Source of the DNA: Candidatus Electrothrix yaqonensis
GTDB lineage: Bacteria > Desulfobacterota > Desulfobulbia > Desulfobulbales > Desulfobulbaceae
DNA length: 32,000 bases
Reading direction: 5' to 3'
NCBI GenBank assembly: GCA_047651235.1
Contig: CP178758.1
Coordinates: forward strand, 1,860,001-1,892,000
Shown here piece after piece: positions 1 through 32,000 of this stretch (within the stretch, counting starts at the first letter, position 1; each line of letters starts with the position of its first letter). The notes under the pieces are model-generated. The model saw only the letters and a list, made by a program, of their open reading frames with translations. It did not search any database and had not been told where the DNA came from. The position numbers were made by a program, and so were the translations under genes.

Positions 1-2337
1 CCAGATCTCTGCCAGCTCCTGTTCCAGGGCGTTGCGGGGAGCGACAAAATCAGTTGTTCTGACATAGGTTGAAAAATCAGGGACCGGCAGAGCCCGGCGG
101 TCAACTTTGCCGTTGGGTGTTAGCGGAAAGGCATCAAGAGACACAAAGGCTGACGGCACCATGTAGTCCGGCAGGGCATTTCCGAGGAACTTCCGCAGGT
201 CGTCGCTGTCCGGCCGAGATGCTCCGGAGACAGCGGAAACAGTATAGGCGGCCAGCCGTTTGTCACCTGCAGGGGTTGCGTGGGCAAGAACGACTGCATG
301 ATCCACTTCGGGATGCTTTTCCAGAGTGTTCTCGATTTCTGCGAGTTCAATGCGGTTGCCGCGGATTTTGACCTGATGGTCAATCCGACCGAGAAACTCG
401 ATTTCTCCGTCAGGCAGCCAGCGGGCCAAGTCGCCGGTTTTATACATTCCGGCATCTTTTTCTGTGCTGAAGGGATCGGGCAGAAAGCTTTCCGCTGTCA
501 GCTCCGGCCGGTTGAGGTAGCCGCGGGCAACACCGACTCCGCCGATATACAGTTCTCCGGCAACGCCGATCGGGACGGGCTGCAGGAAACGGTCAAGAAT
601 GTAAACCTGCGTATTGCTGATCGGTCGACCGATGGTCGGTTTCTGATCTGTATCAGCATATGCGATCGCTGTAGCAATAACCGTCGCTTCCGTCGGGCCG
701 TAGGTATTGAAAATTTTCCGTCCTTGCGACCATTCCCGGACCAGCTCCTGGGTGCAGACATCCCCGCCGACAATGACCGCCCGTAGATCAGGCAGAACTT
801 CTCCGGAAATGGTGGCCAGGGCTGGCGGAACAATATCGATATGGGTGATCTTATACTGCAGCAGCAGTTCTTTCAGTTCGGCACCCAGACGGGACGATTC
901 CGGCGGGATCAGGCAGAGCCGCGCCCCGGCGCAGAGCGAGGTTATAATGTCGGAGATCGACGGATCAAAACTGAGAGAGGCGAACTGCAGATATCGACTG
1001 GTCGGTCGGACATCAAAGAGACGGATCTGGTACTGTGCCAGATTGCACAGGCCTTGATGCGGAACAAGCACCCCCTTTGGTCTGCCAGTTGAGCCGGAAG
1101 TATACATAATATAGGCCAGATCGCCGGGCTGTACCTTGCCGGACGAATTTTCTCCGCTTTCCGCCGCAATGCTGTCCCAGTCCGTATCTAGACAAAGCAC
1201 CTGCCCCTGATATTCCGGCAGAGCAGCCTGCAGATGCTTCTGGGTCAGCAGCACCGGAACTTGGGAATTCTCCAGCATGTAGGCAATCCGTCCCTCAGGA
1301 TAGGCCGGATCAATAGGCACATAGGCACCGCCTGCCTTCAGGATACCCAAGATGCCGATCACCATTTCCAAGGAGCGTTCAATGGAGATCCCCACCGGAG
1401 TGTCCGGCTCTACAGACAGCTGCTGCAGATAATGCGCCAGTTGATTGGCCCGGCGGTTCAGCTCCTGGTAGGTCAGCTCCTGTTCCTGAAACACCAGTGC
1501 GACCGCATCGGGCGTCTTTTCCGCCTGCTCCTCAAAAAGCTGATGAATACATTTATCCTGCGGATACTCAATCTCTGTGCTGTTCCATGCAACCAGCACC
1601 TGATGCTGTTCTTCTGCCGTGAGCAGGGGAAGACGGGCGATCTGCTGTTGTGGATTGTCATTCTCCACCATGCCGGAAAGCAGCACCCTGAAGTTGCCCA
1701 GAAAACGTTCCGCTGTGCTGCGGGAGAACAGTCCGGCATTGTAAACAAAGGTGATCTGCAGACCGTCCTCCTGTGCCTCTGCAAGCACGGCCAAGTCGCA
1801 TTTACTCCAGTATTCCTGGTATTCTTGGTATCCCCGGTACGATTCCGGCTTGTTCTCCGACGAAGTATCCGGGGAAGCCGGGGCATCATACAGCACCAGC
1901 ATCATCCGGCAGGGTGCGTCCGGTTCTTTTTCCGTAGCTTCTTTTGCCTGTTGAACGCGCTCCAGCAATTCCGCAACATGTAGGTCGTCCTCAAGCCGGG
2001 TGTGGAGGGACAGCACTGGATGATCCGGATTATTCCGGCCAGAGGCAGAGGTAGTTACTGTATTGACGACGATATCATAGTGACCGGTATACCGGTACAG
2101 AAAGACCTTGAAGACTGCCAGCAGCAGAACAGACAGGCTGGCTTTTTCCTGCGCACAGAACTTCTCTATCCGGCGGGTCAGTTCCGCTTCCGGCGTAAAG
2201 GATATTTTATCCCGGACAGATGGAGAAGCAGCTGAGCGGGGAAAATCAGCAGGAAGCTCCGGAATCGGCAGCTCTGCTGACGGCGGAACAGATTGAAGGG
2301 GATCCTCCTTATTAGATACAGGTGTCGTTGTACTCAT
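1..2337 (-). CDS. Nonribosomal peptide synthetase module, 3'-partial: C-terminal half of a condensation domain, a full adenylation domain, and the start of a carrier domain
   Basis: Absent from the ORF track because it has no stop codon in the window. My manual minus-strand translation from the ATG at 2337 stays open to position 1 (779 codons). Adenylation core motifs read directly: LTYQELNRRANQLA, LKAGGAYVPIDP, LAYIMYTSGSTGRPKG, FDPS, NTYGPTE, GELYIGGVGVARGY, YKTGDLARW, GRIDHQVKIRGNRIELAEIE, LPDYMVP, PLTPNGKVDRRAL. The sequence then reads EQELAEIW, entering a PCP domain. Confidence 0.9.
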   Translation of the reverse strand, partial: MSTTTPVSNKEDPLQSVPPSAELPIPELPADFPRSAASPSVRDKISFTPEAELTRRIEKFCAQEKASLSVLLLAVFKVFLYRYTGHYDIVVNTVTTSASGRNNPDHPVLSLHTRLEDDLHVAELLERVQQAKEATEKEPDAPCRMMLVLYDAPASPDTSSENKPESYRGYQEYQEYWSKCDLAVLAEAQEDGLQITFVYNAGLFSRSTAERFLGNFRVLLSGMVENDNPQQQIARLPLLTAEEQHQVLVAWNSTEIEYPQDKCIHQLFEEQAEKTPDAVALVFQEQELTYQELNRRANQLAHYLQQLSVEPDTPVGISIERSLEMVIGILGILKAGGAYVPIDPAYPEGRIAYMLENSQVPVLLTQKHLQAALPEYQGQVLCLDTDWDSIAAESGENSSGKVQPGDLAYIMYTSGSTGRPKGVLVPHQGLCNLAQYQIRLFDVRPTSRYLQFASLSFDPSISDIITSLCAGARLCLIPPESSRLGAELKELLLQYKITHIDIVPPALATISGEVLPDLRAVIVGGDVCTQELVREWSQGRKIFNTYGPTEATVIATAIAYADTDQKPTIGRPISNTQVYILDRFLQPVPIGVAGELYIGGVGVARGYLNRPELTAESFLPDPFSTEKDAGMYKTGDLARWLPDGEIEFLGRIDHQVKIRGNRIELAEIENTLEKHPEVDHAVVLAHATPAGDKRLAAYTVSAVSGASRPDSDDLRKFLGNALPDYMVPSAFVSLDAFPLTPNGKVDRRALPVPDFSTYVRTTDFVAPRNALEQELAEIW

Positions 2338-2394
2338 TTACCCTGGAATTGCTATGTATTATAGAAAAAAGTCATCTATCGCAGCTGCCGGGGT

Positions 2395-3939
2395 TCATTT
2401 TGCTGCTGACAGCAGTTTATGTTCCGGCAGAAAAAAATTGTTTTCACAGCCTGCATACTCAAGACGGGCAAGTTGATTCTTCGTCTCGATATTGTTCTTC
2501 ATAGCCTGAACAATACCAAGATAAAACCATATATTATGCGAAAAAAGAGAATACTCGAAGAGTGTTCTATGATGGAGAAGCCAGCCGATCCATCCGCATA
2601 AAAAGCCGATAGCAAGGTATGCATACGTAGGATCACTTTTTGTCAGTCCGACCGAAACGTGCAGGATCAGAATAAAAAAAAGCAGGAGGAGAAAAACGAT
2701 TCCCGCAGGGACTCCAAGCTCGGCAGCCACCAGCATATATTCGTTATGTACGGGCATGGGAAAATGCCAGCTTGCCCCCATTGTAGAATTATCATATTTA
2801 TGGATCACCGAGCAGTAATTATTGAATCCTACTCCAAGCCAGTAATTATGGCGAATGATATTTTTGCAGATCACTTTCAGATGGTATCGGATTTCGAGAC
2901 CACTGCCCCGGTCATCCCCGAAAATTCTGTTCCTGATTGATGGGATCAGACCTATAGCGCCAGCAGCCGCCCCGCCCACAATTATAACGACCAGAGCGGC
3001 GGACAGTATTCTCTGCTGCGTTTTTTTGCTCCTGCACCAATACATACTGATACTTCCGCCGAGCACCAGGGAGGCCCATGCGCTTCTTGAATAGGTCAGC
3101 ATAATTGCGCCGCACATCAGGCCAAGAGGAACAAATCGTAAGAGTTTTATCGGTCTGGAGGCGGAGACAAAGAGCGCAGCAATATTTATTTCTATCAGAA
3201 AGGCTAGAAATAGAGCAAGTTTATTGGCATGGCCGATGGTCCCGCCTACTCTGGTGACGCTGGAAGCTCCTGCTTCTGCCGTAAAAACAGAAACTTCCCC
3301 TAATATTTCCAAACCGATGGCACCTCCATTGAGGTACTGCGCCATAGCAATCAATGCCTGAAGAGCACCGTTCAGCAGGAGAATGCCTACCAGCATCAGA
3401 ATGGTTCGGCGTTCTGTGAGGTTGTTGGCAAGGTAGAGAAAAAGTATCGGATTCTTCAGAATAAGAAACAGCGCTCCTGCCCTGATAACCGGCTCGACCG
3501 GTCTGCCGACCCAGCTGATGATGCAGCAGACAACTATAATCAGGTACGGAACCGTCATCCAGAGATGCAGCCGAATTTTTTCTTTTTTCAGTAGCAGCCG
3601 CACGAGCCAGAAGATCAGAAACAGAGCCAGAGGAAAATCAAGAGCCCTGATCTGAAAGCCGTTGAGCGGCCTGTAGAAAGGCTGTGTTTGAAAACCGAAC
3701 GGATGGATGGTCAGGTTGATCGGCAATAGAAGTGCGGCAAAATACAGGAGAAATTTTTCCCGATCCGGAATAACAAGCAACCCTATTGCTCCGATCAGGA
3801 CGAGCAGCAGCATATTTGTCCACTTTCCACCCAGTTCCGCAGCCTGAATAACTCCTCGGGAAATGAGAAATCCGATCAGGAAAATGAAAAAAAGTTCAAA
3901 CAGAAACCGATTGTTATAGCGGTCGAGGAGGGTTCTCAT
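2395..3939 (-). CDS. O-antigen ligase / polymerase (Wzy_C) family polytopic membrane protein
   Basis: 514-aa ORF that is almost entirely hydrophobic helices. It has a loop region (TYSRSAWASLVLGG...) typical of the O-antigen-ligase family and sits at the end of the EPS operon. Confidence 0.7.
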   Translation of the reverse strand: MRTLLDRYNNRFLFELFFIFLIGFLISRGVIQAAELGGKWTNMLLLVLIGAIGLLVIPDREKFLLYFAALLLPINLTIHPFGFQTQPFYRPLNGFQIRALDFPLALFLIFWLVRLLLKKEKIRLHLWMTVPYLIIVVCCIISWVGRPVEPVIRAGALFLILKNPILFLYLANNLTERRTILMLVGILLLNGALQALIAMAQYLNGGAIGLEILGEVSVFTAEAGASSVTRVGGTIGHANKLALFLAFLIEINIAALFVSASRPIKLLRFVPLGLMCGAIMLTYSRSAWASLVLGGSISMYWCRSKKTQQRILSAALVVIIVGGAAAGAIGLIPSIRNRIFGDDRGSGLEIRYHLKVICKNIIRHNYWLGVGFNNYCSVIHKYDNSTMGASWHFPMPVHNEYMLVAAELGVPAGIVFLLLLFFILILHVSVGLTKSDPTYAYLAIGFLCGWIGWLLHHRTLFEYSLFSHNIWFYLGIVQAMKNNIETKNQLARLEYAGCENNFFLPEHKLLSAAK

Positions 3940-3971
3940 TTTCCCGGGAAGTCAGAGTGGTTTCAGAAGGT

Positions 3972-4745
3972 TCAGAAGATATAGCGGTAAATCCACTGGG
4001 GTATAAAATATTTTCTTTTATTCAGAAAGCTGCCCAGAAGATTTGCTCCCTGCATATTCATTTGATGAACAAGCTCTTCCAGCACCTCGAATCGGCTTCT
4101 GTTGGCCTGCGCAACAAGAAGAACGCCGTCTACTTTTGCGGATATCATCTTGGTGTGACTTGACTTCAGCGCCGGAGCCGAATCTATCAGCACAATATCG
4201 TAATACTTTCCGGTCTCTTCAAGCAGCTGTTTGAACGAGGGAAGGCTGAAAGGAGAGAGCAGTTCGTTATCCAGATGACTGAATGTGATTATATCCAGGT
4301 TGGGAAGAAAGGTGGGCTGGACAATATCATCCAACGGAGACCTGTCAAGAAGATATTCTATCAGACCGTTTGACGGGACATGGTTAAACGCAAGGTGCAG
4401 AGTCGGGCGTTCAAGATGCGCGTCAAGAATTAGAATCTGACGGTCAGGCATACCCCGGCTCAGTATCAGACCGAGATTGAACGTGACCGTCGAGGTGCCG
4501 ACGTTCGCATCTGTCCCGGTCAGCAGAAATGTTTTACATTGCTGCGTATCATGAAACAGAATGATTTTATTGGCAAATGACCTGAAGACTTCCAGCACAT
4601 GAGGGTATCTGTCCGGTTCCCGCATCCAGAGCGCAGGAAGACCGCGATACGTCTTCTTTCTTTTTCGCTTTGCGGAAAAACCGGATCTCTTCCGGTCGTA
4701 GATATGCTCCTCCCGTGGAGGATAAGAAAAAAAATCGTAGTCCAT
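3972..4745 (-). CDS. BY-kinase-like (CpsD/CapB/EpsG-type, MinD/ParA fold) polysaccharide co-polymerase ATPase with degenerate catalytic motifs
   Basis: 257 aa. Walker A position reads TGTDANVGTSTV, with no Lys where GK[ST] is expected. Walker A' reads ILILDAHLERP. Walker B reads IVLIDSAPAL. The C-terminus is Tyr-bearing (KYFIPQWIYRYIF). It lies directly downstream of a Wzz-like gene. Confidence 0.7.
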   Translation of the reverse strand: MDYDFFSYPPREEHIYDRKRSGFSAKRKRKKTYRGLPALWMREPDRYPHVLEVFRSFANKIILFHDTQQCKTFLLTGTDANVGTSTVTFNLGLILSRGMPDRQILILDAHLERPTLHLAFNHVPSNGLIEYLLDRSPLDDIVQPTFLPNLDIITFSHLDNELLSPFSLPSFKQLLEETGKYYDIVLIDSAPALKSSHTKMISAKVDGVLLVAQANRSRFEVLEELVHQMNMQGANLLGSFLNKRKYFIPQWIYRYIF

Positions 4746-4900
4746 ATTTTATCTGTTGCATGCTGAAAAAATCTCTTGTTGTCATCGGTCTGAAAGAAAG
4801 CGGGACCGAACAGTATCAGCATGAACCTATTGCAATAGATGAGAAGAAACTGTTAGCTGTTATATGCACAGACGCATTGAGAGATGCTCAAAAAAAGAAA

Positions 4901-6358
4901 TTATCGTTCACGGACAAAGCCTATTGATGAAAGCATATTCGCCCCTGCGAAACGGTCCAGGTCTTCAGGCCGTTTAACCGTGTGGTCCAGGTAGAATGCA
5001 GCAAGAGCTGCCCCGATTGCCGCGATTATACCTGCCGGAAGAGAAAGGAGCAGTCTGGCTTTGACGTTCGGAGAGGCAGGCTTGGAAGGCTCGGAGGGCC
5101 AATTGGAGACAAACACATTGGCCGCTCTGGCTTTTTCCCGCTCTTCCGTAATACGTGCTTCTTCCAGCTTCTCGGTGTATATCTGATGGTTCCGTTTATA
5201 GACATTCAGTTTGTCGAGCAGTCTGGATCGACCGATTTCTTTTTCCTTAAATACTGTAACTTCCGTTTTGATGCGGTCAAGTTCATCTGTTAATACTTTT
5301 TCTTTGTTGAGCTGAGCATGCAGATCAAGTTCCAGGCCGTTTAAAAATTGTTTTTGCGCTGTAAGAAATTCTTTTCTGAGCTGTCTGATCTGACGGATCG
5401 TATCCTTGTATTCAGGAGATGATTTCGGATACAGAGATTGGACCCGTTCTTTTTCCAGGACCATGGGAATATATACCTTGGCAAGTTCCGTCAGCATAGT
5501 GTTGCTGCGATAATCCTGGTTCATCATGGTAAGTTCCCCGTGCTTTGCCATGCTTTGTTTAAACGCATCAACCTGCTTCTGCCGTCCGGCAATATCTGTT
5601 TTCAACTGGCCTAAATCATACTCAACCTGCTGAATAAATTTAAGAAAAAAAGATTCCTGTTCATTAGGAGCAATAATAAAATACCCTTTATCATATTCCT
5701 TAAGCCGTTCTTCAAGTTCAAAGATTCTTGTTTCATAAAACTTAACCTGTTGACTGTGAAATTCCACACTGCCGGCAGTCTGATGCGCTTCAATATGCCG
5801 ATCAATGTAGCAGTCCAGAAAGGTTTTTAATATTTCAGTTATTTCGACTGGATCATCTCCCTGCTTTGTCACTTGGACCATATTGGACATACTGACGGCG
5901 GAAATATCCAGCCCGCTTCGGATGTCGTTGATAATTTTATCTTCACGTGAACCTTCAAATTCAATTCCCCATTTGACCAGCAGCCGCTTTCTTTTCCGTT
6001 CTGCATCAGGTGCCGGAGTATCCTCCTTGTCCTCAAGACGTCCCATTTTTACTGCGACGTCGCGCATTACCTCTTTGGAAGACATAAGTTTAATTTCCGT
6101 GTTCACATCTTCCTGCGAGACCGGGGCGACTGTAAAACGATCTGTCTGCATTGACAGCCGCGAGTCCACAAGCGGACGAATCAGAACAGCAGCGGAAACC
6201 TGATAAACCGGATCGGTACTCAGGGTTTTTACAGCAACAAGAATGACGACTGTCAGGAAGACGCCGACCATTACATGCAGCTTAGAAAAAAAGATAAAGA
6301 GGATGTCCCGCGGGGACACCTTCATACTGTCTGAAATTGCTTCTTTTAACCCGTCCAT
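4901..6358 (-). CDS. Polysaccharide chain-length determinant / co-polymerase (Wzz/GumC family)
   Basis: 485 aa. It has an N-terminal TM helix (HVMVGVFLTVVILVAV), a long charged coiled-coil periplasmic region and a C-terminal TM helix (LLLSLPAGIIAAIGAALAAFYL). This is the classic PCP topology. Confidence 0.75.
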   Translation of the reverse strand: MDGLKEAISDSMKVSPRDILFIFFSKLHVMVGVFLTVVILVAVKTLSTDPVYQVSAAVLIRPLVDSRLSMQTDRFTVAPVSQEDVNTEIKLMSSKEVMRDVAVKMGRLEDKEDTPAPDAERKRKRLLVKWGIEFEGSREDKIINDIRSGLDISAVSMSNMVQVTKQGDDPVEITEILKTFLDCYIDRHIEAHQTAGSVEFHSQQVKFYETRIFELEERLKEYDKGYFIIAPNEQESFFLKFIQQVEYDLGQLKTDIAGRQKQVDAFKQSMAKHGELTMMNQDYRSNTMLTELAKVYIPMVLEKERVQSLYPKSSPEYKDTIRQIRQLRKEFLTAQKQFLNGLELDLHAQLNKEKVLTDELDRIKTEVTVFKEKEIGRSRLLDKLNVYKRNHQIYTEKLEEARITEEREKARAANVFVSNWPSEPSKPASPNVKARLLLSLPAGIIAAIGAALAAFYLDHTVKRPEDLDRFAGANMLSSIGFVRER

Positions 6359-6359
6359 T

Positions 6360-7364
6360 TTAATCTACTCGTTTCCCTCCCAGCGAATAAGATGTTCCGA
6401 AGTTTACCGGAATGAGATCCCGGATGGAGTCCATGACCAATACGGCCTGTGAAAGTTTTGTTCTTGGAACAAAAATGACATCATACTGCCTGATAAACGG
6501 ATCCGAGGTCATGTCACCTCTTCCTATAATATTATCCATGTCAATGAGACGGGCAGTTGGTTTTCCTTTTTTACCCCGTCGGATAAGAACGATCTGATGG
6601 GTATTTGCCTGGGATGAAAAACCGCCGGCTTCGGCGATCAGCTGACTTAATGTACGGGGCCCGGAAAGCTCATAAAAATTCGGGCGGTTCACTTCTCCCA
6701 TAATATAGGCCCTGTTGGAACGGGCTTCGAGCATTGCCACGGTAATACTGATATTTTTAACAAATTTTCGGTATTTTTTTTCCACTGCCCGGCTCAGTTC
6801 AGTGCACGTTTTGTCTTTTGCTTTTATATCATTAATATAAGGGAGAGATATTTTGCCGTCCGGCCGCACGAGCACCTGCCTTGATTGTCCTCTTGTTGTT
6901 GTTCGCACAGCGGCTTTCAGGTTTTCTACTTTAACATTAAATTCGATTACTTCTACGGTGACAGCCGGTTTTTTGAGGATTGGTTTGTATAATTCTGTAA
7001 TGTGCGCTGCCAATGCTTCCGGTTTCATATCAAGCGCTTTCACATCTCCCACCCGGGCGAGTGTGATAAAACCGTCCGGTCTGACCCGTACTGTTTTGTT
7101 TAATCCCGGGTAATAATAGAACTCAATCCGGAGAGTGTCTTCCGTATCTACATGATATTGCGACGATGAACTGCCGGGGTCAATATAATACAGAACTTCC
7201 AGTTCGTCTCCCTGTCCGATAAGATAATCGGTCGGAATGAGCGGTTCAACGTCGGACTTGGGCTTTCTGAAATTCGGATGCTCCTCATTTATCTGCAGGG
7301 TGCCGCAGCTGCCGAGAAAAAAAATCAGAAAGATGAAGCTGCAAATAAACGTGATTCTACTCAT
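6360..7364 (-). CDS. Outer-membrane polysaccharide export lipoprotein (Wza-like; Poly_export plus SLBB repeats)
   Basis: The PDGFITLARVGDVKA and VRPDGKISLPYINDIKA motifs are typical of Poly_export/SLBB domains. I moved the start to the Met at 7364 (MSRITFICSFIFLIFFLGSC, signal peptide with an LGSC lipobox). That start abuts the stop of the upstream gene at 7369 without overlap. Confidence 0.8.
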   Translation of the reverse strand: MSRITFICSFIFLIFFLGSCGTLQINEEHPNFRKPKSDVEPLIPTDYLIGQGDELEVLYYIDPGSSSSQYHVDTEDTLRIEFYYYPGLNKTVRVRPDGFITLARVGDVKALDMKPEALAAHITELYKPILKKPAVTVEVIEFNVKVENLKAAVRTTTRGQSRQVLVRPDGKISLPYINDIKAKDKTCTELSRAVEKKYRKFVKNISITVAMLEARSNRAYIMGEVNRPNFYELSGPRTLSQLIAEAGGFSSQANTHQIVLIRRGKKGKPTARLIDMDNIIGRGDMTSDPFIRQYDVIFVPRTKLSQAVLVMDSIRDLIPVNFGTSYSLGGKRVD

Positions 7365-7368
7365 CAGT

Positions 7369-8943
7369 CTATCTTGCTCCTGCACCCTGCAGCACGACGA
7401 AAACTGTTTTAAACAGAATCCTGAAATCTTCCCAGAGGCTCCACTCCGCAATATACTGAAGATCCATATTCATCCATTCGTCAAATTCCACATCACTTCT
7501 GCCGCTGACCTGCCAGAGACCGGTAATGCCCGGTTTTACGCTGAAGCGGCGTCGATGCGCAGCTTCTCCGAAGCGCTCAAAATCCCTGATAGGCAGGGGC
7601 CTCGGCCCGACAATGCTCATATCGCCGATGAGCACATTGGCGAATTGAGGGATTTCATCCAGACTGGTTTTCCGCAGAATGTTGCCGATTTTTGTCACCC
7701 TCGGATCTTCAGTCATTTTAAAGGCCGCTCCATCGACCTCATTGTGCTTTTCCAGCTCTGCCTGAAGTTTTTCAGCATCCCGGATCATGGTTCTGAACTT
7801 GAATATTTTAAAGCGTCGTTTATTGAGCCCGATACGTTCCTGAACAAACAGAACAGGCCAGCCGTCCTGCAGCCAGATCAGGCCGGCCACAGTCAAAAAG
7901 ACAGGAGAAAGCATGACAAGTGCTGCCAGAGAAAAAATAATATCAACAATCCGTTTAATATCCCTGTGAAACTCTGGCTGATTCACAAAGTCGTAATCAA
8001 TCAGAAGATCATTCATATTATCCGGATGATAACGGGAATCAGCGGCTGAAGAATTGTAATCGGCAACAGTAATCTCCGAGAGATCGGGAACTCCCGCATC
8101 CTCCTGAAGATCAAAGAAATCATTGATCAGGCGGGTTCTGATTCCCTGCTCCTGGCAGCTTTTGATCAGCGTGAGAATCTTATCGTAAAAACTCCTGATC
8201 GGCAGAGTAATGAAAACTTCATCAACCCGGTTTTCAGAGATATATTTTTCAAACTCCTCTTCATCCAGGGAACAGATCATCGGAATGGGCAGGACTTCTC
8301 CTACTAGTTCTTTAAAATCACTGTGATTATCGGCATGATCAATATCCAGTATACTTCTAATATATTCTTCATCTATATCATCTGCAAATCCTATCAGAGA
8401 ATACCCTGAATTGGGCTGCATGAGTTCCTGAACAAGAGTAAGAGCCCGGACATTCTGCAGCCCCACAATCAGGGCATGATGCAGCTCTTTAGACCGGCGG
8501 TTTTTTTTTCTCCAGCGCAGCAGAGCAGCCAGCGGCATCAGACCTACGAAAGATGCTGCTAACAGGATCAGCCAGAAAAAAAAAGCAAAAAAAGAGTGCG
8601 GTTGATTGACTGAGAGAATGTCCGCCCCCAGAAGAAACAGCAATGCACCGACTGTTACAGAGCCGAATATTCTTTGTCCAAGGTCAACCCATTCCTCTTT
8701 TTCCAGAACAGCGAGCCTGTTCACTTTTGTACACAAGTTCAGGCGGTGCCAAAGGAGAAAGAGGATAAAGAATTTTCCGATTTCACATAAGGAAATCCTG
8801 ATATTAAACAGTGCGCTGATCTCCGGAAATTTGTTCCGGAGATAATATTCTCTGAGCAGGATAAAGAAAACAAGCGCTAAAATGGAATTGGTCCATACGA
8901 TAAGCCCTTCAAGCAGCGCTGTTTTGTAACTCGTTTTCTTCAT
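7369..8943 (-). CDS. Undecaprenyl-phosphate sugar phosphotransferase (WbaP/EpsB-type priming glycosyltransferase, Bac_transf domain)
   Basis: 524 aa. It has N-terminal TM helices, a central linker and a C-terminal catalytic domain with the motifs FKFRTM, DEIPQFANVLIGDMSIVGPRPL and KPGITGLWQVSGRS. Confidence 0.9.
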   Translation of the reverse strand: MKKTSYKTALLEGLIVWTNSILALVFFILLREYYLRNKFPEISALFNIRISLCEIGKFFILFLLWHRLNLCTKVNRLAVLEKEEWVDLGQRIFGSVTVGALLFLLGADILSVNQPHSFFAFFFWLILLAASFVGLMPLAALLRWRKKNRRSKELHHALIVGLQNVRALTLVQELMQPNSGYSLIGFADDIDEEYIRSILDIDHADNHSDFKELVGEVLPIPMICSLDEEEFEKYISENRVDEVFITLPIRSFYDKILTLIKSCQEQGIRTRLINDFFDLQEDAGVPDLSEITVADYNSSAADSRYHPDNMNDLLIDYDFVNQPEFHRDIKRIVDIIFSLAALVMLSPVFLTVAGLIWLQDGWPVLFVQERIGLNKRRFKIFKFRTMIRDAEKLQAELEKHNEVDGAAFKMTEDPRVTKIGNILRKTSLDEIPQFANVLIGDMSIVGPRPLPIRDFERFGEAAHRRRFSVKPGITGLWQVSGRSDVEFDEWMNMDLQYIAEWSLWEDFRILFKTVFVVLQGAGAR

Positions 8944-9025
8944 GACTTTTTACAGCCGGCCCGGAGCTCATTATTGCGGAAAACAACGCATGGAAAAATC
9001 TGCAGTATCTGCTGTTGCTGGAAGT

Positions 9026-9054
9026 ATTATATATCAAGCCCCCGGAGGAGTAAA
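9026..9054 (-). promoter_or_regulatory. Candidate sigma70 promoter for the EPS operon (TTTACT-N17-TATAAT on the minus strand)
   Basis: Read by eye. The -10 TATAAT is the reverse complement of 9026-9031. The spacer is 17 nt. The -35 TTTACT is the reverse complement of 9049-9054. It lies about 80 nt upstream of the ATG at 8943. Confidence 0.4.
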
Positions 9055-9524
9055 GCCGCGCTGACAAGTAAATTTTCTGATAACGGACAGTTGTAGATAA
9101 TTGACCGGGAAGCGCGCCGAATGCCCTGACCAGATCCTGAAGATGTTTCTCTTCTGCTTGTGCTGCTGTTTTTTTTCAAGAGAACCGACAAGAAAATCCT
9201 CTGCTATCATAGCATAGTCTACACGATTGAAGTACCACTTTTTTTATAATAATTTAATTTTTTATCCTGTCCGATACTACTCCAGATAAAAGAACACGCT
9301 CTAAAAAGGGCATCAAGATTCACGGGCTGACAAGGTGATGTTTTGTAGTTCGACAAAATCCGGACATGTACTTCAATTATGTTCATTACCACTCAGTAAT
9401 CTTTCAATATCGTAATGTAAATTTTGCTTTATCCGTAGAGTATTTTTTAGCCGAACTACATAACGACATAATAACAGTGTATTTTTTTCTGATCATCGCA
9501 GCATGCCGAAGAAGAAGTACCAGC

Positions 9525-9540
9525 TGGCACATGATATGTA
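9525..9540 (+). promoter_or_regulatory. Weak sigma54 -24/-12-like element (TGGCAC-N5-ATGTA) upstream of the homocitrate-synthase-like gene
   Basis: The -24 hexamer TGGCAC (9525-9530) is perfect. The -12 element reads ATGTA instead of TTGCA, so the invariant GC is GT. It lies 66 nt before the ATG at 9606, and a NifA-family activator is encoded immediately downstream. Confidence 0.25.
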
Positions 9541-9605
9541 ATCATTATATCTATAACAGGACTTTTTTGTCGCTATGTATTTTCTGTCAAAGGACAGCAG
9601 AGCAG

Positions 9606-10730
9606 ATGGCCAGCAGGTATTCTGAAATCGAAATTATAGACTCCACCCTCAGGGAAGGAGAACAGACACCATCCGTGATCTATACGGACAAGGCTCGACA
9701 AAGTATTATTGCCGGGCTGCATCGGGTTCAGGTCAACGAAATTGAATTGGGGGTTGCTGCAGCGGTCCATACCCATCTGCCCCGGCTTGTCAAAAAGGCC
9801 CGGAGGATAACCGCCGGTTCCTGCCGTCTTGCTCTCTGGTCCCGTTGTTTGAGAGAAGATATCGCCTTTGCCGCAGGCTGCCGTCCCGATGTTCTCTCGC
9901 TCTCCGTTCCGGTGTCGGACAGCCATATTCAGAAGAGGCTACGCAAAGAAAGACCGTGGGTCAAGGAAAATCTTGCCAGCGCCATCCGTCAGGCCCTGAA
10001 ATCGGGCATCCCGTTCGTTTCTGTCGGACTGGAGGATGCCAGCCGCGCAGAACCCGATTTTCTGATTGAAATTGCGCAGACGGCGGCAAAAAATGGGGCG
10101 GGCCGGATACGCCTGGCAGATACCGTCGGCATCGGCTCTCCGGGCAGCATTGCCGGACTTGTTCTGGCTGTGAAAGAAGCCGTGCCAGGAATAAAAATCG
10201 GCGTGCATTGTCATAACGATTTCGGCATGGGCACGGCTAACTCTATTGCCGCCTTGGAGGCGGGGGCGGACTGCCTTGACGCCACAGTGCTCGGCATCGG
10301 AGAACGGGCCGGAAACTGCCGCCTTGAAGAGGTGATCGGCTTTCTTTCGTTGGTGCACGGTAATACGAGGTATCGACCTGATTTTCTCCCCGATCTTTGC
10401 CGGACCGTTGCCAAGGCGACCGGAAAAAGTATTGCTGATAATCATCCCTTGATCGGATCTGAAATTTTCACCTGTGAAAGCGGTCTGCACCAGCATGGCC
10501 TGCACATTAAGCCGGAGATGTACGAGCCCTATGCACCGGAACGGGTCGGCGGAACCAGAAGGCTCCGGTTCGGCAGTAAAACCGGGAGAAAGGCTGTCCA
10601 GCTGCAGCTGAAAAAGGCGGGCATACGGCTGGATGAAACGCAGATCGGACAGCTTGTCCACCGCATCCGTTCCGGCGGTTGCGCCCTGAATGAAGAACAG
10701 CTCCTCCGCTTTGCCGTGGAGGGCTGCTGA
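9606..10730 (+). CDS. nifV: Homocitrate synthase-like (NifV / HMGL-like, LeuA-CimA superfamily) protein
   Basis: I trimmed the start to the Met at 9606 (MASRYSEIEIIDSTLREGEQ). The upstream 80 codons of the ORF run through AT-rich intergenic sequence. Motifs: LREGEQ, HCHNDFGMGTANSIAALEAGA, TVLGIGERAGNCRLEEV. Its length of about 375 aa, with no LeuA regulatory domain, fits NifV-type enzymes. The gene symbol is tentative. Confidence 0.65.
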   Translation: MASRYSEIEIIDSTLREGEQTPSVIYTDKARQSIIAGLHRVQVNEIELGVAAAVHTHLPRLVKKARRITAGSCRLALWSRCLREDIAFAAGCRPDVLSLSVPVSDSHIQKRLRKERPWVKENLASAIRQALKSGIPFVSVGLEDASRAEPDFLIEIAQTAAKNGAGRIRLADTVGIGSPGSIAGLVLAVKEAVPGIKIGVHCHNDFGMGTANSIAALEAGADCLDATVLGIGERAGNCRLEEVIGFLSLVHGNTRYRPDFLPDLCRTVAKATGKSIADNHPLIGSEIFTCESGLHQHGLHIKPEMYEPYAPERVGGTRRLRFGSKTGRKAVQLQLKKAGIRLDETQIGQLVHRIRSGGCALNEEQLLRFAVEGC

Positions 10731-10754
10731 ACTGTTGAAGACAAGGAGATGATC

Positions 10755-12374
<1,620 letters not shown>

Positions 12375-12400
12375 ACAGAAGGATTAAAACAGAAGGCGTT

Positions 12401-12424
12401 CCGGGAAATTCAGGGATTTCCCGG
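12401..12424. terminator. 9-bp perfect hairpin (CCGGGAAAT-tcaggg-ATTTCCCGG) between convergent genes
   Basis: Read directly from the sequence. It lies between the stop of the + strand activator (12374) and the stop of the - strand small membrane protein (12459). Neither side has a clear U-tract. Confidence 0.5.
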
Positions 12425-12458
12425 CGCAGTTGTCTGTCAGTCAGAGGCAGTCGTTGGT

Positions 12459-12704
12459 TTAAGCATTGCGTTTAAAAAAAATAATGATACCTGTCACGGT
12501 GACGGTGAGCAGACCCAGCCCTGCAATACACCCGATATAGGGCATAATAATTTCCCAGGTGTGTATAGAAACTAAAGACTCTTTTATGTCCTTACTGTAG
12601 ACCCCTGCTTTCCGGAACAGGAGTAGACAGCCTGAACAGGACAGGAGCAGGAAGAACGGGGCAAAGGTGATAGCGGTCAGTCTGTGCAGTTTTCTGATTT
12701 TCAT
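12459..12704 (-). CDS. Small two-TM membrane protein, PepSY-associated-TM-like
   Basis: 81 aa. The KLHRLTAITFAPFFLLL and IHTWEIIMPYIGCIAGLGLLTVTVTGIIIFF segments resemble the PepSY_TM helix pattern. It starts 20 nt downstream of the kinase gene. Confidence 0.5.
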   Translation of the reverse strand: MKIRKLHRLTAITFAPFFLLLSCSGCLLLFRKAGVYSKDIKESLVSIHTWEIIMPYIGCIAGLGLLTVTVTGIIIFFKRNA

Positions 12705-12723
12705 GAAACTCCTCCTTGCAATT

Positions 12724-14199
12724 TTATTTTAGAAAGAACAGAATAACTCCGTGTATAATGCGTGTAATAGACGGCTTGGCCTTGGCCGATGATTCTCCCA
12801 CCGCATCATGCGGCGGCAGGGTGACAGTGAAACAGGTTCCCCCGGATTCCACATTACGGACGGAGATATCACCCTGATGCGCTTGGATAATCGCCTTGGT
12901 TATGCTCAGGCCGAGGCCGGTTCCCTCTATCGTTTTCACATTCTCTGACCGGTAGAATTTGTTAAAGATCTGTTCAAGCGCGTCTTCGGGAATGCCGATG
13001 CCGGTATCCCGGACAGTCAGTTCCAACCGGTTTCCCAGGCAACGCAGAGAGACAGAAACCGAACCTTCGGGAGTATTATAATATACAGCATTCTCAAGAA
13101 GATTCGATATTGCTTCCGTCAGAGCATCTTTATCTCCTGATACTGTTACATCATCATTTTCCTCCCGAATAATTCTGATACGGTTTTCTTTTGCCAGAGG
13201 CGCGACAAGCTGTACAGCATTGTCAAGACACCAATTCAGAGAAATCGGGTGAGAGGCCGTGGACAGGATGCCCGAATCGATCCGGGCCAGAGTCAGCAAG
13301 CCGTTCACCTGCCGAAGCATGGTGTCGGACACATCCCTGACTTCCCGTAGACTGCCGGCATAGTCTTCCCCCGGGCGTTCCTTCATCAGGGCAATATCGC
13401 ATTCCGCCCGGATAACTGCCAGCGGGGTTTTCAGCTCATGAGCCGCATTGGCGATCAGCTCTTTTTCCGCCTCAAAGGCGGTCTGCAGGCGTGCCAGCAA
13501 GGCGTTGAACCGTTCTGCAAAAACCTGCAGCTCACAGGCAAAACCGTTCGGCCCGACTCTCTCGCCCAAGTTTTTATGGGTAATCTGTTCCAGGGCTGCG
13601 GAAAAAGCAGTCAGTGGTCGGAGAGCATGGGATGATATGGCGTATCCGATAATTCCGGTCAGCACAACAAAAAACGGCGTAAGGAGATAAAAAAATCTTT
13701 CCAGCGTGTTGAGCATGGCAATGGTTTCCGTCAGCGTCTCGGCAACCCGTACGGAAACCACTTTGTTCTTAAATTCAAAATCATGTCGGAGCACGAGAAG
13801 AGGCTCCCTGTCCGGTCCGGTTGTCCGGTATATCCATTCCCTGTTCTCCTTATCGTATGATTCCGGTGAACCGGAGATCAGATTGAACATATGGGGCTGC
13901 AGAGAGGGTGAGGTCAGGTGCAGGGTGTCTTCTATATATATCTGATAATAATGTCCTGAATTTGGAATAGAATATTCACCCTGAGCGACTTCGGCAAGCT
14001 CGATTTCGACAAAATCTCCGTGCGCATGGATCAGGCCTATCATGATCTGCAGCTTGGAGTGCAGAATATTGTCAATTGAATGAAAGGCAACATGCTCGAA
14101 TTTCTGCAGCAGAACAAAGTCAAGAACAAGCACCATACCTGAACCGAAGAGAAAAATCGAGAGCAGCAGTCGTCCTTTTATTGAACCTCCGGATTTCAT
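12724..14199 (-). CDS. Sensor histidine kinase (two TM helices, periplasmic domain, HAMP, HisKA, HATPase_c)
   Basis: H-box NAAHELKTPLAVI, N-box LLENAVYYN, G1 VRDTGIGIP, G2 GTGLGLSI. Two TM segments flank a loop of about 150 aa. A strong SD (GGAGGAGGA) precedes the ATG at 14199. Confidence 0.9.
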   Translation of the reverse strand: MKSGGSIKGRLLLSIFLFGSGMVLVLDFVLLQKFEHVAFHSIDNILHSKLQIMIGLIHAHGDFVEIELAEVAQGEYSIPNSGHYYQIYIEDTLHLTSPSLQPHMFNLISGSPESYDKENREWIYRTTGPDREPLLVLRHDFEFKNKVVSVRVAETLTETIAMLNTLERFFYLLTPFFVVLTGIIGYAISSHALRPLTAFSAALEQITHKNLGERVGPNGFACELQVFAERFNALLARLQTAFEAEKELIANAAHELKTPLAVIRAECDIALMKERPGEDYAGSLREVRDVSDTMLRQVNGLLTLARIDSGILSTASHPISLNWCLDNAVQLVAPLAKENRIRIIREENDDVTVSGDKDALTEAISNLLENAVYYNTPEGSVSVSLRCLGNRLELTVRDTGIGIPEDALEQIFNKFYRSENVKTIEGTGLGLSITKAIIQAHQGDISVRNVESGGTCFTVTLPPHDAVGESSAKAKPSITRIIHGVILFFLK

Positions 14200-14302
14200 T
14201 CCTCCTCCTTCGCGATGCAGCAGTCTGCTTCTTTTATCGAGATCAGGTTGCGGTTGCTTCAGCTTTAATCATGAGTTGTCCTCTTTTCTACAGTACCACA
14301 AA

Positions 14303-14336
14303 AAGATGAACAGAAGATGAACGGTAATTTTTTTTG
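14303..14336 (-). promoter_or_regulatory. Operator copy 2: 11-bp-phased direct repeat (minus strand CAAAAAAAATTACCGTTCATCTTCTGTTCATCTT) upstream of the kinase gene
   Basis: On the plus strand, AAGATGAACA at 14303-14312 and AAGATGAACG at 14314-14323 are followed by GTAATTTTTTTTG. It is near-identical to the element at 18091-18124. It lies about 104 nt upstream of the kinase ATG. Confidence 0.6.
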
Positions 14337-14434
14337 CAGAACAAAATACGGGAGAAGGACGAGAGAAGGGCGGGAGAGGGCTGAACAGGAAAAAGTGAGA
14401 AATACGTGTCGTCAAAAAGAGACATCGCTCAAGG

Positions 14435-14462
14435 TACCGGGATACACAGATGTATCCCGGTA
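14435..14462 (-). terminator. 11-bp perfect hairpin (TACCGGGATAC-acagat-GTATCCCGGTA) just downstream of the DUF5666-like gene
   Basis: Read directly. It begins 19 nt after the stop at 14481 on the minus strand. A T-run follows only after about 15 nt, so a terminator or RNA-stabilising role is uncertain. Confidence 0.45.
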
Positions 14463-14480
14463 TGTGCGGTTTTAGCGATT

Positions 14481-15083
14481 TTACTTCGTCGCTTTGATTT
14501 CAAACTCGGAAGCGGTAAAAACACCGTCAATACGGCTTCCTTTGGCTGTGATCTTCGAGCCGACCCCGGCTTTGGATTGATCTCCTTTGATTACAGTTTG
14601 TTCAGTAATCTTGATTTTCCTGCCCTCCACTTTCCAGATACCGTAGGGCCAGTTGAGCGGGGGCATCTCATCCACTGTCCCGGTAATCTCGCCGCTCAGG
14701 CCCGGATCAGTTCCTTCCTGCATCTGCATATGGTAGGCTTTAAATTTGCTGCCTGAGAGCCATTTACCTTCGATCTGAATCGAGGAACCGACTTCGGGCG
14801 TTCCTTTTATATCAGTGGATTCCGACACGATGACCTCGCTGCCGTCCACAATCAACGGGTCTGTAGAACCCACCACGCCGCGAAAGAAGACTTCCTCTCT
14901 TTCACTGGAGAAGTCGCCCTGGTACATCATATGCGTCTTCTCTTCGCTGAGTCCTTTCTGCCCTGCCGCCTGTACAGATGTTAACGGCAGCAGGAGCATC
15001 ATGACGGATACAACCAGAAACAAGACACGGCATTGATTACGGTGACTACGGAATAGTGTGTTGGATGATTGCAGAGTGTACAT
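14481..15083 (-). CDS. Secreted protein with two DUF5666-like beta-rich repeats
   Basis: 200 aa with a signal peptide (VLFLVVSVMMLLLPLTSVQA/AGQ). The repeats are FRGVVGSTDPLIVDGSEVIVSESTDIKGTPEVGSSIQIEGKW and ITGTVDEM...WKVEGRKIKITEQTVIKGDQSKAGVGSKITAKG. A strong SD (AGGAGG, 7-nt spacer) precedes the start. Confidence 0.55.
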   Translation of the reverse strand: MYTLQSSNTLFRSHRNQCRVLFLVVSVMMLLLPLTSVQAAGQKGLSEEKTHMMYQGDFSSEREEVFFRGVVGSTDPLIVDGSEVIVSESTDIKGTPEVGSSIQIEGKWLSGSKFKAYHMQMQEGTDPGLSGEITGTVDEMPPLNWPYGIWKVEGRKIKITEQTVIKGDQSKAGVGSKITAKGSRIDGVFTASEFEIKATK

Positions 15084-15125
15084 ACATTTACCTCCTTCGG
15101 TATAATTTATTGCATTATTGTGTTA

Positions 15126-15572
15126 TTATTTAATCCCGTAAAAACTACGGAATCTGTTGTCTGAAAGCAGAATTTCTTCATGCCCTTCATGTTCAGAGAT
15201 CTGCTGTTCTGGTTGTTTATGCAGCGGACTGAGTCTATCATGATATCGATCAAACAGCTCATTCAAAAAAGAATGTCTGGGAAATTCATCATGCAGGCTC
15301 AGGGTGCAGACAATAAACATCATCGGCAGCAATGCGCTGACTGCTCCGGCCAGCGGAAAATACCACGAGGCCTGGTACGGCGCTTTCCTGTCACGTACGA
15401 TGTGCCTGATGAAACAGCCGACGAAGAAACCTCCTGCCAGTGCCGCTATGATGAGCGGAACAAGGTCTATCGAGGAGAACATGATGCCGACATGCAGGAT
15501 AGCAACAGAACTGAGCGAACCTGCAGGAACAACTAGGCAGCAGCCGAAAAGTCGTTTTACTGAGGATTTCAT
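15126..15572 (-). CDS. Small integral membrane protein with a His-rich cytoplasmic tail (unknown function)
   Basis: I trimmed the start to the Met at 15572, which is preceded by CAGGAGATCAGT (AGGAG, 6-nt spacer). About 3-4 hydrophobic helices are followed by HDEFPRH...YHDRLSPLH...SEHEGHEE. Confidence 0.5.
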   Translation of the reverse strand: MKSSVKRLFGCCLVVPAGSLSSVAILHVGIMFSSIDLVPLIIAALAGGFFVGCFIRHIVRDRKAPYQASWYFPLAGAVSALLPMMFIVCTLSLHDEFPRHSFLNELFDRYHDRLSPLHKQPEQQISEHEGHEEILLSDNRFRSFYGIK

Positions 15573-15694
15573 ACTGATCTCCTGAGCGTGTATATTTTTG
15601 AACCGGAAACGTAATATACCGCTCTCCCTTACAATTTTGATGCCCAATTGACAATCTGTTTTTTTTAGTCGGCTCCGGGAATGAACCGAATCAG

Positions 15695-15739
15695 ATAAAA
15701 AAGCTGTAAGAGCCGCCTTGTTCCCGGCAATTCTTACAG
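15695..15739 (-). terminator. Rho-independent terminator after the Met-rich gene pair
   Basis: The minus strand reads CTGTAAGA-att-GCCG-ggaacaagg-CGGC-TCTTACAG followed by CTTTTTTAT. That gives 12 bp of pairing with a small bulge and then a T-run. It lies 29 nt downstream of the stop at 15768. Confidence 0.7.
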
Positions 15740-15767
15740 TTCCTACATTTTTCTTGCTGCAGAAAAA

Positions 15768-16091
15768 TTAACGGATTGTCATGCGTTCCGTCTGCTGGGC
15801 TTTTATCTGAGCGCGAATTTTCTCCATCATGACAGGCTGAACTATAGGCTGGATACTATCCTGCATGAAATTTTGGGGAACACGCTCGGCCATCATTTTG
15901 GTGCGCATTTCATTCTGCAGCAGCAAAGCAGCGAAATTCTGCTTGATCGTCTCCTGCTGCATCCGGTTTAATAACTGATCAACCGTTGCTTCAATGGTCC
16001 TGGTATCTATCTGCGTTGCAGCAGAAGCAGAGCCGGACATAATTAAACCGGCAGTCAGTCCGAAGACGAGCCGTATTATCATCTTTTTCAT
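15768..16091 (-). CDS. Secreted Met/Gln-rich small protein (paralog of the 218-aa protein upstream)
   Basis: 107 aa with a signal peptide ending in SGSASA/AT. By my count, 8 Met in about 83 mature residues. It shares ...R..M.ER....N......QPVMM with the neighbouring gene product. Confidence 0.6.
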   Translation of the reverse strand: MKKMIIRLVFGLTAGLIMSGSASAATQIDTRTIEATVDQLLNRMQQETIKQNFAALLLQNEMRTKMMAERVPQNFMQDSIQPIVQPVMMEKIRAQIKAQQTERMTIR

Positions 16092-16230
16092 TTTCCTTCC
16101 TCTATTTGGTGTTAACTTTAACGTTAACAGGCCGCCCCCTTCTGGAGGTCAGTTCAGTCAATTCCCTCAGCAGAGCAGAATAACAGTAAGGACTGCAATC
16201 AACAGAATGCCGAGCAGGATTATCATCAGA

Positions 16231-16887
16231 TCAGCAGTTCGGCTGGCCGTCGTTTTTATCAGAGCAGGTCTCTCTGTTCAGCTCCCTGTTCAGAATTGAT
16301 TTGACTATTGCAATCCTCCTGTTTCTTTCAGTAACATTGATTGCCGTTGAGGTTTCTGTTGAATTGAGGATATTGCTCATCATGACCGGCTGCATTCCGG
16401 CACGCAGCGGATTGTCCTTCATGCGCTCCTGCATCATCCTGCCCTGCACGACACGCGCCACAGCCGGATCAGAAGATATCTCCTGAATGGTCGTTTTAAT
16501 CTTTTCCGCCATCTTCCGATTAACAGCCGCCTGGGTTTCCGCATCAAGTACATCTGTCTGCGCTGAAACGACAAATTCGATCGGGGTCATGGCTCTGCAC
16601 TCCATGCACGTTTCGATGACTGAGGCGCTTTTTCTTGCAGCCGTGCTTTTTTTCACGGCTTCGCTGGCTGTGGCCATCATTCTCTGCTGTATTTCGCTGA
16701 ATGCGGTCTGGTCGGGAAAAACTTTCAGCACAACACTGTTTGCCTTTTTTTCCATTGTCTGTGCTGCAAGGTTCCGCGTTTCGGCATCAAATGTCTGTGC
16801 TGATGCTGAACCAGCTGAACCGGTGGAAAAAAGAATGCCTGCTGCCATCATCGCGATAAAATTTCTACCTGTTTTCATCTTGTTCAC
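16231..16887 (-). CDS. Secreted Met-rich protein with an internally duplicated domain and a CxxC motif (unknown function)
   Basis: 218 aa with a signal peptide (AAGILFSTGSAGSASA/QT). Two related segments begin FDAETRNLAAQTMEKK... and LDAETQAAVNRKMAEK.... The motifs QQRMMATA, QGRMMQERM and GMQPVMM are present. A CMEC sits between the repeats, and the C-terminal sequence is CSDKNDGQPNC. Confidence 0.6.
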   Translation of the reverse strand: MNKMKTGRNFIAMMAAGILFSTGSAGSASAQTFDAETRNLAAQTMEKKANSVVLKVFPDQTAFSEIQQRMMATASEAVKKSTAARKSASVIETCMECRAMTPIEFVVSAQTDVLDAETQAAVNRKMAEKIKTTIQEISSDPAVARVVQGRMMQERMKDNPLRAGMQPVMMSNILNSTETSTAINVTERNRRIAIVKSILNRELNRETCSDKNDGQPNC

Positions 16888-16950
16888 TCCTTTATTTCTA
16901 TTAATAAGGGTTAATCCTTGTCATTGTTTATACCTTAGTGTAACAAAGGC

Positions 16951-16972
16951 AGTATGAACGGCAGATGAAACA
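16951..16972 (-). promoter_or_regulatory. Operator copy 3 (degenerate): ATGAAC-N5-ATGAAA, phased by 11 bp, upstream of the Met-rich gene
   Basis: The plus strand reads agtATGAACggcagATGAAAcag. The minus strand reads CTGTTTCATCTGCCGTTCATACT and is preceded by GCAAAAACTTCCT, the same A-tract/TTCC context as copies 1 and 2. It lies about 65 nt upstream of the ATG at 16887, and a TATAAA follows downstream. Confidence 0.45.
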
Positions 16973-17297
16973 GAGGAAGTTTTTGCAAAAAAATAAAAAA
17001 TTTTTGTTTTTTACTCCAACCTCTTGTTTATAAAGACAAAATTAAAGTATCGACGTGCAGCTCCCTGTCCAGAACGGTACAAAAAATTGTATAACAGGGG
17101 GGGGTGGATACTTTTTACTCGGTGCTGCCGGTTAAACGGTACGCCGCTTTATCCGGCAGACCGACTGCATCAGGACGCTCAGGAAGTCAAGAAGAGGTCA
17201 GAGAATCTGCCAGACCATAGATGCAAGATGTAATCCGGAAAAGAAGAAATGAACGGAAAGGAGCCTGGTTAGACGGAACAGGGCGGGGAAAAGAAAT

Positions 17298-17336
17298 GGA
17301 GGATGAGCTGTTTTTCTTCCGGTATGCGCATCCTCC
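17298..17336 (-). terminator. Possible terminator after the response-regulator gene (8-bp stem GGAGGATG/CATCCTCC, 23-nt loop, then a T-rich tail on the minus strand)
   Basis: Read directly. The large loop makes this weak. Confidence 0.3.
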
Positions 17337-17341
17337 GGCCT

Positions 17342-18019
17342 TCATTCCTCCCCCCTGGGAATGTAATACCCTGCACCCCGTTTGGTGAGGATCAGCTTGC
17401 GGTCGTGCCCTTGATCTATTTTTCTGCGCAGTTTGTTGATATAGACGTCTATGATATTGCTGTCCAGATCGAAATTGATGTCGTAGACGTGTTCGGAGAA
17501 TTCCGTCCTGCTGATGACTCTGCCCCGGTTCAGGGCAAGATATTCAAACACGGCATATTCTTTGGCGGAAAGGATAATATCTTGCCCGCTCCGTGTGACC
17601 GTTTTGGCATCCAGGTCAAGACAGAGATCCCCGATATGCAGCAGTGAAGCAGGCTGTCCTTTGTTCCGCCTGATCACTGCCGTGAGACGGGCAAGGAGTT
17701 CGGCAAAGTCAAAGGGCTTGGGAATATAGTCGTCCGCCCCGATGTTCAGCCCTTTGACCCGGCTCTCCACTTCTGTTCTCGCCGTGAGCATGAGCACCGG
17801 CACCTCAATACCCTTTTTCCGCAAGGCGTCAAGCACGGCAAAGCCATCCATTTTTGGCAGCATGACGTCCAACAGAACAGCGTCATAGGGAAAGTGCTCG
17901 GCCATATACAGCCCCTCTTCACCGTCAAAACACAGATCAACAGCGTAGGAATGCTCTTCAAGACCTTTTTTCAGAAGCGCGGCCAGCCTCTGCTCATCTT
18001 CAACAATAAGAACTTTCAT
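17342..18019 (-). CDS. OmpR/PhoB-family response regulator (REC plus winged-helix Trans_reg_C)
   Basis: 225 aa. Motifs: MKVLIVEDE, phospho-acceptor context LLDVMLPKMDG, KPF, and the C-terminal wHTH (LSAKEYAVFEYLALNRGRVISR...VYINKLRRKID...TKRGAGYYI). Confidence 0.92.
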   Translation of the reverse strand: MKVLIVEDEQRLAALLKKGLEEHSYAVDLCFDGEEGLYMAEHFPYDAVLLDVMLPKMDGFAVLDALRKKGIEVPVLMLTARTEVESRVKGLNIGADDYIPKPFDFAELLARLTAVIRRNKGQPASLLHIGDLCLDLDAKTVTRSGQDIILSAKEYAVFEYLALNRGRVISRTEFSEHVYDINFDLDSNIIDVYINKLRRKIDQGHDRKLILTKRGAGYYIPRGEE

Positions 18020-18090
18020 TGCCGTTCGCTTTCTCCTTTGCTGATGTGTAGCAGAAAAATGCTTCGTTGCTCTTTCTTTTTACTGGAAGT

Positions 18091-18124
18091 AAGATGAACA
18101 AAAGATGAACAGGAATTTTTTTTG
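18091..18124 (-). promoter_or_regulatory. Operator copy 1: 11-bp-phased perfect direct repeat (minus strand CAAAAAAAATTCCTGTTCATCTTTTGTTCATCTT) upstream of the response-regulator gene
   Basis: On the plus strand, AAGATGAACA at 18091-18100 and again at 18102-18111 are followed by GGAATTTTTTTTG. It lies 72 nt upstream of the regulator ATG (18019). Direct repeats one helical turn apart are the usual architecture of OmpR/PhoB-family sites. Confidence 0.6.
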
Positions 18125-19648
18125 TCAGTCTTCCGTTGATCCGGATTTTTCCGCTTTCTGTTGATCGGAAAAAAAGTTGACCCAAGATGAAGTTTTTTCC
18201 CGGCCCCAGTCTTTCGGTGGAATATGAGGACCGGCAGCAAGATCGGCAAGTTGTGTCCGGGGGTTCAGGCGGGTATAAAGACGCACCCAGAAACAGAGGC
18301 GTTCCGGGAAGACCTCACATCGCCCTTTATTGCTGCCGCCGCATGGCCCGTTGACCAGCCGTTTGGGGCAATGCCATTGCGGGCAGAGAAAGGCGGACTG
18401 GGCAAGGGTGCAGTCACCGCACATCTGGCAGTTGAAAAACATCCGTTTCACGGTTTTTTCCGTCCACAGCAGGAGATTGAGCCGATACTGCTTCCGGGCG
18501 CAGAACAGGCAGAAACGGGCAAACAGTCTACGGCCGGGACTCCAGCGGGCAAAGAGCAGGGCATGAGCGAGATAATGGATCCGGGCCGAACCCTGCCCGC
18601 TGCCCGGGTGCAGCGGTTTTTCAACAGGTTCTGCACCCCTCCGGCTGTTCTGATAAAAATGCCATGTGCCCTGAATTGGGAAGTCATTGTCCGGAAGCGA
18701 GAAAAGAGATTTTTTTTCCAGCTCTTCAACCCGGTCCAGCACATAAGCAATGTCCTGAAAGCGCAGGCCGATGCCGCCCAAGTGTACTCCTCGGTAACCG
18801 TATTTTTTCAGACGGGCGATCATGGACGCTGCCCTGTCCAGACGTGCTCTGCGTGCCCTGTCGGCTCCGGCAGCAGCTTCCGCCTCCATGCGGGCCAGCA
18901 GTTCCCCGGAAAACAGAATGCCGGGAAGTTTTCCGGCAGCCAATGCCCGCGCCAGAGGCAGTGAGGGAATGAAGACATTGGCAAGCACAGGCAGCTCAAC
19001 AGGCTGTCGGCGGAGGAAAATCGTCAGTTCTTCAAATTTGCGCATATCAAAGCCGACCTGGGTGATAATAAAATCGGCACCGGCCTTGATCTTGCGCAGC
19101 AGTCTGGCATACTGCCAGACCTGTTCCGCCTCAGTGTATTTAAACGGGGAGACAATACATCCTTTCAGAATGACCGGGGTGGGGTACTGGTCCTGATGCT
19201 TTCCGCTCCTGTTCGGGTAACGGCCGTTCTCCATATCTGTGAGGAGCTGCAGAGTCTGCATGGTGTCCAGATCATAGACCGGCTTACCCTGTCCGTAATA
19301 TCCGCGATTGGGAAAGTCGCCCCCCAGTACGAGCAGGGAGCGCAGGCGTAGGCGCTGGTAAAGATAGATATGGCTGCCTATTTGGCTTCGGTTCTTATCC
19401 TTCAGGGAAAAATGAATGAGCGGTTCGATTCCGATTCTCAGCAGTTCCGTCCCGATGGCCACCGGCGCCAGGGACGGATTGCCGCCGGGATTATCCGTAA
19501 TGGACAGGGCCTTGATTCTGCCGTCCGCCTTTGCCTGTTCGGCAAATCGAAGCAGTCGGTTCACATGCTTGCCGGCAAACCCCTGACGGGGTACCAGCTC
19601 ATAGGTGATGGTGAACTTATCCGGGTCGTTCAGGGCGGTCCGCAGCAT
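18125..19648 (-). CDS. metF: Methylenetetrahydrofolate reductase fused to a C-terminal MetV-like Cys-rich (MTHFR_C) domain
   Basis: 507 aa. The N-terminal ~300 aa resemble an MTHFR TIM barrel (YELVPRQG..., ITDNPGG, ADFIITQ). The C-terminal part carries CQMCGDCTLAQSAFLCPQWHCPKRLVNGPCGGS, which matches the MetV/MTHFR_C pattern. Confidence 0.7.
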   Translation of the reverse strand: MLRTALNDPDKFTITYELVPRQGFAGKHVNRLLRFAEQAKADGRIKALSITDNPGGNPSLAPVAIGTELLRIGIEPLIHFSLKDKNRSQIGSHIYLYQRLRLRSLLVLGGDFPNRGYYGQGKPVYDLDTMQTLQLLTDMENGRYPNRSGKHQDQYPTPVILKGCIVSPFKYTEAEQVWQYARLLRKIKAGADFIITQVGFDMRKFEELTIFLRRQPVELPVLANVFIPSLPLARALAAGKLPGILFSGELLARMEAEAAAGADRARRARLDRAASMIARLKKYGYRGVHLGGIGLRFQDIAYVLDRVEELEKKSLFSLPDNDFPIQGTWHFYQNSRRGAEPVEKPLHPGSGQGSARIHYLAHALLFARWSPGRRLFARFCLFCARKQYRLNLLLWTEKTVKRMFFNCQMCGDCTLAQSAFLCPQWHCPKRLVNGPCGGSNKGRCEVFPERLCFWVRLYTRLNPRTQLADLAAGPHIPPKDWGREKTSSWVNFFSDQQKAEKSGSTED

Positions 19649-19684
19649 TTTTTTTGCCCAACACTCTTCCGGCAGACTTCTGTG

Positions 19685-20206
19685 TTACGGAAAGACAATT
19701 TCAACCTCTGTGTTGCTTAACTTCCTGACCCGGATATTTTCTTTGAAATATTTTCCGACCCCCTTGATGAGACCGACCAGAAAATCAATCAGCCCCCTGG
19801 GAGATTTATACGTCATGATCAGAGTCCTGCTGTCCCTCCATTCATAGTCGAATCTGGGAGGGTGGGCGTTCGGGATAGTCGAGGTCACGGTTTCATGAAT
19901 CTGATCCATGCTAAGGAGTAACTCCTTAGCCGAGGTTGCCTCCTGCAGATAGGCTCCGTATATTCTGGGAGCATAGACATTGACCCAGTAGTCACCAAAA
20001 GCGTCAGCTGCCTGCAACGGAGTAATGTTCAGGACCTTGCAGACAGAGGCAACAACCTTGAGCACGGTCTTATCTTCAACCATATTGGTTGCGGAAAAGA
20101 TGGCATGTCTGTCCAATCCGGCATCTTCCAAGGCATCTTCCCATTTGTCCCTTCCGAAGTTATCTTTGACCAGTCCTGCCAGACAGGTTGCTATGACGCC
20201 TTTCAT
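19685..20206 (-). CDS. Stand-alone H-NOX (haem-NO/oxygen binding) sensor protein
   Basis: I trimmed the start to the Met at 20206, which is preceded by AAAGGAGGAGTC. The product is 173 aa. It has an MKGVI N-terminus, candidate proximal His104 (MDQIHETV), Pro117 at His+13, and the haem-propionate motif Y133-x-S135-x-R137 (YKSPR). Confidence 0.85.
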   Translation of the reverse strand: MKGVIATCLAGLVKDNFGRDKWEDALEDAGLDRHAIFSATNMVEDKTVLKVVASVCKVLNITPLQAADAFGDYWVNVYAPRIYGAYLQEATSAKELLLSMDQIHETVTSTIPNAHPPRFDYEWRDSRTLIMTYKSPRGLIDFLVGLIKGVGKYFKENIRVRKLSNTEVEIVFP

Positions 20207-20243
20207 GACTCCTCCTTTTTGCTTCAGGTACCCGATGCAGCAC

Positions 20244-20268
20244 AGCATCAGACGGATAACCTGATGCT
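20244..20268 (-). other. Perfect 8-bp inverted repeat (AGCATCAG-N9-CTGATGCT) overlapping the stop codon of the sigma54 regulator gene and preceding H-NOX
   Basis: Read directly. It sits in the 60-bp gap between the two co-directional genes. On the minus strand no U-tract follows. Confidence 0.3.
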
Positions 20269-21658
20269 ATTTCTTTTTGCGCTGCAGATTGTATTTCTTC
20301 ATCTTGTACTGCAGCAGACTCTTGGTGATCCCCAGTTTTTCGGCCGCTCTCGCCTGCACGTTATTGGCCTCTTCCAGGGCCTGACGGACCAGTTTCTCTT
20401 CAATGCCGTTCAGTACTTCGGAAAGGGTCAGGCCCTCCGGGATAAACTGGGCCAGCTCAAGACCGGAACTCCATTCCTGAAAACCCGGCATCTGGGTGCT
20501 GTCGGGCTGCACATCGTCTGCCGCGATACAGCTGTCGCTGCAGAGGATCGCGGCCCGTTCAATGGTATTTTCCAGTTCCCTGATATTGCCTTCCCAGGGC
20601 AGAGTGACCAGCAGCCGCATGGCCTCCGGTGAAATCTCAATTTTTTCCTGTCCGAGCTGTTCTGCGTTTTTCTGGAGAAAGTAATGAACCAAGGGAGGAA
20701 TATCGTCCAGCCGTTCCCGCAGCGGCGGCATGTGGATGTGGATGACATTGAGGCGGTAGAACAGGTCATTTCTGAATTTACCCTGTTCCACCTCGTCTTT
20801 CAGATCTTTGTTGGTGGCGGTGAGGATACGGACGTCTATGCCGATGGTTGTATTGCCGCCCACCCGTTCAAAACTCCGTTCCTGGAGAACCCGCAGCAGT
20901 TTGGCCTGAAGCGAAGGAGCCATTTCCCCTATTTCGTCAAGAAACAGGGTGCCGGTGTCTGCCAGCTCAAAACGGCCCTTGCGCATGGCAGCCGCATCGG
21001 TAAAAGCGCCTTTTTCATGGCCGAACAGCTCGCTTTCCAGCAGATGCGGAGAGAGCGCGGCGCAGTTGACCGAGATAAACGGTGCCTCCCTGCGCTCACT
21101 CAGATCGTGGATGGCACGGGCGACCAGTTCCTTGCCGGTGCCGGATTCCCCGGTGATCAGGACAGAGGACGGCGTGGGCGCAACCTTTTCAATCAGCCGG
21201 TAGACCTCCAGCATCCTGGAATTTTTACCGATCATGCCGCTGAAGCCGGACTTGAACGTTGCCTCGCTGCGCAGCCGTTTGATTTCTCGGACTAGGCCGT
21301 AATGCTCCACCGCCTTCTGGGCGGCAGCCAGCAGCTCCTCGTTGGAAAAAGGCTTGGCAAGGTAGGTGAAAGCGCCGAGATGCATGGCCTCAACCGCTTT
21401 GCCGACCTCGGCATAGGCTGTGACCAGAATGACCGGGAGCTGCCGGTTGAACTCTTTTATTTTACTGAGGAGTTCGATGCCGTCCATACCGGGCATCTTC
21501 ATGTCGGTGATCACCAGATCAAGGTCGGCTTCCCGCACGGTTCGCAGACCGGCATGACCGCTGTCCGCAGTAAACACCTCATAGCCCTCATCACGCAAAA
21601 GTTCAGAAAGGACAATCAGATAATTCGGTTCGTCGTCAACAACAAGGATAGAGTGCAT
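20267..21658 (-). CDS. NtrC-family sigma54-dependent response regulator (REC, AAA+, HTH_8) with a non-canonical GAFTDA loop
   Basis: I trimmed the start to the Met at 21658 (MHSILVVDDEPNY). Motifs: [28 protein letters not shown] (not GAFTGA), LFLDEIGE, and a C-terminal HTH (RAAEKLGITKSLLQYKMKKY). Confidence 0.9.
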   Translation of the reverse strand: MHSILVVDDEPNYLIVLSELLRDEGYEVFTADSGHAGLRTVREADLDLVITDMKMPGMDGIELLSKIKEFNRQLPVILVTAYAEVGKAVEAMHLGAFTYLAKPFSNEELLAAAQKAVEHYGLVREIKRLRSEATFKSGFSGMIGKNSRMLEVYRLIEKVAPTPSSVLITGESGTGKELVARAIHDLSERREAPFISVNCAALSPHLLESELFGHEKGAFTDAAAMRKGRFELADTGTLFLDEIGEMAPSLQAKLLRVLQERSFERVGGNTTIGIDVRILTATNKDLKDEVEQGKFRNDLFYRLNVIHIHMPPLRERLDDIPPLVHYFLQKNAEQLGQEKIEISPEAMRLLVTLPWEGNIRELENTIERAAILCSDSCIAADDVQPDSTQMPGFQEWSSGLELAQFIPEGLTLSEVLNGIEEKLVRQALEEANNVQARAAEKLGITKSLLQYKMKKYNLQRKKK

Positions 21659-21680
21659 AATTTTCAGAAAGGATAAAGGT

Positions 21681-22613
21681 TTACAGGGGCGGAACAGAGT
21701 GAACGTCTTCCGGTTGTCCGGCCGGATGCAGTTGCGGAAAACCGCTTCTGCCGCTGCCGAATTTACTCCTATCAAAATATTGCAATCGCTCAAGGAGTTC
21801 AACCATTATTGAGTCCGGCGGACAGATACCGCCCTCTCCGCCCGCAAAAACATGACCGTGCCTGCTGCCGTGATAATCACTGCCTCCAGTGCAGAGCAGG
21901 TTGTACTTTCCTGCAACCTCCTGTAATCGCTTTCTCATTTTTCTGCTGTGCGCAGGGTAATAGACTTCTACGCCGTCAAGTTTTTTTTCTTTCAGCTCCT
22001 GAATAATAGACGGTTGTTTTCTCATGCTGTTGTCAAGCATCCCCGGATGGGCAAGCACAGCCAAGCCTCCGGCCTGATGAATAACTGCAATGGCTTCTGC
22101 TGCCGAACAGGTGCGGCGCGGACACCAGGCCGGTTTATTTCTGCCGAGATAAAGGGAAAAAGCCTGCTGGACACTGCGCACATATCCTTTTTTTTGCAGC
22201 ACCCCGGCGATGTGGGGCCTGCCGGTTTGGCCGCATGAGGACATCTGCGCGACTTCCTGTTCACTGACGGCAAATCCCATCTCGGCGAGCTTGGCGATAA
22301 TTTTTTGGTTGCGCGCAATACGGCCTTCCTGGAGCCGGGCCAGCCATTCGAGGAGGTCCGGGTGCTCCGGGTCAAAGCCGTATCCCAGAATATGCAGAGA
22401 GTACGCCCCATGACGGGCGCTGATTTCAAGCCCGCTGACCACTGTTACACCGTGCTCACGACCGAGCCGCATGGCCTCCCGGACGCCCTCAACCGTATCA
22501 TGATCTGTCAGGGCAAAGCCCTGCAGCCTGCGGGCAGCAGCCATGCTGATCAGCTCGGCCGGACTGGCGGTGCCGTCAGAGTAGACAGAATGGGTATGCA
22601 GATCAACACACAT
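21681..22613 (-). CDS. PHP-domain metal-dependent phosphoesterase (TrpH/YciV-like)
   Basis: Motifs: MCVDLHTHSVYSDGT, AHPG, GGSDYHG. 310 aa. Confidence 0.8.
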   Translation of the reverse strand: MCVDLHTHSVYSDGTASPAELISMAAARRLQGFALTDHDTVEGVREAMRLGREHGVTVVSGLEISARHGAYSLHILGYGFDPEHPDLLEWLARLQEGRIARNQKIIAKLAEMGFAVSEQEVAQMSSCGQTGRPHIAGVLQKKGYVRSVQQAFSLYLGRNKPAWCPRRTCSAAEAIAVIHQAGGLAVLAHPGMLDNSMRKQPSIIQELKEKKLDGVEVYYPAHSRKMRKRLQEVAGKYNLLCTGGSDYHGSRHGHVFAGGEGGICPPDSIMVELLERLQYFDRSKFGSGRSGFPQLHPAGQPEDVHSVPPL

Positions 22614-22698
22614 CAGCCTGCACTCCGGCTCTGATCAACGGCCCGAAAACAACAGGGATATTTCGATTTTTTTTGGGGAACATAAAGGACCATAGTTT

Positions 22699-22715
22699 CC
22701 CCGGCAGAGCCGGGG
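22699..22715. terminator. 7-bp GC hairpin (CCCCGGC-aga-GCCGGGG) downstream of the peroxidase gene
   Basis: Read directly. It lies 31 nt beyond the stop at 22746. The flanks are T-rich 5' and A-rich 3' on the minus strand, so it is not a canonical intrinsic terminator for that strand. Confidence 0.35.
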
Positions 22716-22745
22716 AAAAGTTTTCTTCGCCTGCTCAAATGAACT

Positions 22746-23741
22746 TTAATCAAACGGTTGCGGACGCGGTGTTTTCTCGGTTGACGGCGGCAGAATGGGC
22801 AGCAGGAATGTCGGCTGCTCACCGGTCAATGTCTTGAGAAACGCAACAATCTGCGCGTTCTGCTCATCAGTGAATTTCGCGCCCAACTGCAGGCGTCCCA
22901 TGATATCAACTGCCTCGGTCAGGGTTTCCGCCTCGCCGTCATGGAAGTACGGATAGGTCAGCTCAACATTGCGCAGCGTGGGAACCTTGAAGGAAAAGCG
23001 ATCCTCGTCCTTGCCGGTCACAGCCTTCCGGCCTTCTGCAGGGCTCTTTGCCTCGTATTCCTCCATAACGCCCATTTTCTGGAACGAGCTGCCGCCCATC
23101 GCGGTTCCATAATGACAGGAGATGCAGCCGGAATCTTGAAACAGTTTGTATCCGGTCAGTTCCTCCTCGGTCAGGGCATCTTTGTCGCCCAGCAGCCATT
23201 GATCAAAACGGGAGTTCGGGGTAACCAAGGTTTTTTCAAATTCGGCAATCGCACCGGTCACCTGATCGATCTCGACTTTATCTGTACCAAAGACCTGTTT
23301 GAACTCGGTCACATAGGTAGGAATGGATTCCAGCACACCAATTGCCAGATCATGGGTAAAGGCCATCTCACCGGGGTTGGCAATAGGGCCGCCCGCTTGA
23401 TCCTTCAGGGTTTCAGCCCGTCCGTCCCAAAACTGGACAAAGTTCAGGCTGGAGTTGAGTACGGTCGGCGCGTTGATAGGCCCTTTCTGCCAATTATGCC
23501 CGATGGAAGTTTTCAGGTTATCCGTACCGCCCATGCTCAAGTTATGGCAGGAATTGCAGGAAATAAATCCTGATTTGGACATCCGGGGATCAAAAAAGAG
23601 TTTTTTGCCTAATTCGGCCTTGGCCAAATTGATTTCCTTTACCGGTGCAATGGGTTCGATGGGTTCCGCCGCTGTTGTGCTGCCTGCCGCAGCCAGAACT
23701 GAGACAAACAGCAACGAACACACTCCTGCTTTTACCTGCAT
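22746..23741 (-). CDS. Di-haem cytochrome c peroxidase (CCP/MauG family), periplasmic
   Basis: It has a signal peptide and two CxxCH sites (CNSCHN, CISCHYG). The FWDGRA, PTLRNV and YFHDG signatures are present. 331 aa. Confidence 0.9.
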   Translation of the reverse strand: MQVKAGVCSLLFVSVLAAAGSTTAAEPIEPIAPVKEINLAKAELGKKLFFDPRMSKSGFISCNSCHNLSMGGTDNLKTSIGHNWQKGPINAPTVLNSSLNFVQFWDGRAETLKDQAGGPIANPGEMAFTHDLAIGVLESIPTYVTEFKQVFGTDKVEIDQVTGAIAEFEKTLVTPNSRFDQWLLGDKDALTEEELTGYKLFQDSGCISCHYGTAMGGSSFQKMGVMEEYEAKSPAEGRKAVTGKDEDRFSFKVPTLRNVELTYPYFHDGEAETLTEAVDIMGRLQLGAKFTDEQNAQIVAFLKTLTGEQPTFLLPILPPSTEKTPRPQPFD

Positions 23742-23806
23742 TTTTCTCCTCCTGTTGTAGTTTAATTTACCGAGTATTTAAGTAAAAAGATTTGAACTAT
23801 GAGAAT

Positions 23807-23835
23807 ATTCTATCTGAGAAGCAGAGACAAGTCAA
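23807..23835 (-). promoter_or_regulatory. Candidate sigma70 promoter for the peroxidase gene (TTGACT-N17-TAGAAT on the minus strand)
   Basis: The -35 is the reverse complement of 23830-23835. I counted the spacer as 17 nt. The -10 is the reverse complement of 23807-23812. It lies about 65 nt upstream of the ATG at 23741, which has an AGGAGGAG SD. Confidence 0.45.
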
Positions 23836-23939
23836 ACAGAACAGACATTTCTGCCGATGATAAGGAGAAGAGAAAGGTGAACCGGGATATTTCTTGCCTG
23901 AACCGAAAAAACTGTCAGCAGGGTGGATTGAGCGGTCCG

Positions 23940-25274
23940 TCAGACAGAACTCGACCGGGTGTCCTGCAGCAGTGCCACGGTTTCAATATGAGCAGTCTGG
24001 GGGAACATGTCCACGGGAATTAGGCGGGCAACGTTGTATCCTGCTGTCTGGAGAGTGCGCAGGTCACGGGCAAGGGTGGCAGGGTTGCAGGAAACATAGA
24101 TGATCTTTTCCGGCTGCAGGGCCGGAAGCAAGGCTGCTGCTTTGCCGATTCCGGTTCGCGGCGGGTCAAGCAGGATGAGGTCGGCCTGCTGTCCCTCCTC
24201 TGCCAGCTGATGCAGACTGCTGCTGACATCAGCAGCAAAAAAACCGGCCCTGATTCCGGCCAGCTCAGCATTCTGTTCAGCCTGGAGCACACTTTCCCGA
24301 CTGCTTTCAATGCCTGTGACGGTTCCGCCGCACAGGCCCAGCGGAACAGAAAAATTGCCCATGCCGCAGTAGAGGTCGAGCACGGTTTTTCCCTGAAGAT
24401 CTCCGGCAAGGTTGCAGACCAGCCGGATCAGCTGCTCATTCTGGCCGGGATTGACCTGGGAAAAGCAGCCGCCGGACCAGAACAGGGAACAGCTTTTTCC
24501 GGTAAACCCGACAAACTTATCCAACGAAATCTGCTGATGCAGCGGTTGTTGTTGTCTTTCCGGAGCAATATATCGGAAACCCTGCCGTGAAATCCAGCCG
24601 ATTTGATCAACGATTTGATCGATACAGAGGCTTCCGGCAACTGCCCGGAGTGCAGCGGCAGGCGGCTTTTTCTGCTTTGCCGGGCGAAGAACAAGGGTGA
24701 TTTTTCCGTCAGCAGGCGACTGCAGCAGTTCGATTTCCGGGCAGATTCCGGCCAAGGGTTGCAGTGCACCGGTTTCATTCAGCCTGGCCAGAGCGGAATT
24801 GATGCGCTCCGCTGCTGCCGGACAGCGCTCAATCGGGACAAGCTTGTTGCTCTTTTTTCTGAAAAAACTGAGCTGCCCTGCAGGGCTGATTTTCAGGCGC
24901 AGGCGGTAACGATAGCCCCATTGTGCCGGAGACGGAACCGTATCCTCTGCACCGCTGAAGGGCACACCGGCCCGCTGCAGGGATTCCTCGACAATCTCCT
25001 TTTTGATCCGCAGCTGCTCCGCATAATCGGCATGCTGGAGGTCACAGCCGCCGCATTCCCCGTAGACCGGGCAGCGGGGCCGGATTCGGGCAGGAGAGGG
25101 GGTGATGATCCTGAGCAGTTTGCCCTCCAGGTAACCGGATTTTTTCCCGGTCTCCCGCAGTTCCACAACTTCGCCCGGCAGAGTCAGGCCGGACATGATG
25201 ACCTGTCCCGATGCTGTCCGGGCCAGTCCTTTGCCGCCGCATATAATTTTTTCTGTCGTTACCGTATGTTTCAT
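23940..25274 (-). CDS. rlmD: RlmD/RumA-type 23S rRNA (uracil-C5)-methyltransferase (TRAM, Fe-S cluster, SAM MTase)
   Basis: It has an N-terminal TRAM-like region and a Cys cluster (CPVYGECGGCDLQH). The SAM motif reads VLDLYCGMGNFSVPL. DPPRTG and the catalytic YVSCNP are present. Confidence 0.8.
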   Translation of the reverse strand: MKHTVTTEKIICGGKGLARTASGQVIMSGLTLPGEVVELRETGKKSGYLEGKLLRIITPSPARIRPRCPVYGECGGCDLQHADYAEQLRIKKEIVEESLQRAGVPFSGAEDTVPSPAQWGYRYRLRLKISPAGQLSFFRKKSNKLVPIERCPAAAERINSALARLNETGALQPLAGICPEIELLQSPADGKITLVLRPAKQKKPPAAALRAVAGSLCIDQIVDQIGWISRQGFRYIAPERQQQPLHQQISLDKFVGFTGKSCSLFWSGGCFSQVNPGQNEQLIRLVCNLAGDLQGKTVLDLYCGMGNFSVPLGLCGGTVTGIESSRESVLQAEQNAELAGIRAGFFAADVSSSLHQLAEEGQQADLILLDPPRTGIGKAAALLPALQPEKIIYVSCNPATLARDLRTLQTAGYNVARLIPVDMFPQTAHIETVALLQDTRSSSV

Positions 25275-25379
25275 GTTGTATAATATTTAAGTATGAAAGA
25301 ATGCAGCAGTGCTGCCGGGCGGAGTCAGGTGAAAGAAAGTGAAATGATACAGATGCAGGCAGGAACATCATGTTGTCTG

Positions 25380-25408
25380 TTGACGGCAGCAGCAGCCGGT
25401 GCTACAGT
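25380..25408 (+). promoter_or_regulatory. Candidate sigma70 promoter for the tat genes (TTGACG-N17-TACAGT)
   Basis: Hexamers and the 17-nt spacer were counted directly. It lies about 75 nt upstream of the ATG at 25484. Confidence 0.35.
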
Positions 25409-25483
25409 GGTTTACTGTCCTGCTGCAACTCTGCGGGTACGTTTTTACTGCTTATTGAATAAACTGTAAAGAGGTGAGAGAAT

Positions 25484-25669
25484 ATGTTCGGACTCGGAAT
25501 GCCTGAACTGATTATTATACTGGTCATTATTGTTATTATTTTCGGCGCCGGCAAACTGCCTGAAATCGGTTCCGGCATCGGCAAAGGCATTAGAAATTTC
25601 AAGGATGCCACCAAAAGTGATGATGACCCAAAAACCCTGGAAGACAACAAGAGCGGTAACGAGAGCTGA
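25484..25669 (+). CDS. tatA: Twin-arginine translocase subunit, TatA/E family
   Basis: 61 aa. [42 protein letters not shown] is the canonical TM helix, FG hinge and amphipathic helix. The SD is GAGGTGAG. Confidence 0.9.
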
Positions 25670-25737
25670 GATTTCCGTTACCGGTTCAATGCTATACGAG
25701 AGCAATGCTATAGAGAGCGTAAAGGAGAACAGCTGTT

Positions 25738-26001
25738 ATGTTTGGACTCGGAACCCCTGAACTTGTCGTTATTCTCGCCATTGCCTTTCTGCTGTTCGGC
25801 GGAAAAAAGCTGCCTGAAATCGGCTCCGGCCTCGGCAAAGCCATCAGTTCCTTTAAAAAAGGTCTGCATGATGTCGAAGATGCCGCCGGTCTCGGAGAAG
25901 TAACTGAGGTAACCAAGAGCCTCCCCGGCGTGCGTGAAGTCACAGCGGTGCAGGAAAAGATTGATAAAGCGAAAGGTATCAGCAAAGCGCTGACAAAATA
26001 A
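25738..26001 (+). CDS. Second TatA-family paralog (longer, possibly TatB-like in function)
   Basis: 87 aa. [42 protein letters not shown] is followed by a longer acidic/amphipathic tail. Confidence 0.85.
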   Translation: MFGLGTPELVVILAIAFLLFGGKKLPEIGSGLGKAISSFKKGLHDVEDAAGLGEVTEVTKSLPGVREVTAVQEKIDKAKGISKALTK

Positions 26002-26086
26002 CCGGACCCCCCGATATCGCCCGCCGCTGCTCTGGCAGCTCCTGTCCTGCAGATCGGGGTTCCGGCCCCAAAACCGAATTGCCCCG

Positions 26087-26125
26087 GTAGGGCCACAGCA
26101 CACCGTGTCCCTACGAATCCTTGTT
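26087..26125 (+). terminator. Weak terminator candidate after the tat genes
   Basis: GTAGGG/CCCTAC plus three inner pairs (one mismatch) are followed by gaatccTTGTTTT. The structure is imperfect. Confidence 0.3.
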
Positions 26126-26165
26126 TTCCAAGATTGTTTAAGGCAAACTTTTGCAGAGACTTGCT

Positions 26166-26642
26166 TCATAACGGTTTGCTCGTATAAGTAAGATCTGCTC
26201 CTATAAAATCCGTTCCTCTAACATTTGCTCCTTTAAAATTAGCCCTTCTAAGATCTGCTCCTTTAAAGTCCGCTCCCATCAGGTTCGCCCCTCTAAGGTC
26301 TGTTTTTTCAAACTTTGCTTTTCGAAAATTTGCTCCATAAAAATCCTGTCGATAAAGAATGTATTCAGACAAATCCAAAAATCCTAACAAATGCAAAGCA
26401 AACATATTTTCCGGTCCTTGCCTCTGCCCTCTCAATCGTGCAATCCATTCTCCAAAATCAATATCTGATTCCAGATTTAATCTGGAAACTTGCTCTGTAA
26501 TTTCCGCGATACTGTAGTGAATGGCAAGCAAAGCTGTTTCCGCATTTCGGGCCAACCGAAGATGCTCCTTAAAGCCTTTGCTCAAGAACTCATCAGGAAA
26601 GGGTAGCCCTTGATTGATGGTGTAACTGAGCAGCCCACGCAC
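26166..26642 (-). CDS. Pentapeptide-repeat protein (separate ORF or frameshifted C-terminal module of the NACHT protein)
   Basis: 158 aa from a GTG start at 26642. The C-terminal half is tandem A(D/N)LXX-type repeats: GANFRKAKFEKTDLRGANLMGADFKGADLRRANFKGANVRGTDFIGADL. The start overlaps the upstream stop by 1 nt (TAGTG). Confidence 0.8.
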   Translation of the reverse strand: MRGLLSYTINQGLPFPDEFLSKGFKEHLRLARNAETALLAIHYSIAEITEQVSRLNLESDIDFGEWIARLRGQRQGPENMFALHLLGFLDLSEYILYRQDFYGANFRKAKFEKTDLRGANLMGADFKGADLRRANFKGANVRGTDFIGADLTYTSKPL

Positions 26643-28702
26643 TATATACCCTGCAAGGTCAGTAACTCATCCTTCTGCATGATCAGGAATTCGTTGCTGA
26701 TGAAGCGTAGCAGGTCAAAATCCAACTCTGTAGCAGCACAAATGGTGGTCCAGTATCTCAATGCTTTCTTTTCACCCCCATCCTTTACCTTTTTTTGAAT
26801 AAGAAGGAATGTATGGACAATCCGTAGCGAGGTAAGGTATTCGCCAAAACTCTTATGGGTGAACTCAAAGGTGGGGTCAGTCGCTCCGTCTCGATGCTGC
26901 TCGCTCTGGCGGAAATAAAAGGCTGTGAGCAGGCGGGTTACGTCCGTCTCCGCCTTAGCCCTTATCTGAAACTGCTCCAGATAGCGTTCAATGCCGCCTG
27001 CTTTGCATTTCGCCTGAATGTCGGCAACGCTGGCCGTGCGTCCGTCCCCGTGCCAGACCGCCAGGGCAATTTCCTCCAGCACTTGGATAAACTGCTGTTC
27101 CGTCAAGCCGCCTGCACAGAGACTTACCCGACCTTCGTACTGACGGCAATACACCGCCCGGATCAGGTCGGCATAGATCTGATTCAGGGTGGTTTCATCA
27201 GTGAACTCGACGGTCTTTCGGTCATAGCTTAAAGCGACCAAGTAATTGAGCAGGGGCTGGGCCGTGATTTCAGCAAGGTGCTTCCGCGCCAAGTCGGCAG
27301 GCAGGCCCGCATAGTCTTTGCCCGCAGCTTTTCCGTATTGCCGCCACCACGTCTGCCGCTGATCCTCGGCCAGCAGCCCGTCCGGGTCATGGTATTTCTC
27401 CCGCTCCTCTTCCTCGACAAAATAAGGCAGCACAGAGGTGATCTGCCTGGGCTCGCGCAGCTTGGTTGCCACCGACTGGATAGCAATGGTGCGCCCGGTG
27501 ATGATGACCTGCCTTTGCTTGTGATAGCCGTTGCCTTCTTGGATACGGCGGAGCACCTCATCGACAAAAGAGTTCGCCACTTCTGAGGCCGCCTTGCCTT
27601 GCAAAGCCAGTTCATCCAGCCCGTCAAAGATAATCAGCAGGCGGTCTTTGCCTGTATTGGCATCCAGCGGATTGCCGGACAGAAACGGATTGTTACGGAT
27701 ATGGTTCTCCATTGCCGAGATCAGATTATCCGTGGCATCAAAAAGATGGAGAGGAATGTACAGGCAGGGGATGTTGGTTTCCTGAGCAATCCGGGCGGCA
27801 AAGATCTTGGCAAAGGTGGACTTGCCTGACCCCGGCCCACCGCTGATAAAGCGGACAGCGGTTTCTTTCCTGAAGTTATTTACCCAGCTGCGGAACTCGG
27901 CTTCCAGAACCACCACGATCCGTTTCACCTGATTCCGCTGCGCTTCCAGCTCCTGCCTGCGCTCATCCTCCTGCTCCTTTTCCTCATAATAGGCCCGCAG
28001 CGGCACATAGACCTTATCCACGCCAAATGCCTCGGCAAACATCCGGTCGCTGACCTGCCGTTGCAGATGCTGCGCATAGAGCAGCCAGTTTCGCATCTCT
28101 TCAGTCGCCTCGGTGAACGGGCTGTCAAAATATTGGGTCAGGGCGGCGTAATCCTGCGGGGCCTTCTTCCAGGTCTCGTGCAGGGCAAAGACAAAATAAT
28201 CCGCCAGACGGCAGGCGATCTGGACAGCATCAGCTTCTGAAGCACCGAGCCCCTGCAACCAGTCGGTCAACGGGGCTTGCAGCTCCTTGAGTAGAGGGAG
28301 TTCACCGGGGCGGTCAAAGAAATCCTGCCTGATAACCACCTCAGCCTTATCCATCGCCTCTTCAAACAGCGCAGAAAGTCCTTCCAGCTTCTCCGTTTCC
28401 GGCGGATTGCGGAACAGATCAACGTAATTCTTCACCAGCTCGACCAAGGCGGCGGACAGAGCGCGATAGATCAGCAGCCAAGCCAGTTCGCCGGGGTTCT
28501 TTCGCAGGCCCACCGCATCAAGGGTTTCTAGGGCAGCACTGGCAGCGTCGCTGAAATCCAGCATTGCCCCTTCCACCAGCATCTTACCGATACCAAGTAG
28601 CAGTTTGCGTGGTTCCGCCTTGATTGCTCTGTTCCGCAGGGCAACCGGTTGACTGATATTCAGTGTGCCAGCCTGTTCCCCTGCCGATCTCTGGTCTGCC
28701 AT
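26642..28702 (-). CDS. NACHT-type STAND NTPase with an unassigned helical N-terminal domain
   Basis: 686 aa. Walker A is ISGGPGSGKSTF (residues 288-295 by my count). Walker B is LLIIFDGLDEL. Also present: VIITGRT, QPLLNYLVAL and FEFTHKSFGEYL, which are characteristic NACHT/winged-helix strings. A strong SD (GGAAGGAGA) precedes the start. Confidence 0.85.
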   Translation of the reverse strand: MADQRSAGEQAGTLNISQPVALRNRAIKAEPRKLLLGIGKMLVEGAMLDFSDAASAALETLDAVGLRKNPGELAWLLIYRALSAALVELVKNYVDLFRNPPETEKLEGLSALFEEAMDKAEVVIRQDFFDRPGELPLLKELQAPLTDWLQGLGASEADAVQIACRLADYFVFALHETWKKAPQDYAALTQYFDSPFTEATEEMRNWLLYAQHLQRQVSDRMFAEAFGVDKVYVPLRAYYEEKEQEDERRQELEAQRNQVKRIVVVLEAEFRSWVNNFRKETAVRFISGGPGSGKSTFAKIFAARIAQETNIPCLYIPLHLFDATDNLISAMENHIRNNPFLSGNPLDANTGKDRLLIIFDGLDELALQGKAASEVANSFVDEVLRRIQEGNGYHKQRQVIITGRTIAIQSVATKLREPRQITSVLPYFVEEEEREKYHDPDGLLAEDQRQTWWRQYGKAAGKDYAGLPADLARKHLAEITAQPLLNYLVALSYDRKTVEFTDETTLNQIYADLIRAVYCRQYEGRVSLCAGGLTEQQFIQVLEEIALAVWHGDGRTASVADIQAKCKAGGIERYLEQFQIRAKAETDVTRLLTAFYFRQSEQHRDGATDPTFEFTHKSFGEYLTSLRIVHTFLLIQKKVKDGGEKKALRYWTTICAATELDFDLLRFISNEFLIMQKDELLTLQGI

Positions 28703-28763
28703 TTTTTTTCTCCTTCCGTGCTGCAGCCTCAGCCGTCCTGTATCGAACTCCCGAATTCCGCAT

Positions 28764-28787
28764 CAATATAATAGAGCAATATAATAG
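28764..28787. repeat. Perfect 11-nt tandem direct repeat CAATATAATAG-ag-CAATATAATAG in the divergent promoter region
   Basis: Copies at 28764-28774 and 28777-28787, read directly. Each contains a TATAAT hexamer. The repeat lies 62-85 nt upstream of the NACHT ATG. Confidence 0.6.
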
Positions 28788-29024
28788 CGTTACCGAAAAA
28801 GTGCTACGGCATTACGCGGCGGCCGGAAAATACAGCGCCGCTTGCAGAACGAGCCCCTGTTCTGCAAAGGGCAGAGAAAATTTCTGTTGGATGCATGAGT
28901 TGACAAGTTCTGGTATTATAGATCGGGTACAGATAAAAAAGACAGCTACTGAAGTATACCGGAACGCCTCGGCGTCCCGCATAAAGAGAAGACCTTGCCG
29001 GACTGACCGGACAGGATACATTGC

Positions 29025-30668
29025 ATGAAGAAAAAACAATGGAACCTGACAGACCTTATCGATCTTGAATTCTTCCTTCAGCAGGATGAAGGCGAGGAGA
29101 TCGACACACTGGCTGCCCGTGACCGGGAAATATATACCAATCTGCCTGCAGCGGTGCAGACGGCTGAGCCTGTTGTGCTGCTGCGGGCCTGGCTTGCTGC
29201 CCGGCGGGGGCGCCTGAGCCGGGCGGGAGAAGGCGGTGCGCCGCCCGGCGGGATCTGGCAGGAACTGCTCTGCTTTTTTTTCGCTGCCTCCCTGCTTGCC
29301 GGGCTGTTCTCCGGGGGCGGACTGGCCTTTTCCTTTCTCACCTATTCCGGCCGGGATCCGGTCAATGTGGCTGCCTATTTTTCCGTGTTTGTCCTTCTGC
29401 AGGCCGGTCTTTTTCTCCTCCTGGCCGGTTCCGCTTTTCTCCACAAATTGCAGGGCAGCAGCGTGGCTGAATCCTCTCTGCTCTACAGGCTGCTGCGCCG
29501 TATTTTTACCGGTCTGCTGGAAAAACTCGTAACCGGGGTCAGAAAAAAGGCAACCTCCCGCATCTCGGCTGAAAAACGGCTAAAATGGTCTGCGTACAGC
29601 ACCAGCATCCGGCAGCTGCCGCAGCGGTACGGGCTGGTCTTTTTCCGCCCGTTCTTTCTGGTCACCCAGGCCTTCGGGGCCAGCTTTAATCTCGGCGTAC
29701 TGGCAGCTACCCTGTTCAAGGTCATCGGCGCGGATCTCGCCTTTGGCTGGCAGACCACCCTGCAGGTGACACCCGCCTCGGTACACAGGCTGGTACATTG
29801 GATCAGCCTGCCCTGGTCGTGGCTGCCCGATCCTTTTATTCCCTCCCTGAGCCAGATCGAGGGATCCCGGCTGGTGCTCAAGGACGGCATCTACGCCCTC
29901 TCCAACCATGACCTCACCTCCTGGTGGCCCTTTCTCTGTTTATCCGTGCTCTGCTACGGCCTGCTGCCCCGACTTGCCCTGCTGCTGATTGTGGCTGTGC
30001 AGCAGCACCGGGATCTGGCCAGGCTTGATTTCCAGCAGGGTCGGTTCCGGCAGACGGTGCACAGGATGCGCACGCCTCTGGTTTCCACTGCAGCCCGTTA
30101 TATTCAGGAACCTGCCCGTGCAGGAGGAACAGAGCCTGCAGCCTTAGCTGTCCGGCCGAAAAAAAACGAACCTGCAGGCGAAGGAGAACCGGCTCTCTCC
30201 GCCCCGGAAAAGGAAACAGGCAGGGAAACAGACAGCGGTGCGGCTCCGCCGATAACCGCCCTAATCCCGGATGAAATTCTGCCCGATATCCCACAACCGG
30301 CCCTGCAGGAGCAGGTACGCCGCCGCCTGGGCTATGACCTCTGCCGGCTGGTCCCGTTCTGGACCTTGAACCGGAATGAAGAGGAGGAACTGGCTGTTCT
30401 GCAGGCGGCAATGCAGGAACACGGCTGCGATGACCTCTTCCTGCTCCAGGAAGCCTGGCAGCCGCCCATTGAGGAGCTGTTCACCTGGCTCGGTCTGCTG
30501 CGCCGGACCGTGGGGCAGCGGCCTATCATTTTTCTGGCCCTGGTCGGCAAACCGACTCCGGAGACCATACTGACCCCGGTGCAGCTGCAGCATCTGCAGA
30601 TCTGGCAGCAAAAAACAGCCGCGCTCGGCGATCCGGGCCTGCAGCTCATTGAACTGGTGACCCTATGA
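29025..30668 (+). CDS. Polytopic membrane protein, DUF2868-like
   Basis: 547 aa. It has several Gly/Ala/Leu-rich TM helices (LLCFFFAASLLAGLFSGGGLAFSFL, YFSVFVLLQAGLFLLLAGSAFL, WWPFLCLSVLCYGLLPRLALLLIVAV), a Pro/Ala/Glu-rich linker and a soluble C-terminal domain. The family assignment is from memory of the architecture and of its pairing with DUF3482 GTPases, not from a search. Confidence 0.5.
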   Translation: MKKKQWNLTDLIDLEFFLQQDEGEEIDTLAARDREIYTNLPAAVQTAEPVVLLRAWLAARRGRLSRAGEGGAPPGGIWQELLCFFFAASLLAGLFSGGGLAFSFLTYSGRDPVNVAAYFSVFVLLQAGLFLLLAGSAFLHKLQGSSVAESSLLYRLLRRIFTGLLEKLVTGVRKKATSRISAEKRLKWSAYSTSIRQLPQRYGLVFFRPFFLVTQAFGASFNLGVLAATLFKVIGADLAFGWQTTLQVTPASVHRLVHWISLPWSWLPDPFIPSLSQIEGSRLVLKDGIYALSNHDLTSWWPFLCLSVLCYGLLPRLALLLIVAVQQHRDLARLDFQQGRFRQTVHRMRTPLVSTAARYIQEPARAGGTEPAALAVRPKKNEPAGEGEPALSAPEKETGRETDSGAAPPITALIPDEILPDIPQPALQEQVRRRLGYDLCRLVPFWTLNRNEEEELAVLQAAMQEHGCDDLFLLQEAWQPPIEELFTWLGLLRRTVGQRPIIFLALVGKPTPETILTPVQLQHLQIWQQKTAALGDPGLQLIELVTL

Positions 30669-32000
30669 ACAATCTTTCTGAACGACCGCCTGTTCCTGAA
30701 TTTGCCATTGTCGGCCATCCCAATGAGGGCAAGTCCTCGGTTCTGTCCACTCTGAGCGAAGACGATTCCGTGCGGGTCAGCCCGGTGCCGGGCGAGACCA
30801 GGGAATGCCGGACCTTTCCGGTGATCATCGACAACCGGGAGCTGATCCGCTTCACCGATACCCCGGGATTTCAAAATCCCCGCAAAACCCTGGCCTGGAT
30901 GCAGCAGTTTCAGGGGGATGACCGGGATATGATCACCGAGTTCATCCGCACGCACCGGGATGATCCTGCCTTTCATGACGACTGCGCTCTGCTTGCGCCC
31001 TTATCCGCCGGAGCAGGGCTGATCTTTGTGGTGGACGGGTCCAGACCGCTGCGCAATATCGACCGGGCGGAAATGGAGATTCTGCGCCTCACCGGCAGGC
31101 CGCGCATGGCCATTATCAACTGCAAGGATGAGGACAGCGGCTTTCTGGAGAGCTGGCAGAATGAATTCCGTAAGCATTTCAATTCAATCCGCCTGTTCAA
31201 TGCCAATAAGGCCACCTACAGTCAGCGTATCGCCCTGCTCAACAGCCTGAAGTCCATTGATCAGGATTTGGAGGGCGTTATTGAGTCGGTCATTGCAGCC
31301 TTCCGGGCCGACTGGTGCAACCGCAACCGGCAGGCTGCCGCCCTGATTGCGGACATGCTGACAGACAGCCTCCTGTATCATAAAAGAGCAGCCTGTCCGC
31401 CGGGAACAAACGAGGAGCAGCTGCGGAACAAGCTGCACAGGGACTATACCGCCTTTGTCAGCAAACGGGAACGCACGGCCCATCAGCAGATCCGCAGGTT
31501 GTTCAAACATAATATTTTTAACCTGCAGCTGCCTGGCCAGTCCATCCTCCAGGAAGACCTGTTTGCCGCCAGAACCTGGCAGTTCCTCGGCCTGACCGCC
31601 AAACAGCTGACCATGGCCGGAGCTGTCAGCGGCGCAGCCCTGGGCGCCGGACTGGATACCCTGGCCGGGGGGATCACCTTCGGGGTGTTCACCGGCATCG
31701 GCGGGGCAATCGGCGCGGCTGCCGCAGCCATCAAAGGGAAAGAGATACTCTTTGGAACCAGGCTGCTGGGCATGAAACTGGATCAGGAGAACCTCCAGGT
31801 CGGACCGGTGACCAATATCCAGCTGCTCTACATCCTGCTGGATCGGGCCCTGCTCTTTTACAGCTATGTTATCAACTGGGCCCACGGCCGCCGGGATTAT
31901 CCCGATTGCCCCGATGCTGCGGCGCCTGCCGATGCGGACGGAGCCGAAAAGCAGGGATACACCGCCGACTGGAGCAAAAATGAACGCGCAGTCTGCAACC
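30665..32000 (+). CDS. Membrane-associated GTPase, DUF3482-like (3'-partial)
   Basis: Absent from the ORF track because it has no stop in the window. My manual translation from the ATG at 30665 (ATGA overlap with the upstream stop) stays open to the window end. G1 is AIVGHPNEGKSSVLS, G3 is FTDTPGFQ, and the G4-like motif is IINCKD. A glycine-zipper hydrophobic segment follows (GAVSGAALGAGLDTLAGGITFGVFTGIGGAIGAAAAAI). Confidence 0.7.
   Translation, partial: MNNLSERPPVPEFAIVGHPNEGKSSVLSTLSEDDSVRVSPVPGETRECRTFPVIIDNRELIRFTDTPGFQNPRKTLAWMQQFQGDDRDMITEFIRTHRDDPAFHDDCALLAPLSAGAGLIFVVDGSRPLRNIDRAEMEILRLTGRPRMAIINCKDEDSGFLESWQNEFRKHFNSIRLFNANKATYSQRIALLNSLKSIDQDLEGVIESVIAAFRADWCNRNRQAAALIADMLTDSLLYHKRAACPPGTNEEQLRNKLHRDYTAFVSKRERTAHQQIRRLFKHNIFNLQLPGQSILQEDLFAARTWQFLGLTAKQLTMAGAVSGAALGAGLDTLAGGITFGVFTGIGGAIGAAAAAIKGKEILFGTRLLGMKLDQENLQVGPVTNIQLLYILLDRALLFYSYVINWAHGRRDYPDCPDAAAPADADGAEKQGYTADWSKNERAVCN

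Follow-up and report, generated by a model that had tools for sequence, protein, structure and literature searches.

A putative autoregulated OmpR-type regulon with TTCAT direct repeats in the cable bacterium Candidatus Electrothrix sp. YB6

Organization of the gene cluster

We analyzed a 32-kb window (the whole stretch of DNA under study, 32,000 nt) from Candidatus Electrothrix sp. YB6, a cable bacterium (hereafter YB6). A cluster of genes and hairpins lies on its minus strand:

17342–18019, minus strand: response regulator of the OmpR type (225 aa) with recognition helix DVYINKLRRK
16231–16878, minus strand: secreted Met-rich protein, 215 aa, invariant T-C-M-E-C (CxxC) motif
15768–16091, minus strand: 107-aa protein, secreted and Met-rich (10% Met)
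15697–15739, minus strand: terminator-like hairpin (15704–15739) plus U6 (15697–15702), −18.3 kcal/mol, z −2.6
15126–15572, minus strand: membrane protein, 148 aa, His-rich C-terminal tail
14481–15083, minus strand: secreted DUF5666 (PF18914) protein, 200 aa
14435–14462, minus strand: perfect 12-bp hairpin 3′ of the DUF5666 gene, without a U tract, −23.7 kcal/mol, z −5.5
12724–14199, minus strand: sensor histidine kinase (HisKA and HATPase_c), 491 aa
12459–12704, minus strand: two-helix membrane protein, 81 aa, PepSY_TM-like, 3′ of the kinase
12396–12427, minus strand: hairpin past the last gene of the cluster, −18.4 kcal/mol, z −4.1

The gene calls of the original prediction hold up in profile searches, and the two hairpins by which it divided the cluster into units (15704–15739 and 14435–14462) are both real. 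The regulator consists of a receiver domain (Response_reg, PF00072, 100.5 bits) and a winged-helix domain (Trans_reg_C, PF00486, 78.5 bits), as membership of the OmpR/PhoB family requires. The DUF5666 protein scores 41 bits, above the Pfam gathering cut-off of 27, and is predicted by a structure model to form two small, OB-fold-like beta-barrels. The PepSY_TM-like call lies just under the cut-off (PF03929, 28.4 bits against 28.8) and covers 28 of the 295 profile positions, and is thus a resemblance only; this 81-aa protein is encoded after the kinase in each of the four Electrothrix species examined, with 73–86% identity. The 148-aa membrane protein matched no Pfam family, and its homolog in GW3-4 (L007, 12774–13154) is 54% identical. 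Most members of the 215-aa Met-rich family, which has just 17 representatives among 1.84 billion, carry a C-terminal Cys pair, and the 107-aa protein is distantly paralogous to the C-terminal half of the larger one. The periplasmic sensor domain of the kinase matched no named domain and is unlike the solved or named ones; its invariant His, Glu and Tyr residues include H47, H58, those of an ExxE motif (E67-x-x-E70) and those of a P-x-SGHYY motif (P79-x-S-G-H-Y-Y85).

Three direct-repeat boxes upstream of the regulator, Met-rich and kinase genes

The cluster contains three copies of a direct repeat with an upstream A-tract:

18091–18124, minus strand: box 1, A8 tract with CTGTTCATCTT/TTGTTCATCTT, 5′ of the regulator gene
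16951–16986, minus strand: box 3, degenerate, TTTCATCTGCC/GTTCATACT with a shorter A-tract, 5′ of the Met-rich genes
14303–14336, minus strand: box 2, A8 tract with CCGTTCATCTT/CTGTTCATCTT, 5′ of the kinase gene

The ATG of the regulator gene (18019) is 72 nt from the 3′ end of box 1 (core GTTCATCTTTTGTTCAT, 18094–18110), and that of the kinase gene (14199) is 104 nt from box 2 (core 14306–14322), exactly as originally described. Box 3 (core TTTCATCTGCCGTTCAT, 16954–16970) is 64 nt from a GTG at 16887 and 73 nt from a better-placed ATG at 16878; the element itself is present as quoted, with a minor slip in its end coordinate, since the 36-nt string spans 16951–16986 and not 16951–16972. The half-sites had been described as one helical turn apart, and their start-to-start distance is indeed 11 bp in all three boxes. 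Together with their A-tracts, boxes 1 and 2 are identical at 31 of 34 nt, and their flanks are unrelated.

Exact TTCAT-N6-TTCAT occurs three times in the window (0.17 expected), each time on the minus strand, in an intergenic region and co-oriented with the downstream gene, which is the regulator for box 1, the first Met-rich gene for box 3 and the kinase for box 2. GTTCAT-N5-GTTCAT with at most one mismatch also gave three matches against 0.10 expected, a number reached in none of 100 shuffles of the window. With a weight matrix derived from 13 sites, boxes 1, 2 and 3 scored 30.9, 32.9 and 23.0 bits, respectively; no other site in the window reached 14 bits, and no match of 23 bits or more was found in 1.19 Mb of unrelated bacterial DNA.

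Promoter geometry

A −10-like element follows each box:

18077–18082, minus strand: TAAAAA, 11 nt past the second half-site of box 1, start predicted near 18070
16937–16942, minus strand: TACACT preceded by TGt, 11 nt past the second half-site of box 3, start predicted near 16930
14290–14295, minus strand: TACTGT with TGg just before it (extended −10), 10 nt past the second half-site of box 2, start predicted near 14283

Across the box sites, a TAnnnT hexamer, mostly preceded by TG (TGnTAnnnT), was observed 10–11 nt past the second half-site in 15 of 20 cases, and the box would therefore stand in for the −35 in the manner of PhoB or BqsR. A sigma-70 scan detected none of the three boxed promoters, which have no recognizable −35 hexamer. 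Among the features that count against the proposed reading, the −10-like hexamer 5′ of the regulator gene is weak and lacks the final T, and box 3, at 23 bits, is a weak copy. When five autoregulatory promoters were aligned, conservation was confined to the A-tract, the −10-like element and the box between them. Over box 2 and some 25 nt at the start of its leader, the sequence is similar to the autoregulatory promoter of other Electrothrix.

Conservation of the box and co-variation with the regulator

Beyond YB6, three Electrothrix and two Electronema-like loci carry the same box 5′ of the orthologous genes. In E. scaldis (L005, 8821), GW3-4 (L007, 8986) and contig 4319 (L009, 8837), it lies ahead of the operon of the regulator; it also precedes Met-rich orthologs (L005, 8038; L009, 8450; L004, 1452), and the Electronema-like loci L011 and L093 have three boxes each, 5′ of DUF5666 and Tyr-rich genes. 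Phylogenetic footprinting of the orthologous clusters thus agrees with the predicted operators: the box, its upstream A-tract and the −10-like element have been kept amid diverged promoters.

In three distant orthologous loci (L094, L095 and L100), CTTTAAT-N4-CTTTAAT stands in place of the TTCAT box, and the variable position of the recognition helix (DVYIN-x-LR), K or R in the TTCAT-linked regulators, is Y or F. This position aligns with R201 of PhoB, a residue that contacts bases in the PhoB–DNA structure. The co-variation represents essentially a single evolutionary switch between two clades, which weakens the argument. K or R at this helix position is also common in OmpR-family regulators whose half-sites are different.

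When metagenomes were scanned for the exact 17-mer, at least 7 of 80 loci had an OmpR-type regulator, 45–54% identical to that of YB6, within ~600 bp. The same 17-mer also occurs beside regulators of other subfamilies, such as those of Firmicute-type RR-HK-ABC loci (33–38% identity); therefore, a paralogous regulator could share or compete for these sites.

Separation of the regulator and kinase genes in YB6

The separation of regulator and kinase, which the original prediction had treated as a trait of the system, is true of YB6 and does not extend to its relatives: the two genes are adjacent or overlapping in all eight other complete loci. A direct repeat was detected at the two gene ends in YB6:

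17332–17354, minus strand: 23-nt direct repeat copy A, GGGGGAGGAATGAAGGCCGGAGG, with the regulator stop codon and what is left of the former overlapping kinase start
14186–14208, minus strand: 23-nt direct repeat copy B, GGAGGAGGAATGAAATCCGGAGG, spanning the kinase start codon

The copies are identical at 20 of 23 positions, with a score of 31 compared to 13.6 ± 2.3 (maximum 26) in shuffles. The separation is a derived, YB6-specific rearrangement, with the duplicated 23-nt junction marking the insertion. The ancestral operon would have had the order box, small secreted protein, regulator, kinase and 81-aa protein; in YB6, a cargo block with a promoter copy would have been inserted into the overlapping regulator/kinase junction, splitting the operon. 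Both operon halves would then carry a box because the promoter copy came in with the cargo.

Regulatory interpretation and alternatives

We propose, with a probability of roughly 0.78, that the boxes are sites of the cluster's own OmpR-type regulator, which would use them for class II activation of an autoregulated regulon that includes the kinase and the cargo. The earlier suggestion of OmpR/PhoB-type operators tying these genes into one autoregulated regulon is supported by the footprinting, the promoter geometry and the helix co-variation. Because the motif is conserved across cable bacteria, it is very likely that the boxed cluster forms a stress circuit of a known, ordinary type that regulates itself. 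In each site (an A-tract, two (G/T)TTCAT half-sites 11 bp apart and TAnnnT 10–11 nt further on), a regulator dimer would occupy the usual −35 place and recruit RNA polymerase to a promoter that has no usable −35, as in the class II activation by PhoB and BqsR. Once the periplasmic domain of the kinase detected a signal, the regulator, in its phosphorylated form, would turn on transcription of its own gene, of the kinase gene with that of the small membrane partner, and of the secreted and membrane cargo. Both Met-rich proteins would belong to this cargo. The His-rich membrane protein and the DUF5666 protein would probably be reached by read-through; it counts against this reading that their unit in YB6 has no box of its own and sits behind the terminator-like hairpin. 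What the analysis shows directly is the sites with their conservation and geometry, and how they co-vary with the regulator; binding by the regulator, activation in place of repression, and the signal are inferences.

It is unlikely that the boxes are repressor operators at which the regulator blocks RNA polymerase in the −35 region until a signal relieves repression. The box does overlap the place where polymerase binds, and some OmpR-family regulators repress from positions overlapping the −35. However, these promoters have no recognizable −35 and were all missed by the sigma-70 scan, and the conserved upstream A-tract suits polymerase recruitment. The fixed 10–11 nt to an extended −10 is also the activator-dependent geometry of the PhoB and BqsR type (PMC4358008). 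Still less probable is that the boxes are real but bound mainly by one or more paralogous OmpR-type regulators of YB6. Such a reading would suit the identical 17-mer beside regulators of several subfamilies in metagenomes, but the box tracks this regulator–kinase pair in Electrothrix, Electronema and more distant relatives, and the change from TTCAT to TTAAT goes together with that in the recognition helix. The idea that the boxes are functionless by-products of the YB6 rearrangement, either duplicated promoter fragments or mobile-element scars, is very improbable and already largely refuted. Although the cluster is clearly rearranged and the close identity of boxes 1 and 2 between unrelated flanks is in line with this idea, the box has been kept 5′ of different genes in species without the rearrangement, box 3 matches those 5′ of the Met-rich orthologs, and no transposase or terminal repeats were found nearby in the window.

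Comparison with known systems

On our best reading, the nearest relatives of the regulon described here are those of the heavy-metal regulators CusR, CopR and RppA/NrsR. The best named families are TIGR01387 for the regulator (249.4 bits, below the cut-off of 279.2) and TIGR01386 for the kinase (209.2 bits, below 292.55), both of the CusRS/CopRS/HprRS heavy-metal subfamily; a further likeness is the YB6 cargo of periplasmic proteins with many Met, Cys and His residues. TTCAT direct repeats have been proposed as the Synechocystis CopR site and also occur between nrsRS and nrsBACD (PMC4182526). The Synechocystis CopRS and NrsRS/RppAB systems thus share with YB6 an OmpR-type regulator, TTCAT direct repeats and autoregulation (here predicted). 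A small secreted-protein gene 5′ of the regulator–kinase pair is a further parallel (copM in Synechocystis, a charged-repeat gene in other Electrothrix), whereas the half-sites are spaced by N4–5 as reported for Synechocystis and by N6 in YB6. On the RppA/NrsR equivalog model NF041734, the YB6 regulator scores 184.4 bits, under the cut-off of 250, which is passed by metagenome regulators beside the same 17-mer (257.6 and 251.2 bits). No RND pump, P-type ATPase or multicopper oxidase was found in the cluster, the 32-kb window or the orthologous loci, and the CusR-type palindrome is absent from the window. Weak, non-significant PDB matches of the DUF5666 model include CusF (E ~0.02), whose metal ligands are not conserved.

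The promoter layout resembles those of the pho box of PhoB and of BqsR, whose tandem TTAAG-N6-TTAAG overlaps the −35 (PMC4358008): there, half-sites 11 bp apart replace the −35 with constant spacing to the −10, and the YB6 boxes, which have the 11-bp phasing, are predicted to do likewise. The half-site sequence in YB6 differs from both. The ExxE of the YB6 kinase is the type of periplasmic motif with which BqsS (RExxE) and PmrB (HExxE) sense iron, but it is not preceded by R or H. As in YB6, a small membrane or periplasmic partner gene lies beside the kinase in the Bqs-type system (PMC12714742), the YB6 partner resembling PepSY_TM and not the PepSY domain. PhoB, PmrA and QseB are not the closest families to the YB6 regulator. 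The half-sites of the E. coli tor box, CTGTTCATAT and CCGTTCATCC (PMC9239176), nearly match CTGTTCATCTT and CCGTTCATCTT of YB6. Identity with TorRS was rejected: tor boxes 1 and 2 are phased by 10 bp instead of 11 bp, and TorR is only 30% identical. No TorS-type hybrid kinase, TorT or TMAO reductase was found with the cluster.

Possible function

Our leading guess for the signal is a metal ion in the periplasm, to which we give somewhat less than even odds, and a role in "metal or envelope stress" is a guess drawn only from family resemblance and cargo composition. Hints of a metal response come from the sensor domain, where His and Glu residues are invariant, and from the abundant Met, Cys and His of the cargo. 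It is a speculative and rather improbable reading that the kinase family represents a new periplasmic metal or redox sensor, rewired in cable bacteria to lineage-restricted periplasmic proteins. If so, the Met/CxxC-rich, charged Tyr/His-repeat and OB-fold-like proteins would be the rewired targets, and could buffer or deliver Ni, Fe or Cu for the periplasmic conductive-fiber machinery, or protect it. The identity of the signal would inform how metal or redox stress is handled in the compartment that holds the nickel-containing wires.

To our knowledge, cable bacteria are not yet genetically tractable, their regulation is almost unknown, and YB6 is the sole cable-bacterial species with a clonal culture and a closed genome. 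The mechanism is a textbook one, and TTCAT repeats have already been proposed for related metal regulators; the value here lies in annotation and a testable hypothesis, not in a new principle. The outcome is a circuit testable in YB6: the operator is well defined, the promoter architecture is predicted, and the target list is short. The target periplasmic proteins were found almost only in cable bacteria, and in distant relatives the same signaling pair is predicted to control an operon for DUF5666, cytochrome b and multiheme cytochrome c.

Direct-repeat boxes in the YB6 cluster

YB6 (Candidatus Electrothrix sp.) is a cable bacterium with a closed genome of 3.74 Mb, and it has been described as the earliest-branching Electrothrix (PMC12093952). 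Its cluster comprises the following features, listed in minus-strand order:

18125-19648, minus strand: gene for an MTHFR-like protein of 507 aa, whose C-terminal DUF5981 domain is Cys-rich; the stop codon abuts the A-tract of box 1
18091-18124, minus strand: box 1
Minus strand: OmpR-type regulator gene
16951-16986, minus strand: box 3
Minus strand: genes for 215-aa and 107-aa Met-rich proteins, both secreted
15704-15739: hairpin
Minus strand: genes for a 148-aa membrane protein with a His-rich tail and a 200-aa secreted DUF5666 protein
14435-14462: hairpin
14303-14336, minus strand: box 2
Minus strand: genes for the histidine kinase and an 81-aa two-helix protein, the latter just under the PepSY_TM threshold

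Each box is a pair of TTCAT half-sites, 11 bp apart from start to start, with an A-tract before it. The original prediction had described three such elements on the minus strand; all three were confirmed at their places, except that the string of the third extends over 16951-16986 and not over 16951-16972. When at most one mismatch is allowed, GTTCAT-N5-GTTCAT occurs three times in the 32-kb window (0.10 expected), a number reached by none of 100 shuffles, and exact TTCAT-N6-TTCAT finds the same three sites (0.17 expected). All of the boxes are intergenic and co-oriented with the genes downstream. A weight matrix of 24 columns, made from 13 sites, gave boxes 1, 3 and 2 scores of 30.9, 23.0 and 32.9 bits, respectively, with no other match of ≥14 bits in the rest of the window and none of ≥23 bits in 1.19 Mb of unrelated bacterial DNA (loci L013-L092, found via unrelated kinases of 28-38% identity). 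An Rfam search of 12000-18600 returned nothing meaningful.

Phylogenetic footprinting and promoter geometry

Electrothrix and Electronema commonly have orthologues of the kinase (64-75% and about 48% identity, respectively), and these reach as far as Nitrospirota-type genomes (about 40-45%). Footprinting of the orthologous clusters, which had been proposed as a check on the regulon, showed recurrence of the box in three settings. In E. scaldis, strain GW3-4 and one ENA contig, it precedes the regulator operon; at Met-rich orthologues, three or four half-sites in 11-bp phase lie upstream of the gene; and two Electronema-like loci have three boxes each, ahead of DUF5666 and Tyr-rich genes.

An alignment of five autoregulatory promoters shows conservation of the A-tract, the box and a downstream GGTACTGT-like element alone. 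Moreover, a TAnnnT hexamer, mostly as TGnTAnnnT, is found 10-11 nt past the second half-site in 15 of 20 sites, and thus the box would span roughly -40 to -19, the place of a -35 hexamer. A scan for the sigma-70 consensus found none of the three box promoters in the window, which fits activator-dependent promoters without a -35 element. In the E. scaldis locus (L005), a gene for a Cys-rich 84-aa protein (8347-8601) has its own box at 8712-8735, and a UPF0236-type transposase-like gene (5973-7292) lies between two Met-rich genes.

Co-variation of the box and the regulator

Three distant orthologous loci (L094, L095 and L100) have the same architecture with the half-site TTAAT (CTTTAATCTTCCTTTAAT and variants), and here the box is upstream of a DUF5666 gene heading an operon that ends in the regulator and the kinase. 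The variable position of the DVYIN-x-LR motif is Y or F in the regulators of these loci versus K or R in all TTCAT-linked orthologues. This residue aligns with R201 of PhoB, which contacts a base in the PhoB-DNA complex. At the same helix position, R is found in E. coli TorR, whose boxes are of the TTCAT type, and N in BasR, whose boxes are of the TTAAT type. Such co-variation of box and recognition helix is suggestive of a tie between regulator and box, although it represents one evolutionary switch only and is not proof.

A second line of evidence, independent of the first, comes from metagenomes. The exact 17-mer GTTCATCTTYYGTTCAT returned 80 loci, and at least seven of them have an OmpR-type regulator, 45-54% identical to that of YB6, within about 600 bp; two of these regulators pass the RppA/NrsR equivalog cut-off. 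A random site has a chance below 1% of such a nearby regulator, as roughly estimated from regulator gene density, and by this rough estimate the observed number is far above random expectation. Footprinting, promoter geometry and co-variation with the regulator together support the proposed interpretation of the cluster as an autoregulated OmpR-type regulon, so far uncharacterised, with a direct-repeat operator. The operator is probably of class II.

The identical 17-mer also occurs in unrelated metagenome contigs. That of L148 (726-742) adjoins genes for an RppA-like regulator, a divergent PepSY-domain protein and an HtrA-type protease (8-685, 883-1473 and 1569-2696), and those of L125 (4592-4608) and L143 (565-581) separate Firmicute-type regulator-kinase pairs from FtsX/ABC transporter genes. 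In a marine metagenome contig (L123, 3510-3570), the 11-bp unit GTTCATCTTTT stands head to tail in six or more copies.

Comparison with known systems

For Synechocystis CopR, the proposed site consists of direct repeats of TTCAT; such repeats are also present upstream of mntC and between nrsRS and nrsBACD (PMC4182526). A link of the half-site to metal-responsive regulators of this branch has therefore been made before. The site bound by BqsR, TTAAG-N6-TTAAG, overlaps the -35 region (PMC4358008), the geometry also predicted for the YB6 boxes. The tor boxes (CTGTTCATAT and CCGTTCATCC; PMC9239176) share the half-site, but in the torC promoter of E. coli their phase is 10 bp instead of 11 bp. Because of this phasing, an identity of only 30% to the YB6 regulator and the gene content, the TorR family was rejected. 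CusR was also rejected, as no palindrome of its type is present in the window, and so was C. glutamicum CopR (TGAAGATTTnnTGAAGATTT; PMC3140484), for which the 11-bp period is the sole shared trait. The mechanism is thus of a well-known kind; the particular family is uncharacterised, and we found no paper on it. The importance of the system lies in its cable-bacterial context and uncharacterised cargo rather than in the mechanism.

Rearrangement and operon units in YB6

The regulator and kinase had been noted to be separated by four genes. In all eight other complete loci, the two genes are adjacent, usually overlapping. The usual order in Electrothrix is box, small secreted protein, regulator, kinase and 81-aa protein, with the Met-rich pair divergent. 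In YB6, a 23-nt direct repeat links 17332-17354 (the regulator stop and an overlapping ATG) with 14186-14208 (the kinase start); 20 of 23 positions are identical, and its local score of 31 compares with 13.6 ± 2.3 (maximum 26) in 500 shuffles. This repeat looks like the scar of an insertion into the ancestral overlapping regulator/kinase junction. Boxes 1 and 2 share 31 of 34 nt between unrelated flanks, and box 2 is followed by ~25 nt similar to the leader that other species have in their autoregulatory promoter. Most simply, the old junction received the cargo block, together with a copy of the promoter, by insertion, so that the separation is a peculiarity of YB6, a documented species-specific rearrangement, rather than part of the design. 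Following the regulator, a 52-codon ORF starts with MKAGG, an echo of the MKSGG of the kinase.

Genes just upstream of the regulator were located in E. scaldis (L005, 8920-9240), contig 4319 (L009, 8933-9238), GW3-4 (L007, 9078-9254) and an Electronema-like locus (L011, 5969-6295 and 6674-7006). The small secreted proteins at this place consist almost wholly of ERYERGERYE-type charged repeats in Electrothrix, and are Tyr/Asn/His-rich with HERYEY ends in Electronema; several DUF5666 proteins start with similar His/Glu/Tyr tails. The charged-repeat gene is absent from the 32-kb window of YB6.

Both predicted hairpins are real: that at 15704-15739 (-18.3 kcal/mol) is followed by six U and is terminator-like, and that at 14435-14462 (-23.7 kcal/mol, z -5.5) has no U tract. 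The suggested split into operon units is reasonable, with the caveat that the membrane-protein/DUF5666 pair has no box in YB6; its upstream region (15573-15767) contains no box-like element, only one lone GGTTCAT and no matrix match of ≥14 bits. The homologous pair of GW3-4 is found ~420 nt downstream of a box array whose own Met-rich gene has decayed to a short remnant, which suggests that the ancestral unit consisted of box, Met-rich genes, membrane protein and DUF5666. Accordingly, the YB6 pair is probably reached by read-through of hairpin 15704-15739. The Met-rich genes seem to have been lost in GW3-4 (L007, 13375-13482, minus strand), where the box array, homologous to the Met-rich promoter, is followed by only a ~32-codon signal-peptide-like remnant and then by the pair.

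Cargo and candidate signal

An invariant T-C-M-E-C motif marks the 215-aa Met-rich family, which is very small (five word-based matches; 17 representatives among 1.84 billion). Its AlphaFold model is all-helical and unusable (pLDDT 40). The DUF5666 model (pLDDT 70.7) has two small beta-barrels, whose only structure matches are weak ones to OB-folds, CusF among them and none significant; the literature on DUF5666 held nothing on function. A 134-aa protein encoded outside the window in YB6 (P0133, ACL93V_11450) is a paralogue of the C-terminal DUF5666 barrel.

The operon of distant relatives has further genes, for cytochrome b and multihaem cytochromes c, and the ancestral cargo looks like an electron-transfer module. 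Box-controlled operons with DUF5666, cytochrome b (Ni_hydr_CYTB) and multihaem cytochromes c occur in L094 (7019-9271), L095 (3831-7287) and L011 (1109-4640 and 8715-9317). An unnamed ~200-aa membrane protein with conserved His is also encoded in the operon of distant relatives.

The regulator and the kinase score best on heavy-metal subfamily models, at 249 and 209 bits, below the curated cut-offs of 279 and 293, respectively. In the periplasmic domain of the kinase, residues ~35-165, all of 15 sequences, with identities as low as 40%, keep H47, H58, E67-x-x-E70 and P-x-SGHYY; this sensor domain has no solved relative, and a search of PDB sequences gave nothing below E 0.3. From family resemblance, cargo and these sensor features, a periplasmic metal ion is our leading, if tentative, guess for the signal, with an oxidant, a redox cue and a general envelope cue as the alternatives.

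Further minus-strand genes lie along the window. Those for a di-haem cytochrome c peroxidase (CCP_MauG) and a NACHT-domain NTPase (22746-23741 and 26642-28702, respectively) have no box. An H-NOX (HNOB) haem-NO/O2-binding protein gene adjoins that of a sigma-54-dependent response regulator (19685-20248 and 20267-21802), and this pair is followed shortly by the MTHFR-like gene, the neighbour of box 1.

Follow-up and report, generated by a model that had tools for sequence, protein, structure and literature searches.

A recently frameshifted, probably inactivated NNH3-NACHT-pentapeptide repeat gene in the cable bacterium Candidatus Electrothrix yaqonensis

Introduction

Bacterial NACHT (bNACHT) proteins occur in several catalogued architectures, among which both NNH and the pentapeptide repeat (Pp) are found (Kibby et al., bioRxiv 10.1101/2022.07.19.500537). 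The locus analyzed here, from the YB6 genome of Candidatus Electrothrix yaqonensis, resembles these proteins in its domain order, with NNH3 followed by a NACHT domain carrying a Walker A motif and a D[GAS]hDE Walker B motif, and then by a repeat sensor. It differs from them in that the YB6 copy is split by a 2-nt insertion, has lost its C-terminal tail and matches no PADLOC model, the only hit of a PADLOC scan with both ORFs being mad8 on the P-loop (E = 0.009), which is not meaningful. An anti-phage defence role of the YB6 NACHT protein is thus far putative.

Animal NLRs, including NLRC4, NAIP and NLRP5/7 (PDB 4kxf, 8fvu, 9l4j and 9lq2), share with the modelled YB6 protein a predicted layout in which a solenoid repeat sensor follows an NBD-HD1-WHD-HD2-like body. 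However, the identity is 13-14% and the TM-scores are about 0.3, indicating that the domain orientation differs; moreover, the YB6 sensor is a pentapeptide beta-helix rather than LRR, and the N-terminus is NNH3 rather than CARD, PYD or BIR. Stand-alone pentapeptide proteins (alr1298, NP275/NP276, HetL and Qnr/MfpA) are similar to ORF2, the downstream ORF of the locus, in having PF00805 repeats and a predicted right-handed beta-helix, whereas the N-terminal 90 residues of ORF2 represent the interior of an NLR-like helical domain. Decaying pseudogenes of defence genes are also comparable, in that the frame is broken by a single small indel, another lesion is present and sister genomes have independent disruptions of their own. 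Unlike such pseudogenes, the YB6 copy has lost no conserved residues outside its two lesions, suggesting a very recent event. The YB6 genome paper mentions no pseudogenes, frameshifts, NACHT or defence systems, and a literature search found no paper on cable-bacteria pseudogenes.

Domain organization of the locus

The window, that is, the whole 32,000-nt stretch that was analyzed (GenBank assembly GCA_047651235.1, contig CP178758.1, positions 1,860,001 to 1,892,000), carries two ORFs that share 1 nt, in the sequence TAGTG (Table 1). Their coordinates and lengths agree with an earlier sequence-only reading of this DNA, as does the short frame upstream of the ORF2 GTG, which has eight open codons (VTDLAGYI) preceded by a TGA. 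Both ORFs are annotated as ordinary proteins in the NCBI record, with no pseudogene label, and ORF2 was left uncalled by the Logan gene caller.

Table 1 Features of the disrupted gene (window coordinates)
Feature	Coordinates	Strand	Basis or remark
ORF1 (XOF32172.1), NNH3 and NACHT, 686 aa	26642..28702	-	First four-fifths, from the 5' end, of a gene that was ancestrally single (NNH3-NACHT-pentapeptide)
NNH3 (NACHT N-terminal helical domain 3), residues 31-227	28022..28612	-	Pfam PF22735, E = 3.2e-39
NACHT NTPase core, residues 285-426	27425..27850	-	PF05729; motifs; Foldseek match to NLRC4
Helical domain between WHD and repeats, repaired residues about 617-758	26427..26854	-	AF2 helices
Lesion 1, TATA tract with a 2-nt (TA) insertion relative to orthologs	26643..26646	-	DNA alignment with three orthologs
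ORF2 (XOF32171.1), 158 aa, GTG start	26166..26642	-	3' part of the same ancestral gene as ORF1
Pentapeptide repeats, about 12 units	26187..26369	-	PF00805, E = 2.7e-21
Lesion 2, net +31 nt relative to orthologs	26151..26181	-	31 gap columns in all four orthologs; boundaries alignment-dependent, plus or minus about 10 nt
Stranded ancestral C-terminus and stop	26111..26137	-	TILENKDS*, not in the ORF2 frame
GC-rich 3' flank adjoining the ancestral stop	26091..26110	-	Conserved

The profile search suggested by that reading placed NNH3 and NACHT in ORF1 and Pentapeptide in ORF2, all above the Pfam cut-offs (PF22735, 135.6 bits versus 27; PF05729, 32.6 versus 26.7; PF00805, 75.2 versus 20.2, at residues about 92-152 of ORF2). 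The Walker A motif of the NACHT core (GGPGSGKST, residues 288-296, with the K294 codon at 27821-27823) is invariant across 36 homologs, and so in the homolog alignment is Walker B (LLIIFDGLDE, D360-G-L-D-E364), which fits the D[GAS]hDE signature as defined by Kibby et al. ORF2 contains the second half of the helical domain and the pentapeptide beta-helix, and its repeat DNA is 15-nt periodic, with seven copies in 15-nt register that are 62-83% identical.

An AF2 model of the repaired protein, in which the frame is restored as described below, had a pLDDT of 83.6 and a pTM of 0.81. Helices were predicted at residues 617-642, 644-655, 662-673, 677-697, 710-735 and 748-758, followed by a strand every 5 residues between 776 and 836, which gives a predicted right-handed beta-helix. 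The model matched NLRC4 (4kxf) over about 720 columns (Foldseek E = 7.8e-11, probability 1.00) at a TM-score of only about 0.3, so that domain content is matched rather than a global superposition. An NLR-like body, with a winged helix and a helical extension after the NTPase core, is accordingly predicted for the repaired protein, and by its position the helical domain would be HD2-like. The Foldseek matches of the repeat region were alr1298, NP275 and HetL. Assignment of ORF2 to a HetL- or Qnr-type protein was rejected, as the NCBIfam scores lie far below the cut-offs (for HetL, 48 versus 260 bits); for both ORFs, all NCBIfam pentapeptide and P-loop matches were below threshold. Because its scores are below the cut-offs and its N-terminal 90 residues are NLR interior, ORF2 is regarded as a gene fragment.

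Two lesions in an ancestrally single frame

In the DNA alignment with the orthologs from Rat3, GW3-4 and scaldis, a 2-column gap falls exactly at the YB6 stop/start overlap, and all remaining YB6 gaps are multiples of 3. The ancestral GGT ATA GTG CGT has become GGT ATA TAG TGC GT in YB6, so that the TAG stop arises together with the TAGTG overlap, and the downstream frame moves by -1/+2, a change that is explained by a simple TA duplication. At 26643-26646, the junction is GGTATAGTG without the TA insertion and GGTATATAGTG with it. Deletion of 2 nt yields an open frame of 845 codons reading ...LQGIVRGLLSYT..., where the homologs read ...LQGMVRGLLSYT... The lesion lies within the interval 26643-26666, in which the sequence-only reading had expected a single indel to fuse the two ORFs. 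Moreover, the N-terminal 90 residues of ORF2 match, in alignments, an internal part of the fused homologs (...LLSYTINQGLPFPDEFLSKGFKEHLRLARNAE...), and the break sits in a stretch that is conserved on both sides (...LQG/xVRGLLSYTINQGLPFP..., the slash marking the break), with no similarity breakpoint there. Every alignment-invariant residue is kept by YB6 on both sides of the break, and both halves are free of further stops, which fits a recent event and equally fits continued selection.

The second lesion holds the TGA stop of ORF2 (26166-26168) and shifts the frame by +1. Downstream of this stop, the DNA ACA ATC TTG GAA AAC AAG GAT TCG TAG is conserved with the orthologs; the encoded residues are identical (8/8) to the last 8 residues of three homologs (P0002, P0004 and P0007), after which the stop follows. 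The inserted 31-nt segment has no second copy in the 32-kb window and no inverted repeats around it. This lesion swaps only the last 15 or so residues and might be tolerable. The flank beyond the ancestral stop reads GGGCACGG-CGTG-CCGTGCCC in orthologs, a hairpin-capable palindrome that is imperfect in YB6, and it is kept in YB6, Rat3, scaldis, GW3-4 and laxa although the YB6 locus has another genomic context. The mqnD-ubiE...flavoprotein context, canonical in four Electrothrix genomes, is missing from the 32-kb window, where the neighbours are two TatA genes and genes for an RNA U5-methyltransferase, a cytochrome c peroxidase and a DUF2868 protein. No defence-island context was found among these neighbours of ORF1 and ORF2; some orthologous loci adjoin toxin-antitoxin, SLFN/AlbA_2 or CRISPR RAMP genes.

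Fused homologs and other broken copies

In cable bacteria, cyanobacteria and methanotrophs, nearly every homolog is a single NNH3-NACHT-pentapeptide protein of 840-980 aa. Most of the best 120 matches are 840-1000 aa long, have the three domains fused and span about 98% of the in-silico fusion. Filamentous or multicellular bacteria, such as cable bacteria, Nostoc, Calothrix, Symploca and Leucothrix, are overrepresented in the family. Only one of these 120 matches comes from the YB6 contig (P0001), and therefore YB6 is unlikely to carry an intact close paralog. A scan of the genome-contig collection, to which YB6 does not belong, returned four loci only. Of the pattern that the sequence-only reading had set out for orthologs, fusion throughout with uniform composition, the fusion applies to almost all of them; the composition is not uniform, with GC3 falling from 5' to 3'.

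Four further cable-bacterial copies are also broken, with lesions that differ in kind and position. GW3-4 has a NACHT ORF and a separate pentapeptide ORF through an out-of-frame deletion of 92 nt, and on the JGI contig L011 a NACHT ORF and a separately called pentapeptide ORF result from the loss of 1 nt. In E. gigas the C-terminus is replaced, and the S24.Bin023 copy has a nonsense codon and a transposase-like ORF. The three splits, that of YB6 included (at about aa 570, 686 and 706, from -92, +2 and -1 nt), share no position.

These data make it quite probable that the two YB6 ORFs are a single gene of a known bNACHT architecture, frameshifted recently and probably inactivated, with the composition being a trait of the family. 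The intact form in cable bacteria is a protein of about 845-910 aa in which NNH3 is followed by NACHT and its winged helix, then by a linker domain of helices and finally by a pentapeptide beta-helix, the presumed sensor, at the C-terminus. In YB6, the 2-nt TA insertion in the linker domain would have led to an immediate TAG stop and a frame shift, the GTG valine codon of the ancestral frame, which now begins at the last base of the stop, would have been picked up as a start, and the second lesion, net +31 nt near the 3' end, would have removed the conserved C-terminal tail. The ORF1 product would lack half of the linker domain and the whole sensor, and there would be little or no translation of ORF2. 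Loss of function is most likely, though some residual function is possible. Because the sequence is pristine apart from the two lesions, the inactivation appears recent. Among the three options offered by the sequence-only reading, the recent frameshift is therefore favoured by the 2-nt insertion and the fused relatives, and the two-gene system and the cassette-swap scar are not.

Alternative readings of the split

The gene could be intact and the TA insertion an error of Nanopore assembly or polishing. The YB6 genome was indeed obtained from ONT reads, and according to the genome paper the usual polishing gave a poor result, so that the procedure was changed; broken copies also occur in other long-read cable-bacteria genomes such as GW3-4. 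However, Illumina reads were used to polish the final assembly with Pilon, and the insertion is a dinucleotide in a non-homopolymer context. It is present both in the deposited genome (Flye, Racon and Pilon) and in the Logan assembly of SRR31704081, which is identical over 8,061 nt with the junction included, though the two may be only partly independent. In addition, the 31-nt second lesion is far too big for a base-calling error, and the 92-nt deletion and IS-like insertion in other genomes are real mutations. An artefact is therefore considered unlikely.

It is rather improbable, too, that the locus encodes a functional NLR of two polypeptides, in which termination at UAG and reinitiation at GUG yield a NACHT protein devoid of the sensor and a free linker-pentapeptide protein, which reassemble non-covalently or form a new regulator pair. 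Termination-reinitiation is possible in principle at a 1-nt stop/start overlap, both ORFs are open with the family-invariant residues all kept, NCBI lists both as proteins, and GW3-4 and L011 likewise have separate NACHT and pentapeptide ORFs. Against this, the break at residue 686/687 falls inside the confidently predicted helix 677-697 (pLDDT about 95), within a domain rather than in a linker. The SD duplex of ORF2 is -3.9 kcal/mol versus -8.8 for ORF1, and because 22% of positions drawn at random reach -4.0 kcal/mol or lower, the ORF2 value is at background level; its start is GTG. Neither a split at a domain boundary nor translation signals of its own for ORF2 were therefore found at this locus. 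Moreover, the splits elsewhere, at about aa 570 and 706, arose from deletions of 92 nt and 1 nt and none is conserved, fused forms are the rule, and the second frame-disrupting lesion truncates the conserved tail of ORF2. The unusual architecture raised in the sequence-only reading, with a sensor that is detached or swappable, is not borne out by the mid-helix cut, the background SD and splits that differ elsewhere in position and lesion. The related view that the break is tolerated in a naturally split NLR, the recurrent breaks close to the NACHT-sensor junction in YB6, GW3-4 and L011 reflecting selection for uncoupling and no decay, is highly unlikely.

Base composition along the gene

The composition shift noted in the sequence-only reading is real. 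GC is 0.568 and GC3 0.67 in the first 600 codons, GC falls to 0.457 in the last 86 codons of ORF1, and ORF2 has a GC of 0.418 and a GC3 of 0.35, the repeats having the lowest GC3 (0.243). Of the hand counts of G+C given there, 25/60 and 19/60 are correct and the third is 38/60, not 39/60. Windows of 300 nt with a GC of 0.40 or less also occur in four other parts of the 32-kb window.

Such a shift could mean that the low-GC 3' quarter was recently exchanged from an AT-richer donor, the frame break being the scar of the swap. The GC3 drop from 0.67 to 0.24 would agree with this, as would the fact that the YB6 drop sets in about 150 nt before that of the orthologs, within a linker that diverges locally and is 8 codons shorter, lysine-rich and 60-68% identical, compared with 83-91% among the orthologs themselves. 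Mosaic identity blocks elsewhere in the gene, which indicate recombination between alleles, point the same way. However, the gradient is common to the intact fused orthologs (GC3 from 0.65 to 0.32 in Rat3 and from 0.70 to 0.41 in scaldis), and the break lies inside a well-conserved stretch where a simple TA duplication suffices. The donor search, an ORF2-only protein search over 102 word-sharing candidates with limited repeat sensitivity, found no relative above 58% identity; all good matches were C-terminal pieces of the same family, and the non-repeat part had no matches outside it. Such an exchange is thus very improbable, and the acquired cassette proposed as a YB6-specific event loses its ground with the same gradient in intact orthologs and no closer donor. 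Judging from these sequences, the lower 3' GC appears to be a property of the whole gene family with its hypervariable C-terminal repeats, and no acquisition scar of YB6.

Programmed recoding, in which -1 ribosomal frameshifting or transcriptional slippage would give some full-length protein, might draw on ORF2 being in the -1 frame with an 8-codon overlap window, but inspection by eye found no slippery heptamer X XXY YYZ or homopolymer run in 26643-26666, and the arrangement is unique to YB6 while the orthologs are in a single frame, which makes this reading extremely improbable.

Implications

XOF32172.1 and XOF32171.1, listed in GenBank as two proteins, should be corrected to a single, disrupted NLR-like gene, and the split and the GC step are no grounds for a new immune architecture. 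In several cable-bacterial genomes this gene was inactivated independently and through different lesions, a pattern typical of defence genes that turn over fast and may be costly. The strong fall in GC3 from 5' to 3' across the family, the mosaic blocks and the hypervariable DNA-periodic repeats fit a rapidly diversifying sensor end.

The two ORFs very likely derive from a single gene

The NACHT ORF (ORF1) and the pentapeptide-repeat ORF (ORF2) lie where the sequence-only reading had placed them, with the final base of the ORF1 TAG forming the initial base of the ORF2 GTG. The ORF2 frame, -1 (equivalently +2) relative to ORF1, is open upstream for eight codons (VTDLAGYI), as that reading had also noted. 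Pfam searches confirmed both the NACHT and the pentapeptide-repeat assignments and added an NNH3 domain; ORF1 carries a Walker A motif (GGPGSGKST, with K294) and a Walker B motif (DGLDE).

Features of the YB6 locus and of broken homologous loci (window coordinates unless a locus, L, is named)
Feature	Location	Strand	Details
ORF1	26642..28702	-	686 aa; identical to XOF32172.1
ORF2	26166..26642	-	158 aa, GTG start; identical to XOF32171.1
NNH3 (PF22735)	ORF1 residues 31-227		Pfam, 135.6 bits
NACHT (PF05729)	ORF1 residues 285-426		Pfam, 32.6 bits (cut-off 26.7)
Pentapeptide repeats (PF00805)	final ~60 residues of ORF2		Pfam, 75.2 bits
3' lesion	roughly 26151-26181	-	~31 extra nt just upstream of the TILENKDS remnant; includes the ORF2 stop
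153-aa ORF	25708-26169	-	ATG overlaps the ORF2 stop (TTATGA); antisense through the TatA genes
Two tandem TatA/B/E-family genes	25484-26001	+	61 and 87 aa; ~54% identical over 52 residues
DUF2868 protein, then GTPase (MMR_HSR1 + DUF3482)	29025-30668 and upstream (L010:1-2678)	+	divergent from the NLR-like gene
GW3-4, CP147990.1 (closed genome)	L003:7680-7900		92 nt deleted out of frame near aa 570; ORFs of 572 and 212 aa
JGI contig Ga0450804_1242022	L011		1 nt deleted near aa 706; ORFs of 734 and 156 aa
Ca. Electrothrix gigas AU1_5	L007:6150-6450		in-frame fragment carrying a histidine-kinase H-box-like motif (FLHEARTPLNSIIGMTELAL) in place of the pentapeptide region
MAG S24.Bin023	L009:5780-6586		in-frame stop (DGDPTF*FTHKSF) and, past ~aa 658, a transposase-like ORF

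A protein search with the in-silico fusion (844 aa) returned 1,744 matches, the best 120 of which are mostly single proteins of ~840-1000 aa with NNH3, NACHT and pentapeptide regions, covering ~98% of the fusion. Among these 120, the fused homologs of other Electrothrix and Electronema species are 60-76% identical, and those of Nostoc, Calothrix, Symploca, Methylobacter, Methylomonas, Shewanella and Leucothrix ~40-46%. Intact gene copies are present in Rat3, scaldis, laxa and Electronema JC. The homolog sequence across the junction is ...LQGM(V/I)R(G/E)LLSYTINQGLPFPD...; in the window, ORF1 ends ...LQGI* and ORF2 gives VRGLLSYTINQGLPFPD....

When the gene DNA of Candidatus Electrothrix sp. YB6, the source of the window, was aligned with that of three orthologs (Rat3, GW3-4 and scaldis), all three showed a 2-column gap precisely at the stop/start overlap, and the remaining YB6 gaps were all multiples of three (6, 24, 15 and 120). 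Removal of two bases yields an uninterrupted 845-codon frame (...LQGIVRGLLSYT...), bearing out the proposal that a single indel would fuse the ORFs. The 1-nt-overlapping ORF is thus a by-product of one small insertion, and we are highly confident that ORF1 and ORF2 derived from a single gene in this way. Of the histories that had been left open, the gap in three orthologs favors a recent frameshift over a two-gene system or a cassette swap. The simplest history suggested by the alignment is a TA duplication, GGT ATA GTG CGT to GGT ATA TAG TGC GT, which would create the stop codon and leave the ancestral valine codon GTG on the final base of the stop.

A second lesion lies near the 3' end. On the minus strand ~30 nt past the ORF2 TGA, the sequence ACA ATC TTG GAA AAC AAG GAT TCG TAG encodes TILENKDS*, an exact match to the final eight residues and stop of three protein homologs (P0002, P0004 and P0007), in frame +1 relative to ORF2. 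In the DNA alignment the orthologs share both the remnant and the GC-rich flank behind it (GGACACGGTGTGCTGTGGCC), and the extra ~31-nt segment before the remnant occurs once in the window. The conserved remnant and the extra segment place the end of the ancestral gene at 26111, so that YB6 carries two frame-disrupting lesions. Together they sum to 33 nt (2 + 31), which returns the stranded TILENKDS* to the ORF1 frame (26111-26646, minus strand), probably by coincidence, given odds of 1 in 3 and the presence of stops in that frame in the intervening sequence. The 153-aa ORF overlapping the ORF2 stop is almost certainly spurious and could mislead gene callers.

The closed genome of this cable bacterium (3,738,687 bp; CP178758.1) was assembled with Flye from Nanopore R10.4.1 reads and polished by one round of Racon and one of Pilon with Illumina reads (PMC12093952). 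It is improbable that the TA insertion is a sequencing or assembly artefact: two bases were inserted away from any homopolymer, the assembly had been polished with Illumina reads, and a 16.8-kb contig in the Logan assembly of SRR31704081 carries this locus too, identical over 8,061/8,061 compared bases including TATATAGTG. The 31-nt length of the second lesion also speaks against base-calling error.

The split does not look designed

The AlphaFold2 model of the repaired protein (35 homologs, mean pLDDT 83.6, pTM 0.81) puts residue 686/687 midway along helix 677-697 (pLDDT about 95), part of a six-helix domain (~617-758) that links the NACHT/WHD body to a beta-helix (~776-840). Foldseek aligned the model to NLRC4 (4kxf; E = 7.8e-11, about 720 columns), as well as NAIP, NLRP5 and NLRP7, and its tail to pentapeptide proteins; by its position in the model, the domain cut by the break may correspond to HD2 of NLRs. 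The region upstream of ORF2 showed anti-Shine-Dalgarno pairing of -3.9 kcal/mol versus -8.8 for ORF1, and 22% of random window positions reach -4.0 kcal/mol or better. ORF2 was called by PGAP and left uncalled by the gene caller of the Logan contig, and no slippery heptamer or homopolymer was found in the 8-codon overlap window. The mid-helix position, background translation signals, missing ORF2 call on the Logan contig and lack of recoding signals indicate that the split does not look designed; together with breaks at different positions elsewhere, they argue against the detached or swappable sensor envisaged earlier.

The composition gradient is a family trait

The composition change reported across the junction is real, and the hand counts of G+C were right to within one base: GC falls from 0.568 (GC3 0.67) in the first 600 codons of ORF1 to 0.457 (0.55) in its final 86 codons and 0.418 (0.35) in the whole of ORF2. 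Four further sites in the 32-kb window have 300-nt stretches with GC <=0.40, so low-GC islands are not peculiar to the pentapeptide region. Such patches lie at 9051-9700, 5451-5950 and 16701-17150 (window average 0.516), and the one at ~9050-9700 bridges divergent ORFs at 7369..8943 (-) and 9366..10730 (+).

Between the first 560 codons and the pentapeptide part, GC3 falls from 0.67 to 0.24 in repaired YB6, from 0.65 to 0.32 in intact Rat3 and from 0.70 to 0.41 in intact scaldis, with a like fall in sliding windows of GW3-4; the gradient is a family trait. The C-terminal region is the most divergent in all pairwise comparisons (~55-65% nucleotide identity versus ~80% in the core), and the YB6 repeat DNA has a 15-nt periodicity. 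An ORF2-only search for a closer relative found nothing above 58% identity, its good full-length matches being the C-terminal portions of proteins in the same cable-bacterial family. The shared gradient and this search outcome mean that composition is no mark of a YB6-specific acquired cassette, and the exchanged or acquired C-terminus proposed from it is not supported.

The low GC does begin inside the end of ORF1, as had been noticed: the YB6 drop sets in about 150 nt before that of the orthologs (about 26750-26900), where the YB6 linker is shorter, lysine-rich and 60-68% identical to orthologs that are 83-91% identical to one another. The frame break lies away from this boundary, in a stretch conserved on both sides. 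When window 26166-28702 was compared with L001, L003 and L005, nucleotide identity over alignment columns 0-700 was mosaic: 89-95% to GW3-4 over columns 75-300 and 69% in the next block, and 93-97% to Rat3 over columns 300-675 and 62-72% before. This pattern suggests that alleles of different Electrothrix species have recombined or undergone gene conversion.

Genomic neighbourhood and recurrent breakage

In the window the NLR-like gene is flanked by housekeeping genes, and the curated defence-system models of PADLOC gave no match to either ORF; some orthologous loci sit among toxin-antitoxin, SLFN/AlbA_2 or CRISPR genes. Comparison of window 25400-30700 with L001, L003, L005 and L006 showed a conserved context, mqnD(VitK2_biosynth)-ubiE-[gene]...flavoprotein, in four Electrothrix genomes. 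The YB6 gene sits between DUF2868 and the two TatA genes, which are directly downstream and convergent, with the same GC-rich 3' flank as its orthologs; it appears to have moved along with its immediate 3' end.

Other cable-bacterial copies are also broken. The GW3-4 halves are annotated as two genes, like those of YB6; the replacement in E. gigas AU1_5 is a rearrangement or else an alternative C-terminus; and the interrupting ORF of S24.Bin023 resembles, by eye, a zinc-finger transposase N-terminus (…CSRCG…CEQCRKPF…). GW3-4 and L011 were picked for shortness, which biases this sample; an unbiased genome scan found 2/4 loci broken. The lesions differ in kind and position, which indicates that copies have decayed repeatedly rather than that a two-gene form was selected.

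In characterised bNACHT/NLR proteins, a repeat solenoid senses the ligand, NACHT swaps nucleotide and oligomerises, and the N-terminal domain transmits the output (Kibby et al.). By analogy, the ancestral cable-bacterial protein may have been a bacterial NLR-like switch, with C-terminal repeats as sensor, NACHT as switch and the helical NNH3 as output domain. In YB6 the TA insertion would cut the protein within a domain, parting sensor and switch, and the conserved tail would be lost through the 3' lesion. Every alignment-invariant residue is kept on both sides of the YB6 break, suggesting that the break is young, and taken as a whole the locus is probably a crippled allele or a pseudogene of recent origin. 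Proteins of the NNH-NACHT-pentapeptide type have been catalogued before: NNH and Pp both appear in the domain key to Figure 2 in Kibby et al. (bioRxiv 10.1101/2022.07.19.500537), and Pfam includes NNH3. The YB6 locus shares this architecture but its copy is broken, and it therefore adds a broken example to a known architecture rather than a new one.
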